A DNA stretch of 64,000 bases from Caldisericia bacterium (lineage in GTDB: Bacteria > Caldisericota > Caldisericia > JAAYUI01), in contig OY771555.1 of NCBI GenBank assembly GCA_963674785.1, positions 74,511 to 138,510 of the forward strand, in the 5' to 3' direction. Positions within the stretch are counted from its first letter, which is position 1, and the number at the start of each line of letters is the position of its first letter. Positions 1 through 64,000 of this stretch are shown piece after piece. The translations under genes were made by a program, and so were the position numbers. The notes below the pieces were generated by a model. That model ran no database searches. It was not told the origin of the DNA and saw only the letters and a list, made by a program, of their open reading frames with translations.

Positions 1-1
1 T

Positions 2-823
2 GCTGATTATAAATCAGAAGAGCTTTCCGATGGAAGAGAAAAGATCACGATCAACAACACGGTTTTGGGTGAAAATGTTGTAAGGGATGTTGATGAAACA
101 AGAGTAAAAATCGAAACAGTAGTTAGAACTCAGGAAACACCATCAAAGGTCATTCTCTATATTGTCAAAAAAGATAATGAAAGCATTAGCGTTGGAGAGT
201 TGAAAAACCCTAATCGATTGATCATTCAAATCTATGAGCAGGTAAGACAGGGACTCTCTGGGAAAACAATCATCATTGACCCCGGTCACGGTAACCTCAT
301 TACAAACGGTGCTTATGATCATGGCTGTATAACTGAAAAAGGAATTAAGGAATCTGATGTTTCTTTGAAAATCGCACAGTCTCTTCAAAAAATCCTAAAC
401 GAGAAGGGTGCAACTGTTGTACTGACAAGAAACTCAGCTATAAGCGAAGATGCAACACTCGATAACAGACTCACCCTTGCAAATGGTGGTGGTTCGCACA
501 TGTTCATCTCAATTCACACTGGGTTTTCAAGAGACCCCAAGATGCAAGGCTGCAGGACATTCTTTTATGCACCCCTTGGCGAAAGACTTGCAAATCTTAT
601 TCAACCTGCAATCTCGAAATCCACTGGTTTTACGAACCTAGGAGTTTTCAAAAGAAATTACTACATGTGCAGAAAGATTTCAGGGATTCCTTCTGTGCTT
701 GTTGAACCATTTTTTCTTAGCAACACCCAGGGAGAAAGCTTTTCCGGAAACCAAAAAAACATTGACAATCTGTCAAAAAATATTAGCCAAGCAATAATAG
801 ATTATTTTGAGGAGATACCATGA
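2..823 (+). CDS. N-acetylmuramoyl-L-alanine amidase (Amidase_3 family), 5'-partial. The frame is open to the window edge and the track start at 65 is a TTG.
   Basis: Contains 'TIIIDPGHGN...GAYDHG' and 'GIPSVLVEPFFLSN', which are hallmarks of Zn-dependent MurNAc-LAA amidases. The reading frame has no stop between position 2 and 65. Confidence 0.8.
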   Translation, partial: ADYKSEELSDGREKITINNTVLGENVVRDVDETRVKIETVVRTQETPSKVILYIVKKDNESISVGELKNPNRLIIQIYEQVRQGLSGKTIIIDPGHGNLITNGAYDHGCITEKGIKESDVSLKIAQSLQKILNEKGATVVLTRNSAISEDATLDNRLTLANGGGSHMFISIHTGFSRDPKMQGCRTFFYAPLGERLANLIQPAISKSTGFTNLGVFKRNYYMCRKISGIPSVLVEPFFLSNTQGESFSGNQKNIDNLSKNISQAIIDYFEEIP

Positions 824-1530
824 GAAATGATGGAAGAAATTTTGATGAACTAAGAAACATAGAAGTTTTAACAGACACAATGAAATATGCAGATGGTTCT
901 GCGGAAATCATCTGGGGAAACACCCGGGTTATCTGTACCGCCTCCTGGGAGCCAAAAGTTCCACCATGGATGAAAGGTGAAGGGCAGGGCTGGATTACTG
1001 CAGAATACGGCATGCTTCCACGTTCCTCAGCCCAAAGAATTCAAAGAGATATTAACAGACTCAAGAAAGCCCCAAGGTCTGTTGAGATTCAAAGGCTCAT
1101 CGGGAGAACAATCAGGTCTGTTGTTGACCTTGAAAAAATGGGCGAAAACACAATGACAATTGATTGTGACGTCATCCAGGCAGACGGCGGGACAAGGGTT
1201 GCTTCAATTGTTGGCGGATTCATTGCTATGGTTCAAGCCTTCAGGTCAATAAATGACGGTATGGTTCCCATAAATGATTATCTTGGTGCTGTTTCTCTTG
1301 GTATCATTAATGGTGAGAATCTTCTTGACCTCTGTTATGAAGAGGATTTCAGAGCTGAGGCAGACATGAATTTTATCATGTCTGGCAAAGGTGAGATTGT
1401 AGAGATTCAGGTAACAGCAGAGGAAAAGCCATTTTCTCTCGAAACATTCAACTCACTGGTGAAACTCGCATCAAAAGGAATCATGGAGATTGTTGAGATT
1501 CAAAAGAAGGTTTTGGGGGAGTTGAAGTAA
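820..1530 (+). CDS. rph: Ribonuclease PH
   Basis: 236 aa. 'MRNDGRNFDELRNIEV...GSAEIIWGNTRVICTASWE...CDVIQADGGTRVASI' matches the RNase PH family pattern. The ATGA start overlaps the upstream stop. Confidence 0.9.
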   Translation: MRNDGRNFDELRNIEVLTDTMKYADGSAEIIWGNTRVICTASWEPKVPPWMKGEGQGWITAEYGMLPRSSAQRIQRDINRLKKAPRSVEIQRLIGRTIRSVVDLEKMGENTMTIDCDVIQADGGTRVASIVGGFIAMVQAFRSINDGMVPINDYLGAVSLGIINGENLLDLCYEEDFRAEADMNFIMSGKGEIVEIQVTAEEKPFSLETFNSLVKLASKGIMEIVEIQKKVLGELK

Positions 1531-1605
1531 GATAGAGTCACCAAAAACAAACAAAAGCATCTTCATTGTGTCAAATCCTGTACCCGATTTTGGGAGAAAG
1601 GAATC

Positions 1606-3236
1606 GTGATGGGATTTAAAGGCTTTGCCAAGTCTATAGCTTTTGTTCTTGGATGTTTGATGTTTGTTTCGATAATCGGTTGTGGGAATAGTTATGTCTA
1701 CTCACCAACTCCTGACACGTACAGATGGGTAACCATTAATGGAGAGGATTACAACCCGAACTTGGATACAAATGCACCTATGTTTGAGGAGGGGAAAACA
1801 CCTGATATTATCAGTGATTTTGTTTTTAAAGGTGATACAATTTACTTTCTTATAAGAGAGGAAAACTCAAACAAATTCATCAGATGTGTAAAGTATATCG
1901 ATGGAAAGATACTCAATCTTGATGATACAAAATGGAAATCGAGTCCAACAAAACTATTTTTGTCACCTTTCAATGAAGCAAATGAACCAAGTTCATTTGC
2001 AATCGATTCAAATGGTTTTCCGCACATTGTATGGTCAGATAAACCTGAATATATAAAGACTTTGGATCACAACAAGGATATCTACTATGCGAAATGGGAT
2101 GGACAAGATTGGTACACTATCCAAGGTCAAAAAGTAAACATAGAATCTGATAATGCAAATGTTTCAAGAAATGTTGAGATTTGCTCAACATATTCGCCAA
2201 GAATTGCACTAGGTTCAAAAGATAATCCCCATATTGTTTGGCGTTCGCATAACCGTGAAAATCAATCTGAAGAATATATATATCTAAACTATCTGAAATG
2301 GGGTGGTAAAAACTGGTTAACTTCCGATGGCACCCAATACAAACCACGAAGCAACTCAGACTCAATCGTTGGGAGATTCAGCAATGCTGAAATAAGTGGT
2401 GATTATTTTTCCACATTCCCCATCATTAAGATGGATAAAGATGATAATCCTCACATTTTTGGAACTACAAAAATACAGGTAAGACAGAAGATATTGAATA
2501 CGAGTTTTATGAGAAAATGTATATCAAGTGGACAGATGAGGACGGTTGGGTTTTCAATAATGGGAACCTCTGGGATCCAACTATTCGATTTCTGAATCTC
2601 AATAACAATATCCAATCATTATTTATAACATCAGATTTTTCAATTGACAGTCATGGAGATACTTATCTTGCTTGGCTAGGTTTTTTTGATGAGTACCCAT
2701 CATTTGGCATATTTATAATCAAGAATGTCGATGGTGAATGGAGAACTTTGAATGGTGAAAAATGGGACTCCGCCAATCCAAAGAACGCACTTGTTGAATC
2801 GTTAGGACTTTATTCTGCTGATAGATATTCACTCAAATCATGTGATATTCAGATAAGCGTTGATAGAAATAACAATCTACATTTACTTCTTAGTAATGGT
2901 GAAAGCTCGAATAGAAATATTCAACAATTAGAAAACCCATGTTTGTATTATTTCAAATCTGATGGTGAAAACTGGTATTCAATCGATGGGCAAACAAATG
3001 AATCAAACATGAAGGATTTTGGCTTGATACACAGAGGCTCAATAGAAAAGGGGATGCTACAATCATACCTACTTCTAGATGATCAATATAATCCCCATAT
3101 CATATGGAGGGGAACCAGCATTAAGGAGCTAGATAATTTTAATTATATAAAAGCAATTAAGCATACTAATAACTGGAACCCAATACACCCCAAAAAAAGC
3201 ATTTGCAAAAAACAGTTATTCCTGCTATCTTGGTAA
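1606..3236 (+). pseudogene. W-rich repeat lipoprotein. Two ORFs (1606-2595 and 2517-3236) are joined by a -1 frameshift in a T5 tract at about 2456-2460.
   Basis: The N-terminus has a signal peptide plus lipobox ('SIIGCGNS'). Both ORFs carry the same repeat: 'NPHIVW...EEYIYLNYLKWGGKNW' in the first and 'EYEFYEKMYIKWTDEDGW' in the second. Frame 0 is open from 2448 and continues the repeat exactly where frame 1 loses it. One extra T in the tract would restore 'NPHIFWNYK'. Confidence 0.65.
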
Positions 3237-3257
3237 TTGGGATAGGAGGGGTATGTT

Positions 3258-3767
3258 ATGAAGATCAGTATCTTTGAACATATGAAAAGATGTAGGATTT
3301 GTGGGGAGAAGTCTAGCTACACTGTTTGTCAAAATTATGCATCGGAAACAGAGCTTCAACTCATGAGGGAGATTGAGTCAATCAACAAGAAGATTTCGGA
3401 AAATACTAAGAGACTTTTTAAGTGTAAGCTTAAATTACCAAAACTAAATCCGTATTTTATCATGGCATTTTTGCTTCTATGGTTATTCTTCACACACTCG
3501 TTCCTTTTTGCGAAATTCGTCCATGAGCCAATTGTAATGATTTTTATTGCAGCATTGTCAATTCTATTTTTGATTTTTTCAGTCTATTTCTGGATTTTCT
3601 TTCCGATGGACAACATCAAAAACGGTGTCGAGTTCATGGACGCAAAACATCAAAATCTCATCCTCAAAAGACACAGAAAATACTACCTAAAGATGCTCAA
3701 AAAAACACCTGAGAGCTGGACAAAACTCGACCTAATGAAGATAAAGTTTGAGACACTTGAGGCTTAG
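3258..3767 (+). CDS. Small membrane protein with N-terminal zinc ribbon (CxxC-x13-CxxC) plus 2 TM helices (paralogue 1)
   Basis: 'CRICGEKSSYTVCQNY', then a coiled segment, then two hydrophobic helices, then a short C-terminal domain. It has the same architecture as the adjacent gene. Confidence 0.6.
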   Translation: MKISIFEHMKRCRICGEKSSYTVCQNYASETELQLMREIESINKKISENTKRLFKCKLKLPKLNPYFIMAFLLLWLFFTHSFLFAKFVHEPIVMIFIAALSILFLIFSVYFWIFFPMDNIKNGVEFMDAKHQNLILKRHRKYYLKMLKKTPESWTKLDLMKIKFETLEA

Positions 3768-3773
3768 GGGAGG

Positions 3774-4286
3774 ATGAACATGAAGTGTAGAAAATGTAAT
3801 GAACAATCACCGTTTCCAGTTTGCCCAGAGTGTGCAAACGATCAGGAACTTGAAATAATAGAAACAATTGTCAAAATCGATGAAACCATAAGGGTCGACC
3901 GTGATCGAAAAAAGGTTCTGTTCGAGTATGTGTTCCCACTAACAAAACCAATGATCATTGCATTTATTCTCTTCGCATTAAGCATCATTACTTCGAATTA
4001 TCTAAACTCAGCCATTCTTCCAATTGTTTCAATGGTTTTAGCTGTTTCACTTTTTATTTACTCTTGGATAATCCATCTTCCGCTCAAGTCTGAAGCGATT
4101 GAAGACTACAGAGACATGAAAATCAGAATTGACCAACTCAAAAAAAGGAAAGAGTTTTTGCTTGATCTTCTAAAGAACTCGCCTGAAAAATGGTCGGAAG
4201 CTGAGCTTCAGGTTGTCAGAAGTAACATTTTTGCAGACGGTGAGGGAGGATATGATTATGATCCGATCGAGGTTTATTTGAGGTAG
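3774..4286 (+). CDS. Small membrane protein with N-terminal zinc ribbon plus 2 TM helices (paralogue 2)
   Basis: 'CRKCNEQSPFPVCPEC', then two TM helices, then a C-terminal 'SPEKWSEAELQ' that parallels 'TPESWTKLDLM' in paralogue 1. An RBS-like 'gggaggatga' lies upstream. Confidence 0.6.
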   Translation: MNMKCRKCNEQSPFPVCPECANDQELEIIETIVKIDETIRVDRDRKKVLFEYVFPLTKPMIIAFILFALSIITSNYLNSAILPIVSMVLAVSLFIYSWIIHLPLKSEAIEDYRDMKIRIDQLKKRKEFLLDLLKNSPEKWSEAELQVVRSNIFADGEGGYDYDPIEVYLR

Positions 4287-4295
4287 CTGAAGAAT

Positions 4296-5975
4296 CTATT
4301 CAGTTTTTTTCGCTATTTCTGTCAGCAATCCTTTCGAAATATCAAACTCATAATCATAAAACTTCTCGATTACCTTATCTCCTGGTATGATCATTTTCGC
4401 ATGAATAAGGATTATGTCTTTATCATCGGTATAATCCCATTCAGTGATATAGTAATTATCCCTAAATGGTGTGGTTATCTCATAATACGGCTCATCAACC
4501 CCTGGTTTGAAAAGTCTGAATCTGTTATCTGGCATAAACGGCATACAGAGGATTCCATGTTTGCTGAAGCAATAGAAATCAGGGAAGAAGTGTTTTCTAC
4601 AGTCGCCCGATAATTGATACATCGCTTGGATATAGTAGCTGTACGGCTCAAACATCTCTGATTTCATGTTATAAATATCGATCCTATGGTGATATTCACC
4701 ATTTCGAATCTCTGGAATCAAATGATATCTGAAATCACCAATCTCCTGATAGCTCATGACATCATCGGTTTTCATTTTCCAAATGTACTTGAACGTTTTC
4801 ACATCAAAAGCTTCCAAGTAACCACCGTGCATGTAAATCATTACTCCATTATCTCTAATACTTGGAACCCGCCCATTACCGGCACCCATATTTTCTTCAA
4901 ACTCATAAATTATTTTGTCTCTTGTGATATCAACCAAATACGCTTTGTAACCAGTGATAACAAGCAAAATATCATCGAGAATATCTTTAAATGCAAATTC
5001 AATACTACTGCCCAAATCTCCATTGAAATTATGAAGACTGATGACAAAGAACTCTGATTCGCCAGTTTCAATATTGAATTTATCTATCTCGCATTTTTTC
5101 CCGGTATTGAATTTATCAGGTTCATAATCAATCACTTTCATGAAATAAAATAGATTTCCCCGTGAAAGCGTTGTGAAAAATTCCCGACTGGAAAGCCCTT
5201 CAAGTGAAAACTCTTTCACAACTTTCCAATCACTTGTCTTGATAAATGTCATTTTTTGAACAGGTGACTTCCAACTCATGAAAATAAAAAAGTGGTCACT
5301 AAAACCGTAAAGCTTCCCATACTCCCCAGGGACATCACAAACAATTTTTCCATTCCTCACATCTACAATCTGTTTAAACCCATTTTCATGAGAATTCCCC
5401 AAAAGGATATAGTTCTCCCTGATTTTTCTAGAATATATCTTATCACTTGATTTCACTTCCTCATCAACTTCAATCTCCCATTTGACAGAGCAATCATCAA
5501 GATAATAAGCAACCAACTTTTTATCATCATTGTCTACTTCAACCAAAAAAGGTCTTTTGTCCCAGAAAAGCATTCCGGCATCTTCACAAAAATTGTAGTC
5601 TGTTCTTTTTCCGTCAAAACCAATATGAACAATGATTCTGTTACCCTCATCATCAATCGGATATTTTGAGAAAACCACACCATCTTCAACAATCATTGGT
5701 GACCAATAATTATTCTGCTCGCTTAATTTTGGTAATTCACAATCAAGAAGAATTTCCGCTGTTTCTGCATCCCGCAAGTGAAATCTGCCCTTATCGAGAA
5801 TGTAGAATGATAGATATGGGTCGTGAGAAGAAAGGTTATCACCGGCAGGTGAGGGATAATAAAACTCCGATACCCCTTTTTGAAATTTCCATCTGCCCTC
5901 TTTTGCCCTGCTGACCCCAGCCACACCAAGTAGAAGCACCATCACCAGAAATATTGCAATATATCTTCTTTTCAT
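4296..5975 (-). CDS. Secreted hypothetical protein (559 aa)
   Basis: Long ORF with an N-terminal signal peptide 'MKRRYIAIFLVMVLLLGVAGVSRA'. I recognised no catalytic motif. Confidence 0.55.
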   Translation of the reverse strand: MKRRYIAIFLVMVLLLGVAGVSRAKEGRWKFQKGVSEFYYPSPAGDNLSSHDPYLSFYILDKGRFHLRDAETAEILLDCELPKLSEQNNYWSPMIVEDGVVFSKYPIDDEGNRIIVHIGFDGKRTDYNFCEDAGMLFWDKRPFLVEVDNDDKKLVAYYLDDCSVKWEIEVDEEVKSSDKIYSRKIRENYILLGNSHENGFKQIVDVRNGKIVCDVPGEYGKLYGFSDHFFIFMSWKSPVQKMTFIKTSDWKVVKEFSLEGLSSREFFTTLSRGNLFYFMKVIDYEPDKFNTGKKCEIDKFNIETGESEFFVISLHNFNGDLGSSIEFAFKDILDDILLVITGYKAYLVDITRDKIIYEFEENMGAGNGRVPSIRDNGVMIYMHGGYLEAFDVKTFKYIWKMKTDDVMSYQEIGDFRYHLIPEIRNGEYHHRIDIYNMKSEMFEPYSYYIQAMYQLSGDCRKHFFPDFYCFSKHGILCMPFMPDNRFRLFKPGVDEPYYEITTPFRDNYYITEWDYTDDKDIILIHAKMIIPGDKVIEKFYDYEFDISKGLLTEIAKKTE

Positions 5976-6034
5976 AACTCACCCCATTTGTTTCTACTAT
6001 CTAATACTCGGTCGGGGTGGAAAATGTTGAGTGA

Positions 6035-7039
6035 TTATTTTTGGAGGGAGATGATTTCTTTTACTTTTTCTGGATTCTCTTTGACCCAAAAATACTTTCG
6101 TGTTTTCGATGTTATTGAAACCTTATAAGCATCTGCACCTTCATATTTTGAATTCTTATCCGAGTATTCTAAAAAATCCCATTGCCACAATTGTGATATT
6201 GGAATCCTATTTTTTTCATTTGTAATTTCTTCAAGATCAAAATATTCAAAAAAACCTTTCTTTTCTTTTTGTAAACGTATAAAGTAGCTATCTTGTTTAT
6301 CAAAATTAAATCTGTAGTTGCTGTCATCTTTTAAGATAAATGTTGGAATATTCCAAATTAGTTTCAATAACCCCCAATCAAATTCATCGAAGTTTTTGCT
6401 ATCCTCATAGATTTCTTTTATTTCAGTTATAAACAAGTCTTTATCGCTACTTCTTAAATGCCTGAGTAATTGTTTACCTTCTTCAAGGATTACACAAAAC
6501 TCTCCTTGAGTTGGATCGGTATCAAATCCCAAACAATTGTTATTCTTTAGCCCGTTAATAAGAGATGACCCGATTTTTTGTAGGTCAAAAAAAATTGAAT
6601 ATTCTCCAGATTGACCAAACCCTCCTCCATCTGCACCACTTTGACTATAGTAAAGCTTAGGAAACAAATCGATTGCTGATAAGAACATTCTATGTTCACT
6701 TCCAAGATTAGTAAGAAGTTTCATTAAATTTGTTTTTTTACCGCTTTCAGGCGTAAGAATAGTTGGATTATTGCTCGCAAGAGTCATCGCAATCTCATTG
6801 CTCCCCTGTAATGCAACAGCAAGTTGTTCATTAACAGATTTAGTTATTAACCCATCTATTCCCTCAAGCTTCTTGTCAAGTTTTAGATATGATGCTTCTG
6901 CTTTTTCAGATTCTCTATTGGCAATTCTTATCGATTTGTAAGCCAAATAAATGGACACTAATCCTAAAACAATCCCAACAACACTTCCAATACTTTGAAG
7001 GTTCTCTAGAAACCAAACCCAAGCAACTTTTATCCACAT
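6035..7039 (-). CDS. Membrane-anchored hypothetical protein. The track ORF extends to 7087; the likely start is the Met of 'MWIKVAWVW'.
   Basis: One N-terminal TM helix, then a roughly 300 aa K/N/F/Y-rich domain ('SGADGGGFGQSGEY', 'GFDTDPTQGEF'). It is AT-rich relative to its neighbours. Confidence 0.5.
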   Translation of the reverse strand: MWIKVAWVWFLENLQSIGSVVGIVLGLVSIYLAYKSIRIANRESEKAEASYLKLDKKLEGIDGLITKSVNEQLAVALQGSNEIAMTLASNNPTILTPESGKKTNLMKLLTNLGSEHRMFLSAIDLFPKLYYSQSGADGGGFGQSGEYSIFFDLQKIGSSLINGLKNNNCLGFDTDPTQGEFCVILEEGKQLLRHLRSSDKDLFITEIKEIYEDSKNFDEFDWGLLKLIWNIPTFILKDDSNYRFNFDKQDSYFIRLQKEKKGFFEYFDLEEITNEKNRIPISQLWQWDFLEYSDKNSKYEGADAYKVSITSKTRKYFWVKENPEKVKEIISLQK

Positions 7040-7102
7040 TACTCTCAACTCCCAAACACTTGGTGGCTGATTTTCACCAGCCACCAAAACAATTATCTAA
7101 AT

Positions 7103-7387
7103 CTATCCCAACTTAAACATCACACCATAACCACCTCTGGGGAAGTTCCATGTGATGTTGCTATATGGGCAACCGATGCGGCAGCTGCCACATTCAAGGC
7201 ACCCTTCATACACGACATCGATGTGGTCTTCTTCCCAGATATAGACCTTTGCCGGGCAGAAGATGGTGCAGGGTTGACCATGCTCCTCCATGCATTTTTT
7301 GCAGATTGACTGGTCTGCAATTTTGAGATGTGGAGTTTCATCAACTTTGAATCGGGTGGTGTACAGTTTGTCTTCAATTTTGCTCAT
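7103..7387 (-). CDS. fixX: Ferredoxin-like protein FixX. The likely start is 'MSKIEDKLY'; the ATGA overlaps the fixC stop.
   Basis: 'CTIFCPAKVY...GCLECGSCRIGCP' is a typical FixX cysteine pattern. Confidence 0.85.
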   Translation of the reverse strand: MSKIEDKLYTTRFKVDETPHLKIADQSICKKCMEEHGQPCTIFCPAKVYIWEEDHIDVVYEGCLECGSCRIGCPYSNITWNFPRGGYGVMFKLG

Positions 7388-8688
7388 CTTACAGCCCTCC
7401 ATCCTCTCCATGCAATCTTAAGGAGTTTCATGAGTCCCACTTTTTTCTTGAAGTTCTTTTTGATTTTTGCCTGTTTTTCACGTTTTGTTTTGCCATCGAC
7501 AGTTAACATCTCTTCAACTGTTTCACCAAGGAACTCTGGCACCTCATTGAATACTTCTTTATTTTTATAAAGGAAATGACCAAAGTTTTTATACTTTTTC
7601 ATGTCTTTCCCAACAAAACTCTTCATGACATTGTCACTGTATTCTTTGAGAATTTTTTCTGAGGTGTCTCCCGCTTTGATTGCTTTAATGGCCATTTCAC
7701 CTGCCATTCGACCTGTTGCTTGGGCGAGGTTTGTTCCTTCACGATGAAGGGTATTGAAAAGCATCGCAGTATCACCAGCAAGCACATATCCATCACCATA
7801 GAGTTTTGGAATTGTATCCCAGCCACCCTCTGGTAACCAGTGGGCGGTGTATTCTTTAAGTGTTCCTCCCTCGATGAATGGTGCGATGAAGGGGTGTTTT
7901 TTGAATTTATCCATCAGTTCATATGGGGTGTTTTTGTTAACCATCCATTGCTTCAGGTTTGCACCAAGACCAAGCGAAACTGTGTCTTTGTTTGTGTACA
8001 TGATGCAGATTCCATCCATACCATCAACCTGACTGCCAAGAATTTCAAACGTGACACCCTCACCAGATTTTACAGAGAATCGTTTATTTACTTCCTCTTC
8101 ACCAATCTGGATGTTTTCCTTCACTGAAAGGGCAACATTTTCTGGTTTGACCTCAGGTCTGATGCCAGCTCTAACTGTTAGTGGTGATTGGATACCATCT
8201 GCAAAAACCACCATTTTGCCAAAAACATCACCGTCTGGTCTTCCTGTTCTGACACCAATTACTTTTCCAGTGTTGTCTCTTAAAACCTCTTCAACACAGG
8301 TGTTACAGATAACAAGTGCTCCAGCTTCCTGGGCTTTTTTTGCATACCATCTGTCGAATTTTGCACGGTGAACAGAGAGAACATTTGGAGTATCTCCTGC
8401 AAACTTGCCGGTTTTATATCCCATCTGGAAAGCGCCATCATCATTCATGAGAACAATTCTTGAATCAGTGATTTGTCTTTCAATTGGGATTCTTTTTTCT
8501 TTCCAGAATTCAGGGACAATTTTTGCAATCTCGCTTGCATAAACCACCCCCCCAAAGACACTCTTTGAACCTGGAAACTCACCTCGCTCCAGAACGATTG
8601 TTTTTATCCCTGCACGGGCTGCAACAATTGCTGCACTGATTCCAGCGGGACCTGCACCAACAATTATCAGATCAAATTTTTCTTCCAT
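7384..8688 (-). CDS. fixC: FAD-dependent oxidoreductase FixC (ETF-quinone oxidoreductase-like)
   Basis: N-terminal 'DLIIVGAGPAGISAAIVAARAGIKTIVLERGEFPGSKSVFGGVVY' is a Rossmann FAD-binding motif. The protein is 434 aa. Confidence 0.85.
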   Translation of the reverse strand: MEEKFDLIIVGAGPAGISAAIVAARAGIKTIVLERGEFPGSKSVFGGVVYASEIAKIVPEFWKEKRIPIERQITDSRIVLMNDDGAFQMGYKTGKFAGDTPNVLSVHRAKFDRWYAKKAQEAGALVICNTCVEEVLRDNTGKVIGVRTGRPDGDVFGKMVVFADGIQSPLTVRAGIRPEVKPENVALSVKENIQIGEEEVNKRFSVKSGEGVTFEILGSQVDGMDGICIMYTNKDTVSLGLGANLKQWMVNKNTPYELMDKFKKHPFIAPFIEGGTLKEYTAHWLPEGGWDTIPKLYGDGYVLAGDTAMLFNTLHREGTNLAQATGRMAGEMAIKAIKAGDTSEKILKEYSDNVMKSFVGKDMKKYKNFGHFLYKNKEVFNEVPEFLGETVEEMLTVDGKTKREKQAKIKKNFKKKVGLMKLLKIAWRGWRAVR

Positions 8689-9695
8689 CAGTTCACCCTC
8701 TTTTCCAAATCAGAGATAAGCTCTGGCAAGGCATCCTGCCACCTTTTGACGATACCGACAGTTGATACTTTGAAAATTGGGGCATTGGGGTCATTGTTGA
8801 TTGAGATGATGACATCAGAGTTTTGCATGCCAACAAGATGCTGAATGGCTCCGCTTATACCAACTGCAATGAAGACTCTTGGTACAACTGTTTTTCCAGT
8901 TTGCCCAACCTGACGCTCAACAGGCAGAAGACCGGCTTCAACCATTGGTCTTGAGCCTGCGACCTCACCACCAAGAAGGTCTGCCAGTTTTTTGAGCTGT
9001 TCAAATCCTTCCTGGCTGTTGACACCTTTTCCACCTGCAACAATTATTTTTGCATGTTCAATTTCAACTGCACCCGCTTTATCTGGGATAAATTCGAGAA
9101 CCTTTACTGTTATATCCTTTGGGTCAACTGGAACAGAAACATCAATTACTTCACCTTTTCTTGCTGGGTCTGGATTTCCTTTTTTCATGACCTTTGGTCT
9201 GACAGTTGACATCTGGGGTTGTCCCTTTTGGCAAAAGATTGTTGCCATGATATTTCCACCAAATGTTGGTCTTGTTGAAAGAAGCTTGAAGGTTTTATCA
9301 TCAATATCAAGACCTGTGCAATCGGCAGTGAGTCCTGCCTGAAGGACTGTTCCAACAGCTCCTGAAAGATCACGACCAAGTGGAGTAGCACCTATCAAAA
9401 CAATTGTTGGTTTGTATTTTTTTACAACTTCGCAAAAAGCGTTGTTGTACGTTCTTGTTACATATGTTTTATATGCTGGATCATCAACAACATAAACAGT
9501 GTCTGCTCCATACTCTATGGCTTCCTTTGCAAACTGTTTTACGTTGTCACCAATGATTAAGGCACTAACTTTTTGACCAAGTTTTCCAGCGAGCCTTGTT
9601 GCCTGACCTAAAAGCTCCCAGCCAACCTCCTGAGGTTTTCCGTCTGAAACTTCGATAAAAACAAGCACATCTTTCCACTCAGTATTCTCAGCCAT
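8688..9695 (-). CDS. fixB: Electron transfer flavoprotein alpha subunit (FixB/EtfA)
   Basis: C-terminal 'VFIAVGISGAIQHLVGMQNSDVIISINNDPNAPIF' is the ETF-alpha FAD-binding signature. Confidence 0.9.
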   Translation of the reverse strand: MAENTEWKDVLVFIEVSDGKPQEVGWELLGQATRLAGKLGQKVSALIIGDNVKQFAKEAIEYGADTVYVVDDPAYKTYVTRTYNNAFCEVVKKYKPTIVLIGATPLGRDLSGAVGTVLQAGLTADCTGLDIDDKTFKLLSTRPTFGGNIMATIFCQKGQPQMSTVRPKVMKKGNPDPARKGEVIDVSVPVDPKDITVKVLEFIPDKAGAVEIEHAKIIVAGGKGVNSQEGFEQLKKLADLLGGEVAGSRPMVEAGLLPVERQVGQTGKTVVPRVFIAVGISGAIQHLVGMQNSDVIISINNDPNAPIFKVSTVGIVKRWQDALPELISDLEKRVN

Positions 9696-10522
9696 TATTC
9701 ACTCTCCTCACCAAGCACTGCTTCTCTGAAATGTTTGTTATCAAAAACAATATCCAGGGCTTTTTTGACTGCATCATCTGCATCAAACAAAGGTCCTCCC
9801 TCTCTTGGTGGCGGAGTAAAAATTCTTTTTACCCAGGTTGGACTTCCTTTAAATCCAATCTGCTCGGGATCAGCATTGATGAAGTCTGCAGACCAACTTG
9901 GTATCTCTTCACGTTCAGCTTTTATAAGTCCTGGAAGTGAGGCATATCTTGGTTCATTGATGTCTTTCTCAACAGTGATGAGTGCGGGTAACTGTGCCTG
10001 AACAATTTCAACACCTTTTGCAAGACGTCTTTTAACAACTATCCTTTTTTCATTTTCAACAAGCTCAGTTACCTCAGTGACATACGTCGCCTGATCAAAA
10101 TTCAGTCTTGTAGCAATTCCTGGGCCTGTCTGTGCTGTATCACCATCAACCGCTTGTTTACCACAGATAACGAGATTTACAGGTGTAGTATCCTTTGATA
10201 GTTTTTCGATTGCGGTTGCAAGGGTATAGGATGTTGCAAGTGTATCTGCTGCTGCAAATTTTTTATCTGAGATAAGAATTACTCTATTTACACCCATTGC
10301 AAGGGTTTCCTTGAGAGCGGCTTCAGCCTGCGGTGGCCCCATTGTGAGCACCGAAACCTCTCCACCATGTTTTTCAACCAACTCCAGTGCCATTTCAACG
10401 GCGTTCATATCGAATGGGTTGACGATCGACTCTACTCCTGCTCGAACAATTGTGTTTTTTTCGGGATCAATCTTGACTTCCTGAGTGTCCGGAACCTGCT
10501 TAATAAGTACAGCAATGTGCAT
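9695..10522 (-). CDS. fixA: Electron transfer flavoprotein beta subunit (FixA/EtfB)
   Basis: 'MHIAVLIKQVPDT...VNPFDMNAVEMALEL...GPPQAEAALKETLAMG' matches the ETF-beta family. Confidence 0.9.
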   Translation of the reverse strand: MHIAVLIKQVPDTQEVKIDPEKNTIVRAGVESIVNPFDMNAVEMALELVEKHGGEVSVLTMGPPQAEAALKETLAMGVNRVILISDKKFAAADTLATSYTLATAIEKLSKDTTPVNLVICGKQAVDGDTAQTGPGIATRLNFDQATYVTEVTELVENEKRIVVKRRLAKGVEIVQAQLPALITVEKDINEPRYASLPGLIKAEREEIPSWSADFINADPEQIGFKGSPTWVKRIFTPPPREGGPLFDADDAVKKALDIVFDNKHFREAVLGEESE

Positions 10523-10590
10523 CTAAACCTCCTGTTATTAAAACCGTATGCGCCATACAAGCACCAACTGCTTGTCAATAAACCCGAAAG

Positions 10591-11328
10591 TTATTTCTTG
10601 ATGTACCTATTATAAAAAATCTGGGCTTCCTTAATCTTCTCAGCCCATCCAAAAAGTTTTGAACTACCAAAAAAATGAACTGTATTCATCTCGCCACGTC
10701 TGCCCGGAACCGCAACAACTAACCTTGGTTTCAGGATTCTATCGGCAGTTGCTTTCGCAAGTGCTATCATCCCAAGAGATGTCACCCTGTTCATCAAAAA
10801 CTGAGAGCCTTTTATGTAGTCATATGAAATAAAGACCCACCTTCTGTTGCCCAGATAATCAACCGATCTAAACTCAAGCCCATCTGGTAACAAATGAAGA
10901 TTACCAGATGCTTTTATCATTTGTGACGGATGCGTCCCATCATACGTTACTCGAGGGGATTTCTCACCAAAAGGAATATCTGAAACTTCTGACAACGAAA
11001 AATTTGGTTTTCCAGTGCTTTTCATGTATTCAAGCACATCATACCCAACCTGGATTATTATTGGCTCCTGATCTCCAAAATAGAGATACAGGTCAACGTC
11101 ATCCTCGTATTCATCATAGAGAAAACAGGTCATATCTTGGATGTCTCTCTGACAAGCAAGCTTTGGAGGGAATACTGCTGTTAACCGGCTTCCTTTTGTA
11201 AGGAGTGCACCCTCCCTGTTTCCATTCCTTGACCACACACTCCACCAGCCAGAAAACTTAGTAGAGACAAGTCCATTCCTGTTGAGTACCACATCTAAAT
11301 GATGAGGAAATTCCGTCACATCGTTCAT
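10591..11328 (-). CDS. Hypothetical protein (245 aa)
   Basis: Long ORF between fixA and a methyltransferase. I recognised no motif. Confidence 0.45.
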   Translation of the reverse strand: MNDVTEFPHHLDVVLNRNGLVSTKFSGWWSVWSRNGNREGALLTKGSRLTAVFPPKLACQRDIQDMTCFLYDEYEDDVDLYLYFGDQEPIIIQVGYDVLEYMKSTGKPNFSLSEVSDIPFGEKSPRVTYDGTHPSQMIKASGNLHLLPDGLEFRSVDYLGNRRWVFISYDYIKGSQFLMNRVTSLGMIALAKATADRILKPRLVVAVPGRRGEMNTVHFFGSSKLFGWAEKIKEAQIFYNRYIKK

Positions 11329-11368
11329 TTGGTTAGATTATAGCATACCCTCATTTGGTTATGATTAA

Positions 11369-12082
11369 TTGCAAGTGTTGCCTTTATTAACAGAAAATTA
11401 TATAAAACTTGCAAAGCTCGAAAACACACAATATCATAGATATATGCAATGGTGGCAGATGTTATTGTGGACAATTCTTGGAATTGTTGTCGGAGTACTT
11501 TTTATTCATTCAGTTATTATTCGCATAATAAGAAAGATATGGAAGTTCCCAATCCCTGCTTTCGCTGTCACGTTCATCGAGGGACCACATCGAAGAAGGG
11601 TTCAACCTCCAAAACTTGTGTTAGATTGGATGGGGCTTAAGCCGGAGATGAAGGTTCTAGAGCTTGGTCCTGGAGCAGGAGCATTTACTTTTCCGGTAGC
11701 AGAAATAGCTGGCGAAGTACATTGTATAGATATCCAACCGAAAGTTATAAACATAATGAATTCTCGAATCCAAGAGCGTGGGTTTACAAATATCTTTCCG
11801 GTTGAGGCAAACGCTTATAATCTCCCTTATGATGATAAAAGTTTTGATCTCGTTTTCCATGTCGCGTGTTTACCTGAGATTCCAGATCCAGTAAGGGTTT
11901 TAACTGAAGTAAAAAGGGTTTTAAAAGATGATGGAATTTATGCTGATTCAGAACTTATCGTTGACCCAGATTATCCACTTGCAAGCACAGTTGTCTCATG
12001 GGCAAAAAAAGCTGGTTTAGAAAAGATTTCAGCAAATGGTAATGGAATCCATTACGTACTTAAATTTAGAAAGTCGCACTGA
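11369..12082 (+). CDS. Class I SAM-dependent methyltransferase with an N-terminal TM segment
   Basis: 'VLELGPGAGAFTFPVAEIAG' is SAM-binding motif I, followed by 'FDLVF'. Confidence 0.75.
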   Translation: MQVLPLLTENYIKLAKLENTQYHRYMQWWQMLLWTILGIVVGVLFIHSVIIRIIRKIWKFPIPAFAVTFIEGPHRRRVQPPKLVLDWMGLKPEMKVLELGPGAGAFTFPVAEIAGEVHCIDIQPKVINIMNSRIQERGFTNIFPVEANAYNLPYDDKSFDLVFHVACLPEIPDPVRVLTEVKRVLKDDGIYADSELIVDPDYPLASTVVSWAKKAGLEKISANGNGIHYVLKFRKSH

Positions 12083-12207
12083 ATTTAGGTTTCTTAGGTT
12101 AGAAATAAGGTTATATAATGATTAATTCAACAGGAAACACTTAACCGAAAGCTTAACAACAAATCACCGAAAAGTCACTAAAATGTACTCATTCTTTAGG
12201 TAAGGGG

Positions 12208-14699
12208 GTGCTTTTTATGAGAAAGTCATTAGTTTTAGCAGTCGTTTTTGTTTTAGTTCTTGGTTTAACACCAATCCTTGGAACGACATTTGATAGTTCA
12301 AAAAAAGACATTGTTGAGATTGGTAATGCGATAAACCTCGGTAATTTCAACGCAGATGAAGTTTTTATCCCCATCGCAACTGGTGATTACATTGTCTGGG
12401 GACAAAAGGATGTTGATGCTGTAAACCTTTATTCCTGCAACGTAAACACAAAAGAAGTTAAAAAAATAAACAGTGAGTCATTTCGCATATATACGGGACA
12501 TATCCCGCCCATATGGTCTCAGTTTCAAACGGATGGGTAGCCTATATTACTGACTCGGTGATGCTTGATGGAAAGATATGGCTCACACATGCAAATGGTG
12601 AAAACGAACCGATTATCATTTCCACAGAAAACTCTTCTCAAACTTCATACCCAGCTTTTTCGAATGGGGTTTGTTATTTCTGGCAAGAAGCAGCGGCAGA
12701 AGAAGAAACAGGGTTATATTCATACGAACCTGATACAGCGACCCGAACGCTTCTTTATTCTGATCCAGAAAGCGATTTGTTCTATCGAAAGATTTACGTT
12801 GATGATAAGTACATATTGCTTGACCAGGGAGATGGTGGAGCTTTAATACTTGATAAAATTGGTGAAAAGGTGAAAATGCTCGAACTTTTCAACAGCGAAA
12901 CTGACGATCATATACACACAAAAACATCATATATAAACCTTGCCTCTAGAAACGTTCTTTTCTATAAAAATACCTTCAAAAGAGAACCTGGAAAAAGACC
13001 AATAGAGATTAGCAAGGACTATTATATTTACGACATCAACTCTGATGAGCAGGTTAATATTGGTGCAACAGCTGATTTGGGCTCAACAGCAAACCAGGTC
13101 AGCCAAAACTCAGGTGCGTTTACATTTGTTGAGATGATTGCCTTGGATGGGCCAGTTCCAGAAAACTTTGAATGGAATCTAAATGTCTACAATCCTATTA
13201 TGAGATCTGTTCATTCTATCGACTATAATGCCCCATTTGATAGCAAAAATGACTACAGGGGAAGACTCTATTCAAGCATCTATGAAGACATGATTGTTTA
13301 TCCTTCTGGTATCGACCATGATCTTTGGCATCTAGACATATTCGACATCAACAAAAAGCTTTCGTACAGAATCACAAATGATAAAGGTGTATACCTTTAT
13401 CCAACAATAAGCGACAATAAAGTTTCGTATTTTAAAGAAAACTTTGAAGAGGGTGGTTTCAACTTGTTTTTCCACAATATCGCTACTAAAGAATCTGAAA
13501 TCAAAAACATCAAACGAGAGCTTGTTTTTGAGGATGAAGAAGAGATCACAAAAACCGAAAAGCCTATAATTTTTATTAAATCTCTTGGAAACTATCTTGT
13601 ATGGATCGAATATGATGAAGATGAAGAGATAAATGATGTATTCTCGTATGACTTTGAAACACAGGAAAAATTAGAACTGCTTTCCATTCCTGGATGGGGT
13701 ATTTTTTCTGGCTTCGCAATTCCAAAATACTTTTTTAATGAAAGCTTTTTTGTAATTGGGACCATTGAGGAAAGATCACAAATCAGTTATAGAACTGTTT
13801 CTCTAGACGGGGAAATTGATAGGATAATTGAGGATCCTAATGCAAAAAATATTGGAATTCATGACATCCAGGGTGATTATCTTTATCTTTCAAAAAGATA
13901 TGAAGACAGCAAACTGGATGGATGTTTTGAATACAATATGAGAAGTGGCAAATCTGAATTCCTGTTTGACTTTAAGGATGTTGAAAGGAACCAGTTTGGA
14001 TTTTCATACAAAACGTGGATTGACCTATACGTCCATGGAGACAAATTTCTTATTTGCGGTGACAAAAACTCGATTTTTTTAGCAAGCAGAAATGGTGAGA
14101 TTGAGAGGATTATCTGTGCAGCGGAGATGAAAACAGAACACTTTAGAACTGAAAATACTATCGAATCAATGATTGGTGACTACTTAATAATTGAATCTAA
14201 GGTGATTACTCCGAAAATACCTGGAATCGAGTATCTTGATATGTTTAATGAACAAATTGTCTCATGTGAAACATACTGTTACAATGCCGGAAATAATAGT
14301 CTTTACCAATCAAAAACGGATGCTTTCGGATTCGTACCTAGCACATACACAAACTACTGCAACCCAAACATAATTGTGACAGGTGAATACAATAACGACG
14401 ACAATAATACTTCCAAAGAGATTTCCTACAAAGCTATAGACTTATCAAAAGGTTCTGAGGTTGATCTTATAACAAGGAATTCTGCTGATTTCAGAAACAG
14501 AGTGAAATTCTTTGAGGTGGCTGGAGATATTGTCGCATTTGAAAACAATGAAGACAGTAACTACACTATCTGTGATACTCTGACCGGTAAAATGTATACA
14601 TTTGAAAATACTGTTTTAGCCCTTTCAAAAGACAGGATCATGTACCTCAAGAACCGGAAAATCCTCTCACAAAAATACTCATTTGTTATTGAAGAATAA
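12208..14699 (+). pseudogene. Secreted repeat (beta-propeller-like) protein. Two ORFs (12208-12540 and 12513-14699) are in different frames, with a frameshift near the C-rich tract around 12505-12511.
   Basis: The first ORF supplies the signal peptide ('MLFMRKSLVLAVVFVLVLGLTP'). The second begins without a signal peptide and carries repeated 'D-x-Y-[IV]-x-[WY]' units ('NGWVAYITD', 'GNYLVWIEYDE'). Frame 0 is open from 12477. Confidence 0.6.
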
Positions 14700-14720
14700 A
14701 ATTGTCCTTTCAACAACTTA

Positions 14721-14754
14721 AAAAACCCCAAACTATAACGTTTGGGGTTTTTTA
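14721..14754. terminator. Bidirectional rho-independent terminator between convergent genes
   Basis: 'aaaaccccaaac-tataac-gtttggggtttttt' is a perfect hairpin with flanking A/T runs. Confidence 0.7.
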
Positions 14755-14765
14755 AATAGAGATTG

Positions 14766-16496
14766 TTACTTCCTCAACAGGATTTTCTCAGGGTACCACT
14801 TCTGAAACCAATTTGTGAAAACAAACATTGGGACAAGAAGAACATATCGAACTATCATTAAGGCAATTGCAATTTTTGGGTAGGACATTTCAACAAGCAT
14901 TATTAGTGCTTCAAGTAAGAAGAATAAACCCCAGACAGAACTAATAATAATGTTTGTCACCAAAAAAGCATTAGACATTAAAACAGATTTGGAAAACCCT
15001 TGCCCTGAATATTCGGCAGTTAATGAGAACCTGTTTATAGATGAACCTAACCACAACGCTCCCAAGAAGACATAATCAATAACCCAGATATACATACCTA
15101 CAAAATTGAGATTTAGAGACAAGAGTACGGACATAACCACAAGATAAGCAGTTGATCCAAACTCAAACAATGTCGGTCTGTTTGTCATTGAATGATAAAG
15201 GAGGACTAGAAGTGAAAGACCGGCAGCAACAAACCTCGGCACAAGACCAGGGAACATGGAACCAAAAACCCATACAACGATCCAGGGAACAAATGCCACC
15301 TGCATCCACGTCATTCCTGAGAGGTTTATAAATCCTCTTTTGTCGGGAATCGATTTTTCATTGGATAAATCACTCATTGCGTCTTCAGGCTTATCTCCTG
15401 ATGAGGTATTGAAAGTCTTATCCATATTCATGAGATAACTCATATCACCTTCAATCTTGTAAGCACCTTTTAAGAACTCAGCTTCGCCATTTGCACATCC
15501 TTCAGATATATCCATCCACAACTTGAGAGGAGAAATAACAGTCATGTCCGGATTTGGGTGTTTTCCACTATAAGCACTTGCCTTTTTCCCATCCATTACA
15601 ATAAACCAATTTTTATCATCCAAGTCGAATTGAATAACACCGTTTGAAGACGCTGCTTTTGAAGGCACATATTGAAGAGCCATCCCTGCAAAAAAAGTAT
15701 CCATTCCGCCAGAAGATATTGACAGAGGTTTTTGTTCAATTCTATGTTCAATCGATTTTGGTTTAACTGCACCCTCTCTTGGTTGTAAAGACTTCCAATA
15801 CTGGTTTGCTGTTTCCAGGAACATTTTTACTTCTTCTTTTGTGCTAGTCGTTGCCTGAACAATCTTTTCTGCTGTATCTTTGCTAATCTTGAGATTTTCA
15901 GCAAGCTCTTGACCGGTTTTTTCTGCAAGAGAAAGGATTTCTGTAAATAACTGATCAGATCCTCTGGCAAGAGGCTCTGAGCCTGGAAGGAGAAAATGTC
16001 CTGCGAAAAGATCTCCGATTGTTGACCCATAAACCTTTTCATACCTTTTCAGAAGTGGATCGAAATGAGATCTTTCAGGGAATCCACAGACAGAGATAAG
16101 AAAAACCTTTGGGTGTGGCTTATCTCCTCTTATTGGATGACCAGTCGTATCTCCTCTAGCAACAAGATATGGCTGCACCAAAGGAAGTTGTCTATCGGTG
16201 AAGTTTTTAAAGATACCTGTAACATCATAATAATAAAGAGGGGTGGAATGAATCACCAAATCAGCATTTCTAATCTTTTCAAGTATCTCCACCATGTCAT
16301 CTTTGTGTACACACTGACCAGGTGTTTTTGTCCAACAGGTATAACATCCAATACACGGATTTATATTCTTGTCAACGAGAAAAATCTCATCTACATCGGC
16401 ACCATTTTTCTTCATCCCTCTAATAAGTCTTTCGGCAATCTTATAGGATGCGGATTTTTTCCTTCTTGGACTTCCAAGGATCACAACTGCTTTCAT
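14766..16496 (-). CDS. Three-domain fusion protein: iron-sulfur-flavoprotein-like NADPH-dependent FMN reductase, then an SCP2 lipid-binding domain, then a polytopic membrane domain
   Basis: N-terminus: 'MKAVVILGSPRRKKSASY...NPCIGCYTCWTKTPGQC' is the Isf/FMN_red motif. Middle: 'FDLDDKNWFIVMDGKKASAYSG...GCANGEAEFLKGAYKIEGDMSYLMNM' is SCP2-like. C-terminus: about 5-6 hydrophobic helices. Confidence 0.7.
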   Translation of the reverse strand: MKAVVILGSPRRKKSASYKIAERLIRGMKKNGADVDEIFLVDKNINPCIGCYTCWTKTPGQCVHKDDMVEILEKIRNADLVIHSTPLYYYDVTGIFKNFTDRQLPLVQPYLVARGDTTGHPIRGDKPHPKVFLISVCGFPERSHFDPLLKRYEKVYGSTIGDLFAGHFLLPGSEPLARGSDQLFTEILSLAEKTGQELAENLKISKDTAEKIVQATTSTKEEVKMFLETANQYWKSLQPREGAVKPKSIEHRIEQKPLSISSGGMDTFFAGMALQYVPSKAASSNGVIQFDLDDKNWFIVMDGKKASAYSGKHPNPDMTVISPLKLWMDISEGCANGEAEFLKGAYKIEGDMSYLMNMDKTFNTSSGDKPEDAMSDLSNEKSIPDKRGFINLSGMTWMQVAFVPWIVVWVFGSMFPGLVPRFVAAGLSLLVLLYHSMTNRPTLFEFGSTAYLVVMSVLLSLNLNFVGMYIWVIDYVFLGALWLGSSINRFSLTAEYSGQGFSKSVLMSNAFLVTNIIISSVWGLFFLLEALIMLVEMSYPKIAIALMIVRYVLLVPMFVFTNWFQKWYPEKILLRK

Positions 16497-16583
16497 ATAT
16501 CTCTATCTCCTTATAAGTACTGACTACTATCTAAATAATATCTGATATACCTATATAATTATTATTAATATGTATAGATATTT

Positions 16584-17162
16584 TTATTTGCTCTTTACTG
16601 CCTTCATAATAGTATATAATATATTTGTAAGTATGTTATATGTATTATTATCAAACTTACTTACTAATATATCACTTACTTCTTTATAAGCTTTATCTGA
16701 CTCATTTAATATCTTTTCTCCGCTATCAGTAAGTTTTAAGTAGTAGGAACGTCTATCTTTCTTATCATATATTCTTTCAATATATTTCTTATCTATCAAT
16801 GAATCTATGACTCTTGTAGTTTTAGCAGGATGCATTAATGTATATTCAGTTAGATCACTTGGGCGGGTCTCATCACACGCTCGCACAATAAATAGTACCT
16901 CATAGCTTTCTGTTGAAAGTCCAAAAGCATCAAAAACCCCTTTATCACCACCGCCTTTTAGTAGAGTACCTAAATGGATTAGAAGTGTTATTAATACAGC
17001 TCCTTCTCCGACCCTGTCTCTCAGTTCGATAAATCTACTATCATTCCATATATTTTCATCTGATAATTTCATGTTCAATATATTATCGGATGAAATTAAT
17101 TTGTCAATACTCGCAGATATAAAAATCTTGAAAAAGTGATCTAAATTCGTAGAATCTCCCAC
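16584..17162 (-). CDS. MarR-family transcriptional regulator. The likely start is internal, at 'MKLSDENIW' around 17072.
   Basis: '...TEYTLMHPAKTTRVIDSLIDKKYIERIYDKKDRRSYYLKLTDSGE' is the winged-helix MarR signature. Confidence 0.75.
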   Translation of the reverse strand: MGDSTNLDHFFKIFISASIDKLISSDNILNMKLSDENIWNDSRFIELRDRVGEGAVLITLLIHLGTLLKGGGDKGVFDAFGLSTESYEVLFIVRACDETRPSDLTEYTLMHPAKTTRVIDSLIDKKYIERIYDKKDRRSYYLKLTDSGEKILNESDKAYKEVSDILVSKFDNNTYNILTNILYTIMKAVKSK

Positions 17163-17381
17163 ATGGAAAATAAAAACGGATGTTCTTTGCCATTGATGAC
17201 AGGCTTTCTCGCATTTGCATCAGTGTCAATGATATTGACCGGTATATGGCACAACTCACCATCACTCCTATGGTTAGGTGTTGGTGAAGGTGTGATAGCC
17301 ATTCTCGGAGTCGTAGCGATTATCATCAAAAAAGTCAAAGCAAACAAAACTAAGACTGATTCTGTAGTTGAGTCTAAATAA
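17163..17381 (+). CDS. Small putative membrane protein (72 aa)
   Basis: The ORF has two hydrophobic segments and is divergent from marR. It may not be real. Confidence 0.3.
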   Translation: MENKNGCSLPLMTGFLAFASVSMILTGIWHNSPSLLWLGVGEGVIAILGVVAIIIKKVKANKTKTDSVVESK

Positions 17382-17985
17382 GTTGCAAATTCTGTTTTAT
17401 TGAGTCAGCTGTAATTTTGTTTTTATCAACTTTTTCTGCGATAACCCTGTCTACACAGAAAATTTCTTCTTCCGATTTAAAAAGACTCTGTGTAAGCCAG
17501 TGAATTCTCCAAGAATGATATGATCCAAGGAGTTCCCCGCTCTTCATATGAGATTCATTTTTTGTGTTCAGAAATGGCTTATCTACGAATGCTGAAATAG
17601 CATTCAATCCATTCGTATTTGTGATTGATTGAATCTTTTGAAGAGTTTTTTCTCTATCACCAGGTGGGATAAGATTTATAAGGCCAACCGAAATCACGAT
17701 ATCGTATGGACCACCAAGATCATCAGAATCAACCGACTCAACTCTTGTGTTTATTTTAAGCCCAGACTCTTTTGCCCAGGTTTCAAGTTTTTCAATTGCC
17801 TCAGTCGATGGATCAATCGCAGTCACATTATACCCTTGGCCAGCAAGGAAAATGACATTTCGACCATCACCTACGCCCCAAACCAGAACATCTTTGAAGT
17901 CTTCCGGTTCAACAAATTCCCACAGTTTCATACAGGTCGTTGTGGGAGCGGCACCCCATGTCAATGTGTTTTGTGATTTATCCAT
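17374..17985 (-). CDS. SAM-dependent methyltransferase (TPMT/TehB-like)
   Basis: 'VLVWGVGDGRNVIFLAGQGYNVTAIDPSTEAIEKL' is a motif I region. Confidence 0.65.
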   Translation of the reverse strand: MDKSQNTLTWGAAPTTTCMKLWEFVEPEDFKDVLVWGVGDGRNVIFLAGQGYNVTAIDPSTEAIEKLETWAKESGLKINTRVESVDSDDLGGPYDIVISVGLINLIPPGDREKTLQKIQSITNTNGLNAISAFVDKPFLNTKNESHMKSGELLGSYHSWRIHWLTQSLFKSEEEIFCVDRVIAEKVDKNKITADSIKQNLQLI

Positions 17986-18655
17986 TGGGAGATATTTTAC
18001 CTAACTTTTCCTCATCGTCAACAACTGATGCACGACTATATTCTAAACCCTTAATATATTCGGCTACTTCAGGAAAACTTGGATAACTTTTCCATTTTAC
18101 GAAACAATAGATTAAAAGGATCAAGGTCGAACCAAGCAGCAAAAATTCTGTGAATTGAGTTCTGAAAAAAAGAAGTACACCTGATAATAAAAAGAGGATT
18201 GAAGACACCAAAACACCAATAAGCCAGATCCCTTTAGGTACCATCTGGATACTATGTGCCCTACCCATCAAAAGCTTTATACCACTTAATGCCTCTGAAT
18301 AGGATGGTGAACCATCAGCCAATTCAAATCCATCTTTTTCTGGGTTCATCTTTGCGCCCATTGCCCTTGTCAGGGTCTCCAAAAATTCCATAGAATAGTC
18401 CTTCTTTAATTTTTTAGGTTTTCGTTCTTTTTTTGGATTTCCAGGCAATATTCTCATCGTATCAGAGAGAGTCTCAGAAAATGATGGAGCTTGATTATAT
18501 GAGGCAAACTCTTGTGTTTTTAGATATACTTCATATATATCAGAAAGTGAGTCTTGTGCCCATTCATGAAGTAGTGAAGTATTTGCTTGCTTTAAAGCAA
18601 TCTCACCTTTATAAACAACTGAAAGATAGAAGCTGGCAACCGGATCGATTTTCAT
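17978..18655 (-). CDS. Hypothetical membrane protein (225 aa)
   Basis: Two TM helices near the C-terminus. It overlaps its neighbours within an operon. Confidence 0.5.
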   Translation of the reverse strand: MKIDPVASFYLSVVYKGEIALKQANTSLLHEWAQDSLSDIYEVYLKTQEFASYNQAPSFSETLSDTMRILPGNPKKERKPKKLKKDYSMEFLETLTRAMGAKMNPEKDGFELADGSPSYSEALSGIKLLMGRAHSIQMVPKGIWLIGVLVSSILFLLSGVLLFFRTQFTEFLLLGSTLILLIYCFVKWKSYPSFPEVAEYIKGLEYSRASVVDDEEKLGKISPNG

Positions 18656-18663
18656 CTAAAAAC

Positions 18664-20040
18664 CTATCTATAAAATATCAAGGTAAGAGCTCTATTAAAC
18701 GAGGTTATGTCTCTAATCTCTTTTGAATCAAGGCTTACAATCACTTCCTGGTTACCGTCAACGGCGATCATGGATGGCGTACTATATAGTCCTAAGGCTG
18801 AAACGACCTCAAGTGCAAGGTCGATAACAAGAGGCGATTTTCCAATTCTTCCAGTGAAACCTTTAAGCTTGTCTTCTTTTGATTTTGAGACAAAGATTAT
18901 GTCTTCTTCAGGGAAATCGTTTTTCATGAGTTCATCTCTAACCTCGGCTGCTCGATTCATACAGCTTCCGCATGATGATACATATATGAAGACTACTTTA
19001 TGACCATTAAACATTTCCTTGGTAAGATTTGTACCCATCGTGGAAACCATCTCTGGCCAATAAATCTGAGTTCCTTTTGTCAAAGAAAGTATCCCAAACG
19101 GGAATTTCTCTTTATAGGCACCATATCCATTATTTTTGATAAAATTGAGTTTCAGAGCTTGTGCAACTTTCTCTTTCAATTCAGCTGCAGTCGGTCCAAA
19201 ATTAAACTCCTTTGGTTCAGGAGGAATAAATCCAGCTATTTCATCTGCAGATAATCCTACAAAACTACTCCAAATCTTTTGTTCAATCTGCCACCTTGCA
19301 GGATCAGGTTGAGGATGGATTGGATCAATCCCAATTATTCGACCATCATTATCAATTCTAAGTGATGACCTTCTATTTTGAATCTCAAGGACACATGCGA
19401 TATATTTCTTTTGATAGTCTTCATCAAAAACATCAAAGAATTCCAAAGTTTTTGGTTCAGCACTCACACCTGGTTCAGGATCAGAAACAGTTGCGTTTGG
19501 AATTGGCGAACTGTATTCATTTTCAGCAATTGAATATTGTACAATGCACGCATCAGTAATATCACCATAATAGAAAACTACTTTTCTTGCTTTATTTTCA
19601 TCAGTTGGGTCAGGTGTGACAATAATTTCAGCTGTCCCTGTTTCTTCAAACTCTTTTGTTACAGGAATCTCATCAAGACCTTTTCTCTCAGTTGGTGCAC
19701 TCATTGTCACACTTACCCTTGAAACATCACTATATGGGATACCTTCAGATGACCAAAGATCTTCATGGATGACACCGGTCACTTTAAACTCGGCACCCTT
19801 AAAAAACTCCATCAGCTCTTCTCCATAATATGGCATCTGTGTCACAAATGTATCCTTATCAGGACCAGTAAAAACCATAGACTGATGTGAAAGATCAAAA
19901 ACGGTTTCCCAGTTACCATGGGAGATTTCTGTAAGCAATTCGACAACAAGCTTTCCATCCTCATTTCCTCCACAAGATACAAAAGTAAAGGACGAAACAA
20001 TAATCACAAGTACCAACAAAAAAGTTATTCTCTTCATCAT
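18664..20040 (-). CDS. Lipoprotein with a C-terminal thioredoxin-like (TlpA/redoxin) domain
   Basis: Lipobox 'SSFTFVSCGGNE'. The C-terminus has 'HKVVFIYVSSCGSCMNRAAEV', i.e. a CxxC in a thioredoxin-fold context. Confidence 0.6.
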   Translation of the reverse strand: MMKRITFLLVLVIIVSSFTFVSCGGNEDGKLVVELLTEISHGNWETVFDLSHQSMVFTGPDKDTFVTQMPYYGEELMEFFKGAEFKVTGVIHEDLWSSEGIPYSDVSRVSVTMSAPTERKGLDEIPVTKEFEETGTAEIIVTPDPTDENKARKVVFYYGDITDACIVQYSIAENEYSSPIPNATVSDPEPGVSAEPKTLEFFDVFDEDYQKKYIACVLEIQNRRSSLRIDNDGRIIGIDPIHPQPDPARWQIEQKIWSSFVGLSADEIAGFIPPEPKEFNFGPTAAELKEKVAQALKLNFIKNNGYGAYKEKFPFGILSLTKGTQIYWPEMVSTMGTNLTKEMFNGHKVVFIYVSSCGSCMNRAAEVRDELMKNDFPEEDIIFVSKSKEDKLKGFTGRIGKSPLVIDLALEVVSALGLYSTPSMIAVDGNQEVIVSLDSKEIRDITSFNRALTLIFYR

Positions 20041-21812
20041 TCAACCTCCATAATAAGAAACTCATCTGACTGAGCTAAGACTCTAAAACTATTATTCGCC
20101 CAATCAAGTAGATTTTCTTCAATATAAAGTGGTGCAGATTCGGTAATATCCTCACCAACTCCAATAGATACATCATACAAATCCCTCGGGACATCAGATA
20201 GTAACCAACCAAGACTATTTGAGCCGATCGGGACATCAATAAATTCATGTGTAAATGTTGCATCAGACGTTTGAGATTCCAGAATCACTTCCACTTTTGA
20301 AAAATCATCAGATGCAATAAACTCAAGATTCAAGTATTCTTGAGCTCTTATTGGAACAAAAACCCTGAAATTTCTTCCTCTTAGCTCTGTTTGTTTCCAT
20401 TCAAAAAGAGCTGTTTTTGAAAGAAGAATATAGTCACCTTTTTCAGGGGTTTTCCCCTCCGGTAAAGCTACCTCACCACGACTCTTTCGAATAGCTAGGT
20501 AATTGTCAGTCCAGTGCCTATATAAAACTCCACAATGCTTTTCTGTGGCGTACGTAACCCAAAAACGCAATCCATGTCTTGCGTATAAGTTTTCAGTGTA
20601 TTCAAGCCCATCTGTTTCCAAAAAGTTATTTAAATCAACAAGCTCTTGGATAGTAACAACAGGTCTTGCAAGCTTGATCGTTTTTAAAACTGTATCGTGA
20701 TAACCGGTGACCGCAAAAACTGTTAATGCCATCAAAACAGCCAAAGACACATAAATAACCTTCTTCTGAGAGACCAATCTCGACAGGTGATAGAATCCAA
20801 GTCCAATAAGTATTGAGAGAGGAACAAACATCGTCAAAATGTTTCTTTCCTGCCACTCATACTCACAAAGGAAGAGTGCAACAATGAAAACAGCAAGCCC
20901 AAAGCCGAAAAGCCACAAAGTGAGTTTTCTCCACTTTTTATATGACCAGAACAAACCAAATGCTGGGATTGCTACATGTAGATAATCAAGAAAATTAAAG
21001 TCGACCTGCATTTGATAACGATGGGAGAATAAACCTTTTACTGATGTGATCATGGTTTTCCAGCCATTCAAAGAAAGCTGGACAAAATATCGGGATAGGA
21101 TTGGAATGATAAGTGGGGTGGTGACAATTCCAAGACCAAGTAGTCCCCACATCACAAAGGAAATGATTTTACCATTTTTCCAATTAGATGATGGGAGCAT
21201 AACTGCTAAAATCACAAAAGAACAAGCCAGGAAAATTATTGAGGAAGGTGTATGTGAAAGCAATACTCCAATAAGGGAAATTACCCAAAACAAAAGGCTT
21301 TTTTTCTGATTCTTCTTCTCAATAAACCAATAAAGGGAAATCAGTCCAAAAAGCAATATTGGAAGTGCTACAGTCTGCTTAAGATAACCCAGAGGATACC
21401 AAAAAACTCCGAGTGAAACACACCATCCAAGTAGACCAGCAAATGCTGGTAGATCATCTTTTGTTACTTTTTTCAAAAAATCAAATATCAGCCAGCCGAC
21501 CATCACAATGGAAATAGTTGATACAATCTTTATTCCAGCATGAGCACTTCCAAATAAGAACCCGCAAAAGGCTGAAAGCAGAAATGGAAGAATTGGTGAT
21601 CCTGAAAATGGCATTTTTTTAAAATTCATTAATGCCTGTACATTAGCGGCGTTATTGCCGCCATCCATATTAAGAGCGAGTGGATGCCTGAATTGAATGA
21701 TTATGAGTCCTGCAGCTAAGATACTTAAAATCAAAAATGCAACTATCCAAGAGGAATGTTTCTTGATAAACCTTATGAACGGATTGTTTTGGAATGTTGA
21801 AACTACTGTCAT
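20037..21812 (-). CDS. Polytopic membrane protein, possibly a GT-C-type glycosyltransferase (PMT/ArnT-like)
   Basis: About 12 hydrophobic helices in the N-terminal 400 aa, then a soluble C-terminal domain. I did not see the DE motif clearly, so the call rests on architecture only. Confidence 0.4.
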   Translation of the reverse strand: MTVVSTFQNNPFIRFIKKHSSWIVAFLILSILAAGLIIIQFRHPLALNMDGGNNAANVQALMNFKKMPFSGSPILPFLLSAFCGFLFGSAHAGIKIVSTISIVMVGWLIFDFLKKVTKDDLPAFAGLLGWCVSLGVFWYPLGYLKQTVALPILLFGLISLYWFIEKKNQKKSLLFWVISLIGVLLSHTPSSIIFLACSFVILAVMLPSSNWKNGKIISFVMWGLLGLGIVTTPLIIPILSRYFVQLSLNGWKTMITSVKGLFSHRYQMQVDFNFLDYLHVAIPAFGLFWSYKKWRKLTLWLFGFGLAVFIVALFLCEYEWQERNILTMFVPLSILIGLGFYHLSRLVSQKKVIYVSLAVLMALTVFAVTGYHDTVLKTIKLARPVVTIQELVDLNNFLETDGLEYTENLYARHGLRFWVTYATEKHCGVLYRHWTDNYLAIRKSRGEVALPEGKTPEKGDYILLSKTALFEWKQTELRGRNFRVFVPIRAQEYLNLEFIASDDFSKVEVILESQTSDATFTHEFIDVPIGSNSLGWLLSDVPRDLYDVSIGVGEDITESAPLYIEENLLDWANNSFRVLAQSDEFLIMEVE

Positions 21813-23248
21813 TGTCCCAAATACTTCCTTCTCATCTCAGCCTCTTTTCCACAAGACATTCTACCTTCTCTACAAGCACCATAAAAGACGCATGATGGTC
21901 CTACTCGAGAGAAAATCTTTGGAGCCTTTTCTTTGAGTAATGTCAACATTCTATCAGCATAATCCCTGATCTCCCACTGAGCACGATTGCATGTTCGAAG
22001 CAACAGGAAATGTATCAGCTCCCTTGCATTAATAGTTGTTACAACATTTATCGCCTGTCCTGATAACAATGTGTAGACCCTGTTTTCTGGTCTCACCTCA
22101 AACCTGTCCATTGCAAGACTGAATGAATCATGAGAATTAACTGCAGACTTAAAGACTGAGTGTGCCTCTGTTACTTTTTTGATTGATTCGGGCTCTATTA
22201 TGTGTCGGCACTTATAAAGATTCGAGAAATTTGGAATAATGATTGACTGGATTCTGTGCCTCACAAGGTGTGTTAGAGTTGGAAGACTCATCCCTCGGAG
22301 AGAGAAGGTGAAATTTACCTGTTCAAGCTCCCTGGCATGTCTGTGTTTTAAAACCTCATCAATAACTTTGTCTTCAATTTCATCAGTTATTGCTTCATCG
22401 ACTTCATTCGAATCCATACCTGTATCGGCCATAATTGCTGCTTTTGTGAGTGTTCTATCGGGATCAGGAGTACAAGCGATGATATCGACACCCACTCTCG
22501 TATCGACATCATCTTTTTTTGTAATTAACTTGGAGATTGAATTCAAGTCTCTTGCTTTCCCAAATTCGAATGCTTCGATCTTTGAAAACATTGCAGGGGC
22601 AACTCTGGAAAGCATTTTTTGCAGTGTTGCACCAATCCATGTGACTTCAGGGAAAGCAGCTCCACGACCATGAATTGCATCATATATAACATGAATCCAT
22701 GTTCTTGCATTTGCTGTCAATATGAAATTTGACTTGAAAGAATACGGCAATATAAACCTTGCATCCTCCGGGGGAATCCCTATATCGAGGAGTTTTTTAT
22801 ACGCAAGAAACAGCCCTTCACAATAGTGAACATATCGCTGTGAAAGAGGACCATAAAACTCTGGTCCCACATATGGTTTATCTGTGTTCCCCCAAAGATC
22901 ATTTTCTCCCTCGGGAGCAAGATATGGAACAATATATCCAGCATCAGCATGTGAAACATATCTCCTCGACTTCACAGTGAATGATGCAAGTCGATGAGTT
23001 ATCATGTATTGCTCAACAAAAACAGAAACATTTTCAAAGGCTATTGTAAAATTTGCGTGTTCAGAAACTGATTTGTGTCCCATTCCAATTATTCTTCGAA
23101 GTGAATCAGGGTGTCCACCTTCGGGAGTTTTTTCATATATCTCAGTTGGTTTTCCAGGCAGAGTCGAAACTCTAGCTGAAAGAGTACAAATCCTCTGTGG
23201 ATCATCAGTTCCTGTCAAAAGAGTCAATCTTGTATCATTGCTCTTCAT
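21809..23248 (-). CDS. thyX: Tandem-duplicated ThyX-like protein (FAD-dependent thymidylate synthase fold), 479 aa
   Basis: Two copies of the ThyX motifs. Copy 1 has 'HKSVSEHANFTIAF...ITHRLASFTVKSRRYV'. Copy 2 has 'LEQVNFTFSLRGMSL...LVRHRIQS' plus 'ARELIHFLLLRTCNRAQWEIRDYADRM'. Confidence 0.65.
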   Translation of the reverse strand: MKSNDTRLTLLTGTDDPQRICTLSARVSTLPGKPTEIYEKTPEGGHPDSLRRIIGMGHKSVSEHANFTIAFENVSVFVEQYMITHRLASFTVKSRRYVSHADAGYIVPYLAPEGENDLWGNTDKPYVGPEFYGPLSQRYVHYCEGLFLAYKKLLDIGIPPEDARFILPYSFKSNFILTANARTWIHVIYDAIHGRGAAFPEVTWIGATLQKMLSRVAPAMFSKIEAFEFGKARDLNSISKLITKKDDVDTRVGVDIIACTPDPDRTLTKAAIMADTGMDSNEVDEAITDEIEDKVIDEVLKHRHARELEQVNFTFSLRGMSLPTLTHLVRHRIQSIIIPNFSNLYKCRHIIEPESIKKVTEAHSVFKSAVNSHDSFSLAMDRFEVRPENRVYTLLSGQAINVVTTINARELIHFLLLRTCNRAQWEIRDYADRMLTLLKEKAPKIFSRVGPSCVFYGACREGRMSCGKEAEMRRKYLGQ

Positions 23249-23256
23249 AATAGTCC

Positions 23257-23847
23257 CTACAGTCCCAACTCTTTAGAAATTCCCTTCATAGCCTCAAGAC
23301 CAATTCCAATAAATTCTTCAAGACTCAATCCAAGGCTAATGCAGTTTTCGATTTGATCCCTGTTTGCTCCTGCCGCAAAACGCTTTTCTTTGAATCGATT
23401 CAAAACAAAAGGCACATCAATCGATGAAAGCTTTTTGTCTTTATGAATCAAAGCACAAGCAACAATCAGCCCAGTGAGAGGATCGCATGTGTGAAGAGCT
23501 TCATCCATTTTGCTGACCCTTTTAACACCGGTCATTGAGTTGTGACAGGAAACAGCATAACAGACATCTTCTGGGTAACCGAGTTCTTCCAACCACTTTG
23601 ACCCAACAAGGGCATGTTTCTCTGGAGTTTTCTCAGTTTCAGTATAATCAATATCATGAACCAAGCCTGCCAAACCCCATAGTTCTTCGTCCTCACCAAA
23701 CTTTTTTGCAAGCTGAGACATCACAGCCTCTGTAGCCAGCATATGTTTGATAAGATTCTTATTGCTGATCTTCTCTAAAACAAGCTTATACGCAGATTCT
23801 CTGGTAATCATGAGCCACCCTTTTATATTGATTATCGCAAACTCCAA
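23257..23847 (-). CDS. HD-domain phosphohydrolase
   Basis: Has 'GLVHDIDY' and an upstream His, which is the HD motif. The protein is 196 aa. Confidence 0.7.
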   Translation of the reverse strand: MEFAIINIKGWLMITRESAYKLVLEKISNKNLIKHMLATEAVMSQLAKKFGEDEELWGLAGLVHDIDYTETEKTPEKHALVGSKWLEELGYPEDVCYAVSCHNSMTGVKRVSKMDEALHTCDPLTGLIVACALIHKDKKLSSIDVPFVLNRFKEKRFAAGANRDQIENCISLGLSLEEFIGIGLEAMKGISKELGL

Positions 23848-24103
23848 TTCTATTCATAGGACATGGAATGGTCAAGTTTTTATCTGGAATAGAGTAGTGT
23901 GAAATATTTACACGAACATTTACCGAAAATAGCCATTTTTTCTGTATTGACTATATTGAATAAGAACTGCATTTTCTTCCGAAATAATCTATGTTTCTAG
24001 GTAATATATCGACTTGCAGAAAAAATACCAGTTTACAATTTGGAAATAATAATTATTTGCAAAAGCTTTGTTTTCATGGCATTATAATGGTAAGAGTCGT
24101 AAT

Positions 24104-24670
24104 ATGAATGATTCATCAGAACTGAAAAAAATGCTTAGAGGAGACTCAGTTCTCCTTAGACCTATGGTTGAGCAAGACCTTGCAACAAGGTCATTTTGGA
24201 TGATGGATTCTGAAATTCTTTCCATGATGGGTTACCCAAAATCTATTGCTGAGAGAAAAATAAGCAATAACGACGCACTTGCCGAAAGTCATAGATGGTT
24301 TCGCAAAAGAAAGGAAAGAAACGATTTTGTCTGGGCAATTGACCACGATGGGAAGTTAGTCGGAGATATTACTGCCCACATATACGAGACTCAAAAAAGG
24401 GCAGAGCTCTATATTGTCATTGGAGATAAAACGATGTGGGGGAAAGGTCTTGGGAAAGAGGCCTGTATCCTAGTTTTAGATGAGATATTTAGAACGTCTG
24501 ACCTTTACTACATAGACACATATATAACACCTGAAAACACGAGAAGCCTTTCATTAGCACTTTCACTCGGGTTTACTACATTTGGAACTCAAACAGGTGG
24601 CACAAAGGTTTTAAGACTCATCAAAAAAACATGGGAAATCAGAAACAGAAGGAAACTTAGTCCCTTTTAA
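24104..24670 (+). CDS. GNAT-family N-acetyltransferase. The track ORF starts at 24068; the ATG at 24104 has an 'aagag' RBS.
   Basis: '...WGKGLGKEACILVLDEIF' is an acetyl-CoA-binding motif A-like region. Overall the protein resembles RimJ/RimL. Confidence 0.65.
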   Translation: MNDSSELKKMLRGDSVLLRPMVEQDLATRSFWMMDSEILSMMGYPKSIAERKISNNDALAESHRWFRKRKERNDFVWAIDHDGKLVGDITAHIYETQKRAELYIVIGDKTMWGKGLGKEACILVLDEIFRTSDLYYIDTYITPENTRSLSLALSLGFTTFGTQTGGTKVLRLIKKTWEIRNRRKLSPF

Positions 24671-25641
24671 GGTTTACCAGCCCAACTCAGGGATGATGAA
24701 AGTGGATTCATGCTCTTTCCATTTTTATGTACCTCAAAATGGAGATGTGGGCATGTCGATCGACCTGTTGATCCACACGATCCAATCCAGTCGCCGACAT
24801 TCACAAAATCACCAACACCTACAAAGTATCCTGACAAGTGTCCGTACCTCGTAACATACCCAGAAGAATGCTGAATATCTATGCAATGGCCGTATCCTGC
24901 AAACCAGGAAGCTCGAATAACCTTACCAGCACCCGCAGCACAAATGGGTGTTCCAGAATCGGCAACAAGATCAACACCAGCATGGAATCTTCCACGCTCA
25001 GGAAGATAACCATATTTCGATGAAACACTAACACCCTGGATTGGCCAGTACTCAGGAATTCCATAATTTCCAGTTGGGTCTAGTTCTTCTGGGTTTACAG
25101 GAAGATACTCATCATTTATGTCAATCTCAACCTTCTGGACATCTCCACCAACTTTTTGTGTGCTTGCAGTAGCAGTTGAAGCGGCAGTAGTTGACTTCTT
25201 GGTAGATTGTTTCTGTTTTTCAGCTTGAGCCAGCAATAGCTTTTGTTTCTCTTCCTCTTCCTTCTTCTTTTTTTCAGCGAGAATTCGTTGTTCTTCTAAA
25301 GCCTTTTTCTCAGCTTCAACCCTTGCAAAAATAATATCATTAGCATTATCAATTATTCTGTTCGATGTAAAAATCACATCATCGAAAATAATGTTCTTCT
25401 CACATATTATTTCTGAAACAGAGATAACCGCGGAAGTTGATATATAAGTTTCATCAACTAGAACTGAGTCAAAAGAAGATGAAAAAGAGATGGAAAAACC
25501 AAAAACTACAAGCAGGACAAACGCAAGGGAAACCGCCACTGAACCCAGGAGAAGAAAACTCTTTGCTCTCTTTCTTCGGTCTTCCTGGGCTTTCAGTTCC
25601 TTGAATCGATGCGGGTCAAAGAATAAACTTCCCTTGTTCAT
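24667..25641 (-). CDS. M23-family metallopeptidase with an N-terminal TM and a coiled-coil
   Basis: 'HAGVDLVADSGTPICAAGAGKVI...YGHCIDIQHSSGYVTRYGHLS...CPHLHFEVHKNG' matches the HxxxD...HxH LytM motifs. Confidence 0.85.
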   Translation of the reverse strand: MNKGSLFFDPHRFKELKAQEDRRKRAKSFLLLGSVAVSLAFVLLVVFGFSISFSSSFDSVLVDETYISTSAVISVSEIICEKNIIFDDVIFTSNRIIDNANDIIFARVEAEKKALEEQRILAEKKKKEEEEKQKLLLAQAEKQKQSTKKSTTAASTATASTQKVGGDVQKVEIDINDEYLPVNPEELDPTGNYGIPEYWPIQGVSVSSKYGYLPERGRFHAGVDLVADSGTPICAAGAGKVIRASWFAGYGHCIDIQHSSGYVTRYGHLSGYFVGVGDFVNVGDWIGSCGSTGRSTCPHLHFEVHKNGKSMNPLSSSLSWAGKP

Positions 25642-25704
25642 ATACTTACTTTACTCACACAGACATAGAAATGCAACAATAAAGACATAGTTTAATGGTA
25701 AACC

Positions 25705-25732
25705 TTGACACAAAACAACTGCATGCTAGAAT
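25705..25732 (+). promoter_or_regulatory. Sigma70-type promoter upstream of tRNA-Trp/secE
   Basis: TTGACA (25705-25710), a 16-nt spacer, then TAGAAT (25727-25732), about 30 nt upstream of the tRNA. Confidence 0.55.
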
Positions 25733-25762
25733 TCCAGTCTTGTTAGAAGATAATTTTGATGC

Positions 25763-25838
25763 AGGTCAGTAGCTCAATTGGTAGAGCACCGGTCTCCAAA
25801 ACCGGGTGTTGGGGGTTCAAGTCCCTCCTGGCCTGCCA
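25763..25838 (+). tRNA. tRNA-Trp (anticodon CCA), with an encoded 3' CCA
   Basis: Cloverleaf folded by hand. Acceptor AGGTCAG/CTGGCCT. D-arm GCTC-AATTGGTA-GAGC. Anticodon stem CCGGT/ACCGG with loop CTCCAAA. T-arm GGGGG-TTCAAGT-CCCTC. It is close to E. coli tRNA-Trp. Confidence 0.9.
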
Positions 25839-25850
25839 GCGAGGACTAAG

Positions 25851-26186
25851 ATGGCAGCAAAAGCAAAAAAATCGAACTTCCTAGCGGACGTTTGGTATGA
25901 ACTTACGACGAAGGTAGTTTGGCCAACATGGAAAAGGCTAAAGGTCGCAACAATTGTTGTTGTTGGGTTCATTATTATTTGGGCGTTAATTCTTTACGGA
26001 TTTGATTCTGCTTTCACGTGGTTCCAGGGCAAACTTGTGGACGATGCAGTTGTACAGAAAGAATATAACAATCTGATGGAATCAAGACAGCCAGACACTG
26101 AAGACGCAACTGACACCGACACAACTCTTCCAGAGGATTTTGAGATCCCAATCGAAGAGACAACCGCTCCAGAAACAAATCAGTAG
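25851..26186 (+). CDS. secE: Preprotein translocase subunit SecE with an unusual acidic C-terminal tail
   Basis: 'MAAKAKKSNFLADVWYELTTKVVWPTWKRLKVATIVVVGFIIIWALILYGFD' is SecE-like: an amphipathic N-terminus plus one TM. It sits in the conserved position before nusG. The track ORF start at 25806 overlaps the tRNA and I rejected it. Confidence 0.8.
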   Translation: MAAKAKKSNFLADVWYELTTKVVWPTWKRLKVATIVVVGFIIIWALILYGFDSAFTWFQGKLVDDAVVQKEYNNLMESRQPDTEDATDTDTTLPEDFEIPIEETTAPETNQ

Positions 26187-26218
26187 GAAGAAAAAAAGAA
26201 GGTATAAGGTAGGAAAAC

Positions 26219-26752
26219 ATGCCACTCCCAGAACGACACTGGTACATTTTACATACCTATAGCGGGTACGAGAATAAGGTAAAGATCAACCTAACACAGA
26301 GGGTTCAATCCATGAATATGGAAGACCTCATTTTTAGGATTGAGGTACCGGTCGATTTCCAGGTCAAACTTAAAGACGGTAAGAGACAGATTTTACCAGA
26401 AAAGGTTTATCCTGGTTATGTTCTTGTTGAGATGGTTATGACAGACCAATCCTGGTATGTCGTAAGAAACACACCTGGTGTTATCGGATTTGTAGGATCT
26501 GGTGGAAAACCACTCCCACTTGAAGGCCCTGAGGTTGATCACATGCTTGAACGTGTTGGTTTCGAAGAAGCCAAAGCAAATATCAACTTCAAAATCGGTG
26601 ACTCGATTAGAGTTGTCGGTGGCCCATTCAATGAGATGATTGGTGTTGTTGAGTCAATAAACGACGAAAGAGAAAAAGCAAAAGTAAGGTTATCAATGTT
26701 TGGCAGAGAAATGCCAGTTGAACTTGACTTTGTAAATATAGAAGTAATTTAA
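26219..26752 (+). CDS. nusG: Transcription termination/antitermination factor NusG
   Basis: 'WYILHTYSGYENKV...' is the NGN domain and 'GDSIRVVGGPFNEMIGVVESIN' is the KOW motif. Confidence 0.95.
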   Translation: MPLPERHWYILHTYSGYENKVKINLTQRVQSMNMEDLIFRIEVPVDFQVKLKDGKRQILPEKVYPGYVLVEMVMTDQSWYVVRNTPGVIGFVGSGGKPLPLEGPEVDHMLERVGFEEAKANINFKIGDSIRVVGGPFNEMIGVVESINDEREKAKVRLSMFGREMPVELDFVNIEVI

Positions 26753-26767
26753 GGAGAACGATAAAGA

Positions 26768-27193
26768 ATGGCTAAGGTAATAGATGGATATTTAAAACTG
26801 CAGATCGAGGCAGGAAAGGCAAACCCAGCTCCTCCAGTTGGTCCCGCTCTTGGACAGCGTGGAATCAATATCATGCAGTTTTGCAAAGACTTCAATGACA
26901 AAACAAAGGATAAACCAGGAATGGTCATCCCTGTTGTTATTACAGTCTACAAAGACAAATCATACGACTTCATCTTAAAGACTCCACCAGCAGCTGATTT
27001 GATCAAGAAAGCACTCAAACTCAAATCAGGTTCAGGTGAACCAAACAAGAGAAAAGTTGGCAAATTGACAAAGGCACAGGTTGAAGAAATCGCAAAGATC
27101 AAGATGCCTGACCTCAACTCAGCCAATATCGAATCTGCAATGAGAGTCGTTGAAGGCACAGCCCGTTCAATGGGCGTTGAAATCAAAGAATAA
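26768..27193 (+). CDS. rplK: 50S ribosomal protein L11
   Basis: '[32 protein letters not shown]' is the L11 signature. Confidence 0.97.
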
Positions 27194-27251
27194 CTAATTT
27201 CTAATAACTTGTGGAAGAGCAAAAAGCTCGATCGCACCACATGGAGGAAAC

Positions 27252-27956
27252 ATGAAAAAAGGCAAAAGACTTAAAGGTTTGTACGAAAAGATAGAAGCAG
27301 ACAAGCTCTACGAAATCCCTGAGGCAGTAAAACTTCTCAAGGATCTCAAATCAAGCAAGTTTGACGAAACTGTCGAGATTGCAATGAAGCTCGGAGTTGA
27401 CCCAAAACAGGCCGACCAGAACATCAGAGGAACAGTCGGGCTTCCAGCAGGAACAGGTAAAACTGTCCGCATTCTTGCCTTTGCTAAAGGTGAAAAAGAA
27501 GCAGAAGCAAAAGACGCTGGCGCTGACATCATTGCTGACGACGAAACAGTAAAAAAGATCCAGGGTGGATGGTTCGATTTCGATCTCGTTATCGCAACTC
27601 CAGACATGATGGGTACCGTTGGTAGGATCGGTAAACTTCTCGGACCAAAAGGTCTTATGCCCAACCCAAAATCTGGAACAGTTACAATGGATATCGGAAA
27701 AGCTGTTAAAGAGTTTAAATCAGGTAGAATTGAATACAGAGTCAACAAATTCGCCGATATGAATGTTAGAATCGGAAAAGTTAGCTTCAACGAAGAAGAC
27801 CTTATCAGCAACATCACAACCTTCCTTCAGACAGTTCTTAGAGTCAGACCTGCTTCACTCAAAGGAACATACATCGAATCAATTACACTTTCACTCACAC
27901 AGAGTCCTGGTGTCAAACTCGATGTAATCAAAGCTCGTAATTTTGTTGCAGCATAA
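27252..27956 (+). CDS. rplA: 50S ribosomal protein L1
   Basis: 'FDETVEIAMKLGVDPKQADQNIRGTVGLPAGTGK' is the L1 signature. Confidence 0.97.
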   Translation: MKKGKRLKGLYEKIEADKLYEIPEAVKLLKDLKSSKFDETVEIAMKLGVDPKQADQNIRGTVGLPAGTGKTVRILAFAKGEKEAEAKDAGADIIADDETVKKIQGGWFDFDLVIATPDMMGTVGRIGKLLGPKGLMPNPKSGTVTMDIGKAVKEFKSGRIEYRVNKFADMNVRIGKVSFNEEDLISNITTFLQTVLRVRPASLKGTYIESITLSLTQSPGVKLDVIKARNFVAA

Positions 27957-28092
27957 ATAAACATCAGTACATTACGTTCTGGAACCTTAATAATACAATT
28001 TAGAAACCAAAGACAGTAAGTACCCCCGAGAGGGGATTAAACGAAAATGGCTTGCCGAGGTTTTGATTGATACTTTAGACATTCACAAAAAA

Positions 28093-28127
28093 GGTCACGT
28101 CAAAATTTCGGCGTGACCTTTTTTTAT
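28093..28127 (+). promoter_or_regulatory. Hairpin plus U-tract attenuator/terminator in the rplJ (L10) leader
   Basis: GGTCACG...CGTGACC is a perfect 7-bp inverted repeat followed by TTTTTTT. It lies in the 194-nt rplA-rplJ spacer, where the L10 autoregulatory leader sits in other bacteria. Confidence 0.6.
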
Positions 28128-28150
28128 TTCTCAAGGAAGGAGGAAACCAT

Positions 28151-28681
28151 TTGTTAACTAGAAAAGAAAAAGAAACATCAGTAAAAGAGATCAGAGAAAT
28201 CTGGGATGCTTCAAAGGGAATGATCGTTATCGATTCACAGAAACTTGAAGCAGGTGCCATTTCAGAACTCAGAAAACAGTGTCGCGAAGCTGGAGTTAAA
28301 CTTAAGGTTTTCAAGAACACCCTTGTAAAGCTCGCACTCAAAGATCTTGAAATCGAAGGAATTGACAAACAGCTCAAGGGGCCAACAGCCACAGCTTTTG
28401 CTATGGAAGAAATGCCAGCAGCAGCAAAGGTATTTTCTGAATTCAAAAAGGACTACCCAAAGAAGCTCATCATCAAGGGCGGCGTCATGGAAGGCAAAGT
28501 CTTTGACGAAAATGGAGTCAAGCAGCTCGCATCAATCCCACCAAGAGAAGTTCTTCTTGGAATGGTTGCAAGCGCATTCAATGGTCCAATCGTCAAGTTT
28601 GCAAGAGTGCTTCAGGCAAATATCACTGGTATCGCCCGTGTGCTTGATGCAGTAAGAGAAAAGAAAGAAAAAGCAGCATAA
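28151..28681 (+). CDS. rplJ: 50S ribosomal protein L10 (TTG start)
   Basis: L10 family by position and by sequence ('[14 protein letters not shown]...'). An RBS 'ggaaggagga' lies upstream. Confidence 0.95.
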
Positions 28682-28713
28682 AGACTGCAAAAAATAAAAA
28701 AGGAGACAATCAA

Positions 28714-29094
28714 ATGTCAAAAGACGAAATATTAGAAGCAATCGAAAAAATGACAGTTCTTGAACTCTCAGAACTCGTTAAAGCAATCGAAGAGAAATTC
28801 GATGTATCAGCAGCAGCAGCCCCAGTCATGATGGCCGGAGGAATGCCAGGTGCTGGCGGCGGAGATGCCGGTGGCGACGAACAGACCGAATTCGACGTAA
28901 TCCTTGTCGAAGTCGGACAGCAGAAGATTCCAGTAATCAAGGCAGTCAAAGAACTCTCAGGACTTGGACTCAAAGAAGCAAAAGCACTCGTCGATGCAGT
29001 TCCAAAAGCAGTCAAAGAAAAAGTCTCACAGGAAGAAGCAGACGAAATCAAAGAAAAGCTCTCAGCAGTTGGTGCTGTTGTCGAGATCAAGTAA
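28714..29094 (+). CDS. rplL: 50S ribosomal protein L7/L12
   Basis: '[31 protein letters not shown]...AAAA...[10 protein letters not shown]...[24 protein letters not shown]' is canonical L7/L12. Confidence 0.97.
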
Positions 29095-29121
29095 TAACAA
29101 CTACAAACATAAAACTACATC

Positions 29122-29160
29122 AAAACCCCGCTTGTTTTTTAGCACTTGCGGGGTTTTGTA
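29122..29160 (+). terminator. Rho-independent terminator after rplL
   Basis: 'aaaaccccgc...gcggggtttt' hairpin with a T-run. Confidence 0.6.
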
Positions 29161-29202
29161 ATGTATGTTATCCTTTAAACATTCCTTTGGAGGTGTAGAG
29201 AC

Positions 29203-29688
29203 ATGAAGACTCTGGTTGCCTACGCAACGAAATCTGGAACATCTGAAAAGTGCGCAAACCTTATCGCGAAGGAGTTTGACAATGTCGATATTGTAAACCT
29301 GTCAGAAACTGCACATCCGCAGTTCCTTGAATACGATCTGATCATTGCTGGTGGTCCAGTCCGAATGGCCAACCTTCACGCACATCTGATTAGGTTCTTG
29401 AAAGCAAACATCAGAAAGCTCGAAAAAAAGAATATCGCCCTTTTTATCTGTTGCATGGAACAGGGTGAAAAGGTTCAGGAACACATTGAAAAAGGATTCC
29501 CAAAACAGCTTCGTGAAGTAGCCCTTGCAATATCACATCTGGGCGCTGAGCTCAACTGGGACAAAATGGGCACGCTTGAACGTGCCATGATGAAAAAAAT
29601 TGTTTCATCCCAGAAGATTGATGAACCTTGTATCAATGAGGATGCAATAAAAGGATTTGTTGAGAAGATAAAGGCAAGCTTGGCCTAA
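29203..29688 (+). CDS. Flavodoxin-like protein (Flavodoxin_5/HemG-like fold)
   Basis: 'MKTLVAYATKSGTSEKCANLIAKEF...YDLIIAGGPVRMANLH' is a flavodoxin-type FMN-binding N-terminus. The protein is 161 aa. Confidence 0.6.
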   Translation: MKTLVAYATKSGTSEKCANLIAKEFDNVDIVNLSETAHPQFLEYDLIIAGGPVRMANLHAHLIRFLKANIRKLEKKNIALFICCMEQGEKVQEHIEKGFPKQLREVALAISHLGAELNWDKMGTLERAMMKKIVSSQKIDEPCINEDAIKGFVEKIKASLA

Positions 29689-31355
29689 TCCAAATCTATC
29701 TGATAGAGATCATAAACAAAATTCATATCATCAGCCTTCATATTTGAGGGGAGTGAGAAAAGTAGTTTGTTTCCATCAAGTTGCACACTTTCTTCTTTTA
29801 GGTTATATGCATCCCATCCTTTCATAACAGTCTCGGTCTTACCCTCTGAAACGTTAAAAAGATTGAGAGTTGATTTTTCACCCTTCTTTGAAGAAACATC
29901 TGGTCGATAAACAACGTATTTCTCATTACAAATATCAATATCAGATTTCGATTCCAGAATAAAAAGCTCGATTAAAGATTTTGAGATGTAATCAAACATA
30001 AAATATTTTTGACTACATAGATTCTTATTTGGAGGCGCATTGACTACATCTGCAAAATCGCAATCATTTCTTTCAAAAAACACAAACGCGGTCCTATTTT
30101 TTGAGTAATTGTTTATTGGATAAACAGAGCTAAAACTGTCAATAATAAAATCGAATGTTTGAAAAAAACTTATATCTTCGTTGGTCTTCTTGTATTCAAA
30201 ATACTCTAACTCAAAATCCATATAATCGACAAAAGATCCAACCTCATTATCGGGCTTAACCACAACGCCAATTTTGATTGCGTGTCGCTGTATACTCGCA
30301 TTTTTACACCTATCAATAATATTACGAGACCTGATCTTATCATATTTTTTAAATTCTGATACATCTTCTAGAACAATCTTCCTAGAATAAAACTCATCTA
30401 TTTTGAGTTTTTCTGTCGAATCAAAAAACATTGCCCTATTGATCACATTAACAAAAACACAGACCTCATTCAGCTTATGTTCATAATAAATATCCCATTC
30501 AATTTCATCGGGGCTTTCAGCAACAAGTCTTGGCTCTGGAATGACACCCTCTGCAAATTCTTTGTCCTCTAGATTGATGGCATAGACCTGAAAGCCTGAA
30601 CATTCTCCAGCATCATTCAATTTTTCCCTCTCATAAGCAATCCAGTTTTTGCATATCTTCAAATTACTTCTCATCAATGAATGCTTTGTGGCACGTGTTT
30701 CATCAAAACCAAGCTTTGAAAAATATATATCATTCATCAAGGTATAATCTTTTGTATGCCGTCTATCAAGCCAAGCAATATAATCATCATTCACTACGAC
30801 ATTATTCTCAAATTCATCGAAATCCATTACGGTTCGAACAGTTCCAATATGAGAAATAACGCCCGTTTCTTTATCCATCTTTTTTAGATATATCCGGTCG
30901 GAACGATTATCAAGGTCAATGTGAGATGCAAAAATAAGATATTTTTCATTTTGTTTAATTGATGTTGATGCAATATTTGAAAGCAAAAGCTTTGGTCTAT
31001 ATTTTGAGTTTTTTAAATGAACAAAAATCCATGAAATCAAGAGTACCGAAACTGTCAGGATAATGATTAAAGTAGAAAAAATCTTTACCGATTTTCTCTT
31101 CTTCGAAATTTTTTGAATGGCGACTTTTTCGGAATCTTCAAATCTATCCTTCCACACTTTCTGTTTTGCGAGTATCGAATCAGCAACCTTCAAAGCAGCA
31201 ACTTCTGCATACCCCTGAGTTTCGGAGATGTGCTTTGCGAGACTCTCTCTAACCTCTTCAAAGGGTTTAAGGATTTCGTTTTCGTCAATGCAATTCTCAC
31301 AATATTCTCCCAGCCTGTCGTGATTTCTACCACATGATTCACAAGTCTTACTCAT
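29685..31355 (-). CDS. Zinc-ribbon / single-TM / extracytoplasmic beta-propeller-like protein (paralogue A; anti-sigma-factor-like architecture)
   Basis: N-terminus 'MSKTCESCGRNHDRLGEYCENCIDENEILKPFEEVRESLAKHISETQGYAEVAALKVADSIL', then one TM ('IFSTLIIILTVSVLLISWIFV'), then a large domain with 'DDYIAWLD' and 'KNWIAYERE' repeats. Confidence 0.65.
   Translation of the reverse strand: MSKTCESCGRNHDRLGEYCENCIDENEILKPFEEVRESLAKHISETQGYAEVAALKVADSILAKQKVWKDRFEDSEKVAIQKISKKRKSVKIFSTLIIILTVSVLLISWIFVHLKNSKYRPKLLLSNIASTSIKQNEKYLIFASHIDLDNRSDRIYLKKMDKETGVISHIGTVRTVMDFDEFENNVVVNDDYIAWLDRRHTKDYTLMNDIYFSKLGFDETRATKHSLMRSNLKICKNWIAYEREKLNDAGECSGFQVYAINLEDKEFAEGVIPEPRLVAESPDEIEWDIYYEHKLNEVCVFVNVINRAMFFDSTEKLKIDEFYSRKIVLEDVSEFKKYDKIRSRNIIDRCKNASIQRHAIKIGVVVKPDNEVGSFVDYMDFELEYFEYKKTNEDISFFQTFDFIIDSFSSVYPINNYSKNRTAFVFFERNDCDFADVVNAPPNKNLCSQKYFMFDYISKSLIELFILESKSDIDICNEKYVVYRPDVSSKKGEKSTLNLFNVSEGKTETVMKGWDAYNLKEESVQLDGNKLLFSLPSNMKADDMNFVYDLYQIDLD
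31172..31355. repeat. Copy 1 of a roughly 185-bp near-identical direct repeat (5' ends of the tandem paralogues)
   Basis: 31172-31355 and 32781-32965 align with only scattered mismatches, e.g. 'agtatcgaatcagcaaccttcaaagc[a/c]gcaacttctgcatacccctgagtttc...'. Confidence 0.8.
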
Positions 31356-32965
31356 TGTCCACCAGCCTTCACGAGTTTATGAAGATCCCATTTGTATGCA
31401 TTTTTTTCATTTATTCTTTGTTCATAAATTTCCTCTTCATGTAGTCTTATATGGCCATTTGACTGAAGATCAAATGATGTGTATTTTTTCAACTCTTCAA
31501 GCTTTCTAGTTATAAAATCATATCGATATAGAGGAATATCTTCATCCCCACTTTCATAGTGTGGCACAAAAACAAATTGTGATGAGTTGAATGCAACACC
31601 TAAGGTTTTATTCATGTACTCATTTCTTCTAGGAGGGGCAATATCCTCAAAAAACATTTCGAGTTCACCCTCTTCAAAGTAGTAGCAATAAAAGCTACTA
31701 TTCTTCTTTGAAGTATTCTTTATTGTGATTTGTTCCCCGGGCTTATCTTTTAGATAGATAACTTGCTCACCTGGATCTTCAGTGAAAAAAACAACCTTTT
31801 CACCATCACCCCACTCATATCGAAGATTATCAAAAACTCCAATGGATTTTGAATCCTGTGTTTTTTTATCATACAAAAGCAGCTCAAATCTAGTTGGGGT
31901 TATCAATCGAACAAGATTGCTATCGGTAATATCTGAAAAATCGTTTATTTCTCTTTGATAGACAATAGTTTTATCAAACACATCAAGAATAGCCGTGTCA
32001 TCTGCAAATAATAATGGGTTTAGTTCAACAGTTTCACCATAAAATTGTCGCAAATCAAATCGATATGTGAAAGAATATATTCCTTCATCTGAAATTTCTT
32101 TTTGTTGGACAGCGAAAAGAAGAACCTTTCCATCGGGGCTCTTTTCAAGTTTCCATGTGTCGTTATCCTTGTAATAGTTAGGTTTGTCATAAACCACTTT
32201 CATTATCCTCATGCTTTCTGAATCAGGACGTGATAAATTGTGTGCATAAAATTCCATGTCCATATTATTTAATGCGACTCCATACACCAAACAGTTATCT
32301 AAAATCTTTATATCCCAATCATTTATAAACCTGTCTACCTGATCCGTGACAATTACAAAATTCCCATCAAAATCTGAGGCAAAAATTTTGTTTTCTACGG
32401 TCCAGGCAACGTAGTCATCAGTAATCCAAGATTGTCTCATGTTTCCCCAGGCCTGAAAATCCCATGGTTCACCGATTTGAGAAATTTCACCAGTTTTTTT
32501 ATTTTTTATATAAACACCGGAGAGATCTCCAACACTATCTTCATAGATATAAAAGTTTGAGTTCTGATGGATATATCCATATGCACTTTCAACAACCATC
32601 TTTTCAACATATGAAGATTTTTTAGTACCTGATGTAAACAATCCGGAAACAATTGCAACAACCAATAAGGCAACAATTGCACCAACAAAAAACGATGAGG
32701 CGAGAGGAAAGAACGGTTTTCTGTTTCCGGATTGTTTATCGGATTTTAAAAATCTAGCACTCCAAGCTGGCCTTGATTCAAGTATCGAATCAGCAACCTT
32801 CAAAGCCGCAACTTCTGCATACCCCTGAGTTTCAGAAATGTGTTTTGCAAGACTCTCTCTAACCTCTTCAAATGATTTGAGGTTTCCGTCCTTATCTACA
32901 CAATTCTCACAATATTCCCCCAACTTGTAGTGATTTCTACCACATGATTCGCAAGTCTTACTCAT
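31352..32965 (-). CDS. Zinc-ribbon / single-TM / extracytoplasmic beta-propeller-like protein (paralogue B)
   Basis: The N-terminal roughly 60 aa are nearly identical to paralogue A ('MSKTCESCGRNHYKLGEYCENCVDKDGNLKSFEEVRESLAKHISETQGYAEVAALKVADSIL'). One TM, then a divergent repeat domain ('DDYVAWTVENK'). It overlaps paralogue A by 4 nt and tetR by 8 nt. Confidence 0.65.
   Translation of the reverse strand: MSKTCESCGRNHYKLGEYCENCVDKDGNLKSFEEVRESLAKHISETQGYAEVAALKVADSILESRPAWSARFLKSDKQSGNRKPFFPLASSFFVGAIVALLVVAIVSGLFTSGTKKSSYVEKMVVESAYGYIHQNSNFYIYEDSVGDLSGVYIKNKKTGEISQIGEPWDFQAWGNMRQSWITDDYVAWTVENKIFASDFDGNFVIVTDQVDRFINDWDIKILDNCLVYGVALNNMDMEFYAHNLSRPDSESMRIMKVVYDKPNYYKDNDTWKLEKSPDGKVLLFAVQQKEISDEGIYSFTYRFDLRQFYGETVELNPLLFADDTAILDVFDKTIVYQREINDFSDITDSNLVRLITPTRFELLLYDKKTQDSKSIGVFDNLRYEWGDGEKVVFFTEDPGEQVIYLKDKPGEQITIKNTSKKNSSFYCYYFEEGELEMFFEDIAPPRRNEYMNKTLGVAFNSSQFVFVPHYESGDEDIPLYRYDFITRKLEELKKYTSFDLQSNGHIRLHEEEIYEQRINEKNAYKWDLHKLVKAGGQ
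32781..32965. repeat. Copy 2 of the roughly 185-bp direct repeat
   Basis: See copy 1. Confidence 0.8.
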
Positions 32966-33566
32966 TGTCCCCTCCTGTTATTTGACTAATGAAGAATTGT
33001 TTCAAAACATCCCCAAATCTTGTGATTACTTCTTGATTTGGAGAGTAGAGTTCTTTGTTTTCAAGATACCGATAAATCAGACCTATCCACATGTTTGACG
33101 CAATAATTGGGTCAGAGTTTGGAGAAACTGATTTTAGACAGTCAATGATCATTGATGAGATTTTCATCTCAAACTGAAGTGCCTGAAGTTTTGCTTTTTC
33201 AGGGAGAAGAGATTTTCTTACAATAAGGTTTACATAAAGCCCTTCATTATAACCGATCATTCTCAGATGTGATTCAATTGCAGTTTCCAATGGGATTGAG
33301 GAGTTATCAGATGGGAAAAAGTTTGAGGCTTTAAGGATATAGCTTTCTAAAACTGCAGATATTAACATCTCACGTGATCCAAAATGAGCAAAGATCGAAC
33401 CATGGGCAACTCCTGCAGCTTTTCCAGCCTGCTTGATGAAGCTTTCATTGACACCTTCAGCAGAAATTATTTCCGTTGCGGAGTCGATGATTTTTCTTCT
33501 GGTTTGTTCCTTTTTTTCAAGCCTTGATAGATTATCTGTCAAAGTATCTCCTTTTCGTTGACTCAC
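32958..33566 (-). CDS. TetR-family transcriptional regulator
   Basis: The N-terminal HTH 'RRKIIDSATEIISAEGVNESFIKQAGKAAGVAHGSIFAHFGSREMLISAVL' is typical of TetR_N. Confidence 0.8.
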   Translation of the reverse strand: MSQRKGDTLTDNLSRLEKKEQTRRKIIDSATEIISAEGVNESFIKQAGKAAGVAHGSIFAHFGSREMLISAVLESYILKASNFFPSDNSSIPLETAIESHLRMIGYNEGLYVNLIVRKSLLPEKAKLQALQFEMKISSMIIDCLKSVSPNSDPIIASNMWIGLIYRYLENKELYSPNQEVITRFGDVLKQFFISQITGGDNE

Positions 33567-33631
33567 TAGTCAATGACTACTTAGTCAATATAAAAAGATC
33601 GCCGAACTTTGTCAAGTTGTTTTGAGATTTA

Positions 33632-34102
33632 TTATGATAAGAATCTTTTTATCAAGCGCTTGGCAACTTCGTAAATTCCAGAAGTTGTTGACTCTCTTGG
33701 GCCAGCAATATTCAAAACTTTTATCTTGTTTTCCGAAATCCAGCTTAAGATCGATACAACTTTTTTCTGAGAGACTCTTTTGTTAATTGTGATTACCAAC
33801 AAGGGTTTTTTGGATTTTTCTGCGACATTCTTTGTCAGAAGCGTTCCACCAGTCGGCTCACTTCTTGTGATAATCAATGTACCATCAGAATCGTGGATAT
33901 TCATAATGGTTCTTTCGGGATATTTTCGGGTTTTGGTTTCTGACAAATTGTATTTATCAGGAATCCTTCCGTCTTCTGCAAGTCTTCCTTTTGGACACCA
34001 CCCACCATGAGGGATTCCCAATTCAATTGCGGCATCGAGAGCTGCTCTATCAACACCTGTTTGCCCACCAGATACAATTTTAAGATTCTTTTTCACGTGC
34101 AT
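33632..34102 (-). CDS. SLOG / 'molybdenum-carrier-like' Rossmann protein. The start is taken at 'MHVKKNLKIV'; the track ORF extends to 34201.
   Basis: 'IVSGGQTGVDRAALDAAIELGIPHGGWCPKGR' is the signature I associate with the PF12694-type LOG-like family. The assignment is from memory only. Confidence 0.45.
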   Translation of the reverse strand: MHVKKNLKIVSGGQTGVDRAALDAAIELGIPHGGWCPKGRLAEDGRIPDKYNLSETKTRKYPERTIMNIHDSDGTLIITRSEPTGGTLLTKNVAEKSKKPLLVITINKRVSQKKVVSILSWISENKIKVLNIAGPRESTTSGIYEVAKRLIKRFLS

Positions 34103-34178
34103 TGAAAATAAGATTTTAGCAAAGAACATGGGGAATGAAAGTACTGGAAATTTCCAAAAAATGGTGTAAAATTGAGGC

Positions 34179-35312
34179 ATGATAAACTTTACACAATACA
34201 ACCCGGTAAAAATTGTCTTCGGTCCAGGTGAAATAAAAAACCTTGGTATTCAGGCGAAAACTCTCGGTAATAAACCACTTGTTGTTTTTGGAATGAATTC
34301 AGCAAAAGAGACTGGACTTGATGAAAAATGTTTTCAGTTGTTGAAAGATTCAGGTCTAGAACCTGTACCATTCTATGGGATTGAACCAAACCCAAGAGAA
34401 TCGACATGTGATAAAGCTGCAGAGATTGCAAGAAACAAAAGTTGTGATTTTGTGATTGGGGTTGGTGGTGGTTCAGTTATGGACGCAAGCAAAACAATCG
34501 CTGCATCAGCATCCACAGGAAAACCTGTATGGTCACATGTAAAAAGGGAGGAACCTGTAACATCAGCTCTTCCAATCATGACAGTCTCAACACTTGCTGC
34601 AACAGGTTCAGAGTTCAACGCTGGAGCAGTTATAACCAATTGGGAAACAAATGAAAAGCTGGGGTTATTTTCACCACATATGTTCCCAAAAATCTCAATT
34701 CTTGACCCAGAACTTTCTATCACAACTCCACCAAACCATACTGCATATGGCGGAGTAGACATCATGATTCATGTACTCGAAACATACCTTACTTCAAGCG
34801 ATAACTACACACCTGTCCAGGATGGTATTAGCGAAGCCATCATGAAAACAGTCATCAAGTATCTACCAAAAGCATACAGCGCTGGAGATGATATTAATGC
34901 AAGGTCACAGCTTTCATGGACATCTGCAGTTGCTCTGTGTGGCATCCCAAACAACGGTCGCCCAGGTGGGTTTCTAATGCATTGGATGGAACACGTCTTA
35001 TCTGCCCATCACGACATCCCACACGGATTAGGTCTTTCATTCCTCTTGCCCCCAACACTTGAATATGTTTCTGAGGCATTCCCAAAAAGATACGAGATGT
35101 TTTTAAATAATGTGTGCAGCGACATAAAAGAGTTCCTAAAGTTGGTTAATTGTTATGTCACACTGGAGGATATAAATATTCCCGAATCAGACATACCAAA
35201 ATTTACAGATGATTTGTTTGCTCAAAAGGCTGTAGATGGAAAAATACCTGGAAATCCAAGCCTAACACGTGAAAAAGTTGCTAGAATATTCTCTGGGAAA
35301 TACAAGGAATAG
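34179..35312 (+). CDS. Iron-containing alcohol dehydrogenase
   Basis: 'CDFVIGVGGGSVMDASKTIA' is the Fe-ADH glycine-rich NAD motif. Conserved His are in the C-terminal half ('HVL...HHDIPHG'). Confidence 0.85.
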   Translation: MINFTQYNPVKIVFGPGEIKNLGIQAKTLGNKPLVVFGMNSAKETGLDEKCFQLLKDSGLEPVPFYGIEPNPRESTCDKAAEIARNKSCDFVIGVGGGSVMDASKTIAASASTGKPVWSHVKREEPVTSALPIMTVSTLAATGSEFNAGAVITNWETNEKLGLFSPHMFPKISILDPELSITTPPNHTAYGGVDIMIHVLETYLTSSDNYTPVQDGISEAIMKTVIKYLPKAYSAGDDINARSQLSWTSAVALCGIPNNGRPGGFLMHWMEHVLSAHHDIPHGLGLSFLLPPTLEYVSEAFPKRYEMFLNNVCSDIKEFLKLVNCYVTLEDINIPESDIPKFTDDLFAQKAVDGKIPGNPSLTREKVARIFSGKYKE

Positions 35313-35465
35313 GAAGCTTTTAACATTTATTTATCAGTTGATGGTTTTTTAGTTGGCTAGCTCTAACAAATTTGGTGAAAAAGGGTTAACTGTCAGTTAA
35401 TCCAATGTGTAATTAGTCTATTGACCAATTCAGGCAAAAGGCTAATCTAGTTGGTGGAGGTCAAT

Positions 35466-38400
35466 ATGAAAAAACTTGTTGCTGCCGTCATTTGTATATT
35501 ATTAGTCGCAGGGCTTGTCTTTATTTCCCCTGTTGTTTTTGCAGAAGAAATAAATGTAATTGATATTAATGCTACCATATCAGATGGAAGTGTGACTCTT
35601 AACTGGGAAAAGCAAACTGCATCCACAATCTATGTTTACAGGGATTACTACAAAAATGCTAAACCTGTGGCAACCCTCAACCCAACCGACACAAGCTTTA
35701 CAGAAAGCCCTACTCCTGGTAGCCACACATACTCAGTAATGATTATAGGTCGGGATGGTAGGGTTGCTTGTAGGTCTTCCGTTCTTCCGACATATATACC
35801 TCCAGAGTGTGAATATCCGGACAACACAATGATCAAACTTTGGATTGGCAAAAAAACAATGGGTGTTAACTGTGATACACAAGAAATCGATTCAGAACCA
35901 ATAATCATTCAATCAAACACTTTTGTTTCAATCAGACCAATCATTGAAGCTGTTGGTGGATCACTGGGTTGGGATGGAGCAACAAAATCTGTTATCGTAA
36001 ACCTTCCACCACATTCTGTTTCACTTTCAATTGGCAAAAACACCGCAACAGTTGATGGCAAAGAGGTGCAAATAAACAGCAATCCAGAAATCGTTCCCGT
36101 AATTGTAAATGGAAGAACAATGCTTCCATTCAGATTTATCGCTGAGAACCTCGAAGGAACAGTTGAATGGATCGGCTCTGAAAAGAGAATTGATATTCTT
36201 TTCCCGCTTCAGGAAAAAGTATCAGTAAGACGTGCAATGTCAGGAATGACATCTCTTGGAAGAAACTCACTTGGTCAGATAGTCAGTCTGAAAGATGTTG
36301 AAGAATTAGAAACAGACAATCCTATCGATGAGTTTCTAAAAGGGGCAAAGGTTTTAACTGGTACTGACTCAATTGAAGCAGTCCCGATTCTTGAATACAA
36401 GGACATAATTGGAAGACCAAACAGTTTGACAAAACTGTCTGACTGGCTTGGAATGTACAACCAAAACCTCAAAGCATACAAAATTTCATATAAATCAAAT
36501 CTGAGCAGTTTGAATGACTTTGATTCTGTTATTCTTCTAACCTCTGATGGTGAAATAGTTGATGCAACCTTTATCACTGCAGGTTTTGATTTCAATATTG
36601 AAAGTTCAGATACCGAAAAAATGAACTATCAAATACTGTTACCAAGAGCATCGGTAAAAAACAAAAAGTACACATGGAATATTGAATCAATCCCTATGAC
36701 TGCAAGCAGCAAAGTCACATCACTCAACTTAGATGAACCACCAGGATGTGACACATGTTCAAGGACAGTTGGCAATGCCAATCTATCTTTTGAAAACAAA
36801 GCAACAGAAAACCTCAGTCAAGCAAACAACATGTCGCTTGTTTTGCTTTCTTCTCTTGTTGATTTTTCCTTTGATATATCAGGAGGAGAAGGATTGACAT
36901 TATCACTTGATGAAGGTTGTGGATTCTTTCCGGGAACGTCATGCCCAAGCATTGATGGAGAGTTTGCTGAGTTTCAGCTTTCTATGGTTGACAATAGACC
37001 CCCAAACAACACATCAACAGTGAATAACTGCTCAGAAGCAGTAAAAGGCACATTCAACATAGCTGAATCAAACTCAAAATGGAACAGAGCAAGTGATGGA
37101 AAGTCTACAAATGAAGATTTCTTATCAATAAATATTGAGGATTCTTCAAGACCACGTTCAATTTCATTGGACATAAAAGAAAATGACCATATGTTCGGTT
37201 TCTTTAAGGTTTTTGCTCTGCCAAAAAGTATTTCTCTTTCACCCAATCCAATGCTGGATATCACTGTGCCAATCCTGAATTCGCCATCCGGAAAACAAGT
37301 TGGTAGATTCAGAGTCTCTGGAACATCTCAACTAAAAATTTCTTTCCCAAATGGAAAACCATCCTGCTGGTTTGGAGATGAAGACAAAGATGGTCAAACT
37401 AACCTCTCCATTAACACGATCGCAATTGATAAATCCACAGATTTTGACTGTCCTTGTGGTGAGACAAATGCCTTTGATTACGTTAATTATGAGATTATTC
37501 AAGAAGAGGGAGTAGGTTCAGTAATATTTGATGTCAGAGTGAACTCCGATATAGCATTTGTCCCAAAAAATGCAGAGGTTTCAATAGAGTTAATTAGGAA
37601 TGACGAGGTTGTCTCAACCCATGATGTATCCTACTCTGACCCATCACTTAATATAACTGATGACACAGCAGAGGCTGGAGAGTTTTATAAATACTGTTTA
37701 AAACTGATTTCAAATAGTGTTGAGATTGAAAACTATTGCATTGAAGAAGAACTTCAACCCAATCCATGGCTATTCTTCATGGAATGGAGCGATGTTCCAA
37801 ACGGAAGAGTTTTAGAAAAAAGCATCGAGAGAGGGTCAGAAGAAAGTTTTGATGTTATCATACACAACGTTTCAGAAAACGTTTTCAAAGCAGAACTCAG
37901 CATAAATAATCCAAATTACAAGTGGGATGTTTCATTTGTTGATAAAGAATCTCCGACATGGATTGAACTCAAACCCGGGCAAAAGGAAACAGTAACGCTA
38001 ACAATTTACCCAGACTCATCAATACCATCTGGGGAGAAAAACAACGTTGAAGTTGTTTTGAAAAGCGGACTCCAAACTATGGTTCTTACAGGCATTTTTT
38101 CTGTTTCTGCCCCAAGCTGCTCATATGAGATATCTTGGGTTTCTGGTGGAACAGGTATGGGAAATGATATTAGTCCAGGAACAGAGTTAATAGAAATCTT
38201 TACGATCAAAAACACAAGTAGCCAACAGCAACAATTTATTTTGGACTACAGCACCGAACAAGACAACACAAATACATTCTGGAATATAGGATTTAAAGAT
38301 CAGAGGAAGGGTGGGAAAATCTTCCTTGGGTCAGACGAAGAAACACAGGTGGCATTTGCAGTTTCATCGCCACAGGGAGCCAAAGATGGTGAGACTTTAA

Positions 38401-39545
38401 AAATAAAGATTGAAGTTCTAGGATGTGGAGAGTCAAAAGAGCTATCATGGTCAATAACAAACAAATTAATGGAGTGTTCATTTGAACTCGAGTGGGCTGA
38501 AAAGAAATCAACAACAAGAACAACCGTTGAAACAGACTCAAGATGGAACGAGACTTTTTATGTTTGGAACTTCAGTGATTATGAGGGAGTGTTTACTCTC
38601 GATGTCGAAGTAGAAGGAGAACCGATTGTTGCATATTTAGATAACTATGATCTAAAGATTAAAAGTGGCACATACGAAGAGGTCACGATCACATTCCAGA
38701 TTCACGCGAAAGCAAAAGTTGGTGATTCCTCTGTAAATATCGTTGCAACATGCGGTAAAACAACTCAAACCTTAGATCGAAGATTTTTAATTAAGAAAAA
38801 GAGTGACTGCCAATTTGAATGTTACTTCCTTGAATCTGAAACAAGTAACCTTGGTAAAGACATGGAAGTTGGCAAAGAAGTTCAGATACCTATTTATGTC
38901 AAAAATAATAGCGTTGATCCACAGCTTTTCTCGGTAAAGGTTGTAAGAAGTGAAACGGATTGGGCATCTGGTCTTGTTGAAGGAAAAGTCAGACAGACAT
39001 TCAATCTCGGATCGGGTGGTGACACAAGCAATCTTGTTGTATGGATAAGAGGTGAAGACGACACAAAACCCGGAGATACATGTAAGCTTTCGATTGTAAT
39101 AACTGCGTGCAACACCAAAAAAACAATCGTGTGTAACATCACATGTGTTGAAAAAACAGAACTTGATGTTGAACTTGAGCAAGAAATCACGTTCAGAAAC
39201 TGGAAAAAGAACGGTATGCTTGAGGTTGGGAATCGAATTGAGTTTAACAGAAAAGGAAGCGGTAACATCCTAACACAAAATTACAAGATCAAATTCTTTG
39301 ATGCCCAGCAAGATAATGCATACATCGGTGAACTTGATGAAGTCAGACTCGTAATGTCAATCTACAAAGGTAGACCACAATGGGATTTCAAATACTATGT
39401 CTCGACTGAAATAATAGAAAAACTGAAATCATTTGACAGCAAAAAGATTAAAGCAAAGATGACTATCTCAATGCTTTATACTCACGATGATGGGACTACA
39501 GATGTAGTAAAAAAAGAACTTGAAACCATATTTGAGCTTCCATAA
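35466..39545 (+). CDS. Large secreted cell-surface protein (about 1360 aa) with a copper-amine-oxidase-N-like domain near the N-terminus. The start is at 'MKKLVAAV'; the track ORF starts at 35451.
   Basis: Signal peptide. Residues about 120-270 read 'SIRPIIEAVGGSLGWDGATKSVIV...NGRTMLPFRFIAENLEGTVEWIGSEKRIDI', which is Cu_amine_oxidN1-like. The remainder is repetitive beta-rich sequence. Confidence 0.7.
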   Translation: MKKLVAAVICILLVAGLVFISPVVFAEEINVIDINATISDGSVTLNWEKQTASTIYVYRDYYKNAKPVATLNPTDTSFTESPTPGSHTYSVMIIGRDGRVACRSSVLPTYIPPECEYPDNTMIKLWIGKKTMGVNCDTQEIDSEPIIIQSNTFVSIRPIIEAVGGSLGWDGATKSVIVNLPPHSVSLSIGKNTATVDGKEVQINSNPEIVPVIVNGRTMLPFRFIAENLEGTVEWIGSEKRIDILFPLQEKVSVRRAMSGMTSLGRNSLGQIVSLKDVEELETDNPIDEFLKGAKVLTGTDSIEAVPILEYKDIIGRPNSLTKLSDWLGMYNQNLKAYKISYKSNLSSLNDFDSVILLTSDGEIVDATFITAGFDFNIESSDTEKMNYQILLPRASVKNKKYTWNIESIPMTASSKVTSLNLDEPPGCDTCSRTVGNANLSFENKATENLSQANNMSLVLLSSLVDFSFDISGGEGLTLSLDEGCGFFPGTSCPSIDGEFAEFQLSMVDNRPPNNTSTVNNCSEAVKGTFNIAESNSKWNRASDGKSTNEDFLSINIEDSSRPRSISLDIKENDHMFGFFKVFALPKSISLSPNPMLDITVPILNSPSGKQVGRFRVSGTSQLKISFPNGKPSCWFGDEDKDGQTNLSINTIAIDKSTDFDCPCGETNAFDYVNYEIIQEEGVGSVIFDVRVNSDIAFVPKNAEVSIELIRNDEVVSTHDVSYSDPSLNITDDTAEAGEFYKYCLKLISNSVEIENYCIEEELQPNPWLFFMEWSDVPNGRVLEKSIERGSEESFDVIIHNVSENVFKAELSINNPNYKWDVSFVDKESPTWIELKPGQKETVTLTIYPDSSIPSGEKNNVEVVLKSGLQTMVLTGIFSVSAPSCSYEISWVSGGTGMGNDISPGTELIEIFTIKNTSSQQQQFILDYSTEQDNTNTFWNIGFKDQRKGGKIFLGSDEETQVAFAVSSPQGAKDGETLKIKIEVLGCGESKELSWSITNKLMECSFELEWAEKKSTTRTTVETDSRWNETFYVWNFSDYEGVFTLDVEVEGEPIVAYLDNYDLKIKSGTYEEVTITFQIHAKAKVGDSSVNIVATCGKTTQTLDRRFLIKKKSDCQFECYFLESETSNLGKDMEVGKEVQIPIYVKNNSVDPQLFSVKVVRSETDWASGLVEGKVRQTFNLGSGGDTSNLVVWIRGEDDTKPGDTCKLSIVITACNTKKTIVCNITCVEKTELDVELEQEITFRNWKKNGMLEVGNRIEFNRKGSGNILTQNYKIKFFDAQQDNAYIGELDEVRLVMSIYKGRPQWDFKYYVSTEIIEKLKSFDSKKIKAKMTISMLYTHDDGTTDVVKKELETIFELP

Positions 39546-39567
39546 AAAGTGTTTCCACAATAAACGC

Positions 39568-39605
39568 AAAAACCCCTTTAGTATAAGAAACTAAAGGGGT
39601 TTTTC
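39568..39605. terminator. Bidirectional rho-independent terminator
   Basis: 'aaaaacccctttag-tataagaaa-ctaaaggggttttt' between convergent genes. Confidence 0.7.
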
Positions 39606-39612
39606 AATATAT

Positions 39613-41226
39613 TCAGCCAGACATTTTGTCATGCATTGAGCAATATTTTGAAAACAGTTCCTCATAAACAAGTACATTTGAAGGTGTTGGCTTAAAGAAG
39701 TCATGCTCACTAGGCTTCATTTTCTTTAAAAAATCTTCTCTGTTCTCATAACCAAGACTTTGAAGGTCGAGTGACATTGCACCAATTATTGCTGTCCCAC
39801 GAGCAATTGCCTCTGGTGTATCCGGAACACTTATCGGTATATTCAAAACATCTGCATAAATCTGTAGAGCAGTTGGAGATTCAAATGGGATTGTCCCTAC
39901 AGCGCAAATCTTATCAAAGGGGAGTCCCCCACTCTTAAATGATTCCACAATTTTTCTTGATCCCAAAGCAGATGCTTCGATCAAAGATTTATATATCTCG
40001 GCCGGAGAAGATGCTAATCTCAATCCACTAATGCAACCTGTTAAAGAAGGATTGTACAAAACGCTCTTGTTTCCATCAAACCACTCTAACGATAAGACCC
40101 CATTTGATCCCGGTGGAATTTCTGATAGCCACCTGTCAAGAGTAACAGAAATATCAACTTCATCTTCATGAGATCTCTCATAAAGGCTGTAAGGTGCGAG
40201 AGTATCAATAAACCAGGAAATAATCTCCCCTGTACCAGGTTGCCCAGCTTCATATCCCCAGAATCCATCGATTATTCCGTCTTTTACAGCACAAGAGTAA
40301 CCTTCAAAAATTCTCTCTTCAACACTCATCAACATCTGAGCAGTAGAGTCTCCAAAGACTATTGTTAGGGTGTCCGGAGTGTATATTCCTGCCCCAGCAA
40401 CACCAACATGATTTGAGGCAACACCAGCCCCAACAGGAGTTCCAGGCATCAAACCAAGTTTTTGAGCAGCCTCTGGTAACAGATTTCCTACAAATCTCCC
40501 GGGTTTCATGATTGGGATATCTTTTATCTTTGCAGCCTGTCTTGCTAAATCAAATGAAACAGCTTCAAAATATGACCCACTTGGATAACCAAAACCTTCA
40601 ACATAACATGCTTTATATCCAGCAGAACACTGATTCCTAATCTGTTTACCAGTTAGCTGCCAAACAATCCAATCAGAACCTTCTATGTACCACTCGGTTG
40701 CTTTTGCAACTTCCGGAGCATCATCGATAGTTTCTAAAAGCTTTGGCCAAAGCCATTCACTACTTATCCTATTCCCAGTGTGATCAAGAAATGGTTCGCC
40801 TCTGTCTCTGGCAATCTTTGTCATCTTCTTTGCTTGTTTGAATGAGGACTTGTGATTCCAGAGTTTTGGCCAAGAATGAGGATTACTTTTGAACTCATCC
40901 TTCAAGCATAGAGGAACACCAAAGGAATCAGTGGGCAATACGACACAACTACCCATAGACACACCAACAGATAATATCTCAGATGAAGGAATACCAGTTT
41001 CATCAAGAAGAGTCTCAACAGCTCTTGCCATGGAAACAAGCCAAGATTTAGGATCACCAAGCATAAAACCATTTGGGATTCTTTCACCTGTTGGAAGCTT
41101 GTTTCTGATAACTCCGATTTCATAATCATCAACAGCACGACCGATCATATTTCCGGAGTTTATGTCAATAGCAACAGCTTTGACAGATTCGGCATTAAAA
41201 GATAGTCCCAGTAATATTCTTGCCAT
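39613..41226 (-). CDS. FGGY-family carbohydrate kinase (ribulokinase-like). The start is at 'MARILLGLSF'.
   Basis: 'ILLGLSFNAESVKAVAIDINSGNMIGRAV' is an FGGY N-terminal actin-like phosphate-1 motif. The roughly 540 aa length is typical of AraB-type kinases. Confidence 0.6.
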   Translation of the reverse strand: MARILLGLSFNAESVKAVAIDINSGNMIGRAVDDYEIGVIRNKLPTGERIPNGFMLGDPKSWLVSMARAVETLLDETGIPSSEILSVGVSMGSCVVLPTDSFGVPLCLKDEFKSNPHSWPKLWNHKSSFKQAKKMTKIARDRGEPFLDHTGNRISSEWLWPKLLETIDDAPEVAKATEWYIEGSDWIVWQLTGKQIRNQCSAGYKACYVEGFGYPSGSYFEAVSFDLARQAAKIKDIPIMKPGRFVGNLLPEAAQKLGLMPGTPVGAGVASNHVGVAGAGIYTPDTLTIVFGDSTAQMLMSVEERIFEGYSCAVKDGIIDGFWGYEAGQPGTGEIISWFIDTLAPYSLYERSHEDEVDISVTLDRWLSEIPPGSNGVLSLEWFDGNKSVLYNPSLTGCISGLRLASSPAEIYKSLIEASALGSRKIVESFKSGGLPFDKICAVGTIPFESPTALQIYADVLNIPISVPDTPEAIARGTAIIGAMSLDLQSLGYENREDFLKKMKPSEHDFFKPTPSNVLVYEELFSKYCSMHDKMSG

Positions 41227-41269
41227 GTTTATATTGTAATGATAAATCAATGGTTTGCAAATTTTGTTG

Positions 41270-41300
41270 GCAATAAAAACCCCCGATTAGTAATCGGGGG
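41270..41300 (-). terminator. Rho-independent terminator downstream of the giant surface-protein gene
   Basis: On the minus strand, 'CCCCCGATTA-cta-ATCGGGGG' is followed by TTTTTATT. Confidence 0.65.
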
Positions 41301-41331
41301 TTGCCGGAAAGAGATATACAAAAGAAAAGTT

Positions 41332-44300
41332 TTAGTAGTATCTGGTCATTGTTATGAGTCGTTCTTCACCATTCCAGGCGACCTCAGCTCCAAGTGATTC
41401 AGCGATGAATCTAAATGGAACCATCGTTCTTCCGTTTACTATTTCTGGAGGCTGGTCAATTGTCACAAACTCACCATTAAGTACTGCAGTTTGCTGGCCG
41501 ATAACCATCGACAGATTGATGTCTTCAAGTTGAACTGTGACCCTTCTTGCGGTTTGATCCCACCCTACCTCAGCTCCGAACGCTTGAGAGATAGCCCTCA
41601 CTGGCACAAGTGTTCTGTTTGCAGAAGATATGTATGGAGCAGTATCAAGCATAACAATCTCACCATCAACAAGCATGATCTGATTATCAATTTTCAGTTC
41701 GATAGTCTTTATCCTGTATCCCCACACTTCAATATCTGATTTTGATTCATTACCAATTTTATCAGTTGCAACATAATCAAATTTATTGCTTCCGATATTA
41801 ATTGGAATGACAACTTCATTGGTTCCCTCAAGCAGTTCTAAGGTCTCACCAGCAATCACGAATGTTACATCTTCACTTACTGTTACGGTGATTGTTGCTT
41901 CTGTTTTATCAACAGTATCACGCTTGAGTGGAGGAATAATTTTCACATATGGAGGAGTTGTGTCTCTTGTGATAACAACGGTCATTTCTGTTTTTGTACC
42001 AACAGGGTTGAATGATGCCACAACAAATTCATTCTTGCCTTCGACAAGGTCAACATTTACAAAGAAGCTCCCATCAGCACCTACACTTACAGGCTTTCCA
42101 TCAACTGAAAGTGACGCATCGGGTGTTGTTTTACCCTTTAATGTCATATCGGTTTCCCTTGTGAGTTCCTCATACTCCTCAAATTCAATAAATGGAGCCT
42201 GTGACGAGGAAACAACATCTATGACTTCGGGATTCACAGTTTTGTATTCACCAAGAAGTCTGATTACAATTTGTCCTGGTTTGCTTGGTAAAACATCAAA
42301 CTCAGCTTGTCCTTCAGAATTTGTCTCAGCCTCCATACTTACACCTGCACCTTTAACAGATACAGCAACACCAACAAGAGGTTTTCCGTATGAACCGGCA
42401 TACTCGACATTTACAGTCACTTTCTTTAGAAGTCCAGGATAGAACACACCGGAATGCTCAACACTTATTACAGCACCTTTGACGGTGTCAAATGTGAGGA
42501 CATCACCGGACTCAATGAGGTCGTCACTGAAACTGCTCTTTGCTTTATATTTCAGAGTTACATTTGATTCACCAATTGAATTTGGCTCAAAGTGAATTGT
42601 AGCCATTGTTGAAAGCTCATCATCTGGGTCACGTTTTGTTTCTTCAGTTACTTTCTTGTTTCCTGTAATCGACGATACCTCAACAACTGAACCCTCTTTT
42701 ATTGGGTCAGTTTCAAGTGGAGAACTCGGAGTGACAGTCACCTGAAGAACATTGTCAGCCTTATTGACAAGGTCATAATTAGAGGTACTAAGGAACTCAG
42801 AACCCCACTCCTGACCAGTCTTATCTTCGAAGATTTTAATTACTGGTTTCTGGATTGGGACATATGTTGTTGTTGGGGAATCCCAATCGAGAGCAAACTG
42901 TCCATCAGGTGAGTATCTGAGTTCTGGGTTGAATGAAACTGCCTGTGATCGAGGTGTTTCACCTGCTACATCACCATTGATGACGGATGCCTTATTTGCT
43001 CCAACAAATCCACCAAGTCCAAATTCTGAATCAGCAAAGATATAGAAGGTAACCGAACCATTTTTATCGATATTCAATGAATCCTTATAATCGACCATGC
43101 CGTCACCATTGAAGTCAGAGACATAATAGTTACCAGCGAGCTCTGAATTATAGATACATCCAGCTCCCCACTTCTCAAGATCCATTGATGTACCATCCAT
43201 CTCTGTTCCTGTTTTGTAGTAGGTACTCATTGCAGCAACATCTTTCATGTCAGCACTTACATTATCTGTAACCGAGACTGCAAGGTGGTTGAACACTTCG
43301 ACATCATCATCAGTTGCAGTTTTGACAAGGAATGGTGTAAATCTTGTGAAGTCAGTTGCAGAACCAATTTTGCCTGGAAGATTTGAAACGCCCTTAATAA
43401 GATTTCCTTCGGCATCTCTGATTGTTGCTTTGATCTTATATACCCTTGAATCAAATGCAGTCATAACGGCATCTGGATCTTCTGGATATTTCATTGTTTC
43501 GTGGTGTTCCTGGGCAAGGTTTATGATTTCATAACTGACTGTTGGTCTGCCGACCTTTATTGATGCAACACCCCATCCACTATAGTCAGGTGTTACGATC
43601 TTGAGATTTATTTCACCCTCATCGTTTGCAACGAATCCTTCGAATTTATAGATTCCCTTGCTTGCCTGTGAGAAGTCATATTTGATTGGTGAGAATCCGA
43701 AAAGTGATTCATTATCAGAAAGAGTGCTGTTCTCATTTGTGATAGATGTTGTTGTCCAATAATACTCGTTTGTTCTGTCCGGTCGTTTCTGTGTGATGTA
43801 ATTTGCAGCCTCTTCGTCAGTTAGTTTTCCATTCTTTGTAAGGTCAACTGGGCTTCCACTATCATCCGTGATTGTAAGGGTCAATGGTGTTTCAGGATCG
43901 ACAATTTCAGGGGAGACACCCGATGTAAGGATTGGAGGACTTACGTTAACTGTAATATTTGGGTCAGATGGAATTCCTCCACCTGCCATTGGTCTCATTG
44001 TTATTTCACCTGCAAGATAAACCTCATGTGAATAATACTTGCTGTTACCTGGAACCTGCCATAGTGGTGTGAAGCTTCGGTCATTATTATCATCACCATA
44101 CTTGTATGCACAAAGATGGATTGGAAGTTCCTCTTTTTCAGAGATCAGGTGGTCTCCATTGAAGTCCCAACCATAGTCTTCAATTCGACATCCATTATCC
44201 AGACTCATATCAAAGATATATCTACCGTTATTCCTCTGATAAGTTCTCGCATCAATTATTCCACCAACCCACGTGTTTGTAGCAATATTATATGATCCGA

Positions 44301-47300
44301 TAAGCTCTGTTTCATAAGCATCAAATGATATTCTTCCATCACCATTGAGGTCATCATATTTTGAGTAAGCACCACTTACCCCAGAACCAACCGAAGATGT
44401 TGGGCCACCTGTAATCCAACCATCACCGGCACCCTCAAGAAGAGTTGAGCCATCTTGATATCTGACTCCTCTATCCTGCCAAGCAAAAACAAGAGCATCG
44501 TTACATTCTCTATTCTGCTGAATATCTTCCCATTCTGTAATTTTTACATCAACAATATTATCTGAACCGAGTCCTATTGTTGGAGATGCACCTTCAATAT
44601 GAAGTCCATGAACAGGAATTCCAACGATTCGGTATTCCTGACAGCAGTCTTCCCAATATTTCTTTGTTCCATTTGCAAGCTCAACCATAATTGAGAGGAC
44701 ACCCTTATCTACAGGGATAATTTCATCGAACACAAAAACTGAGGAACTTAACATGGAGTAATCAAGATCTCCATGCTGAACAAGTCTCTGATTTGCAGTA
44801 CTATATGTATATCTATCCTGGAATCCTGGATTGATTATTCTCGTATAATCGGCAGAACCGAGTTCATAGTCACTCCAGTTTGTAGTGTCAACTGTAATTC
44901 TTCCAGAATAATCATATCTTATCGGAGCACCTCTAAGACCATTGTATTCATTATCTTCATAATCCATTGGAAGCTCAGGGATTTTAAATGGGCCGCTGAT
45001 CTCTATTCTTCTGATCTTGTGGTCGCTATCTGTTGCCGTAAATGAAAGAGGTTGCCCAAGTCCATCCATAAGCATAAAGAAGATTCCGTAATCTGTAAGT
45101 GGCGTAAACTCTGTTCCCATCTTATAATACATGTCACCCCAGATTGCAGGATAAGCACTTCTTCCATCGCCCATAGTGCTTCCCTGAATTCGAAGTGGAT
45201 GGGTCTGACCACCAGGATAACTCCTAAACTCTCTGACAAGGTTCGATAAAATTGGGTCATATGGTGTTTGAATCTGAGGAGTTGGCACATCAAATCTTGA
45301 AAGTGCACCAGTTCCAGCAGTGTAATTGACATTTGAATACTGAAGAGCATGGTCTACAACTCTGAATTCAACAAAGTTCACATCAGGGTCTGTGATGTTC
45401 CCACCGCCACCAGATGATCCACCACCGCTTGAACCACCACCAGATGATCCACCGCCTGTACTTGTTGAGTCTTTGCCGATTATGAATATTCCGCAGTAAT
45501 CTGTTCCTTCGGCATTGGATGGAACAAAATATGGAGGATGAGTGATTGTGCTGTTATAATCCCAGAGAGCATTTTCAGTATGCACTCTAACATTCAAGTT
45601 AGACGATGTGTTTCTTGGGTAAACCGCGATTGGAAGCATTCCGCCGCTTTCAGCCCAAGGTGATGTTTTGTATGTTGATACAAAGGTCGGTACCCCATAT
45701 GTTTCGATCAATGGATATGTAGCACCATCAAATGGCCCCCAACTGTCACCCTTTGTGACGACACCTAACTCATATCTGAAACCTGATCCGCAAATATCAC
45801 ATTCAGCAAACCTACCAGAACAATCAAGATCCTCAAATGAGTCTGTTGCACGTTCTCCTTCAAGCGGTCCAGTTACAGTATCTTCAGGGTCAACAGCACC
45901 AATTGCTCCCAGCCCAGTTGTTGGGCTTTGGTTATCAGCCCATTCCCACACAAGGAAGGTTCTATCGTCATTAACCTGAACAATATATCTGTTTGGACCA
46001 CTTCCTGCAGTAAACATCCAGTCAACTCCAGCACCATTAGCATTATATGTCGCAATGATATTGCCGGCATTTGGTGTTGTTGAAATAGGAACTCCGTTCA
46101 AGTCGTTAACATCATATGGATTATCCCAATCCTTCAATGTGAGAGACATGTTTGGGTATCTGATACTGATATTCTGCAAACAAGAAATATTGCATTCAAA
46201 ATCGATTGGTTCTGGTTTTACTTCAAACTCTTTTACGTAATAACAGTCATAGTTATTTGGAATGGTTGTATTACCAAGAATGCTTGGTGATGGAATCTCC
46301 CAGTAACCATAGGCTCCATCGGTAGGGCCACCCCATCCAAGATCGGCAGGGTTTCCAGTTCCCTTTTCATAATATACTTCAATAATATATGGATGGATGA
46401 TTCCAAACTCATCACATGAACCCTCGTATGGGGTTATTTGAACCTGAAGCTCTGATTTCTTATTTGACAGAGTTCCTGCGACATTTCTATGTCCTGATGC
46501 ATCAGTTAAAACAACAAATGCAAGTTTATTTTCCTCTGGGGCGGGATTCATTGTGATTTTTACGGAAGATGTCTGCTCAACCTGGAATTCTTTATCAACA
46601 GTAATACTTATTGGTGCTTCACCCGGGAGAACCTCAAGATCAAGAGCTCTTGGGTTCCCATTTTTTCCCATTGTAAAACCAGTTACAACGAAATTTTCAA
46701 TGTATGTTTCGGGTCCGGCAACAACACTACCACAAAAATATGTCTTTCCTGATCTTGAGACATTTGAAAGCCTTGTGTCACCAACGCTTACAGTATTTGA
46801 AAGGTCTGCATCATAATACATCCACTCAGTCTCATCAAATTGAACATCATAGTCGACATCAAAATATCCTGTGTTGCTAAATGGTGAAAGAATAAAGCCA
46901 ACATCAGCATCACCAGTTGTTACAATAGAGCCTGCTGGGAATGTAACGATTACACCGCCAACCTGAACTGTGATTGTCGTCATCCTAACATCACCATTGT
47001 TGACAATATGATTGCCAAATGGATCTTGACCTGTATTTACATTTGTGTAGATACCTTCACCACAACCATAACCAACTCCACCCTCATCATGATAATAGAA
47101 ATCTGATGGGAAAGGAGTGAGCGACAAACCAGTATCAGTATCAGTTGTTCCACTTGCCGATGCTCCGATAAATGCCTCACAAGCCTCCTCTGCTTTATAG
47201 TCATCGGTGAGGTTTTGGGCAAAACAACTTCCTGATGGGTTGTTGATATTATTTACACCATCATCTCTGAATATCTCAACACCGAGCCATCCTCTATACT

Positions 47301-48144
47301 CAGGATTGATGCTGTAGAACGTTGTTGCAGGAACCTGGAAATCTGAAGCTGTTGCACCAAGAACGGTTGACTTTTGGATTCTCTGAGCTCTGCTTTTGGT
47401 TGGTTCATTTGGGTTATAAACTGATGCAGCGGTCACAGCTGGCATAACACCTTCCCAGATATCTGTCTCAACCGAGATATTGAATTTTGAGCTTGAATCG
47501 CATGATGCCCTGATTACGTCTGCAAGGATAAGTGCATCACCATCACCATTCATATCAACATTTCCGATTTTCATGCAGCGACCTGAGAAATCATGTGGGA
47601 ATGTATACGGTCCATTTACATTACCAAGTCTTGTAAACCAGTACCCCTCATCATGAAAGAAGTTGACATAATCACCAACAACATATGGCCCCATTGTGTT
47701 GTTTGATGAAATTGTGTCCTGTTTGAAATTGTTTTCACGACACTCACCTGGTGGGTCTGGTGTATCTCTTTCATATGGATTGTGGAAGTAACCATCTGGG
47801 TCAAACCATATTCTTCCATTTGAATCCAAGATACAACACATTTTATCCTTTTCTGTTGATTGTCCGCCAGCAGGAACAACAGTCAGATAAACGATTGACC
47901 AATAGAGAGGGGTTCCAGGCATAGTGTTTCCCTGTCTTCCCCACCATGTTCCGCTTCTGACCCATGGAACCTGGCTTCCACCAGTAAGGGTCTGTCCTTG
48001 TCTATCTTGTCCAAGTGGAATCCACCTGGTGATAGCAACAAGTTTATTTTCCGTTGCAGCGGAAACTTCTTCAATTTGAACAAATGCTGCAAACGCTGAC
48101 AGTGCCAGCATTATAGATAAGCTAACTGCCAAAATTTTCTTCAT
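41332..48144 (-). CDS. Giant secreted surface protein (about 2270 aa) with two C-terminal copper-amine-oxidase-N-like domains. The start is at 'MKKILAVSLSIM'.
   Basis: Signal peptide. Internal Gly/Ser linker 'GGGSSGGGSSGGGSSGGGG'. The C-terminus has 'LDTAPYISSANRTLVPVRAISQAFGAEVGWD...NGRTMVPFRFIAESLGAEVAWNGEERLI'. GC content looks higher than in neighbouring genes. Confidence 0.75.
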   Translation of the reverse strand: MKKILAVSLSIMLALSAFAAFVQIEEVSAATENKLVAITRWIPLGQDRQGQTLTGGSQVPWVRSGTWWGRQGNTMPGTPLYWSIVYLTVVPAGGQSTEKDKMCCILDSNGRIWFDPDGYFHNPYERDTPDPPGECRENNFKQDTISSNNTMGPYVVGDYVNFFHDEGYWFTRLGNVNGPYTFPHDFSGRCMKIGNVDMNGDGDALILADVIRASCDSSSKFNISVETDIWEGVMPAVTAASVYNPNEPTKSRAQRIQKSTVLGATASDFQVPATTFYSINPEYRGWLGVEIFRDDGVNNINNPSGSCFAQNLTDDYKAEEACEAFIGASASGTTDTDTGLSLTPFPSDFYYHDEGGVGYGCGEGIYTNVNTGQDPFGNHIVNNGDVRMTTITVQVGGVIVTFPAGSIVTTGDADVGFILSPFSNTGYFDVDYDVQFDETEWMYYDADLSNTVSVGDTRLSNVSRSGKTYFCGSVVAGPETYIENFVVTGFTMGKNGNPRALDLEVLPGEAPISITVDKEFQVEQTSSVKITMNPAPEENKLAFVVLTDASGHRNVAGTLSNKKSELQVQITPYEGSCDEFGIIHPYIIEVYYEKGTGNPADLGWGGPTDGAYGYWEIPSPSILGNTTIPNNYDCYYVKEFEVKPEPIDFECNISCLQNISIRYPNMSLTLKDWDNPYDVNDLNGVPISTTPNAGNIIATYNANGAGVDWMFTAGSGPNRYIVQVNDDRTFLVWEWADNQSPTTGLGAIGAVDPEDTVTGPLEGERATDSFEDLDCSGRFAECDICGSGFRYELGVVTKGDSWGPFDGATYPLIETYGVPTFVSTYKTSPWAESGGMLPIAVYPRNTSSNLNVRVHTENALWDYNSTITHPPYFVPSNAEGTDYCGIFIIGKDSTSTGGGSSGGGSSGGGSSGGGGNITDPDVNFVEFRVVDHALQYSNVNYTAGTGALSRFDVPTPQIQTPYDPILSNLVREFRSYPGGQTHPLRIQGSTMGDGRSAYPAIWGDMYYKMGTEFTPLTDYGIFFMLMDGLGQPLSFTATDSDHKIRRIEISGPFKIPELPMDYEDNEYNGLRGAPIRYDYSGRITVDTTNWSDYELGSADYTRIINPGFQDRYTYSTANQRLVQHGDLDYSMLSSSVFVFDEIIPVDKGVLSIMVELANGTKKYWEDCCQEYRIVGIPVHGLHIEGASPTIGLGSDNIVDVKITEWEDIQQNRECNDALVFAWQDRGVRYQDGSTLLEGAGDGWITGGPTSSVGSGVSGAYSKYDDLNGDGRISFDAYETELIGSYNIATNTWVGGIIDARTYQRNNGRYIFDMSLDNGCRIEDYGWDFNGDHLISEKEELPIHLCAYKYGDDNNDRSFTPLWQVPGNSKYYSHEVYLAGEITMRPMAGGGIPSDPNITVNVSPPILTSGVSPEIVDPETPLTLTITDDSGSPVDLTKNGKLTDEEAANYITQKRPDRTNEYYWTTTSITNENSTLSDNESLFGFSPIKYDFSQASKGIYKFEGFVANDEGEINLKIVTPDYSGWGVASIKVGRPTVSYEIINLAQEHHETMKYPEDPDAVMTAFDSRVYKIKATIRDAEGNLIKGVSNLPGKIGSATDFTRFTPFLVKTATDDDVEVFNHLAVSVTDNVSADMKDVAAMSTYYKTGTEMDGTSMDLEKWGAGCIYNSELAGNYYVSDFNGDGMVDYKDSLNIDKNGSVTFYIFADSEFGLGGFVGANKASVINGDVAGETPRSQAVSFNPELRYSPDGQFALDWDSPTTTYVPIQKPVIKIFEDKTGQEWGSEFLSTSNYDLVNKADNVLQVTVTPSSPLETDPIKEGSVVEVSSITGNKKVTEETKRDPDDELSTMATIHFEPNSIGESNVTLKYKAKSSFSDDLIESGDVLTFDTVKGAVISVEHSGVFYPGLLKKVTVNVEYAGSYGKPLVGVAVSVKGAGVSMEAETNSEGQAEFDVLPSKPGQIVIRLLGEYKTVNPEVIDVVSSSQAPFIEFEEYEELTRETDMTLKGKTTPDASLSVDGKPVSVGADGSFFVNVDLVEGKNEFVVASFNPVGTKTEMTVVITRDTTPPYVKIIPPLKRDTVDKTEATITVTVSEDVTFVIAGETLELLEGTNEVVIPINIGSNKFDYVATDKIGNESKSDIEVWGYRIKTIELKIDNQIMLVDGEIVMLDTAPYISSANRTLVPVRAISQAFGAEVGWDQTARRVTVQLEDINLSMVIGQQTAVLNGEFVTIDQPPEIVNGRTMVPFRFIAESLGAEVAWNGEERLITMTRYY
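45401..45457. repeat. Coding microsatellite: an imperfect 15-nt tandem repeat encoding the (GGGSS)n linker
   Basis: 'ccaccgccaccagatgatcc accaccgcttgaaccaccaccagatgatccaccgcc'. Confidence 0.7.
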
Positions 48145-48211
48145 CGTATTTCTCCTTATCCATATTTCAGGATTGTTTTGAAACAAATACGATGTTTTTA
48201 CGCTTAAAGTT

Positions 48212-48250
48212 CAACAAATAAAAAGCGACCCAAAAATTATTTTGGGTCGC
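48212..48250 (-). terminator. Rho-independent terminator downstream of htrA
   Basis: On the minus strand, 'GCGACCCAAAA-taat-TTTTGGGTCGC' is followed by TTTTTATTTGTT. Confidence 0.7.
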
Positions 48251-48279
48251 TTCAAATATTTAAAAAATATTGATAAAAT

Positions 48280-49611
48280 CTAGTTGAGAGTTGTATCAGG
48301 ATAAGCTGCTAATTTAACGGTTTTTGTAATTTTCTTTCCATTTCTAACAATTTCCAAATCGACCTCATCACCTACTCTGTATTTTCTTGTTGCAACGAGA
48401 AGCTCTTCCATCGATTTAACCTCATAGTCGCCAATCTTCGTAATGACATCTTTCGTCTGAATATCTGCATCACGGGCTGGACCATAGGCAACTTCAGCGA
48501 CAATGACACCTGGTAAGTAATCTAATTCAATATCATCGGCTATGCTCTGTGTAAATGTTCCACCAGCAATACCGATATATGGCCAGGAGATCCTTCCATA
48601 TTTTATCAGGTCTTCTGCAACACGTTTAACGATATCTGATGAAATTGCAAATCCAAGATTATCGCCTTCGCGTTTGAATGTGTTGATTCCAACAACCTTT
48701 CCATCAAGAGTCACAAGAGGACCACCAGAGTTTCCAGGGTTGATTGCCGCATCAGTTTGAACAACACCCCAAAGTGTTTTTGATTTTACCTGTTGCGAAG
48801 TTCCTCCAAAACCAAAACCGAACATATCTCCACCATAACTTGGAGTTTCTTCAACATACTCCATATCAACAATTCGTTCATTGGCTGAAATTACACCTGT
48901 AGTTACTGTGTGGTCAAACTCATATGGATTTCCGATTGCAACAACTGGCTCACCAACCTTAAGTTTAGATGAATCACCCAACTCAGCATATGGAAGTTCA
49001 GCTGCATCAATCTTTAAAACAGCAAGGTCTGACATCTCGTCTGTTCCAACCAAGGTTGCCTGGAACTCTCTGTTGTCCTTTAGAGTAACCATAATCCTTG
49101 CTTGTTTACCTTCAACAACATGATTATTTGTTACGATATATGTTCCATCCTCTGTCCAAGGATTATCAATGATCACACCTGATCCAGCAGCCACCCTAGT
49201 TGAATACTGTGGCTGAGATCTTCTTCCAAAAAATCCACCATACGGATCACTTTGAGCAACTAAAGTTTCAACAGAGATTGAGACAACAGCAGGGCCAACT
49301 TTGTTTGCAACATCAATTACACCACTGTAATAGACATCGCCACTAGTCATCTCAACACTTGGTTCTGGATTATTTATAACAAGCGTTTCTTTACTGTTGA
49401 CTCCGGCCTGATAACCAACAAACGCTGCTCCTGCACCAAAGGTCAATGAGAAAACAAGTGCAATTGCAATAACACCGATCCATGTGGGTCTGCTTGGTTC
49501 TTTCTTTTTCAAATAAATCCCAACATCTTCTACAACTTCCTCCTTCATTCTCCCTGATGTTTCATCAACATCATTTTCAAAAACTTCTTCCACTTCTTCG
49601 TCATAACTCAT
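48280..49611 (-). CDS. htrA: HtrA/DegP-family periplasmic serine protease (trypsin-like plus PDZ) with an N-terminal TM
   Basis: The catalytic triad context is present: 'TNNHVVEG', 'DLAVLKID', 'GNSGGPLV'. A C-terminal PDZ-like region follows. Confidence 0.85.
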   Translation of the reverse strand: MSYDEEVEEVFENDVDETSGRMKEEVVEDVGIYLKKKEPSRPTWIGVIAIALVFSLTFGAGAAFVGYQAGVNSKETLVINNPEPSVEMTSGDVYYSGVIDVANKVGPAVVSISVETLVAQSDPYGGFFGRRSQPQYSTRVAAGSGVIIDNPWTEDGTYIVTNNHVVEGKQARIMVTLKDNREFQATLVGTDEMSDLAVLKIDAAELPYAELGDSSKLKVGEPVVAIGNPYEFDHTVTTGVISANERIVDMEYVEETPSYGGDMFGFGFGGTSQQVKSKTLWGVVQTDAAINPGNSGGPLVTLDGKVVGINTFKREGDNLGFAISSDIVKRVAEDLIKYGRISWPYIGIAGGTFTQSIADDIELDYLPGVIVAEVAYGPARDADIQTKDVITKIGDYEVKSMEELLVATRKYRVGDEVDLEIVRNGKKITKTVKLAAYPDTTLN

Positions 49612-49622
49612 AATTCTTCCTC

Positions 49623-50750
49623 CTAAAATCTAATTATTCTATACAATCTTCCATTACTCCTAAGAGTGCTACTGTCTTCGCTTTCAACAGTGTCATCCTT
49701 AGGAATGATATTTACGATAGTAAGCTTCCCATCAACTCTACTTCGCTCGAGCCTTACGAGAGCCTCACCTTCCATTAACTGTTTTGTCTGCATTTCAGTC
49801 ATCCCATTTATCGGCAATGATGTGTTTGGATTTGTTTCCCCAAACAATGGAAAAGCAAATGTCAAAGTCATGACAACAGGCAAAACATATGATGGAATAA
49901 ATTTCAAAAACGATCGTCTCTGCTTAGGGGAATCAGTCTCAAGAATTCTTTGAACTCTTACAGAAACCTGATCAATTGAAGTGATATTCTGTGCGCCATG
50001 TTGGGGGATGGTGTGTTTAGCACATAAAACAAGTGTCTCTGCGAGCGTCAATGGATTTTCAATCACCTCACAAGCTTTTTTGTCAGTTTCAACTTCAACA
50101 GTCAAATCATAATTCTTCCTGATAAAACTGGAAGGCACCAAAAAAGAAAGGGCTGAAATGACCATAAAACTCCACTTTGAAATCTGGTCTCTCCTGACAA
50201 TATGTGCTAACTCATGGGCGAGAAGTGCAGAAAGTCTTTCATCGGATAACATGTTTGCAATCTCATCAGATAAGTAGATCGAGTCATATGTTGAAAATGC
50301 AATACCTTTTGTTTTTCCAACAAAAATCTTTGGAGTCTCCACACCCATCTTTTTTACCAGGGGAACAAGCAAGGCTATTTCTCTATCAGTCGCAGGCTTA
50401 AATCCTTTTACCTTTTTTGAGAGTGCGACAAAACCAAGAACCAACCTCGCTATAACAAACCCAACAATCACCCATGGGATAGCTAATATCAAAAAATGCC
50501 ACGAATTCTTTATCACCATAAATGTTGCATTATACCACCCAACATTTGAGTAGTTGGTTGGGGCCAACATAACTTTTACAGTTTGAGGCAACATATCCGA
50601 CAGATACCAGGCACCAATAACAAAGCTAGTAAGAGAAAGTGATGCTACCACAAGCATTGCAATATAATTTTTGACATATGGCGTAATCAAAAACCAGATT
50701 GCTGGCAGTAAAAGTGTGAAATAGAGTCCGAACAGCAGATCGATATTCAT
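49623..50750 (-). CDS. BlaR1/MecR1-like M56 membrane metalloprotease lacking the penicillin-binding sensor domain
   Basis: Four TM helices and 'LLAHELAHIVRRDQ' (HExxH) in a cytoplasmic loop. It is 375 aa with only about 80 aa of C-terminal extracytoplasmic tail. Confidence 0.7.
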   Translation of the reverse strand: MNIDLLFGLYFTLLLPAIWFLITPYVKNYIAMLVVASLSLTSFVIGAWYLSDMLPQTVKVMLAPTNYSNVGWYNATFMVIKNSWHFLILAIPWVIVGFVIARLVLGFVALSKKVKGFKPATDREIALLVPLVKKMGVETPKIFVGKTKGIAFSTYDSIYLSDEIANMLSDERLSALLAHELAHIVRRDQISKWSFMVISALSFLVPSSFIRKNYDLTVEVETDKKACEVIENPLTLAETLVLCAKHTIPQHGAQNITSIDQVSVRVQRILETDSPKQRRSFLKFIPSYVLPVVMTLTFAFPLFGETNPNTSLPINGMTEMQTKQLMEGEALVRLERSRVDGKLTIVNIIPKDDTVESEDSSTLRSNGRLYRIIRF

Positions 50751-50753
50751 GAT

Positions 50754-51176
50754 TTATTTTTCCTTTGAATTCCTTTTCTGTTTTCTATCTGCGATCATCT
50801 TTTCCAAAATCTCGAGTTTTTCAATATCCCTCTTTTCGAGAATATCTAAAAAACCTTCAATAACAGGCTCAGTCATCGAGTCTGCAATCTTTCCTAAAAC
50901 CTTATGCATTGCCTGGTTATCGAGTTCCTCTTTTGTGTTTGCAGGTGCATAAACATAACATCTTCCTGATTTTTCTCGAGTAAAGACACCTTTTTTGGAT
51001 AATCTGTCGCATATAGTCATTATAGTTGTATACGCATAATCCTCAGGAATATTCTTTAAAATTTCCCTAACAGTTGCCTTCCCAAGCTCTAAACACGACT
51101 TAAAAACTTTTTTCTCAAGAGATCCGAGAGTAAGTCCGATCCCTTTCCCACTTGTTAATTTTACATTTTCTATTTC
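50754..51176 (-). CDS. BlaI/MecI/CopY-family transcriptional repressor. The start is at 'MEIENVKL'; the track ORF extends to 51215.
   Basis: 'LGSLEKKVFKSCLELGKATVREILKNIPEDYAYTTIMTICDRLSKKGVFTREKSGRCYVYAP' is the winged-helix penicillinase-repressor pattern. Confidence 0.7.
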   Translation of the reverse strand, partial: EIENVKLTSGKGIGLTLGSLEKKVFKSCLELGKATVREILKNIPEDYAYTTIMTICDRLSKKGVFTREKSGRCYVYAPANTKEELDNQAMHKVLGKIADSMTEPVIEGFLDILEKRDIEKLEILEKMIADRKQKRNSKEK

Positions 51177-51269
51177 CATAGTTCGTAGTATTGCACGTAG
51201 TAATACTATTGTCAATAGTATTTGTTTAACAATTTATACGATACCCAATAAATCCTTATAAATAAAACG

Positions 51270-51311
51270 TTTTATAAAAAGAAAAGGGGCAAAAAAGATT
51301 TGCCCCTTTAT
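51270..51311 (-). terminator. Rho-independent terminator downstream of the PQQ-repeat surface protein gene
   Basis: On the minus strand, 'AAAGGGGCAAATCTTTTTTGCCCCTTTT' is followed by a T-run. Confidence 0.65.
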
Positions 51312-51345
51312 AGTATTTGAACCAATATATATTCAAAAAGACGTA

Positions 51346-53511
51346 CTACGGTGAGAAAACCATCCTTACAGTTCTTGTATCTCCGTCCCATGAAACATCA
51401 GCACCGAAGGCTTCTGCAATTGCTCTGAATGGAACCATCGTTCGGCCATCTTTTATCTCTGGAGGTGTTGAAATTGACCTTAGTATACCATCAACCTCAT
51501 ACTCAGTTTTTCCAACCCAGAGAACAATCGATTTGTCAAATCTTTCAATAACAATTTTCTTTTCTTCACCAATCCACTGTACTTTTGCTCCGAAAGTTTC
51601 TGAAATAAATCTCAGAGGGACAAGTGTTCTTCCTTTGCTTGAAATATATGGAGCAACATCAAGTTGTATTGGTCGGAAATTCACATATGCAATCGGATTA
51701 CCAATTGTCATCGCAATTTCAATTTTCGGTTCTGTTGCAATCTTTACACCAACAGAAACCTGTTGACAAACCTCATTTTGAGTTGAAATCATGAGTCTTC
51801 CAACGGCTTCAGTGCCAGCTGGCACCCTTGATGCATTAACAGTTATTTTTAGAATTGCTTTTTTTCCAACAGAGGTAAAAGTTATCGGCTCAACATCAAT
51901 CCATCTGTCTTCACCCATAACCATTCCAGAAACTTCGTCATCGGTATCAAAAGTAATCTGGATAAGTTGGCTTTTTTCTTCACCACGTTCAATAAACCCA
52001 AAATCAATCTCTGTTGGTGCTACATCCATACAAGCTGGGGCTGGTGTGACAACCTTCCACCTAATAACTACATTTGTATCACCACCGTTACTCTTGATTT
52101 TTAGAAGTGCCTGATGGTTTCCATACTCAAGTCCGGATGGGTCAAGTTTAAGTCTTATTCTTCTATCGCTACCATTGCTGATACCCATAAAATCTGTTGG
52201 GTTGATGGATATATGATTGTCTTCACATGAAAGGTCGCCTTCAAGTTCTGACTCAAACTCATCATTCCTTTTGTTTATGATTGATATGTCTTTTGTTGGG
52301 GTTGAACCAAGTTCAACAACACCAAAATCAACCTCTACTGGCTCAACACCGAGAATAGGACCGGGTGTAAAAGCTTGAACCGTTCCATTCCAGGTACCAA
52401 CATAAACTGCATCATTGTAAATTACTGGAGTCGCTTGAACAATAGAACCTAAATCTTCCTTCCAAACCTCATTGCCTGTTCTCCACTCAAGACAATACAG
52501 ATGATTATCGTCTGAACCAAAATAGACATGGTCACCACCGATAACAGGTGAAGAGTAATTCCAACTCTCTGTAAAAAAATCCCCCCATACTTTTTCGCCA
52601 CTTTCCTGATAGCAGCATCTCACTTTACGGCTACCTGAACAGATAATCACTTTATCTTCTACTAGAGCTGGGGTTCCAAAAATTTTATCGCCAATATCTG
52701 ATGCCTCTAAATGCCATTCAAGAGTTCCATCATCTGCATCCAAACAATAAAAACCTGTCTCATTTGTGCCAAAAAACACCCTTCCGTCTTTAACCGATGA
52801 AGAGGATGTTACTGCAGACTTTGCTTCAAAATGGTTTTTCCAGGCTGAAGTTCCATCTTTCGCTTTGTAAGCATGCAAAAAACTTGAATGTGAACCACAG
52901 AGGATAAAATCCTTTTCAGCATAGTATGTTGGAGATGCCTCAATCATACCTCCAGTTTTTTGAACCCAAACCTGAGTACCATCATATAGATCTACACAAT
53001 AGAGCCTTCCATCATACGAACCAAAATATACCTTGTCCTCAATAACGAGAGGGGATGATCTGATTGCACCATCAGTATGAAATTTCCAAACCTCATCACC
53101 GTCTTGAAGGTCTGATTTTGCCTGCCTTAGAGCAATACAATACATATTCCCACTGTCAGAACCACACAGGACAACTTCCCCCGCGATTGTTGGCGAGCTT
53201 TGAACAATATCACCAGTTGGGTATGTCCAGTTAATTCTAAATGAACCCGTATCATAACAGTATATGTTTGTATCATGCGAACCGACAACCGCATATCTTT
53301 CAGTTATCGCAATGGATGATCTGATTGAATTTGTAGCCTGATATGCAATTCTTGTCAGAAATGGGGGCGATGCTTTATTTGTCGTGTACCCAGTACGTGC
53401 TGGATCATGATTCAACATCAGCCAATCCTCGCTCTTTTCTTCCTCGGCAAAAACAATCCCAGAAAACAAAAGAACAAACGCCATGATCGTGATTAATAGT
53501 TTTCTCATCAT
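51346..53511 (-). CDS. Secreted PQQ-like beta-propeller repeat protein with C-terminal copper-amine-oxidase-N-like domains. The start is at 'MMRKLLITIM'; the track ORF extends to 53625.
   Basis: Repeated 'Y..D..G...W' propeller blades ('NIYCYDTGSFRINWTY', 'RLYCVDLYDGTQVWVQ', 'HLYCLEWRTGNEVWKE'). The C-terminus has 'LDVAPYISSKGRTLVPLRFISETFGAKVQWIGEEKKIVI...DGRTMVPFRAIAEAFGADVSWDGDTRTV'. Confidence 0.75.
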   Translation of the reverse strand: MMRKLLITIMAFVLLFSGIVFAEEEKSEDWLMLNHDPARTGYTTNKASPPFLTRIAYQATNSIRSSIAITERYAVVGSHDTNIYCYDTGSFRINWTYPTGDIVQSSPTIAGEVVLCGSDSGNMYCIALRQAKSDLQDGDEVWKFHTDGAIRSSPLVIEDKVYFGSYDGRLYCVDLYDGTQVWVQKTGGMIEASPTYYAEKDFILCGSHSSFLHAYKAKDGTSAWKNHFEAKSAVTSSSSVKDGRVFFGTNETGFYCLDADDGTLEWHLEASDIGDKIFGTPALVEDKVIICSGSRKVRCCYQESGEKVWGDFFTESWNYSSPVIGGDHVYFGSDDNHLYCLEWRTGNEVWKEDLGSIVQATPVIYNDAVYVGTWNGTVQAFTPGPILGVEPVEVDFGVVELGSTPTKDISIINKRNDEFESELEGDLSCEDNHISINPTDFMGISNGSDRRIRLKLDPSGLEYGNHQALLKIKSNGGDTNVVIRWKVVTPAPACMDVAPTEIDFGFIERGEEKSQLIQITFDTDDEVSGMVMGEDRWIDVEPITFTSVGKKAILKITVNASRVPAGTEAVGRLMISTQNEVCQQVSVGVKIATEPKIEIAMTIGNPIAYVNFRPIQLDVAPYISSKGRTLVPLRFISETFGAKVQWIGEEKKIVIERFDKSIVLWVGKTEYEVDGILRSISTPPEIKDGRTMVPFRAIAEAFGADVSWDGDTRTVRMVFSP

Positions 53512-53721
53512 GAAAAATACAATAGCATAAAAAAAATGTTTAATCAAATTTTTATGAAGGATTTCTCCCCATGAAACCAAAAACCAAATAGGACTCATTA
53601 GCAAGAAGATTTCTTCAAATTCCAAAGCACACTCGCTGAATAATTATACATAATATTAAATATTAAACAAGTATCAATCTCTTTGTTGTTTAAAAATGTC
53701 GAAAACATAATATTAGTTGCA

Positions 53722-54906
53722 ATGAAGAGGAGCTGTATCTTGATCGTTCTAGACGGATTGGGCATTGGCCCAATGTCAGATTCCTCGGACTATGGTGACG
53801 ATGGCGCAAACACTCTCAAACATGCCACTGGTAATGGAAAACTTCCCTTGCCAAACCTGGAAAAATTTGGACTCTATAATTTTCTTGCTAGAGACAAACA
53901 ACCATCAAAAGCTAGTTGGTCTGAGATATGCCCGAGGTCTATCGGTAAGTCCTCTATAGAGGGACACTGGGAGATGATGGGTATCGTTACAAAAAAGAAG
54001 ATGCCAACTTATCCTAACGGTTTCTCAGAAGACATTTTAAACGAGCTTTCTTCAAGAATTGGAAGAGATGTATTGTTCGGTGAACCTGCATCAGGGACTG
54101 AAATCATAAACAGATTAGGTGGACTTCACATGGAGACAGGTTCTCCAATCGTATATACATCTGCTGATTCAGTCCTTCAAATTGCAGCCCACGAAGACGT
54201 TATCCCCGTAAAAGAGCTTTATGAAATATGCTATGTTGCAAGGCATATGATGGTTGGAGAAAATGAAGTTGCCAGAATCATTGCAAGACCTTTCGTTGGA
54301 ACTCAGGAAAACTTTAAACGAACAAACAGGAGGAAAGATTTTCCCGTACAGATTCCAATACCGAACAATCTCTTCAAAATAAGAGAAGCAAACATCCCAA
54401 TATCATGCGTCGGAAGAACAACAGATTTTTTCGGTAACTATTGCACAAGGAGCGACAAACCTGTAAATATTGAGGAATCCCTTCAATCAACAAGGATGTA
54501 CAAGAAACTTCTTGGTGGATTCATCTTCCTTAACCTTGGAGATTTTGACAGCAAATATGGACATAGACGTGATGTTGATGGGTTTGCAAATGAACTGAAA
54601 AAGCTTGATGAGCTTTGGGAATCTTTCCTTCAACCCCTCACATCAAATGATCTTTTGATCGTAACATCTGATCACGGCAATGACCCAACAAACACAACTC
54701 ACACTGACCATACACGGGAAAAAACATTTGTTCTTGCACTTTTAAAAGGGTTTGAAGGACTGAAACTTGAAAACATCGAAATGGTCGATATAAGCGCAAC
54801 CATCTGTGATTTCTTTGGATTAACCCCTGAAAACGGCAAATCTTTTTTGAAGCAAGTCATGAAGAAGAAAAAAAGAAGGACTACTGGTTTCAACTCAGCT
54901 TCATAA
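53722..54906 (+). CDS. deoB: Phosphopentomutase. The start is at 'MKRSCILIVLD'.
   Basis: 'ILIVLDGLGIG...GDDGANTLKH...EGHWEMMG...YTSADSVLQIAAHE...ARIIARPFVG...DFDSKYGHRRDVDGFA...TSDHGNDPT...TDHTRE' aligns along its whole length with E. coli DeoB motifs. Confidence 0.9.
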   Translation: MKRSCILIVLDGLGIGPMSDSSDYGDDGANTLKHATGNGKLPLPNLEKFGLYNFLARDKQPSKASWSEICPRSIGKSSIEGHWEMMGIVTKKKMPTYPNGFSEDILNELSSRIGRDVLFGEPASGTEIINRLGGLHMETGSPIVYTSADSVLQIAAHEDVIPVKELYEICYVARHMMVGENEVARIIARPFVGTQENFKRTNRRKDFPVQIPIPNNLFKIREANIPISCVGRTTDFFGNYCTRSDKPVNIEESLQSTRMYKKLLGGFIFLNLGDFDSKYGHRRDVDGFANELKKLDELWESFLQPLTSNDLLIVTSDHGNDPTNTTHTDHTREKTFVLALLKGFEGLKLENIEMVDISATICDFFGLTPENGKSFLKQVMKKKKRRTTGFNSAS

Positions 54907-54957
54907 GCATAAAAAAAGACCTTGCCTTATCCAAAATTATTTATAAAGTCATAAATA

Positions 54958-55725
54958 ATGAATGACGTTTCTGTTGCAAAAATCTGGAGGGAATTCACAA
55001 AGTCTGATTATCCCATAACAGACTCCAGTCAGATTAATCCACTAGCTTTTTCAATTTTGCTGGATGAAATCCATGATTCAGAATTTCGAAGAACTCCTGA
55101 ATGGCATATTAATGAAGGAAGACTCTGTTTTATGCCTAGACTTCGAAACGAAAAACATCAAATCTGTATAAGATTCAAGAAAGACTCAGGTGGCAACTGG
55201 AAATTTCACTCAACACTACCAGTTAACACTAGGATAGATAAAATCGAATCCATTCCAACAAATTGTTTTCCTACATTACCCATACAGGAACTTAGATGGA
55301 AAAGGGAAACCTTTGAAACTGAGATGAGGGTTGATCTTTTCAACACTCTGAAGGAACTTAAAGGCTCACAATTTGCAATTGAGTGGTTTGCAGACGGTGA
55401 TGAGTTCAGAGAGCTAATAATCGAAATGCTCCCATTTTTGCCATGTCACAAAGCATTTATTTACTATAAGTGCTGGTTCCACTCTCAACTGCTTGGCGAG
55501 ACTACAAATCTTTTAGTATTTGATGAAAACAAAGCTGAGATCGAACTTGAAAGATGCAAGCATCTTGCAATATATGAGCAAAACAGGAAGATCAAAAAGC
55601 AAATCGACAAGAGAACCTATCTAGCTTTATATGAAACAACCTGGGATGATAGAGCAGGAAAATGTGGATGGAACGTAAAGATTTCATATTCTGATTTGTC
55701 TACTCACTTTCTTTTGACAAGATGA
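54958..55725 (+). CDS. Hypothetical protein (255 aa)
   Basis: Long ORF with no recognised motif. Its stop overlaps the next gene's start. Confidence 0.5.
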   Translation: MNDVSVAKIWREFTKSDYPITDSSQINPLAFSILLDEIHDSEFRRTPEWHINEGRLCFMPRLRNEKHQICIRFKKDSGGNWKFHSTLPVNTRIDKIESIPTNCFPTLPIQELRWKRETFETEMRVDLFNTLKELKGSQFAIEWFADGDEFRELIIEMLPFLPCHKAFIYYKCWFHSQLLGETTNLLVFDENKAEIELERCKHLAIYEQNRKIKKQIDKRTYLALYETTWDDRAGKCGWNVKISYSDLSTHFLLTR

Positions 55726-56105
55726 GGATCGCAATTCCATCTTTTCAAAACCATAAAAATTCTTTTCTCTCCAGTCATTTCGGTAAAGCAACCTATATGG
55801 CAATAATAGATGTTGAAGGAAAAGATATTAAATTCGACTTCAAACCATTCCCCCACGAAACATGTGGCGAACTCGCCCTAAAATTGAAAAAAGAGGGCAT
55901 TGAATTGATCCTTACAAACGCTTTGGCTGCAAGGATTTTGCAAGTATTTCAGAAGTTTGGAATCAAAGTCTATAGGAGTTTTGGCCTTACAATTTCTGAA
56001 GCACTCTCAAGCTACCTATCTGGAAAAATCGAAGAATTACCTGCAAATGATATCCATCATCATCCACCAAACCCAGGCATAAAAGGTGGGATTAAGAGCT
56101 CTTGA
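55722..56105 (+). CDS. NifX/NafY-like dinitrogenase FeMo-cofactor-binding-fold protein
   Basis: 'MRIAIPS...LSSHFGKATYMAIIDVEGKDIKF...CGELALKLKKEGIELILTNALAARILQVFQKFGIKVY' is the Nitro_FeMo-Co family pattern. Confidence 0.65.
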   Translation: MRIAIPSFQNHKNSFLSSHFGKATYMAIIDVEGKDIKFDFKPFPHETCGELALKLKKEGIELILTNALAARILQVFQKFGIKVYRSFGLTISEALSSYLSGKIEELPANDIHHHPPNPGIKGGIKSS

Positions 56106-56157
56106 CAAGCATGCTATAAAATGTATTATGAACATATGCTCATAAATAAGGTAACGT

Positions 56158-56814
56158 ATGCCTAGACCAAAACATTGCAGATTTGTAAGCAAACATCGAG
56201 ATGAATATGCTGAAACATGCACAAAAAAGATAGTTATTCATTCTGATGAACTTGAGGCGTTAAGGCTTAATGCAATCGAGTCGCTACATCAAGAAAAAGC
56301 TGCAAAAATGATGGGAGTTTCCAGGGCTACTTATGGTAGAATTTTGAAATCCTGTCTTAAAAAGGTTGCGTTGGCATTGGTTTCTGGACATGAGATAATC
56401 GTTTCAGATGTTCCTTGGGTTGTGAGTGAAAAAGTTTCGAAGGAGAAAAAAATGAACAAAATTATTGCACTTCCAGTTATGAATAATGATGAAAACACAG
56501 AGGTTTCTGCCCACTTCGGACATGCCCCATTCTTTGCAATTGTCTCTGATAAAGACATCAGCTTCATTGAAAACCATCATGGTGGTGGATGCGGGGATGT
56601 TGTGCAGGTTCTTAAGAACAAAGATGTGGATGTCCTACTTGTAAAGGGTATTGGTGGAAGACCAAAAATTATCTGCGACCAGTTGGGAATCGAAGTATAC
56701 AGAGCATACGGAAATACAATTTCAGAATGCGTTAAGGCATGGGGAGAAGGATCAAACGAGACAGACGTTTCCTGTAACCATAAATCCGAAGACCACAAAA
56801 ACTGCAACCACTAA
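56158..56814 (+). CDS. Fusion of DUF134 (UPF0251 HTH) with a NifX-like FeMo-cofactor-binding-fold domain
   Basis: N-terminus 'MPRPKHCRFVSKHRDEYAETCTKKIVIHSDELEALRLNAIESLHQEKAAKMMGVSRATYGRILKSCLKK' is DUF134. C-terminus 'IALPVMNNDENTEVSAHFGHAPFFAIV...VDVLLVKGIGGRPKIICDQLGIEVY' is NifX-like. Confidence 0.65.
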   Translation: MPRPKHCRFVSKHRDEYAETCTKKIVIHSDELEALRLNAIESLHQEKAAKMMGVSRATYGRILKSCLKKVALALVSGHEIIVSDVPWVVSEKVSKEKKMNKIIALPVMNNDENTEVSAHFGHAPFFAIVSDKDISFIENHHGGGCGDVVQVLKNKDVDVLLVKGIGGRPKIICDQLGIEVYRAYGNTISECVKAWGEGSNETDVSCNHKSEDHKNCNH

Positions 56815-56869
56815 CAGTCTTTAGATCACGAAAACAATCAGGTAGTCTGTAAAGCCAGCTTGGCGTGAA

Positions 56870-57316
56870 TCAGGCTATCTGATTTGTTCCCACTTCATCA
56901 CCCAGATCATCATCTTCAACGTCGAAATCATCTTCGATTGACCAATCTTCTTTTTCCTCTTCCTCGTCGGTCTCATCCGATACATAGGCAAGAAAATCAT
57001 CAACCAATTCCTCCGCTTTTGAGGCGTTCTGAGCAAGCGTTACAACCAAAACACTGTCGCTGGAAGTGTCTTTTAAAAGCTCTCTTGCAGGCGAATCAAA
57101 ATCAACATACGCTGCAGAAATATCGTTGTTTCTTAAAAACTCAACAAGAGCTTGAGCCTCTGATAAAGACTCTGCGGTGTACACAACCACCGGAACAATG
57201 TCTGATTCTAATTCAGATTCATCATAGAGAGTGATATCCTCATCGCACTCTTGACATATCTCGTCTTCAAGATTGATAAAAGACCCACAACTCGGACACA
57301 CATATATCCCTTTCAT
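56870..57316 (-). CDS. Acidic zinc-ribbon protein (148 aa)
   Basis: 'CPSCGSFINLEDEICQEC' is a zinc ribbon, followed by an Asp/Glu-rich body. Confidence 0.5.
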   Translation of the reverse strand: MKGIYVCPSCGSFINLEDEICQECDEDITLYDESELESDIVPVVVYTAESLSEAQALVEFLRNNDISAAYVDFDSPARELLKDTSSDSVLVVTLAQNASKAEELVDDFLAYVSDETDEEEEKEDWSIEDDFDVEDDDLGDEVGTNQIA

Positions 57317-57418
57317 TAGATTTCAATTCTATTAATTCCATTTCTATCTGTCAAATACAAATGGTTTAATTTTTTCTTGATATTTTCTGCTAGTATTATT
57401 GAATCGAGGTGTGGAATG

Positions 57419-58933
57419 AAGACAGTTTTTTCAATAGTTTGCTCAACAATTCTTTTACTTACTCCAATATTGGATTTTGACGTTATACCAAAAAGCATTC
57501 AGTTTGAGGTTAAAAATGGGAGGGTATCTCCAAAAAGTGCATTGGTAATAATCCAATGTCCAGATGATACACCATGGAAAGCTGAATATCCGGAAGGATT
57601 CGGGGGAGAAAAAGAAGGAATTGGTGCGAAAAATCTAATCATTCATCCCCTCGGTGACCTAAGTACCGCATCTGAAGAATCGGCTCTGAAAATAACCTCT
57701 GGAAATGTAACAAAAAGTATAGAAATAATGGTAAATCGGGAGAAGATAATAAACTTTGACCTGCGAATCTTTCCTGAAAGAAGAGTTTTTCATCCAGGGG
57801 GCTCCGGTGAATTTGTATTCCTCATCACATGTCCTGATGAAACTGCATGTGGACAGATAAAATTCACTGAACCAGCAGAAAAACCGAGCGGCAGGGTCGC
57901 TGTAATGCCCAACTACCTCACACCTCCAGGAATTGCAAAAATTGCGATGAGTTCAAGCATTCACACAAAACCAAATTCCTTCAATCTTCCCGTTAAAGCA
58001 AATTCAAAAAACAGAAAATTCAGTGGGATAATAAAGTCGGAAGTCGTTGAACTTGGAGACCTACCCGAAAAACCAATTGCTGAGATCTCAACAGATAATG
58101 TTTCATTTATTCCAGGAATTGATGAAGCTGGAAAAATCATCACAATCACACCTGATTCTGATACAAAAAACTTCCGTTGGGAGGCAGTACCTGATAAACC
58201 CTGGATTGATTTTGAACCAAACCATGGATACGGAAACGCAAGAATTAAGGTCAATCTATACAAGGATGGACTAACCACTGATGTCGATTCAGGTAAAATA
58301 ATCTTCACATTTCCAGGCATGGAAACCATCACAAGGGAAGTCGTGGTTGATCTTCTTCCAAACCCAACAGAAAACTTTTTCGTATCTCCCAAGACAGTTT
58401 TTCTAGGTCCGCTTGAAACTCTTTTTTCGAAACCACAAATAGAGATTGATGTTCTTACAGATACATCATGGGAGATAATTGAAAAACCAGAATGGTTGAA
58501 TCTGTCACAAGAAAATGGGGTTGGAAAAACCATTATCGATTGTGACATCATTGAAGATTTTGAAAGCAACGAAAGGATGGTTGAATCAGAAGTAGTTATA
58601 AGGCTTTCAGACTATAAAGAATCCATTCTGTCGGTCAAAATCATGAACCTGACAACAAATAAATTCCTACCAGAAAAAGTGGACTGCAAAAAATCAGGAA
58701 ACGTCTACAAGACAGATTTCTTCTGTGCAACATTCGATGGCAATGAAAACCTCTTTTTCATGCAACCAAACAACGGGTGGTTAGTTAGACCAAACCTATC
58801 TGATTACCCAAAAATTGGACTTTCCATTTACAGACTTTGGGGGAACGATAACACTGAAACGCTGAAGGTTTTCAGGGTTATCCCAGGATTTAATCCAGAG
58901 CTTTATCTGTTGGATGTTTCTCTAATCGATTAG
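57419..58933 (+). CDS. Secreted hypothetical protein. The start is at 'MKTVFSIVCS'.
   Basis: Signal peptide, then a roughly 480 aa beta-rich sequence with no recognised motif. Confidence 0.5.
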   Translation, partial: KTVFSIVCSTILLLTPILDFDVIPKSIQFEVKNGRVSPKSALVIIQCPDDTPWKAEYPEGFGGEKEGIGAKNLIIHPLGDLSTASEESALKITSGNVTKSIEIMVNREKIINFDLRIFPERRVFHPGGSGEFVFLITCPDETACGQIKFTEPAEKPSGRVAVMPNYLTPPGIAKIAMSSSIHTKPNSFNLPVKANSKNRKFSGIIKSEVVELGDLPEKPIAEISTDNVSFIPGIDEAGKIITITPDSDTKNFRWEAVPDKPWIDFEPNHGYGNARIKVNLYKDGLTTDVDSGKIIFTFPGMETITREVVVDLLPNPTENFFVSPKTVFLGPLETLFSKPQIEIDVLTDTSWEIIEKPEWLNLSQENGVGKTIIDCDIIEDFESNERMVESEVVIRLSDYKESILSVKIMNLTTNKFLPEKVDCKKSGNVYKTDFFCATFDGNENLFFMQPNNGWLVRPNLSDYPKIGLSIYRLWGNDNTETLKVFRVIPGFNPELYLLDVSLID

Positions 58934-59579
58934 CCCAGTATATCGTTGAAAGATACATTCCAAGTAGAATAAATCCCCCAACTTCTATATACATCGACAA
59001 CCAGCTCAGATAAGTTGGCGCAAATTTCATTGGGAAAGCAAGTGCAATCATCATAACTGAAATTGCAAGCATTCCGCCTTTTTTCCTCAATAATAGAATA
59101 GCAGTTGGAATAGTTATCAATCCAGGAATAAGGATTACAATCGCAAAATTTGAAACAGAGAAGATACTTGGGGCAATCAACGCCAACAAAATGACAGGTA
59201 AAAACCCAAGATATAACCACAACCCATAATCAAATATTTTTATTCTCGCTGAAACATAAACAAGGAATCCACAACCGATTGTCAAAAGTGTTGGAAAACC
59301 GTACATCCCTGCCCAATTACCCGAAAGAACTCCAAGCTGGAAAATTGTCAAAAGACCATACGCAAGAAAAATAATTGTTGCACCGATTGCGACTTCAGTT
59401 TTCCCAAGCCACCAGGAAAGAATCATCACACCAGCTGGAACAATCAAACTAAAAATTATAAAAAACCAAGAGTTGGCTGTTGGCATCTGCAGATTTGGGA
59501 TAATACCCAACTCCTGTAAACCTATGACCGCCACAAAAACTCCAACAAAAATCAAAATACCCGTATATTTACGTTTCAT
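58890..59579 (-). CDS. Polytopic membrane protein (about 7 TM). The start is at 'MKRKYTGIL'.
   Basis: Entirely hydrophobic helices. It is convergent with the previous gene and overlaps it. Confidence 0.5.
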   Translation of the reverse strand: MKRKYTGILIFVGVFVAVIGLQELGIIPNLQMPTANSWFFIIFSLIVPAGVMILSWWLGKTEVAIGATIIFLAYGLLTIFQLGVLSGNWAGMYGFPTLLTIGCGFLVYVSARIKIFDYGLWLYLGFLPVILLALIAPSIFSVSNFAIVILIPGLITIPTAILLLRKKGGMLAISVMMIALAFPMKFAPTYLSWLSMYIEVGGFILLGMYLSTIYWANRLEKHPTDKALD

Positions 59580-59673
59580 AAAATTAAAAATACCATGTAG
59601 CAAGTAAATTTCAATGTTGAATTAAAATTGACTACATTTAAAATGAACTCGAATACGCAAAAAGGGGTTCTTC

Positions 59674-60903
59674 ATGGAAAGCAGAATAAAAGATATTCGT
59701 CTCGCCCCAAAGGGACACCAAAAAATTGAATGGATCAAACCAAGAATGCCCGTTCTCACAGGGCTTGTAGATGAACTATCTGGGAAGTTTTCAGGAGTTT
59801 ATATCTCGATGTCAATTCATCTTGAAGCAAAAACCGCATACATGGCACAAATCATGGCAAAATGTGGAGCAAAAGTTGCCATTTGTGGTTCAAACCCACT
59901 CTCAACCCAAGATGATGTTGTAGCGGCACTTGCTGAGTCGGGAGTTACTGTTTTTGCTCATCATGGTGAAACAGATGCAGACCATGCAAAAAACATAGAA
60001 TCAACACTCTCAATTAACCCTGACCTTGTGCTTGATGATGGCGCAGACTTGATTGCAACAATCTCAGATACCAAGAGAGAACACAGAGTACTTTGTGCAA
60101 CCGAGGAGACAACATCAGGAATAACAAGGATGAAAGCGCTTGCAGCAGCAGGAAAACTTCCATGCCCAGTGATTGCTGTAAATGATGCCCAATCAAAATA
60201 TCTCTTTGATAACAGGTATGGAACAGGTCAATCATCATGGGACGGAATAATGAGAACCACGAACCTCACGGTTTGTGGAAAAACCGTTGTTATTGGTGGA
60301 TATGGTTGGGTTGGACGAGGTCTTGCAATGAGGGCATCTGGAATGGGTGCCAGAGTCATCGTCACAGAGGTTAATCCAATCCGTGCGATGGAAGCGCATT
60401 TTGATGGATTCAGAGTGATGCAGATGATTGAAGCCGCGCCACTTGGAGATATCTTCATCACCGCAACTGGGGACACAAACATCGTCGATACAAGACATTT
60501 TGAGAGCATCAAAAATGGTGCAATTTTATCAAACGCCGGACACTTTGATGTTGAAGTCGAAATGAATGAACTGAATGCACTTGCAATCTCAAAAAGAATC
60601 GTCAGGGATAATATCACTGAGTACACTCTTCCGTCTGGTAAAGTGCTCAACGTGCTTGGTGAGGGAAGACTTGTAAATCTTGCCTGTGGTGATGGTCATC
60701 CAGCCGAGATAATGGATTTATCATTTGCTCTTCAAGCTCTCTCATTACTTCACGGGCTTGAAAACGGAAAAAACATGAGCAAAGATGTCCACAAGGTTCC
60801 TGAGGCAACCGATGAAAGAGTCGCGAAACTAAAGCTTAAATCTCACGGAATCAATATTGATAAACTTACTGAAAAACAGAAGAAATACCTTGCCTCCTGG
60901 TAG
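59674..60903 (+). CDS. ahcY: Adenosylhomocysteinase (short, archaeal-type)
   Basis: 'MPVLTGLVDE...SMSIHLEAKTAYMA...VVIGGYGWVGRGLAMRASGMGARVIVTEVNPIRAMEA...NAGHFDVEV' includes the NAD-binding GxGxxGxG motif and other family motifs. Confidence 0.9.
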   Translation: MESRIKDIRLAPKGHQKIEWIKPRMPVLTGLVDELSGKFSGVYISMSIHLEAKTAYMAQIMAKCGAKVAICGSNPLSTQDDVVAALAESGVTVFAHHGETDADHAKNIESTLSINPDLVLDDGADLIATISDTKREHRVLCATEETTSGITRMKALAAAGKLPCPVIAVNDAQSKYLFDNRYGTGQSSWDGIMRTTNLTVCGKTVVIGGYGWVGRGLAMRASGMGARVIVTEVNPIRAMEAHFDGFRVMQMIEAAPLGDIFITATGDTNIVDTRHFESIKNGAILSNAGHFDVEVEMNELNALAISKRIVRDNITEYTLPSGKVLNVLGEGRLVNLACGDGHPAEIMDLSFALQALSLLHGLENGKNMSKDVHKVPEATDERVAKLKLKSHGINIDKLTEKQKKYLASW

Positions 60904-60993
60904 GTTTACATAAAAAGTAATGTATGATACAATCGACATATAAAGGGATAGAAACCAATAGAAATCTAAACAGATGAAAGGGGTTCAATAAAA

Positions 60994-61398
60994 ATGGCAA
61001 AACTTGAATACGTTGAAGGAATCGGAGAAAAATACGCGGATAAGCTCAGGAAAGCTGGTGTTGCATCAACTGATGCGTTACTTGAGATGGGATCAACACC
61101 AAAGGGAAGAAAAGAAATCGCAGAAAAAGCAGACATCAGCGACAAACTGGTTTTAGAATGGGTCAACCACGTTGACCTCTTCAGAATTAAGGGTGTTGGT
61201 CAGGAATATGCAGACCTTCTTGAAGAAGCAGGTGTTGACACAGTTCCAGAGCTTGCTCAGAGAAACGCAGAAAACCTCACCAAAAAAATGGAAGAAGTAA
61301 ACGAGCAGAAAAAACTTGTCAGAAAACTTCCAGAACTTAAAATCGTTGAAGACTGGATAGCACAAGCAAAAGAGCTTCCAAGAGTGATTAAGTACTAA
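60994..61398 (+). CDS. DUF4332-like tandem helix-hairpin-helix protein
   Basis: Two repeats of 'VEGIGEKYADKLRKAGVASTDALLE' and 'IKGVGQEYADLLEEAGVDTVPELAQ'. An RBS 'aaagggg' lies upstream. Confidence 0.5.
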   Translation: MAKLEYVEGIGEKYADKLRKAGVASTDALLEMGSTPKGRKEIAEKADISDKLVLEWVNHVDLFRIKGVGQEYADLLEEAGVDTVPELAQRNAENLTKKMEEVNEQKKLVRKLPELKIVEDWIAQAKELPRVIKY

Positions 61399-61426
61399 GC
61401 ACAACATCAAATAAATAAACTCAGAG

Positions 61427-61458
61427 CCCAGCTTGTTGCAAGCTGGGTGTTTTATTTT
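61427..61458 (+). terminator. Rho-independent terminator
   Basis: 'cccagcttg-ttgc-aagctggg' followed by tgttttatttt. Confidence 0.7.
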
Positions 61459-61474
61459 AAGCTCTAGTACTAGA

Positions 61475-61978
61475 TTATAGCTCTTTATAAATCTCCCATA
61501 CTTTACCTTGTGATTCTCCGATAGTTCTCCTGATCCCCATATAAAACAGTGAGTTCATATGAGGTTCTATTTCTATATCTTGAGTGCTTCCCACAAACTC
61601 AATCGGATCAAAAAAAGAGATGCTATTGTGTCCATCTTCGAGTACTAGTTTGAAATAAGTATGGTGAGAAAATCTTGTTATTGGACATGTTTTTATTACT
61701 GCATCAAATTGTGGATTTCTAAAAACCCGCTTCGATAAAATCCCTTTTACAATAATTTGTGGCTCATTATCAACATATTCAAGTGTTATTTTCATCCTCA
61801 TAAAAGCTCGTGACGCAGCATAGAAAAGAATCGCAACAATAAACACAGCAAAAATGGACATATGAAATCCATCGGTACCAAAAGTTATCAACACAACAAA
61901 CAAAATTAATAAGCCAAACACAAGCATCCATGCCTGTCTTGCAGGGTCATTTAAAACTGTACATTCAATTCTTTTCAT
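61475..61978 (-). CDS. 2TM plus bPH-like small membrane protein (tandem paralogue 4)
   Basis: Two N-terminal TM helices, then 'KITLEYVDNEPQIIVKGILSKRVFRNPQFD', which parallels the three upstream paralogues. Confidence 0.55.
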   Translation of the reverse strand: MKRIECTVLNDPARQAWMLVFGLLILFVVLITFGTDGFHMSIFAVFIVAILFYAASRAFMRMKITLEYVDNEPQIIVKGILSKRVFRNPQFDAVIKTCPITRFSHHTYFKLVLEDGHNSISFFDPIEFVGSTQDIEIEPHMNSLFYMGIRRTIGESQGKVWEIYKEL

Positions 61979-61982
61979 ATTT

Positions 61983-62624
61983 TCAGCCCTCTTTAAATGG
62001 ATTGAATTCTTTTTCTTCTGTTTGCTTCAATCTTTCTATCAAATCATTGCTCGAATCAATTTTTCGTTTTGTTGTTTTTATTTCTGCATCAGGGTCTTTT
62101 TCGAAGCTTTCAAGAAGCCATAATGTTTCCCACATAAGATGTTTGCTTTCACCAATTGCAGTGTATGTATCTAAAAATGATGTTTTCTGCTCCAAATAAT
62201 AAGTATCATCCTTATCAATATCAGTTGATTTAACAGACATAGTCAATGATCTGAATTCGGTATAAATCATAAGGTAATCATTTATTCTTGAGTACCGGTT
62301 GTTTATTCTTATTAATTGTTTGCCCATACAAAATTGAAATGGCCACACAATAACAGTTTTCGAGAGCAAGCCTTTTGCTGTTATTCTGGGTTTACCAAGT
62401 TCAAAATCGAGAATCACTCTTATCCTAAAGACAAACCAGGCTATGAGAAATGTGCACCCAAATATGCCAAATAGAAGGAGTACAATTGGGGTGTTGGAGT
62501 TAAAAATATTTGTTGTGACACCGAGATAAATAAATACAAAGAATTCAAAGAAAAGAAAAAAGATAATGGCAGGATTATTCAAAAACTGCATTCTTATTTT
62601 GATATTTCGGCTTTCCTGATTCAT
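61983..62624 (-). CDS. 2TM plus bPH-like small membrane protein (tandem paralogue 3)
   Basis: 'ILDFELGKPRITAKGLLSKTVIVWPFQF'. C-terminus '...EKEFNPFKEG'. Confidence 0.55.
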   Translation of the reverse strand: MNQESRNIKIRMQFLNNPAIIFFLFFEFFVFIYLGVTTNIFNSNTPIVLLLFGIFGCTFLIAWFVFRIRVILDFELGKPRITAKGLLSKTVIVWPFQFCMGKQLIRINNRYSRINDYLMIYTEFRSLTMSVKSTDIDKDDTYYLEQKTSFLDTYTAIGESKHLMWETLWLLESFEKDPDAEIKTTKRKIDSSNDLIERLKQTEEKEFNPFKEG

Positions 62625-62727
62625 TTACTATTCTCACTTTGTTTCATCGAAAAAGACTCGATTATAAGCAACCAAAAGAAGGCAGGGTTATTGTTCAGTC
62701 TGCATTTTATCGTTTCCACTGTTCCCC

Positions 62728-63354
62728 CTATTCGTCCTCAACAAATGGTGACTCATAAAATTCTTCCTCAGCATTGTGCTCAATCTTTGAGGGTGTGATA
62801 TTTGTCTTTTTGACATTGAGCTCATTTGTTTTCCAGTCTTCGATTTTTGAAAACAATTCATTCAATCGATATTCATTGTTTCCAACAACATACAACGAAT
62901 CTAAAATACTTGGATTTATCTTTTGCTGCAAATCTGAATCTAGTTCTTCAAGCAAAACCTTAGAAACAATTTTGAAAACGAATGAATTTCTAGAAAAAAC
63001 AGCAAAATGCACATGAGATACTGCGCGTTTCATATATACTCTATTTTCTGATCCCCTTTTATACGAAAACGGCCAAACAAGAATGCTTTTTGAACTTTTT
63101 CCAGCAAAAGTCAAACGTGGTTTGGAAAGTGAAAAATCAAGCGTAAGTACAACTTTAAAGTTCAAATACCCAAGATAAAATACTGCAATAAACAAGGCAA
63201 TAACAAAGACAGTCAAAACTGAAGGTTTATAAAATATGCTGAATTTTGTATAAACACCGAAAACAAAAAAGACGAAAATCTCAATCGCGAGAAATATCTT
63301 TAACGCGAAACCATTTCTGAGTTCCACTTCTATTCTATAATCTTTGTCGGTCAT
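62728..63354 (-). CDS. 2TM plus bPH-like small membrane protein (tandem paralogue 2)
   Basis: 'VLTLDFSLSKPRLTFAGKSSKSILVWPFSY'. C-terminus '...EEEFYESPFVEDE'. Confidence 0.55.
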   Translation of the reverse strand: MTDKDYRIEVELRNGFALKIFLAIEIFVFFVFGVYTKFSIFYKPSVLTVFVIALFIAVFYLGYLNFKVVLTLDFSLSKPRLTFAGKSSKSILVWPFSYKRGSENRVYMKRAVSHVHFAVFSRNSFVFKIVSKVLLEELDSDLQQKINPSILDSLYVVGNNEYRLNELFSKIEDWKTNELNVKKTNITPSKIEHNAEEEFYESPFVEDE

Positions 63355-63950
63355 TATTCCTCACCCACAAACGGATTTTCAAAAACGAAATCCTTTTCAT
63401 CAACTTCTACATTATCTGATTCGGTTTTCGGCTGTTCCTTTGCCTTCAGTTTATCATAAAGGTTCCACACAAAATCTGGGTATGGCTTTATGTTGATTAT
63501 CATTTTGCTATCTTTCTGCCTTATCAGTGATTCTGTCTGAACTCCTTCAATTATTTGATTTGGAGGAAGCCTTTCGAAAAAACAAAATCGTCGATTTTCT
63601 GAATCAGTGATTGCAAGCCTGAAATATACTCCCTCATCTCTTCTTGCAACAATTATCATTTTCCCTTCAAAACGATACGGATAATCTATCTTTGCTTTAA
63701 GAAACCTTCCATTTATGGTGATGTTTAGATCTTTTGAAGTAACTTCCAATTTCACATTGATCAGTTGCAATACTGCATAAATCACATAAATCAGCAGAAC
63801 CGATAAAATCACAATTGCATATATCAATCCATCATCAACATTTGCAAAAATCATAATGATTATTGCTAGAATAAAAACTGCAAAAAACGAGCAACCAACA
63901 AATTTATTCGCTGCCAAAGAATAATTGAAATTACCAGTTTGTTCTTTCAT
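63354..63950 (-). CDS. 2TM plus bPH-like small membrane protein (tandem paralogue 1)
   Basis: 'KLEVTSKDLNITINGRFLKAKIDYPYRFEG'. C-terminus '...DEKDFVFENPFVGEE'. The start overlaps the next gene's stop (ATGA). Confidence 0.55.
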   Translation of the reverse strand: MKEQTGNFNYSLAANKFVGCSFFAVFILAIIIMIFANVDDGLIYAIVILSVLLIYVIYAVLQLINVKLEVTSKDLNITINGRFLKAKIDYPYRFEGKMIIVARRDEGVYFRLAITDSENRRFCFFERLPPNQIIEGVQTESLIRQKDSKMIINIKPYPDFVWNLYDKLKAKEQPKTESDNVEVDEKDFVFENPFVGEE

Positions 63951-64000
63951 TTATCGGATTATTCCTCAAAAGGTGAATCAATTTCAGAAGCTTTTCGTTT

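Follow-up and report, generated by a model that had tools for sequence, protein, structure and literature searches.

A tandem pair of small membrane-tethered zinc-ribbon genes represents a Caldisericota family that usually lies between gatA and gatB

Two small genes stand side by side at 3258-4286 of a Caldisericia bacterium contig, each with the signature of an N-terminal cysteine ribbon followed by a membrane hairpin. What family do they represent, and what might such a protein do in the cell? The window analyzed, the whole stretch of 64,000 nucleotides to which all positions refer, is part of contig OY771555.1 (assembly GCA_963674785.1, positions 74,511 to 138,510). A first-pass annotation made from the letters alone described the two genes as paralogues that may form a minimal membrane-tethered zinc-ribbon family, and offered as possible functions a mini anti-sigma factor or a holin-like protein.

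The open reading frame listing confirmed two adjacent co-directional genes on the plus strand, gene A (3258-3767) and gene B (3774-4286), of 169 and 170 aa. Their nearly full-length BLASTP alignment, with 28% identity and 53% positives at E=2e-15, means that the paralogy is real and not due to chance, and the common architecture was seen in the sequences, in hydropathy and in the AF2 models. A Shine-Dalgarno sequence, GGAGGGG (3245..3251, plus strand), lies 6 nt before the ATG start codon of gene A, an A-type subunit (3258..3767, plus strand) consisting of a degenerate ribbon, a helix, two TM helices and a helical tail. The sequence is conserved in L001, a syntenic relative with ~89% nucleotide identity to the window. 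The Shine-Dalgarno sequence of gene B, GGGGAGG (3767..3773, plus strand), has one base in common with the TAG stop codon of gene A (3765-3767). The mechanical ORF of gene B starts at 3774, but the ATG at 3780 is most likely the true start, because it is 6 nt from the Shine-Dalgarno sequence, a better spacing than that of 3774, and gives the same length as the 168-aa orthologue P0001. Gene B would then be a 168-aa B-type subunit (3780..4286, plus strand) with an intact C4 ribbon. The short A-B gap of 6-12 nt suggests that the two genes are co-transcribed and that their translation is coupled.

The ribbons of the two proteins are not equal. The annotation had given both a CxxC-x13-CxxC motif; the N-terminal Cys cluster is indeed present in both, but the spacing is x8 and the fourth Cys is missing in A. 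In gene B the ribbon is CRKC-NEQSPFPV-CPEC (residues 3-18; 3786..3833, plus strand), a CxxC-x8-CxxC motif with no His ligand. Gene A has a remnant, CRIC-x8-CQNY (residues 12-27; 3291..3338, plus strand), with three Cys ligands only; the fourth Zn ligand is also absent in L001, where the corresponding residues are CQII. The AF2 models of both proteins have beta bridges at the Cys knuckles, and the ribbon is strongly basic (MKCRKCGKK...). The motif is present in gene B and in all the B-, C- and D-type members of the family, which may bind zinc through a C4 ribbon. At the other end of the protein, the tail motif '(S/T)PE(S/K)W(T/S)' of the annotation was found as TPESWT in A (residues 150-155; 3705..3722, plus strand) and as SPEKWS in B (residues 134-139; 4179..4196, plus strand). 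A motif of the form (K)P..xW(S/T) is common to A- and B-type members, and in B-type orthologues it is conserved as (P/S)S.(K/Q/E)WS.

The AF2 models were built on a 9-sequence alignment and reached a pLDDT of 76-81 with a pTM of about 0.58. The model of A (pLDDT 81) consists of a beta hairpin at residues 10-19 and helices at 30-59, 65-87, 91-114, 117-148 and 156-168, and that of B (pLDDT 76) of helices at 21-74, 79-132 and 140-147. Guided by the AF2 helices, hydropathy windows and the K/R distribution, the membrane hairpin of gene A was assigned to TM1 65-87, a 3-residue turn and TM2 91-114 (3450..3599, plus strand). The hairpin of gene B, assigned from AF2, hydropathy and the positive-inside count, consists of TM1 at ~55-74, a turn at 75-78 and TM2 at ~79-100 (3942..4079, plus strand). 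The order of a ribbon, a helix of ~35 aa, two TM segments and a tail of ~55 aa that had been described holds, with a helix of ~30-35 aa and a tail of ~55-65 aa. Long helices on either side of the membrane segments might form a stalk. A and B have four cytoplasmic helices between them, and a helical-moment test for amphipathic periodicity against shuffles was significant in one; with the other three not significant, a canonical amphipathic coiled-coil stalk is not demonstrated.

Topology was assessed across 31 family members. The K+R density is 21% before TM1 and 19% after TM2 but 9% in the inter-TM loop, and this loop is only 1-9 residues long in 30 of the 31 and carries no conserved charge. 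The charge distribution and loop length together predict an N-in/C-in topology with essentially no external surface. This near absence of external surface argues against a sensor role, and the remark that the pair lacks a sensor domain is borne out. No conserved polar or charged residues were found in the TM helices or the loop among family members, which leaves no support for a selective channel.

The window encodes two larger ribbon proteins, of 556 and 537 aa, at 29685-32965, and the small pair was thought to be related to them. These are paralogues of each other (E=2e-43), each with a CxxC-x10-CxxC ribbon, a single TM and a ~430-aa external domain. The HMM of the small family did not match either of them at E<1, and hhalign gave a 28% probability over the 36 columns of the ribbon only. 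With the ribbon spacing (x10 versus x8) and the number of TM helices (one versus two) also different, the proposed kinship was not upheld; the common "logic" of the two sets is at most an architectural analogy.

Who, then, are the true relatives? A word-indexed protein search with B found one orthologue, P0001 (168 aa, 90% identity, from a Caldisericia bacterium MAG), and the same search with A found no relative. When 1.84 billion cluster representatives were scanned exhaustively with HMMER and an A+B profile (E<=1e-3), 15 proteins were found; a profile search among 5.8 billion clusters gave 7, and scanning GTDB species genomes and JGI metagenomes with a B-type alignment added five further loci. 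A and B match the resulting family HMM at E=5.8e-53 and E=1.5e-54, respectively. All titled genomes carrying the family are Caldisericia or Caldisericales MAGs. Since only 15 matches came from 1.84 billion representatives and every titled record belongs to these groups, the family is, on present evidence, rare and restricted to the phylum Caldisericota.

Among described families, scans of A and B against Pfam, NCBIfam, PADLOC and PHROG gave sub-threshold matches only, and no confident match of either protein to any described family was found. A profile search of PDB sequences gave nothing below E=0.007, the best match being a designed repeat protein. Foldseek, run with both models against the PDB and with the B model against BFVD, gave nothing below E=0.1 (best E=0.12), and its matches are generic long helical hairpins such as those of Vipp1, colicin and chemoreceptors. 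An Rfam scan of positions 1-9000 of the window found no RNA family, and a promoter/terminator scan of 1400-7500 produced fewer matches than in shuffles. A literature search found no paper that ties Caldisericum to gatB or describes such a family. The family is thus undescribed and currently has no Pfam or NCBIfam model. Weak similarities to described proteins were also seen. NCBIfam TcaA matched over the ribbon and TM1 at 16-19 bits. RseC/MucC (PF04246) matched two of the 24 family members scanned, at 13.5-13.9 bits against a cut-off of 24.4 (residues 4-95 versus 18-109 of 130); sub-threshold and not recurring, RseC/MucC membership was rejected.

The genomic position of the relatives is unusual. 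In every locus except the window and L001, the members lie between gatA and gatB of gatCAB. In tblastn, gatB is directly downstream of the arrays and gatA is upstream on every contig long enough to show it, which those of L014 and L019 are not. These gat-locus arrays represent about ten lineages: L002/L005, L008, L010, L011/L018, L012, L013, L014, L015, L016/L017 and L019. Each has 1-5 tandem paralogues in a conserved order, either a C-type gene followed by one to three A-types, a B-type and gatB, or a D-type directly before gatB. Thus L002, L005, L015 and L010 have a C-type (137-140 aa), two A-types and a B-type between gatA and gatB; L011, from a MAG obtained from an anaerobic membrane bioreactor (AnMBR), has a C-type with 4 TM, three ribbon-less A-types and a B-type; L016/L017 have an E-type (176 aa) and a D-type (139 aa); in L008 and L012 the D-type comes after 2TM genes that lack a ribbon, four in the former and three visible on the short contig of the latter; and L013 has a D-type alone. 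Window gene A is orthologous to the A-types (32.7% identity and E=1.4e-20 with the L010 A-type gene, A-types of gat-locus arrays being its closest relatives) and gene B to the B-types (40.6% identity and E=1.7e-39 with the L010 B-type gene). This orthology across lineages places both the A/B duplication and the A-before-B order before the divergence of the lineages.

Most array junctions are overlaps, of the ATGA type or of 8 nt, or gaps of 0-20 nt; larger gaps, some above 100 nt, occur in L011 and L008. In both L013 and L016 one member overlaps or abuts both of its flanking genes; in L013 the gatA/D junction is 0 nt and the D/gatB overlap is 8 nt. Such junctions point to co-transcription with an essential housekeeping operon and, at some of them, to translational coupling as well. 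The embedding in gatCAB would imply that expression is constitutive and the products are non-toxic.

Does this position reveal the function? The family could assist the tRNA-dependent amidotransferase GatCAB, or translation, as a membrane-anchored accessory, its basic ribbon binding GatB, tRNA or the ribosome so that transamidation is localised at the membrane. The residence between gatA and gatB in all lineages except that of the window and L001, mostly with overlapping or closely adjacent genes, speaks for it, as do the basic character of the ribbon and a generic weak similarity to RNA-binding ribbons such as L37e and Nop10. However, the L37e/Nop10-type similarities are non-significant, the pair in the window and L001 is detached from gatCAB and still under purifying selection, and a copy number of 1 to 5 is unusual for the stoichiometric accessory of an enzyme. 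On balance an accessory of this kind is quite unlikely. A more specific version, in which the family is a Caldisericota-specific anchor of the GatCAB transamidosome whose basic ribbon heads bind GatB or tRNA and tether Asn/Gln-tRNA formation to the cytoplasmic membrane, would account for the genes staying tightly packed between gatA and gatB across the class; we regard it as very doubtful. We know of no GatCAB of another phylum that needs a membrane partner.

An ECF sigma factor gene usually follows gatB in the gat-locus arrays, and the combination of a cytoplasmic Zn module with a membrane anchor recalls the general plan of anti-sigma factors. These two features could be taken to mean that the proteins are mini anti-sigma factors, or membrane-tethered transcriptional regulators that sequester a partner through the ribbon. 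But wherever the loci are long enough, the gene after the ECF sigma factor encodes a zf-HC2 anti-sigma factor of 750-812 aa that belongs to it. Neither an HxxxCxxC motif nor a match to zf-HC2 (PF13490) or any other anti-sigma profile was found in the A/B family, no sigma-factor gene is adjacent to the pair in the window, and the proteins have no surface for extracytoplasmic sensing. The suggestion of a mini anti-sigma factor is thus not supported, and regulation by sequestration is highly improbable.

The window and L001 show what becomes of the pair away from gatCAB. No gatCAB is present within the window, and here and in L001 only, the A-B pair adjoins or follows rph. The neighbours match the first description, with a frameshifted lipoprotein with repeats (1606-3236) on one side and, on the other, two orphan secreted or membrane proteins encoded on the minus strand (4296-5975 and 6035-7087). 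Comparison of the window with L001 gave a dN/dS of 0.18 for gene B, comparable with 0.12 for rph. Gene B is therefore under purifying selection even away from the gat operon. Conservation and purifying selection, together with the lack of an extracytoplasmic sensor, uphold the reading of the pair as a minimal membrane-tethered zinc-ribbon family.

Selection does not act equally on all members. All four Cys are retained in every B-, C- and D-type member examined, and the array gene directly before gatB has an intact four-Cys ribbon in every case. A-type ribbons variously lose C2 (CRIY in L002 versus CRIC in L005, two near-identical genomes), C2 and C4 (CREW...CKNY), C4 (CQNY in the window) or the entire ribbon (L011, L014). 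The ribbon is strictly kept in the B, C and D types and decays in the A types, a clean case of subunit specialisation. Between L002 and L005 the dN/dS is 0 (C), 0.39 (B), 0.77 (A) and 1.39 (A2), noisy values based on small numbers of substitutions. The A-type values near 1 could signal decaying copies instead of structural partners.

Small proteins with two TM helices can also act as pores, and some observations point in this direction. Gene B matched NCBIfam SLATT_5 at E=2.5e-3 (residues 61-137 versus 32-111 of 180) and PADLOC RTasSLATT at E=2e-4 and 19.1 bits (residues 61-131 versus 37-107 of 176), the two matches being in consistent register, and a SLATT protein appeared at rank 6 of the viral fold search (BFVD; E=0.3). 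In addition, a CBASS cyclase and NucC are encoded about 2.5 kb downstream of the pair in L001. The pair might then be a SLATT-like or holin-like 2TM pore-forming effector, causing triggered permeabilisation in defence or abortive infection. The SLATT_5 score, however, is 17.4 bits against a cut-off of 60, and SLATT matches occur in two of the 24 members scanned, B and its 90%-identical orthologue; because these are effectively one protein, the signal is not a property of the family. Far below the cut-off and not recurring across the 24 members, SLATT membership was rejected. The CBASS genes of L001 occupy a variable spot, come with their own NucC effector and occur neither in the window nor in any gat-locus array. 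No SMODS, SLOG or reverse transcriptase sensor was found, fused or in operon, in the window or in the roughly ten gat-locus arrays.

The holin reading fares no better. There are no phage genes and no lysis cassette near the pair, the PHROG scan of A and B gave nothing below E=0.01 (best E=0.014, to a family of unknown function), and Pfam Phage_holin_3_6 was matched by consensus sequences only, at 18-20 bits versus 28.4. The holin-like assignment is accordingly not supported. Instead of residing in defence islands, the family is conserved by vertical descent within an essential operon, and this gatCAB embedding argues against a lethal pore. With the TM helices and loop also devoid of conserved polar or charged residues, a pore-forming effector is very unlikely.

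A further similarity to a described family came from the C/D subfamily. Its HMM consensus matched Pfam DUF3040 (PF11239) at 29.4 bits (gathering score 24.7, E=1e-6) over the whole model (residues 20-98 versus 4-82 of 84), and NCBIfam SCO2097_fam at 31 bits (E=2.6e-7). Among real members, SCO2097_fam is matched by five of 24 (E no better than 8e-4) and DUF3040 by two of 24. The common architecture, a cytoplasmic helix followed by a tight 2TM hairpin, would also fit if the proteins were distant ribbon-bearing relatives of the actinobacterial DUF3040/SCO2097 proteins that work as 2TM scaffolds recruiting the machinery of cell-envelope biosynthesis. Controls weaken the case: the reversed consensus still scored 14.9 bits on DUF3040 and 24.2 bits on the unrelated DUF373, and when the consensus was split the TM-only part scored 15.6 bits and the ribbon-plus-helix part alone gave no match. 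The consensus match does not stand clearly above the control with the reversed sequence. The real C/D-type members reach 15.7 bits at most on DUF3040, below the gathering score, and the consensus sequences of the A and B types, the types present in the window, have no match. Differences in build and setting, given below, also count against kinship. The likeness of the C and D types to DUF3040/SCO2097 is a remote resemblance, unproven, and kinship with scaffolds of this kind appears unlikely.

The reading we favor, with a confidence a little short of even, is that A and B are subunits of a constitutive hetero-oligomeric membrane anchor or adaptor with cytoplasmic zinc-ribbon heads. Each subunit would insert as an N-in/C-in helical hairpin with almost nothing outside the cell. 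The helices before TM1 and after TM2 would reach into the cytoplasm, carrying at their ends the very basic N-terminal C4 ribbon and the W-containing tail. A- and B-type subunits, and C-type where present, would be made together from their adjacent, tightly spaced genes and may come together in the cytoplasmic membrane as a hetero-oligomeric bundle of helices. The intact ribbons of the B-, C- and D-type subunits could then dock a cytoplasmic partner, protein or nucleic acid, at the membrane. The A-type subunits would play a structural part and could do without ribbons of their own. Weighing against this reading, the place of the arrays in the operon can be a historical accident, and the window pair lies outside the gat operon altogether.

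Cytoplasmic zinc ribbons occur in many small membrane proteins, almost all of them uncharacterised. The present family is new, has no model, is restricted to one phylum and holds a position in the operon that is both unusual and conserved. It is experimentally tractable, being confined to one poorly studied phylum, expanded into ordered tandem arrays and embedded in the essential gatCAB operon. Should this location have a functional meaning, the family would supply the first membrane partner for any tRNA-dependent amidotransferase. If it has none, the family would be an envelope or membrane scaffold peculiar to this lineage, and helpful as a phylogenetic marker of Caldisericota.

Several known systems resemble this putative membrane anchor in part. 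The SLATT domains, which are SMODS- and SLOG-associated 2TM effectors, have the same helix-TM-TM-helix layout, but the present family resides in a housekeeping operon instead of a conflict island and has no fused or adjacent sensor. Class II phage holins also have two TM helices; the present proteins differ in their size of 140-170 aa, in their long cytoplasmic helices and in having no phage genes nearby. RseC/MucC proteins share a Cys-containing N-terminal cytoplasmic segment followed by two TM helices in about 130-160 aa, but the rsx/rnf or rpoE-rseAB context is absent here. The DUF3040/SCO2097 family (SCO2097, Rv2169c, Cgl2168) shares the small size, the cytoplasmic N-terminal helix, the tight two-TM hairpin and the N-in/C-in topology. 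Of its members, SCO2097 is associated with the spore-wall complex organised by MreB, and an interaction of Rv2169c with MmpL3 has been reported (PMC4255298, PMC12554045). Unlike the present family, the DUF3040 proteins have no zinc ribbon, no long helix after TM2 and no W-motif tail; they are an actinobacterial signature and their genes lie near the dcw cluster, not gatCAB. TcaA-like zinc_ribbon_2 proteins and ZitP share with the present family a cytoplasmic CxxC...CxxC ribbon that forms the very N-terminus ahead of a membrane anchor, and a plausible role in protein docking. In Caulobacter the ribbon of ZitP binds PopZ. ZitP and the TcaA-like proteins are built from a single TM and a large domain outside the cytoplasm, as are those encoded at 29685-32965 of the window; the present family differs in its two TM helices, in the absence of an external domain and in its tandem arrays of paralogues.

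The pair of small zinc-ribbon two-TM genes, A (3258-3767, + strand) and B (3780-4286, + strand), lies between a repeat lipoprotein gene and the gene for a 559-aa secreted protein. The lipoprotein gene (1606-3236, + strand), upstream of A, has weak matches to BNR_4 and PDIAV_lipo and recurring units of the form '(D)NPHI(V/F)W ... Y.KW.G..W'. A frameshift near 2455-2460 breaks it into two ORFs that overlap. One extra T in the T5 run (about 2455-2459) would recover '...PHIFWNYKNTGKTEDIEYEFYEKMYIKWTDEDGW', which fits the repeat pattern. The split is thus due either to a sequencing error in the homopolymer or to a frameshift that is genuine or phase-variable. When the window was compared with L001 (GCA_041391325.1), a syntenic relative with about 89% nucleotide identity, the whole lipoprotein gene (window 1515-3200) was absent from L001.

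On the other side, gene B converges on a gene (4296-5975, - strand) whose 559-aa product carries a signal peptide and matches a beta-propeller family weakly (Beta-prop_ACSF4, E=0.0017). The two stop codons are 9 nt apart, with no terminator-like hairpin between them. The 559-aa gene also adjoins B in L001, and is absent from the family arrays at the gat loci of other Caldisericota.

Between the 559-aa gene and fixX is a variable hotspot (window 6030-7104 versus L001 12256-14900). The window has a 350-aa orphan gene here (6035-7087, - strand), encoding a protein with one N-terminal TM and no family match. L001 instead carries a 110-aa TM protein and a CBASS pair, in which the SMODS cyclase reaches PADLOC E=3e-55 and the NucC endonuclease E=4e-71. 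Because the CBASS pair sits at the same hotspot, the orphan may occupy a defence-island slot.

The L001 region 8683-12200 contains many single-base indels, which lie in homopolymer runs and fragment rph, the A orthologue, fixC and the 559-aa gene. These look like assembly or sequencing errors rather than pseudogenisation. Gene A lacks a database match because its L001 orthologue is broken by the indels.

In the lineages with a D-type gene, a ribbon-bearing family member directly before gatB, the space from gatA to the ribbon gene holds three or four genes for small two-TM proteins that lack the ribbon (L008 6339-7875 and L012 154-1247). The family HMM faintly matches one of these proteins in L012 and three out of four in L008, with E between 1e-5 and 2e-3 against a small database. 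These proteins could be degenerate family members.

The window has a second tandem array (61475-63950, - strand), which is unrelated to the zinc-ribbon two-TM family. Its four paralogous proteins (167, 213, 208 and 198 aa) each have an N-terminal two-TM hairpin followed by a C-terminal domain of about 100 aa. They share the motif '(K)P(R/Q)I(T/I)(A/V)KG(L)LSK..(I/V)(V)WP(F)', and the family HMM matches them at E=0.05-0.3 only.

Two larger paralogous ribbon proteins are encoded with a TetR-family regulator at 29685-33566 (- strand); the regulator gene (32958-33566) is directly upstream and overlapping. The paralogues are about 90% identical over their first 60 residues, and their external domains have diverged. 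Neither has a Pfam or NCBIfam match. Their layout, a CxxC-x10-CxxC ribbon, a helix, one TM and an external domain of about 430 aa, is a TcaA-like architecture.

Follow-up and report, generated by a model that had tools for sequence, protein, structure and literature searches.

The 64,000-nt window (the whole stretch of DNA that was analysed) contains a complete ORF for a flavoprotein of 576 aa, preceded on the same strand by a gene for a MarR-family regulator and, on the opposite strand, by a small membrane ORF divergent from the regulator gene (Table 1). The flavoprotein is 100% identical to a database entry (P0001).

Table 1. Features of the marR-flavoprotein locus, with positions numbered from the first letter of the window
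Feature	Coordinates	Strand	Description	Basis
Three-domain flavoprotein ORF	14766..16496	-	Complete, 576 aa plus stop	ORF list
FMN domain	15777..16496	-	aa 1-240, cytoplasmic, flavodoxin-like; helical extension 181-237	Pfam
Cys motif, candidate [4Fe-4S] site	16311..16355	-	C48-X2-C51-X2-C54-X7-C62	Conservation; Isf motif
SCP2 lipid-binding domain	15402..15734	-	aa about 255-365	Pfam; PDB sequence matches; AlphaFold2 fold
Low-confidence linker	15318..15401	-	aa 366-393, ending in R387-G388 ahead of the first membrane helix	AlphaFold2; alignment
Six-helix integral membrane domain	14769..15317	-	aa 394-576	AlphaFold2; family without curation
Ribosome-binding site	16507..16512	-	AAGGAG, 10 nt before the flavoprotein ATG	Conserved in the L001 spacer
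marR, MarR-family regulator	16584..17072	-	162 aa from ATG 17072 (most likely start)	Pfam; start of L001 ortholog
Inverted repeat, candidate MarR operator	17051..17098	.	17-nt arms, 88% complementary, 14 nt apart	
Candidate sigma-70-like promoter	17080..17107	-	TTGACA (17107-17102), 16-nt spacer, TAATAT (17085-17080)	10/12 consensus positions
Small two-helix membrane ORF	17163..17381	+	72 aa, divergent from marR	L001 counterpart

An earlier note, made from the letters of the window, had described the ORF as an FMN reductase module joined to an SCP2 domain and a hydrophobic C-terminal domain of five or six transmembrane helices, and this composition is borne out. The flavin domain, tested against the NADPH-dependent FMN reductase/Flavodoxin_2 superfamily (PF03358 and PF02525), matches FMN_red over aa 1-102 (E 1.2e-19, 70.8 bits against a Pfam cut-off of 24) and Flavodoxin_2 over aa 1-140 (47.1 bits against 27). 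SCP2 (PF02036) is matched over aa 279-362 (46 bits against 21.3), in agreement with sequence matches to solved archaeal SCP2 (3cnu/3bn8), mammalian SCP2 (1c44/1qnd), and MFE-2 and SCPx chains; a profile search of the PDB retrieves 3cnu at E 3.5e-13 and 1c44/1qnd at about 1e-5. AlphaFold2 models the full-length protein with a pLDDT of 89.7 and the SCP2 region as an alpha/beta fold (pLDDT about 87-95). The linker is modelled at a pLDDT of 52-62; its R387 and G388 are nearly invariant in the alignment of homologues. The C-terminal part is hydrophobic and is predicted to form six long helices (394-414, 419-438, 443-460, 464-487, 509-538, and 540-575).

The regulator gene, which the earlier note had correctly placed immediately upstream on the same strand, encodes a protein that passes the Pfam cut-off for MarR (PF01047; 33.6 bits against 24.6) as well as those for MarR_2 and HTH_27. 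None of the NCBIfam equivalogs reaches its cut-off with this protein (the best, BilQ, scores 50 against 125 bits), and there is a weak, sub-threshold match to OhrR (E 0.0056). The ORF finder extends marR to a GTG at 17162 (16584..17162, 192 aa); the start is most likely the ATG at 17072, since the MarR ortholog in a syntenic locus (L001; phmmer E 8e-55) begins at the equivalent Met.

The spacer between marR and the flavoprotein gene (16497-16583), read by the earlier note as an AT-rich promoter/operator region, is indeed AT-rich, but no promoter-like site passed the scan there. Across the region the scan gave 10 promoter-like matches, against 10.5 expected from shuffled sequence, and no terminator-like site. 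A better candidate for the promoter and operator lies upstream of marR (17051-17107). The candidate promoter there ends 7 nt before the marR ATG, a leaderless-like arrangement, and the TTGACA element and its distance to the ATG are kept in L001. The candidate operator, an inverted repeat, covers both the -10 box and the start codon of marR; its sequence is not conserved in L001. The divergent ORF, which possibly shares the marR control region, corresponds to a 74-aa gene in the same position and orientation in L001 (37% identity, E 7e-15).

The architecture is widespread. About 40 metagenomic homologues match at full coverage (35-58% identity, 566-603 aa), each a single ORF with the parts in the same order. 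Of the 86 loci fetched, which come from many phyla and include isolate genomes, 77 encode flavin, SCP2, and membrane domains (FLAV-SCP2-TM) in one ORF; the conservation of the fusion in other genomes, which the earlier note had proposed to check, is thus evident. In a scan of species-representative genomes, at least 557 candidate stretches encode a relative, some of them in cultured anaerobes; the top match has 46% identity, and the hosts are overwhelmingly anaerobes. Cultured hosts include Lancefieldella rimae ATCC 49626, Faecalibacterium hattorii, Lacrimispora defluvii, Clostridium punense, Heliobacterium mobile, and Desulfocucumis palustris. A protein from a Caldisericia metagenome-assembled genome is 68% identical to the flavoprotein and truncated at the N terminus. 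The range takes in sediment Caldisericia, Asgard archaea, and Firmicutes and Actinobacteria of the human gut and mouth.

Homologues are deposited as, for instance, "NAD(P)H-dependent oxidoreductase" or "multimeric flavodoxin WrbA/putative sterol carrier protein"; in Pfam and NCBIfam we found no curated family that covers the protein as a whole. Full-text literature searches on SCP2, flavodoxin, Isf, PadR, and FMN reductase retrieved no paper on the protein family or its membrane domain. The gene is real and widely conserved in bacteria, and we found no prior study of it. The earlier suggestion of an undescribed architecture holds in that neither a curated family nor a paper was found, but the architecture is present in hundreds of genomes under generic names.

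The three modules also occur in other arrangements. Among 263 proteins, FLAV-SCP2-TM (58) is accompanied by TM-SCP2-FLAV-SCP2 (41), SCP2-TM (40), FLAV-SCP2 (25), and stand-alone membrane domains (71); with TM-FLAV-SCP2, FLAV-TM, and FLAV-SCP2-SCP2-TM, at least ten orders or combinations were seen overall. Such recurrence in many orders is fusion evidence that the flavin, SCP2, and membrane modules share a function. The 40 representatives of SCP2-TM without a reductase suggest that this pair may also have a function of its own; one of them (locus L005) is sited among toxin-antitoxin and mobile genes. Conversely, a FLAV-SCP2 protein without the membrane domain (L008) retains its MarR partner.

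The flavin domain resembles the iron-sulfur flavoprotein (Isf) of Methanosarcina thermophila and its relatives, which likewise has a flavodoxin-like FMN domain, a CX2CX2CX5-7C motif about 48 residues in, and anaerobic hosts. Isf is a small, soluble, single-domain protein of about 190 aa, whereas the 576-aa protein described here adds a helical extension, SCP2, and six membrane helices. The compact Cys cluster pointed out in the earlier note (C48, C51, C54, and C62) is invariant among 19 full-length homologues (28-58% identity; alignment A1), at least 90% conserved in a further alignment (A3), and in keeping with the published Isf [4Fe-4S] motif (PMC3164229). The FMN loops S9-P10-R11, P86-L87-Y88, and G138-F139-P140-E141 are invariant in the same 19 homologues. 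On this pattern the domain probably binds a [4Fe-4S] cluster on CX2CX2CX7C. "NADPH-dependent", as the earlier note had called the enzyme, proves to be only the name of the Pfam family; because the Isf-type motif is invariant, a route from ferredoxin through [4Fe-4S] to FMN appears at least as likely as NAD(P)H.

The solved protein closest by sequence is the flavone reductase FLR of Flavonifractor plautii (7d38; E 3e-11 with the single sequence, 1.4e-14 with a profile), which has a homologous FMN domain with a Cys-rich loop; the profile match spans aa 4-103, and the single-sequence alignment ends at about query residue 139. FLR, a soluble FMN enzyme of 310 aa, reduces a C=C bond in its hydrophobic aromatic substrate, which binds in a pocket formed by the enzyme's own C-terminal subdomains (His271, Ile275, and Thr279) (PMC7862272). 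Subdomains 1 and 2, which make up this flavone pocket, have no counterpart here; SCP2 and the membrane domain stand in their place. FLR carries the motif CX2CX2CX11C, yet the paper, in which the enzyme was supplied with FMNH2 artificially, makes no mention of an Fe-S cluster (PMC7862272), so that the similar motif does not assure a cluster here. The Cys motif common to the two proteins suggests an Fe-S electron entry missing from the account of FLR, which may bear on flavonoid metabolism in the gut.

Foldseek matches the flavin-domain model to the quinone reductases AzoR, NQO1/NQO2, and 4r81 of M. marburgensis (E about 1e-7); these and WrbA-type proteins have a common fold with the flavin domain (target TM-score 0.6-0.72), are like it members of Flavodoxin_2/FMN_red, and act on lipophilic substrates. 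In contrast to the protein in the window, they are soluble and without the Cys motif, SCP2, or a membrane domain, and their identity to it is 13-20%. The NCBIfam equivalog models AzoR, SsuE, MsuE, and PRK09739 all score far below their cut-offs, and neither sequence nor profile search retrieved an Isf structure among PDB chains.

SCP2 domains attached to, or working with, an enzyme of a very hydrophobic substrate are also found in UbiJ, UbiT, SCPx, and MFE-2, although the partner enzymes differ; to our knowledge none of these is fused to a flavodoxin-like reductase or a six-helix domain.

The membrane domain (aa 394-576) has no match in Pfam, NCBIfam, or PDB sequences, and its model has no significant counterpart among PDB folds (best Foldseek E 2.9). 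Modelled alone it reaches a pLDDT of 93.1 and a pTM of 0.88, and a search with its profile retrieves 1664 cluster representatives at E<=1e-3, a family of at least 1664 clusters at 50% identity. The domain is thus a large and widespread family with a confidently predicted fold and neither a curated model nor a solved relative, and it offers a clearly delimited subject for studies of structure and function. All nine Lys and Arg residues of the loops are predicted to be cytoplasmic. The conserved motifs (FxPW...W, TNRPTLFE, LTAEYS, FxxTN, and FTxWFQKWYP) all map in the model to the cytoplasmic face, beside the soluble domains.

With about 30 invariant positions among the 19 homologues, the membrane domain is conserved as strongly as the enzyme domain, which argues that it is more than an anchor. 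A heme or metal site within it is thought unlikely, as the alignments have no invariant His or Cys. Elsewhere, among the 150 best representatives, the domain is fused to CrtI/amine-oxidase-like FAD enzymes (11), alpha/beta-hydrolases (3), and Lnt (2-3). These are enzymes of lipophilic substrates, all acting on lipids, in line with the reading of the flavoprotein proposed below.

In most loci a ligand-responsive repressor is encoded immediately upstream, on the same strand: PadR in 45 of the 86, MarR in four distinct loci (L001, L002, L007, and L008) besides the window, and probably TetR in L003/L004 and L089. Within the 86 fetched loci no other neighbour is conserved, a pattern of inducible, stand-alone detoxification. 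The arrangement resembles padR-padC and lmrR-lmrCD, in which a repressor gene lies directly upstream of its effector, often overlapping it, with nothing else conserved; here the effector is a three-domain membrane flavoprotein. Recurring upstream ORFs of 398 and 362 aa are, by eye, presumably acetate kinase and a PfkB-type sugar kinase; a transposase, TrkH, and a few spurious ORFs of high GC content are also among the neighbours. Glyoxalase/VOC genes flank both permuted homologues examined. In Bacillus subtilis, the MarR-type repressors YodB and MhqR control the azoreductases AzoR1 and AzoR2, and their quinone-stress regulons likewise pair azoreductases with VOC-type dioxygenases.

On balance we favour a reductase that is inducible and tethered to the membrane; its lipophilic substrate would be either a quinone-like electrophile or a compound with a reducible C=C bond. 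That the protein carries out redox chemistry on some lipophilic substrate, as the earlier note proposed in general terms, gains support from the closest solved relatives, all of which reduce hydrophobic aromatic substrates at FMN (FLR by sequence; azoreductases, NQO1/NQO2, and an archaeal quinone reductase by fold). marR and the membrane-anchored flavoenzyme would form a two-gene, repressor-controlled unit, and MarR would silence it until relieved by a small ligand or an oxidant. The N-terminal domain, in the cytoplasm, would bind FMN and probably [4Fe-4S]; its electrons would come from a donor in the cytoplasm, with reduced ferredoxin feeding them in via the cluster or NAD(P)H supplying them directly. 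The membrane would hold the six-helix domain, whose two ends would both be cytoplasmic and which would expose a conserved polar and aromatic site on that side. SCP2, placed between the flavin and six-helix domains, may shield a hydrophobic molecule drawn from the bilayer during its reduction by the flavin.

The substrate would be a lipophilic compound that partitions into the membrane. One leading guess is a quinone-like or phenolic electrophile, detoxified by two-electron reduction as in AzoR, NQO, and WrbA; the other is an activated C=C bond undergoing ene-reduction as in FLR. Lachnospiraceae, Atopobium, and many other host lineages are often quinone-free, which makes it less likely that the substrate is everywhere an endogenous respiratory quinone. 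Should the reading be correct, anaerobes have in common an inducible enzyme for the reduction of compounds within the membrane; we know of no soluble quinone, azo, or ene-reductase with built-in membrane access. The enzyme would then be a candidate for activities so far unexplained, for example where plant phenolics or quinones are detoxified, or where gut and rumen bacteria hydrogenate unsaturated lipids.

Three other explanations were weighed against this reductase. That two or three neighbouring genes had been joined by a sequencing frameshift, or by assembly or annotation, is refuted by comparative data and can be dismissed for practical purposes: other organisms do have FLAV-SCP2 and SCP2-TM as genes of their own, and nothing else was found in its support, whereas the uninterrupted order recurs in about 40 independent proteins of 566-603 aa and at 77 of 86 loci, and the AlphaFold2 model is confident over the domain borders save for the one short linker. 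The frameshift check raised by the earlier note is answered by these many independent single-ORF homologues, and the fusion is genuine.

We consider it rather improbable that the protein is an Isf-like oxidative-stress enzyme held at the membrane, in which O2, H2O2, or lipid hydroperoxides receive electrons from ferredoxin by way of [4Fe-4S] and FMN. In favour of this, the Isf-type Cys motif is invariant and placed as published for Isf (PMC3164229), the hosts are overwhelmingly anaerobes, the MarR family includes peroxide sensors (the window protein having its weak, sub-threshold OhrR match, E 0.0056), and mammalian SCP2 reportedly carries lipid hydroperoxides (PMC10329676). SCP2 would on this account present peroxidised lipid, and the membrane of a strict anaerobe would be protected during exposure to air. 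However, no Isf structure came out of the PDB profile search, the nearest relatives being FLR and quinone or azo reductases; the regulators that dominate the family, PadR and TetR, are typical of small-molecule and not of peroxide sensing; and the surroundings of the 86 loci show no conserved gene for oxidative stress, such as one for peroxiredoxin or rubrerythrin.

A device for lipid transport or remodelling, in which SCP2 and the six helices extract, flip, or deliver a membrane lipid and the flavin domain serves only as a redox sensor or regulatory subunit, appears to us just as doubtful. Its model is KefF, a flavodoxin-like regulatory subunit of the KefC K+ efflux system. SCP2-TM proteins (40 of 263) and stand-alone membrane domains (71 of 263) lack the reductase, the membrane domain is strongly conserved, and it is also joined to the non-redox Lnt and alpha/beta-hydrolases, all of which would fit. 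The FMN loops and four Cys are nevertheless invariant at 28-58% identity, pointing to a cofactor site that is used catalytically. FLAV-SCP2 without the membrane domain is moreover common, with the same MarR partner in L008, so that SCP2 is linked with the reductase no less than with the membrane domain.

A more specific form of the reductase reading, which we hold to be unlikely though somewhat less so than the two preceding explanations, makes the six-helix domain a lipid portal that hands a bilayer lipid, usually with SCP2, to interchangeable enzymes, among them Isf/FLR-type reductases, CrtI-like FAD enzymes, alpha/beta-hydrolases, and Lnt. The flavoprotein would then be a ferredoxin-driven lipid ene-reductase (saturase), acting in anaerobes on a membrane lipid or an exogenous unsaturated lipid; if true, lipid hydrogenation would gain a new class of enzyme.

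Within the window, one ORF encodes a protein of three parts, and the description in the earlier note (a flavin reductase, an SCP2 lipid-binding domain, and an integral membrane domain, with a MarR-type gene upstream) is accurate, since the ORFs, Pfam matches, cysteine positions (48, 51, 54, 62, 137, and 334; six in all), and hydrophobicity agree. Pfam matches above the curated cut-offs place FMN_red at residues 1–102, Flavodoxin_2 at 1–140, and SCP2 at 279–362; residues 395–576 have no Pfam match, and the C-terminal third is strongly hydrophobic. NCBIfam models for azoreductase, quinone reductase, and SsuE fall far below threshold, and none matches the C-terminus. For the upstream ORF, the Pfam models MarR, MarR_2, and HTH_27 all score above threshold.

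Features around the three-domain flavoprotein gene (window positions)
Feature	Position	Strand	Remarks
728-aa ORF	12513-14699	+	convergent with flavoprotein gene
Three-domain flavoprotein ORF	14766-16496	-	576 aa, no interruption
MarR-type ORF as listed	16584-17162	-	192 aa, directly upstream of flavoprotein ORF, same strand
17-nt inverted repeat	17051-17067 and 17082-17098		spans -10 box and marR start codon
marR promoter-like site, TTGACA-16-TAATAT	17072-17107 region	-	ends 7 nt before ATG, inside ORF-finder extension
Small two-helix membrane ORF	17163-17381	+	72 aa, divergent from marR
Genes upstream of marR	17374-20040	-	TehB/TPMT-like methyltransferase (203 aa), membrane protein (225 aa), 458-aa protein

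The earlier note asked whether two genes had been joined by a frameshift; such an artefact is excluded by comparison, as local domain HMMs find all three parts within one ORF in 77 of 86 fetched loci, and some 40 of the 454 relatives found when 5.8 billion proteins were searched by word index have 566–603 residues and 99–100% query coverage at 35–58% identity. The nearest named relative, 68% identical, is an N-truncated protein from a Caldisericia metagenome-assembled genome (MAG). Scanning one genome from each species gave at least 557 candidate stretches encoding a relative. Full-length matches within the 80 best loci occur in cultured anaerobes (Desulfocucumis palustris, Heliobacterium mobile, Faecalibacterium hattorii, Oceanirhabdus seepicola, Clostridium punense, Lacrimispora defluvii, and Lancefieldella rimae ATCC 49626) and in MAGs of Lachnospiraceae, Ruminococcus, Treponema, Atopobium, Anaerolineae, Crenarchaeota, and Promethearchaeota. 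Invariant residues in an alignment of 19 full-length-type relatives are spread over all three parts; they include the three classical flavodoxin-fold FMN loops (S9-P10-R11, P86-L87-Y88, and G138-F139-P140-E141), C48, C51, C54, and C62, and, in the membrane part, F402, P404, W405, W409, E445, W482, E495-Y496-S497, F511, T514-N515, W522, F560-T561, F564-Q565, and Y568-P569.

The protein is a member of the FMN_red/Flavodoxin_2 superfamily, and its full-length AlphaFold2 model (pLDDT 89.7, pTM 0.76) matches FMN-dependent NADH-azoreductases, NQO1/NQO2, and a Methanothermobacter NAD(P)H:quinone oxidoreductase (4r81) in fold (E ~1e-7, target TM-scores 0.6–0.72). The top solved relative by sequence (PDB 7d38; E 3e-11 in a single-sequence search, 1.4e-14 when the family profile was used) is FLR of Flavonifractor plautii, an FMN-dependent flavone ene-reductase (PMC7862272). 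The invariant C-X2-C-X2-C-X7-C conforms to CX2CX2CX5-7C, described as ligating a [4Fe-4S] cluster in iron-sulfur flavoproteins (Isf) (PMC3164229), and FLR has C-X2-C-X2-C-X11-C at that position (aligned with query residues 22–139). In the FLR paper there is no mention of iron-sulfur, and FMNH2 had to be supplied via a separate FMN reductase (PMC7862272). Because FLR has a similar motif yet needed this external supply, electrons may normally enter the subfamily via an oxygen-labile cluster; the paper's silence is a caution, and the cluster in the query is putative. For FLR, a lost [4Fe-4S] electron entry site is conceivable.

The SCP2 assignment draws on the Pfam match, on sequence matches to archaeal 3cnu and 3bn8 and to the SCP2 domains of mammalian SCP2, SCPx, and MFE-2, and on a confident alpha/beta AlphaFold2 model. 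Model confidence is low in the linker that follows (residues 366–393), at whose end a conserved R-G motif closely precedes the first membrane helix.

The membrane domain (residues 394–575) is the least known part of the protein and, as an uncurated module, its most interesting element. Modelled alone (AlphaFold2; pLDDT 93.1, pTM 0.88), it comprises six long helices plus a pair of short interfacial ones (492–497 and 503–506). All nine loop and terminus Lys/Arg residues lie on the same side, leaving the other with none, which fixes a predicted N-in/C-in topology and so places every conserved motif (TNRPTLFE, LTAEYS, FxxTN, and FTxWFQKWYP) at the modelled cytoplasmic face, beside the soluble domains. 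The family is large and uncurated: of 1.84 billion cluster representatives searched exhaustively with HMMER, 1664 matched at E<=1e-3 (665 at E<=1e-10).

Local HMMs for the flavin (FLAV), SCP2, and membrane (TM) parts sorted 263 fetched proteins into TM alone (71), FLAV-SCP2-TM (58), TM-SCP2-FLAV-SCP2 (41), SCP2-TM (40), FLAV-SCP2 (25), SCP2-FLAV-SCP2 (9), FLAV-SCP2-SCP2-TM (6), TM-SCP2 (5), and small numbers of FLAV-TM, TM-FLAV-SCP2, and other orders. N-terminal membrane domains can be aligned with C-terminal ones, and F, N, W, and Y residues stay invariant. Where proteins carry additional sequence, the membrane domain is joined to FAD-dependent amine-oxidase/phytoene-desaturase-like (CrtI-like) enzymes in 11 representatives (among them P0163, P0181, P0184, P0199, P0210, P0223, P0232, and P0256), to alpha/beta-hydrolases in three (P0212, P0244, and P0249), and to apolipoprotein N-acyltransferase (Lnt) as SCP2-TM-LNT_N-CN_hydrolase (P0140 and P0133). 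These partners all act on lipids or lipophilic molecules, and nothing else argues as strongly as the fusions that the membrane domain, in most cases together with SCP2, would let soluble catalytic domains reach a substrate residing in the membrane; the range of the fusions suggests a general lipid-access module. At L087, a 434-aa ORF upstream of a FLAV-SCP2 gene (2211-3932, +) overlaps its start; judged by its sequence, it resembles a CrtI-type FAD oxidoreductase, echoing these fusions.

ATG 17072 is the most likely start of marR (162 aa), since the orthologue in L001, a syntenic metagenomic locus, begins at the equivalent Met. L001 also keeps the arrangement of promoter-like site and ATG, with TTGACA and its spacing conserved; this proximity, together with the lack of a visible Shine-Dalgarno sequence before the ATG, suggests a leaderless transcript. 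The inverted repeat is a reasonable operator candidate and is not conserved in L001. The earlier note had put a promoter/operator at 16497-16583; no promoter-like site there passed a scan that overall did no better than chance, and the spacer contains an AAGGAG ribosome-binding site. Immediately upstream, often with start-codon overlap, there is a MarR gene in L001, L002 (same contig as L009), L007 (Spirochaetales), and L008, where the downstream FLAV-SCP2 protein has no membrane part. The same position is held by a PadR-family regulator (PadR and Vir_act_alpha_C domains) at 45 of 86 loci and by a probable TetR at L003/L004 and L089 (TetR_N and TetR_C_33 matches sub-threshold). No other neighbor recurs in the fetched loci. 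A lone effector gene behind interchangeable ligand-sensing repressors is what characterizes an inducible response to a small molecule, often a hydrophobic one.

We lean, with moderate confidence, toward a general scheme in which MarR would release the promoter when an inducer appears, electrons would enter the cytoplasmic domain and pass to FMN, and FMN would reduce a lipophilic substrate extracted and shielded by the membrane domain and SCP2. A quinone-like or phenolic electrophile would fit the fold relatives, regulators, and glyoxalase-type (VOC) neighbors; an activated C=C bond would fit FLR as closest sequence relative and the CrtI-like partners. Two rivals seem unlikely, and equally so: an Isf-like peroxide or oxygen reductase placed at the membrane, and a device for lipid transfer in which the flavin domain plays a regulatory part. 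The protein shares the Isf motif; its architecture differs from that of Isf, as it does from that of FLR. Searches of NCBIfam, Pfam, and the literature found no curated model or paper for the whole architecture or the membrane domain, yet the family is already abundant in public data under generic names. The protein is of a known kind, a flavodoxin-like reductase.

The 72-aa ORF is probably a real small membrane protein sharing the marR control region, as an L001 gene (37% identity, E 7e-15) has the same position and orientation. The 728-aa ORF has no Pfam match at E<=0.1, nor has the 225-aa membrane protein any; the 458-aa protein carries a C-terminal CGSC motif (thioredoxin-like CxxC). The three genes upstream of marR have counterparts in L001 that agree in size and order, of which only the methyltransferase has matching Pfam domains. 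A 463-aa protein with two FMN_red-like halves, encoded between the probable TetR gene and the three-domain gene (L003 4531-5922, L004 970-2361), may serve that lineage as a dedicated electron-transfer partner. In L008, which has no six-helix domain, a gene two positions from the MarR/FLAV-SCP2 pair (2061-2831, -) encodes 256 aa that match TspO/MBR weakly. VOC genes adjoin both permuted (TM-first) homologues examined (L089 8099-8530, -; L090 7923-8513, +), an adjacency that resembles quinone/hydroquinone stress regulons and, at two loci, could be chance.

Follow-up and report, generated by a model that had tools for sequence, protein, structure and literature searches.

ThyX, the flavin-dependent thymidylate synthase (FDTS), is an essential enzyme and a target for antibacterial drugs, and its mechanism has been worked out on single-domain homotetramers only, the canonical examples being T. 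maritima TM0449 (1o26), M. tuberculosis Rv2754c (2af6/3gwc) and H. pylori ThyX (3n3y). Leduc et al. reportedly prepared H. pylori ThyX heterotetramers from subunits defective in different active-site residues and found that mixing restored activity, as shared sites would allow. Three subunits contribute to each ThyX active site, and the roles of its residues come from the M. tuberculosis (Mtb), H. pylori (Hp) and T. maritima (Tm) structures (PMC6514825, section 3.1).

Departures from this plan have been described. PolB (4p5a/4p5b), the UMP/dUMP C5-methylase of polyoxin biosynthesis, shares the ThyX fold and has been recruited to another pathway (PMC5954106). In Chloroflexi, a duplicated ThyX is reported to be the sole thymidylate synthase, and the same 2009 paper states that the duplicated form 'has not been characterized' (Valas & Bourne, 2009; PMC3224940). 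A full-text literature search for tandem ThyX biochemistry, or for Fe-S or Zn in ThyX, returned nothing beyond one sentence in that paper. Like the protein described here, the Chloroflexi one has two ThyX domains in a single chain; so does a ThyX-like protein of Microcystis phage LMM01 (491 aa), for which the alignment covers the two domains (TMq 0.61) at 15% identity. Chlamydial ThyX, at ~529 aa, is possibly tandem as well.

Here we analyse a tandem thyX gene in a window of 64,000 nucleotides, the whole stretch of Caldisericia bacterium DNA under study. It is an uncharacterised variant of a known enzyme, and we consider it likely to encode a flavin-dependent thymidylate synthase of a distinct and widespread 'tandem Cys4' subclass, in which the fused halves are complementary and four cysteines probably bind a metal.

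Gene and domain architecture

The gene lies on the minus strand, with an ATG start and a TGA stop at 21809-21811 that overlaps the start codon of the following gene (ATGA). Its features are as follows.

21809..23248, minus strand: tandem ThyX coding sequence, complete, 479 aa and stop (Pfam Thy1 twice; TIGR02170)
22586..23224, minus strand: N-terminal ThyX domain, residues 9-221 (profile match and residue map against T. maritima ThyX)
22958..22999, minus strand: N-half motif THRLASFTVKSRRY, residues 84-97, with RHR degenerate, S-x-R-Y intact and the family-specific K93 and R95
22493..22585, minus strand: inter-domain linker, residues 222-252, of low conservation with one short helix
21908..22492, minus strand: C-terminal ThyX domain, residues 253-447 (profile match and residue map against T. 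maritima ThyX)
22253..22261, minus strand: RHR triplet of the C-half, R330-H331-R332, invariant or nearly so
21971..22000, minus strand: loop LRTCNRAQWE, residues 417-426, carrying R418 (Tm R174) and C420 (Tm D176 position)
21812..21907, minus strand: C-terminal extension, residues 448-479, with three invariant cysteines

With more than 3800 homologues detected, at identities of up to 90%, the 479-aa reading frame is not a chance one. The first-pass annotation, which left the strand unstated, had read it as two ThyX repeats and proposed scoring each against PF02511; both repeats proved to be PF02511 domains. The Thy1 profile matched the whole protein with 246.5 bits, the N-half alone with 129.4 and the C-half alone with 121.3 (cutoff 24.8 bits), and against TIGR02170 (thyX) the whole protein scored 187 bits and the N- and C-halves 98.7 and 91.8, each half alone exceeding the cutoff of 87.9. 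These half scores are about half of those of a canonical single-domain relative (244 for Pfam, 198 for TIGR02170), and the two halves share 20% identity. The AlphaFold2 (AF2) model of the monomer has a pLDDT of 94.6 and a pTM of 0.92, tail included, and a Foldseek search with it matched ThyX folds only. The tandem protein therefore has the same fold (TM ~0.75 per domain) and belongs to the same Pfam and TIGRFAM families as canonical ThyX.

Active-site residues are divided between the halves

A residue map was made against T. maritima ThyX, whose numbering is used for equivalents. The N-half keeps H58 (Tm H53), S60 (T55), S94 (S88), R96 (R90), Y97 (Y91), R164 (R147) and R182 (R165), and lacks R78/H79, R174 and the AQWE loop. 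As the first-pass annotation had noticed, its RHR motif is degenerate, with T84 at the R78 position (family consensus E-F at R78/H79); the loss of R174 adds to this. The C-half keeps R330-H331-R332 (R78-H79-R80), R409 (R165), R418 (R174) and AQWE, and lacks T55, R147 and S88/R90/Y91, the last three being replaced by N340/S342/N343. The earlier reading of the second repeat as canonical thus stands for RHR and AQWE and falls for S-x-R-Y and the R147 equivalent. In neither half does a contiguous R-H-R-x7-S-x-R-(Y) motif occur within one domain: the N-half reads T-H-R...S-R-R-Y (family consensus E-F-R...SRRY), the C-half has R-H-R without S-x-R-Y, and the motif is whole only when both halves are combined. 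The first-pass annotation had allowed that both halves might turn out intact and that double-domain ThyX might already be a characterised enzyme; neither half is complete, and no characterising paper was found.

The division is strongly conserved. Across 111 diverse homologues, S94 is present in 110 and R96, R164 and S/T60 in all, with H58 in 109; in the C-half, R330, R332 and R418 are each found in 111/111 and H331 in 110/111. The lost positions are variable in the same alignment, and the complementary-loss pattern recurs in all 72 proteins from species-representative genomes. Moreover, the three-subunit residue set (A: RHR, R174; B: S/T55, R165; C: S88, R90, Y91) is present, each part in the half that fits its role and 95-100% conserved. 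Judged from this map, the degeneration is reciprocal, and the halves jointly keep one copy of nearly every catalytic or binding residue. The fused chain as a whole therefore carries the same catalytic residues as canonical ThyX, and presumably the same FAD/CH2-H4folate chemistry; the canonical enzyme, in contrast, has neither two domains in one chain nor an RHRx7SxRY motif split so that the C-half holds RHR and the N-half SxRY.

One exception concerns the Arg located 8 residues before RHR, a dUMP contact (Mtb R87/Hp R66), which is absent from both halves. It is invariant (120/120) in single-domain ThyX proteins that carry the four cysteines described below. As the N-half has also gained K93 and R95 in the substrate loop, phosphate binding may differ.

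Because ThyX sites combine the residue sets of three subunits, we infer a homodimer: the four ThyX domains of two chains would form a pseudo-tetramer, and two of its sites would be intact and two dead. The C-half would act as the 'role A' subunit, supplying R-H-R (FAD phosphates, isoalloxazine and dUMP contact) and R174, while the N-half would supply 'role B' (H53/S55, R165) and 'role C' (S88/R90/Y91/R147, the dUMP clamp). Each complete composite site would then draw on one C-half and both N-halves, the reciprocal pair would be inactive, and one FAD and one active site per chain would be expected; a canonical homotetramer has four active sites and four FAD. The fused, asymmetric pseudo-dimer imagined in the first-pass annotation is supported and sharpened by the reciprocal losses. 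In H. pylori, complementation was reportedly engineered with separate mutant chains in the laboratory, whereas here it would have been fixed by evolution in one polypeptide.

Four invariant cysteines near the C-terminus

Four cysteines, C420, C453, C459 and C466, are invariant, with the spacing C-x32-C-x5-C-x6-C. Three of them lie in the tail motif CVFYGACREGRMSC (residues 453-466), for which the family pattern is GPxC453-x5-C459(P/R)EG-x3-(S/T)C466G. The protein had been said to end in a Cys cluster; the cluster is real, although 13 further residues follow it and the fourth cysteine, C420, sits in the AQWE loop. Conservation of the four was 119-121/121, 108-110/111 and 72/72 across three sequence sets. 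The apparent exceptions did not hold up: P0218 and P0001 have frameshifted C-termini, P0246 is truncated, and in P0152 the last Cys comes after a longer spacer.

The Cys-tail region is modelled at a pLDDT of 94-98. No solved ThyX has the C-terminal extension or the Cys4 site, and the tail has no PDB sequence match. The spacing fits no textbook Fe-S or Zn motif (e.g. CxxCxxC...CP or CxxxCxxC), and a Pfam scan of tandem ThyX gave no Fer4 or radical-SAM match. R418 (Tm R174) precedes C420 by two residues and R422 (at the position of Tm H178) follows it by two; the loop that holds them, mapped onto Tm ThyX, lines the flavin/folate pocket. C420 together with C453, C459 and C466 probably forms a Cys4 metal site, holding either a [4Fe-4S] cluster or Zn.

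The same module is found outside the tandem form. By strict motif match, about one quarter of single-domain ThyX proteins of Micrarchaeota and Bathyarchaeia combine the Cys motif with a canonical RHR..SQRY. These proteins (e.g. P0222, MCX6777973.1) are 35% and 31% identical to the two halves, compared with 30% and 26% for TmThyX, and share the R-x-C-x-R-A-Q-W-E loop and the GPxC-x5-CPEG-x3-xC tail with tandem ThyX. They differ in having one domain and the full motif (RHR..QQSQRY), presumably as ordinary homotetramers with four sites. The likely ancestor is a single-domain ThyX already equipped with the four-cysteine module, which would have been duplicated and fused before the copies specialised.

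Distribution and gene neighbourhood

The tandem form is present in at least 597 species, mostly anaerobic Clostridia, Desulfobacterota and Caldisericia, with some archaea. All named carriers belong to anaerobic lineages, namely Caldisericia, Desulfobacterota, Clostridia, gut Bacilli/'Tenericutes', Bathyarchaeia and Micrarchaeota. Candidate split-gene (heteromeric) versions were rejected, the half-size matches being fragments at contig edges or, in one case, a gene cut short next to an IS66 transposase.

In the window, tandem thyX is flanked by two genes.

23257..23847, minus strand: HD/HDIG-domain gene, 196 aa, upstream of thyX, co-directional and 8 bp away
20037..21812, minus strand: polytopic membrane protein gene, 591 aa, downstream of and overlapping thyX

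The HD protein shows just a generic HDIG domain and matched no equivalog, and its PDB matches to Ap4A hydrolase-like proteins are marginal. No family matches were obtained for the neighbouring 591-, 458- and 225-aa proteins, and a homologue of the 591-aa protein gave a weak match to the PMT_2 glycosyltransferase family; the gene for the 591-aa protein is a neighbour specific to the lineage and shows no obvious connection with ThyX. The HD, membrane-protein and TehB-like neighbours are kept within Caldisericia only and are absent from all other lineages examined, where tandem thyX occurs in housekeeping or folate/C1 contexts. A thymidylate kinase gene lies within 800 bp of it in ~20 of 76 loci, and 14 have 5-formyl-THF cyclo-ligase close by. 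In Desulfoluna the gene is beside FTHFS, CODH/ACS and panB, and in Pelotomaculum the cluster reads cysS - Ribonuclease_3-domain gene - thyX ... SpoU-family methylase - NYN_YacP - sigma-70-family factor, including genes that we take to be mrnC, rlmB and sigH.

Discussion

It appears most likely, from residue conservation and gene context, that tandem ThyX is the cell's thymidylate synthase, and the predicted reaction is dUMP + CH2-H4folate + reductant -> dTMP. The first-pass annotation had instead suggested, from the operon partners, an enzyme acting on a different nucleotide or substrate. Such a neo-functionalised ThyX-fold enzyme, working like PolB on UMP, dCMP, another nucleotide or nucleic acid in a pathway with the HD hydrolase and the methyltransferase, could draw on the tight packing of the HD - thyX - ... 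- TehB-like cluster and its conservation in Caldisericia, on the existence of ThyX paralogues of changed specificity (PMC5954106), with 4p5b among the fold matches, and on the halves barely exceeding the TIGR02170 cutoff, the missing dUMP-contact Arg and the new basic residues in the substrate loop. We nevertheless regard it as very improbable. The equivalents of the dUMP-binding residues (S88, R90, R147, R174, R78) are ~100% conserved, the Caldisericia neighbours do not travel with the gene, and the recurrent partners are thymidylate kinase and folate genes, the former being a frequent neighbour that supports dTMP synthesis and not a new substrate. Furthermore, the gene looks single-copy across the genomes of at least 597 species, as a core enzyme typically would and a secondary-metabolite paralogue would not; PolB is single-domain, resides in a biosynthetic gene cluster and lacks Cys4, whereas tandem ThyX has a core-gene distribution and linkage to tmk. 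It is likewise quite improbable that a canonical thyA or thyX does the housekeeping and that the tandem protein is a paralogue with an accessory or condition-specific role, for instance as a regulator or an anaerobic isozyme. Two thymidylate synthases do occur in some bacteria (PMC5954106; PMC3224940), and the genome is in view over 64 kb; within this window, tblastn found no thyA and no second thyX. ThyA and ThyX are, however, 'largely exclusive', and the tandem form abounds in Clostridia and Deltaproteobacteria, most of which have ThyX without ThyA in a COG table (PMC5954106). The conserved housekeeping cluster around the Pelotomaculum gene also argues against an accessory role.

The nature of the metal is less clear-cut. 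Four Cys ligands with adjacent Pro or Gly are typical of zinc knuckles, and Pro and Gly stand beside the cysteines here (GPxC, CPEG, SCG). Hence the protein could be the proposed thymidylate synthase with Cys4 as a structural zinc site that fastens the C-terminal extension onto the core and has no part in redox chemistry or electron transfer, an explanation to which we give somewhat less than an even chance. H53 of T. maritima ThyX is linked to NADPH/folate use, and with its equivalent kept in the N-half of 109/111 homologues NAD(P)H could still serve as reductant; moreover, no conserved redox partner, such as a ferredoxin-like protein, was found next to tandem thyX in the 76 loci. Against zinc, the Cys4 site contains no CxxC pairs, and the loop lining the flavin/folate pocket would be an odd place for one ligand of a purely structural staple. 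An O2-labile Fe-S cluster would lead one to expect the anaerobic habit of the named carriers, which Zn leaves unexplained. We favour [4Fe-4S] over structural Zn because the named carriers are almost all anaerobes. A redox-active [4Fe-4S] cluster beside the flavin/folate pocket, relaying electrons to FAD with reduced ferredoxin or flavodoxin as the donor, is a more speculative proposal, and we hold it to be rather unlikely.

The annotation 'FAD-dependent thymidylate synthase' is probably right on function, yet it hides a structurally distinct subclass. Fused ThyX occurs in at least about 600 species, most of them strict anaerobes and abundant gut Clostridia among them. With its residues divided between domains by evolution, the protein is a natural counterpart of laboratory subunit complementation, and a half-of-the-sites enzyme is expected. 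The invariant Cys4, common also to single-domain archaeal ThyX, points to a putative, so far unrecognised metal cofactor. If this is an Fe-S cluster, it would bear on the reductant of ThyX in anaerobes and on the selectivity of ThyX inhibitors against commensals. Should the ferredoxin-driven reading be true, a large share of anaerobes, among them many archaea and dominant human-gut Clostridia such as relatives of Faecalibacterium and Roseburia, would make thymidylate independently of NAD(P)H, and in the tandem form the two 'dead' pockets might have been put to new use as the docking or regulatory site.

Two ThyX domains in one reading frame

The ORF reported in the first-pass annotation was real, with start, stop and length confirmed, and every sequence string cited there was found in the protein.

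21809-23248, minus strand: tandem ThyX coding sequence, ATG start, 479 aa

Its TGA stop shares bases with the ATG of the next gene. Pfam analysis gave two matches to PF02511 (Thy1; 246.5 bits for the full protein), and the halves scored separately both matched (residues 1-240, 129.4 bits; residues 241-479, 121.3 bits). TIGR02170, the NCBIfam thyX equivalog, scored 187 bits over the whole query and 98.7 (N) and 91.8 (C) bits for the halves, both slightly exceeding the cutoff of 87.9. P0222, a canonical single-domain archaeal relative, gave 243.9 bits with PF02511 and 198.1 bits with TIGR02170. The N-half and C-half show 20% identity, so the duplication is old.

Complementary degeneration of the halves

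Both halves from ten diverse members were aligned to T. maritima ThyX (Tm), using a sequence whose segments match PDB alignments.

Active-site residues of the two halves (Tm numbering)
N-half, kept: H53, S/T55, R80, S88, R90, Y91, R147, N163, R165
N-half, lost: R78, H79 (E-F in the family consensus, T-H in the query), R174, AQWE
C-half, kept: R78-H79-R80, N163, R165, R174, AQWE(I)
C-half, lost: T55, S88, R90, Y91, R147; H53 variable

The second repeat, previously called canonical, carries RHR, but the other portion of the ThyX motif, S-x-R-Y, is missing from it. In an alignment of the query with 110 diverse homologues (identity down to 26%), conservation was seen in the N-half at H58 (109/111), S/T60, R96 and R164 (each 111/111) and S94 (110/111), and in the C-half at R330, R332, R418 (each 111/111) and H331 (110/111), with no constraint on the reciprocal positions of the opposite half (n = 111). 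The same pattern was present in all 72 proteins drawn independently from GTDB species genomes. The Arg at RHR -8 (residues 76 and 322), a dUMP contact from subunit C in M. tuberculosis (Mtb R87) and H. pylori (R66), is missing from both tandem halves and present in 120/120 single-domain ThyX proteins bearing the four-cysteine site; TmThyX likewise lacks it. Conserved K93 and R95 flank S94 in the N-half as gains ('KSRRY' versus 'QSQRY' of single-domain proteins; window 22958-22999, residues 84-97). R86 (Tm R80) is kept there despite the loss of R78/H79, and residues 194-201 (window 22646-22669) form a conserved G-R/K-G...E patch at the position of the C420/AQWE loop of the C-half.

Each ThyX site is composed from three subunits (PMC6514825, section 3.1). 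The RHR of subunit A contacts the FAD phosphates, ribityl and isoalloxazine, its first Arg and Mtb R199 (Tm R174) contacting dUMP; subunit B supplies S71 and R190 (T55, R165), and subunit C S105, R107 and Y108 (S88, R90, Y91) (PMC6514825). Taken with these roles, the retained residues point to a C-half specialised as the 'A' subunit and an N-half specialised as 'B/C'. With four domains arranged in D2 symmetry, working sites would form only if a true two-fold axis related both C-halves. Two sites would then be complete, each combining one C-half with both N-halves, and two would be dead, each combining one N-half with both C-halves; these dead pockets may nonetheless accommodate a ligand or partner. 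The earlier reading as an asymmetric pseudo-dimer is supported, and refined by these complementary losses.

A four-cysteine site

The C-terminal cysteine cluster noted earlier is present, but a fourth cysteine, C420 within the AQWE loop, had been overlooked. The four, C420, C453, C459 and C466, are invariant, occurring in 119-121 of the 121 closest homologues, 108-110 of 111 diverse and 72/72 genome-derived proteins, the exceptions being frameshifted or truncated ORFs or wider spacing ahead of the last Cys. In P0001, a 90% identical Caldisericia MAG homologue, the final ~35 residues are wholly divergent and the three tail cysteines missing, which suggests a frameshift or misassembly, not a genuine Cys-less variant. 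C420 occupies the Tm D176 position, with R418 (R174, dUMP contact) at -2 and R422 (H178 position) at +2. The other three lie within a C-terminal extension (GPxC-x5-C(P/R)EG-x3-(S/T)CG) found in no solved ThyX, PDB sequence matches ending ahead of it; in the AF2 model of the query (pLDDT 94.6, pTM 0.92) it is mostly loop, at pLDDT 94-98.

The module is also carried by single-domain ThyX proteins of Micrarchaeota and Bathyarchaeia in which the ThyX motif is fully canonical, and is therefore older than, and independent of, the duplication. Judged from sequence, four invariant cytoplasmic cysteines indicate a putative metal site. All organism names attached to members are anaerobic lineages, which makes an O2-labile Fe-S cluster somewhat likelier than Zn. 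The spacing matched no standard motif, and no account of Fe-S or Zn in ThyX turned up in the literature searched. That electrons might reach the flavin through this site is an appealing but speculative idea.

Distribution

The query's nearest homologues (identities 90%, 66% and 58%) carry Caldisericia annotation. An exhaustive search of representatives returned 5735 matches (E<1e-3), with 153 below 1e-30, most of these being tandem proteins of 430-500 aa. A genome scan confirmed tandem ThyX in at least 597 species genomes, mostly Clostridia (Oscillospiraceae, Ruminococcaceae, Lachnospiraceae, Faecalibacterium, Roseburia, Acutalibacteraceae, Christensenellales), with further carriers among Bacilli/'Tenericutes' MAGs, Deltaproteobacteria and one Micrarchaeia archaeon. 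The PDB holds no tandem ThyX, and the sole literature statement found is a remark on duplicated ThyX in Chloroflexi, reportedly the sole thymidylate synthase there and a form that 'has not been characterized' (Valas & Bourne 2009, PMC3224940). Two phage proteins in BFVD can be superposed on both domains of the query model at 15% identity: the Microcystis phage LMM01 ThyX-like protein (A0A7D4, 491 aa; TMq 0.61) and a 'thymidylate synthase' (A0A6B7EUB9, 461 aa; TMq about 0.6). The tandem architecture hence recurs, viruses included, possibly by independent origin.

Genomic context

The window (G+C 36-42%) carries tRNA-Trp, nusG and an L10 leader. Co-directional genes around thyX are separated by 8-bp gaps or overlap by 4-8 bp.

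23257-23847, minus strand: HD/HDIG protein, immediately upstream of thyX
18664-20040, minus strand: 458-aa putative lipoprotein, no family match
Neighbour: 591-aa polytopic membrane protein, weak PMT_2 match in a homologue
Neighbours: 225-aa protein; TehB-like methyltransferase
14766-16496, minus strand: 576-aa fusion of NADPH-dependent FMN reductase/flavodoxin-like and SCP2 sterol-carrier domains
35451-39545, plus strand: Cu_amine_oxidN1 'stalk' domain protein, 1364 aa
41332-48186, minus strand: the same, 2284 aa
51346-53625, minus strand: the same, 759 aa

By eye, the 458-aa protein combines a lipobox-like FVSCGG close to its N-terminus with CGSC (CxxC) at the C-terminal end, suggesting that it is a thioredoxin-like lipoprotein; it adjoins the membrane protein, conserved so in Caldisericia. 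The domain pairing in the 576-aa fusion is unusual. One Cu_amine_oxidN1 protein also has a PQQ-like beta-propeller. Because proteins of this type lie beside thyX in related Caldisericia, all three are probably surface proteins typical of the lineage. At 27989-29688, the L10 leader precedes ORFs 28151-28681 and 28714-29094, presumably rplJ/rplL, with no rpoB/rpoC after them; a Flavodoxin_5 protein (29203-29688) comes next, then minus-strand ORFs without Pfam matches.

From the operon partners, the first-pass annotation had raised the possibility of a substrate other than dUMP, which we consider unlikely. The HDIG gene lies directly upstream of thyX in 3/3 Caldisericia loci (the window; L004, 9441-9995; L006, 9447-10001), and the HD/membrane-protein/TehB-like arrangement recurs in Caldisericia relatives and nowhere else, so an HD/methyltransferase pathway is not supported. 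Since the HDIG protein has only generic HD matches, a nucleotide phosphohydrolase feeding dUMP is conceivable. When flanking ORFs were clustered at 76 loci from species-representative genomes, no neighbour was universal. Thymidylate kinase (PF02223) was commonest, within 800 bp of thyX in ~20/76 loci and either divergent or directly downstream and co-directional; 5-formyl-THF cyclo-ligase was close by in 14/76. In Desulfoluna, Wood-Ljungdahl/folate genes (FTHFS, CODH/ACS, RACo) lie on one side of thyX and panB on the other. These neighbours suggest a context of dTMP and folate metabolism. In Pelotomaculum schinkii, thyX sits in a housekeeping cluster, cysS-mrnC-thyX...rlmB-yacP-sigH (mrnC, rlmB and sigH being names given here to a Ribonuclease_3-domain gene, a SpoU-family methylase and a sigma-70-family factor), otherwise conserved; three consecutive genes without Pfam matches (309, 235 and 108 aa; L001 9425-11387) lie between thyX and rlmB.

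The description that best fits the query on sequence grounds is a thymidylate synthase from a ThyX subclass that is tandem, sub-functionalised and Cys4-bearing, and pipelines that name it a thymidylate synthase are probably correct. The subclass is common in nature, unstudied and structurally distinct, and probably mechanistically distinct too; should the Cys4 site be a redox-active cluster, its significance would be much greater.

Follow-up and report, generated by a model that had tools for sequence, protein, structure and literature searches.

A rare tandem array of membrane proteins from Caldisericia with recombining gene bodies and a conserved [DE]-[SN]-P-F tail

The window, which is the whole 64,000-nucleotide stretch of Caldisericia DNA that was analysed, runs at its far end into a tandem array of minus-strand genes for inner-membrane proteins, and these proteins form a lineage-restricted, rare and previously unnamed family. 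That the organism is bacterial is evident from its L10 leader. The copy number and the gene bodies of the array change by recombination, and the gene ends that code for the C-terminal helix and the tail stay nearly constant. The reading that we tentatively favour is that of variable membrane modules that share one docking peptide, with a conflict-related setting as the probable background. The array and its downstream flank comprise the following features, in which G1 to G5 number the array genes.

59674-60903, AdoHcy hydrolase gene, following the DUF4332 gene
60994-61398, plus strand, DUF4332 gene, downstream flank, convergent with the array and a syntenic anchor in all three loci
61426-61448, no strand assigned, GC-rich hairpin between the convergent G1 and DUF4332 genes
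61475-61978, minus strand, G1 (P0003), 167 aa, last gene of the array, tail motif absent
61983-62624, minus strand, G2 (P0002), 213 aa, FNPF at nt 61995-62006
62728-63354, minus strand, G3 (P0004), 208 aa, ESPF at nt 62743-62754
63354-63950, minus strand, G4 (P0001), 198 aa, ENPF at nt 63369-63380
63959-64000, minus strand, 3' end of G5 (P0010), cut by the window edge, last 13 codons visible, reading ...KRKASEIDSPFEE and then the stop

The four minus-strand ORFs of 167-213 aa described in the earlier note were all found in their places. Its expectation that the array extends past the window edge is borne out by one detectable gene, G5, whose DSPF lies at 63968-63979 and whose end is the same, residue for residue, as the C-terminal end of P0010, which is a family member of 195 aa on the same 2.23 Mb contig. 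The genes meeting at 63354 do overlap, by 1 nt, but the junction is TAATG (G4 stop and G3 start) rather than the ATGA first reported. The remaining intergenic gaps measure 4 nt (G2-G1), 8 nt (G5-G4) and 103 nt (G3-G2), and the tightly packed genes are probably co-transcribed. The GC content is 33% in the array and 38-40% around it, and the GC-rich hairpin looks like a bidirectional terminator that forms the downstream border of the array. Judged by sequence, the paralogy of the array genes is real but old. The BLASTP E-values are 1e-14 for G3-G2, 2e-5 for G2-G1, 5e-3 for G4-G1 and 0.06 for G4-G3, the identity between paralogues is 18-43%, and the family HMM, the alignment of which includes all four, is matched by each of them at 1e-47 to 1e-60. 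Repeats at the DNA level, or a recent duplication, were rejected, only short chance matches being found.

The family is rare: HMMER, run exhaustively over 1.84 billion representative proteins, recovered only 11 members, 5 of them from the home genome. The sample is tiny, with about 12 proteins from 4-5 assemblies. A word-index protein search recovered only the home members and P0005. Scanning with the subfamily alignment A3 found only one locus, L002, in genome contigs and nothing in metagenome contigs or viral contigs, and tblastn against phage and plasmid collections gave no relatives. No credible family match was obtained in Pfam, NCBIfam, PADLOC or PHROGs. With hmmscan against Pfam-A, no bPH family was matched by the four window proteins at E<=10 or by all 11 members at E<=1, and neither Ycf4/DUF4564 nor the immunity families in Pfam were matched; the sole weak Pfam match was DUF6560 (E=4.8e-4, below the cut-off), found in 1 of the 11 members and over the hairpin region. 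The PADLOC-DB defence models matched neither the nine family members scanned nor the insert ORFs of L001.

The array occupies one fixed chromosomal slot. In the two syntenic loci L001 and L002, where both borders are visible, it is bounded upstream by DUF1611 and downstream by DUF4332-AdoHcy hydrolase, and the home window shows the downstream side only. A V-ATPase operon lies upstream on the array strand, before DUF1611, in L001 and L002. Within this slot the array has 2, 3 or 5 copies, depending on the locus. Between L001 and L002, the flanking proteins are mostly 97-99% identical, and their dN is mostly 0.006-0.02 and their dS 0.08-0.49; among them, a BACON-like protein has an identity of 89% and a dN of 0.065. 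For the array genes, the identity is 60% and 43%, the dN 0.29 and 0.52 and the dS 1.06 and 1.43. The dN/dS of 0.28-0.37 in the array indicates relaxed or diversified evolution, positive selection not being demonstrated. At the DNA level, an identity of 100% falls abruptly within the gene bodies, where it is about 50-60%. Step by step, the profile goes from 100% to ~55-65%, comes back to 93-98% over the helix, the tail and the start of the next gene, and then drops to ~45-55%; at the end of the profile, a 630-bp indel corresponds to a whole gene. By region, the identity is 18-38% in the hairpin, 33-56% in the beta domain and 54-94% in the helix and tail. As read from these alignments, the array is a recombination mosaic in a near-identical backbone.

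The earlier note saw the array as typical of immunity-protein or effector-associated families, and the diversified paralogues on which it relied are indeed there; the idea of an immunity array is only partly supported. The genes could encode orphan immunity proteins, kept in a variable island and directed against polymorphic toxins or bacteriocins that act on membranes, and a tandem arrangement of copy-variable genes with alleles swapped by recombination would be consistent with this. Moreover, the two-helix bPH proteins DdE and DdF (YdbS/YdbT-like) sit in leaderless-bacteriocin operons, where they affect export and self-tolerance (PMC8657885). However, the array is not flanked by a polymorphic toxin or secretion-system gene in either of the two fully bordered loci, and no toxin, bacteriocin, ABC exporter or T6SS, T7SS or CDI gene was found in L001, L002 or the visible side of the window. 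Together with the missing match to Pfam immunity families, and with a cytoplasm-facing domain and conserved docking tail that would be unusual for immunity proteins, this makes an immunity array quite unlikely.

Two hydrophobic helices are present in each protein according to hydropathy and to both AlphaFold models (G4, pLDDT 76; G2, pLDDT 78; pTM 0.66), so that BLASTP, hydropathy and AlphaFold all agree with the tandem, diversified 2TM paralogues that had been proposed. From the N-terminus onwards, the members have a beta-strand, two membrane helices that form a hairpin, a membrane-proximal beta-sandwich on the cytoplasmic side that is closed by a C-terminal helix, and then a disordered linker and the tail peptide. 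Both models show this order: after the first strand and the membrane hairpin come six to seven strands and the helix, and the tail at the end is of low confidence. The strand before the hairpin (residues 3-10 and 9-16 in the two models) is short, MKKIEG-like and conserved in the family, with I4 nearly invariant, and in the models it would belong to the beta domain, which the membrane hairpin would interrupt. In the G4 model, the hairpin covers about residues 11-61 (nt 63768-63920) and is followed by the beta-sandwich, a helix at 160-171 and the disordered tail, and in the G2 model the hairpin covers residues 17-65 and an extra linker helix lies at 192-204. The linker is disordered, flexible, polar and variable, with a length of 12-33 aa. 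The G1 protein has the membrane hairpin and beta domain of the others and ends at the C-terminal helix (…VWEIYKEL and stop); it lacks the linker and the tail motif because its ORF stops right after this helix. Counted by eye in 12 members, 38 K and R residues precede helix 1, the loop contains 7, and another 38 come after helix 2. Basic residues are thus clustered before helix 1 and after helix 2, and therefore both ends and the beta domain are cytoplasmic.

Regarding the fold, the bPH-like domain claimed in the earlier note is unproven: a PH-like fold is plausible from the modelled topology, but there is no bPH match in Pfam and no significant PH match by Foldseek. Searches with Foldseek against the PDB and BFVD gave no significant match, and a PDB sequence-profile search returned only a membrane-helix artefact (E=0.2). 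The best Foldseek match of the G4 model was EROS, a weak one (E=0.022, probability 0.82). The array proteins may accordingly be compared with housekeeping chaperones or scaffolds of the EROS/Ycf4 type, in which a hairpin-split PH-like domain would assist the assembly of a membrane complex such as the V-type ATPase; the order of elements matches that of EROS, and the V-ATPase operon lies upstream of the array on the same strand in L001 and L002. Yet the EROS match was not reproduced with the G2 model, which gave nothing below 0.1, Ycf4/DUF4564 is not matched in Pfam, and hhalign of the A2 family profile against human EROS (sequence verified against 8kei_D) shows no similarity, with a probability of 0.3%. 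Homology to EROS was therefore dropped and the resemblance in architecture alone was kept. An identity of 43-60% amid flanks of 97-99%, in 2 to 5 copies, is also unexpected for a housekeeping factor, and a chaperone role of this kind is highly unlikely.

The tail follows the consensus [DE]-[SN]-P-F-[VEQLK], and its [DE]-[SN]-P-F sits 1-7 residues from the C-terminal end (for example, EEFYESPFVEDE). As had been noted, a conserved C-terminal peptide is present in three of the four complete window genes, as ENPF in G4, ESPF in G3 and FNPF in G2, and absent from G1. The search in other genomes shows that homologues keep it: the motif is carried by 10 of the 11 family representatives (11 of the 12 sequences examined), in both subfamilies and in all source assemblies. 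Across the three loci, [SN]PF within the last 12 residues occurs in 8 of 9 family ORFs, as against 8 of the 529 remaining ORFs that six-frame translation gave at a length of 60 aa or more. Only five columns of the family alignment are invariant or nearly so, and two of these are the proline and the phenylalanine of the tail, although the linker around them is unalignable. The codon of the tail proline takes all four synonyms (CCT, CCG, CCA and CCC), and therefore conservation acts on the peptide and not on the DNA; a role of the tail as a DNA recombination signal alone was rejected, given these varying synonymous codons. Over the 105 kb examined, an equivalent tail was not found on any other protein. 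Just one further real gene there ends in SPF; it encodes a GNAT acetyltransferase, and its SPF is without acidic context. In the core of the family proteins, a turn motif [WY]-P-F resembles the S-P-F of the tail.

It could be argued that the array holds ordinary stress or housekeeping paralogues of the YdbS/YdbT bPH type, which have kept the tail through shared ancestry only, and their general layout does match that of YdbS (PMC8657885; PMC2817789). The earlier note had regarded such paralogues, with a motif unconserved in homologues, as the finding that would speak against it. Instead, the motif is conserved and no bPH match is seen in any of the 11 members at E<=1. Eleven representatives in 1.84 billion proteins also differ from the widespread bPH_2, the tail is conserved despite an unalignable linker and varying codons, and the locus is hypervariable, which leaves ordinary YdbS/YdbT paralogues as a very improbable explanation.

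In the preferred reading of variable membrane modules with one docking peptide, the tail would act as a short linear motif for docking, carried on a flexible tether, and would bring to the membrane a single cytoplasmic partner that the paralogues have in common. Each paralogue may owe its own specificity, for a ligand, a client or a sensed factor, to its variable hairpin and beta domain, and the tail-less G1 may be a non-docking variant. Since old alleles are swapped in a near-identical backbone, as under diversifying or balancing selection, a conflict role is the most likely setting, and this role could lie in excluding phages or in resisting peptides or toxins that act on the membrane. Against this reading speak the tiny sample, the lack of relatives on phages or plasmids, a dN/dS that does not demonstrate positive selection, and a neighbourhood in L001 and L002 in which no defence, toxin, bacteriocin or mobile-element gene adjoins the array. 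It is further conceivable, although distinctly doubtful, that the array belongs to a modular conflict system, in which recombination-shuffled membrane sensors all plug via [DE]-[SN]-P-F into one and the same effector or adaptor, a conserved cytoplasmic protein with its gene at another place. In such a system, the gene ends that code for helix and tail would also be the anchors at which recombination exchanges the cassettes, and the docking would be a prokaryotic counterpart of the eukaryotic NPF-EH or NPxY-PTB adaptor docking.

Another possibility is self-assembly, in which the [SN]PF tail of one protein would bind the edge of the beta-sandwich of a neighbouring paralogue, resulting in a hetero-oligomeric membrane ring or chain with G1 as the terminating subunit. 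Bacterial PH domains form C5 and C12 rings via edge-strand extension, and the edge-strand surface of these rings is the peptide-binding surface in eukaryotic PH-like domains (PMC2817789). The contact would be like PTB/PH peptide binding or the beta-sheet extension of bacterial PH rings. The tightly packed or overlapping genes imply co-expression, the core [WY]-P-F turn is similar to the S-P-F of the tail, and the tail is missing from G1. However, the PH fold is not established by Foldseek, the tail is left undocked in the AlphaFold monomer models (pLDDT 42-57), which says nothing for or against an external partner, a copy number of 2 to 5 does not suggest a fixed stoichiometry, and no tail-less member exists in L001 or L002. 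Self-assembly is for these reasons rather unlikely.

Much work has been done on the short linear docking motifs of eukaryotes, but those of bacteria are poorly catalogued. The constant four-residue tail peptide, helix and N-terminal strand, set against a rest that is swapped by recombination, are a clean natural experiment from which the partner might be found. Should this partner be an effector, the array would represent a new modular system for membrane sensing, and this in an uncultured lineage; should it be the family itself, PH-like membrane proteins would have a new way of assembling. With about a dozen proteins in public data and no cultured host, the practical reach is limited.

Among known systems, the array family resembles the bPH_2 or YdbS-YdbT proteins (PF03703; DdE/DdF of the enterocin DD14 operon), which are small, with two N-terminal membrane helices and a cytoplasmic beta-rich domain ending in a helix, and are encoded by paired or tandem genes in one orientation. 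The array family differs by an extra conserved strand before the hairpin, a long disordered tail with [DE]-[SN]-P-F, no bPH sequence match, and its nature as a hypervariable cassette with an extremely narrow taxonomic distribution. EROS (CYBC1) consists of an N-terminal segment, a membrane hairpin, six strands, a C-terminal helix and a disordered C-terminal tail (10.1101/2023.09.11.557130). The array proteins share this order of elements with EROS and Ycf4 and, according to the models, a beta domain split by a membrane hairpin. In contrast to the array family, EROS and Ycf4 are single-copy conserved assembly factors, and EROS has no reported conserved tail motif and no profile similarity to the family.

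Variable cassette loci bounded by conserved genes include bacteriocin-immunity regions and the orphan immunity islands of polymorphic toxin systems. The array shares with them a fixed slot, borders at which the identity drops sharply, changes in copy number and deep allelic divergence, but it is without toxin or peptide genes, its products face the cytoplasm, and it conserves the 3' tail-coding end of each gene and the start of the next one. Lastly, acidic C-terminal docking peptides are found on bacterial hub proteins, such as the D-D-D-I-P-F tip of SSB and the D-I-P-x-F peptide of FtsZ. In these, as in the array proteins, a disordered linker leads to a short acidic peptide with an aromatic Pro-Phe, which is conserved while the linker drifts. 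Unlike in the SSB tip, 1-7 residues follow the P-F in every motif-bearing array protein, and hence the Phe cannot offer the free carboxylate that the partners of SSB require. As to spacing, the array has P-F and not the P-x-F of FtsZ and, in contrast to both SSB and FtsZ, the carrier of the array tail is a membrane protein.

The array lies at the end of the window on the minus strand, and its four open reading frames (ORFs, G1 to G4), as described in the earlier note, were recovered with exactly the same boundaries. It had been expected to run past the window edge, and a fifth gene, G5, bears this out. The last 42 bases translate to a C-terminus identical to that of P0010, a family member of 195 aa encoded on the same 2,233,174-bp contig, and they are the terminus of a fifth paralogue.

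Array genes and adjoining hairpin (window coordinates)
61426-61448, GC-rich hairpin between G1 and the convergent DUF4332 gene
61475-61978, minus strand, G1, ORF of 167 aa
61983-62624, minus strand, G2, ORF of 213 aa
62728-63354, minus strand, G3, ORF of 208 aa
63354-63950, minus strand, G4, ORF of 198 aa
63959-64000, minus strand, 3' end of G5, translation ...KRKASEIDSPFEE*

The end of G5 and the start of G4 are separated by 8 nt, G3 and G2 by 103 nt, and G2 and G1 by 4 nt; at the G4/G3 junction, previously given as an ATGA overlap, the sequence reads TAATG, with one base shared. The GC content of the array is 33%, against 38-40% in its surroundings. No DNA-level repeats were found, so the duplications are old. 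BLASTP between array proteins gave E values of 1e-14 (G3-G2), 2e-5 (G2-G1), 5e-3 (G4-G1) and 0.06 (G4-G3), while the family HMM, built from an alignment that already contains the array proteins, gave each of them a score between 1e-47 and 1e-60. G1 to G4 are paralogues, though divergent. Two subfamilies are visible, one with the signatures 'MKKIEG ... PFxYDA ... VWEIYQALEKY' and the other with 'KPRITAKGLLSK ... VWPF'.

When 1.84 billion representative proteins, which stand for ~15 billion, were searched exhaustively with HMMER, the family came to 11 members, all singletons at 90% identity: five on the home contig, two on a 407-kb JGI contig, two on a 59-kb MAG contig and two on Logan contigs of ~1 kb. 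The family has no credible match in Pfam, NCBIfam, PADLOC or PHROGs, and no relative turned up among plasmids, viral contigs or phage records. It is a real, unnamed and lineage-restricted family of membrane proteins with a conserved tail peptide.

The evolution of the array locus is striking and the most informative part of the analysis. Two syntenic loci were compared, L001 (JGI metagenome) and L002 (MAG), which share the order V-type ATPase operon, DUF1611, array, convergent DUF4332, AdoHcy hydrolase, membrane protein and BACON-like protein; the window has the same order on its visible side. The array holds three copies in L001, two in L002 and five in the home genome, and an HMM search of the rest of the window and of L001 and L002 gave no extra copies. 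Flanking proteins of L001 and L002 are mostly 97-99% identical (BACON-like 89%), with dN mostly 0.006-0.02 (BACON-like 0.065) and dS 0.08-0.49, whereas array gene a has 60% identity (dN 0.29, dS 1.06) and gene b 43% (dN 0.52, dS 1.43). Array genes excepted, the two loci come from very close relatives.

The DNA identity profile between L001 and L002 is a step function. It starts at 100% through the end of DUF1611 (L001 7613-8713, L002 7973-9073), falls to ~55-65% in the body of gene a, rises to 93-98% where the helix and tail of gene a are encoded and gene b begins, falls again to ~45-55% in the body of gene b, and past a 630-bp indel corresponding to gene c, found in L001 only, returns to 83-100% into DUF4332 (L001 10729-11136, L002 10687-11091). 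In the proteins, identity is lowest in the hairpin (18-38%) and beta domain (33-56%); the N-terminal strand, at 58-73%, and the combined helix and tail, at 54-94%, differ least. The pattern bears the mark of cassettes replaced through homologous recombination within a frame that is itself conserved, rather than that of gradual divergence. The lowest dS values are those of the array neighbours DUF1611 (0.08) and DUF4332 (0.15), compared with 0.25-0.49 further out, a sign that the segment as a whole may have recombined between lineages recently. The array-gene dN/dS of 0.28-0.37 indicates functional genes and is by itself no proof of positive selection. The array that houses the family is variable, is driven by recombination and keeps to a fixed site.

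Given the exchange of alleles here, a role in conflict is regarded as the most likely setting, at somewhat less than an even chance. The immunity or effector-associated reading proposed earlier finds no support in gene context: beside the array, in L001, L002 and the visible side of the window, there are no toxin, secretion, bacteriocin or mobile-element genes. That the products are orphan immunity proteins is distinctly unlikely.

Other features were seen around the locus. An insertion in L001 (5529-7612), which L002 does not have, separates DUF1611 from the V-ATPase D subunit and makes a second variable spot adjoining the array; its ORFs, one of 369 aa and one of 89 aa that starts like a signal peptide, match nothing in Pfam or PADLOC. 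L001, unlike L002 and the window, also has a short-chain dehydrogenase gene (L001 12598-13413, minus strand) between those for AdoHcy hydrolase and the membrane protein. A conserved protein of 146-148 aa (window 56870-57316, minus strand; L002 15103-15543) has a CxxC...CxxC zinc-ribbon-like N-terminus, a strongly acidic C-terminus and no Pfam or NCBIfam match.

The tail begins after the C-terminal helix with an unalignable polar linker of 12-33 residues and closes with [DE]-[SN]-P-F-[VEQLK], the P-F standing 1-7 residues from the C-terminus. Of the 12 sequences examined, 11 have the motif and G1 alone is without it; homologues from other genomes keep it too. Its P and F are two of just five invariant or nearly invariant columns in the family alignment. 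All four proline codons are in use, so selection acts on the peptide. Of 9 family ORFs, 8 have [SN]PF within the final 12 residues, versus 8 of 529 other six-frame ORFs (105 kb), these last eight being mostly non-coding frames. The sole annotatable non-family gene with such an end in the 105 kb encodes a GNAT acetyltransferase (window 24068-24670, plus strand; ...KLSPF), probably a coincidence since the acidic context is missing.

This conservation pattern supports the 'docking tag' suggested previously. The tail may serve as a short linear docking motif, flexibly tethered, through which a single shared cytoplasmic partner is recruited, with the variable hairpin and beta domain supplying specificity. 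Tail-mediated self-assembly among co-expressed paralogues, which would place the binding site within the family, is possible, if unlikely. The motif offers a direct way to look for the partner, although the sample is about a dozen proteins and the host is uncultured.

Elsewhere, the window includes the secE-nusG-rplKAJL region and the following features, among which the L10 leader identifies the DNA as bacterial. The three Cu_amine_oxidN1 proteins look like a surface-protein set with a common anchoring module.

Other features of the window
17978-21812, minus strand, downstream of ThyX, three ORFs in a row (225, 458 and 591 aa), no Pfam match at E<=1e-5
21809-23248, ThyX with duplicated domain
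25763-25838, tRNA-Trp
27989-28134, L10 leader following the tRNA (Rfam RF00557, 54.9 bits)
35451-39545, plus strand, Cu_amine_oxidN1 protein, 1364 aa
41332-48186, minus strand, Cu_amine_oxidN1 protein, 2284 aa, also with a Glucodextran_B domain
51346-53625, minus strand, Cu_amine_oxidN1 protein, 759 aa, also with PQQ-like beta-propellers

Hydropathy gives two hydrophobic helices in every array protein. K+R residues, counted by eye in the 12 sequences, cluster on either side of the hairpin: 38 precede helix 1 and 38 directly follow helix 2, against 7 in the loop that joins the helices. The positive-inside rule accordingly places the two termini and the beta domain in the cytoplasm. AlphaFold models of G4 (pLDDT 76) and G2 (pLDDT 78), both with pTM 0.66 and built on an 11-sequence alignment, run alike from a short N-terminal strand through a membrane hairpin and six to seven strands to a C-terminal helix and a low-confidence tail. 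Foldseek against the PDB gave no significant match for either. The best for G4, below significance, was EROS/CYBC1 (8kei_D; E=0.022, probability 0.82), which its structure paper (10.1101/2023.09.11.557130) describes as a PH domain interrupted by a membrane hairpin and disordered at the C-terminus; the array family has the same order of elements. With the G2 model this match was not reproduced (best E=0.12; PH domain first at rank 22), and hhalign of the family profile against the verified EROS sequence found no similarity. An EROS/Ycf4-like assembly chaperone, possibly serving the neighbouring V-ATPase, would share this order of elements and has a slim chance. The bPH-like domain claimed earlier is plausible by topology but unproven by Foldseek; the modelled topology is PH-like, which falls short of placing the family in bPH or EROS/Ycf4. 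Ordinary YdbS/YdbT paralogues would be of this general build and are very unlikely. Small membrane proteins that combine two such helices with a PH-like domain are a known kind, and new in the array family are the N-terminal strand ahead of the hairpin, the conserved [DE]-[SN]-P-F tail and the cassette-type locus.
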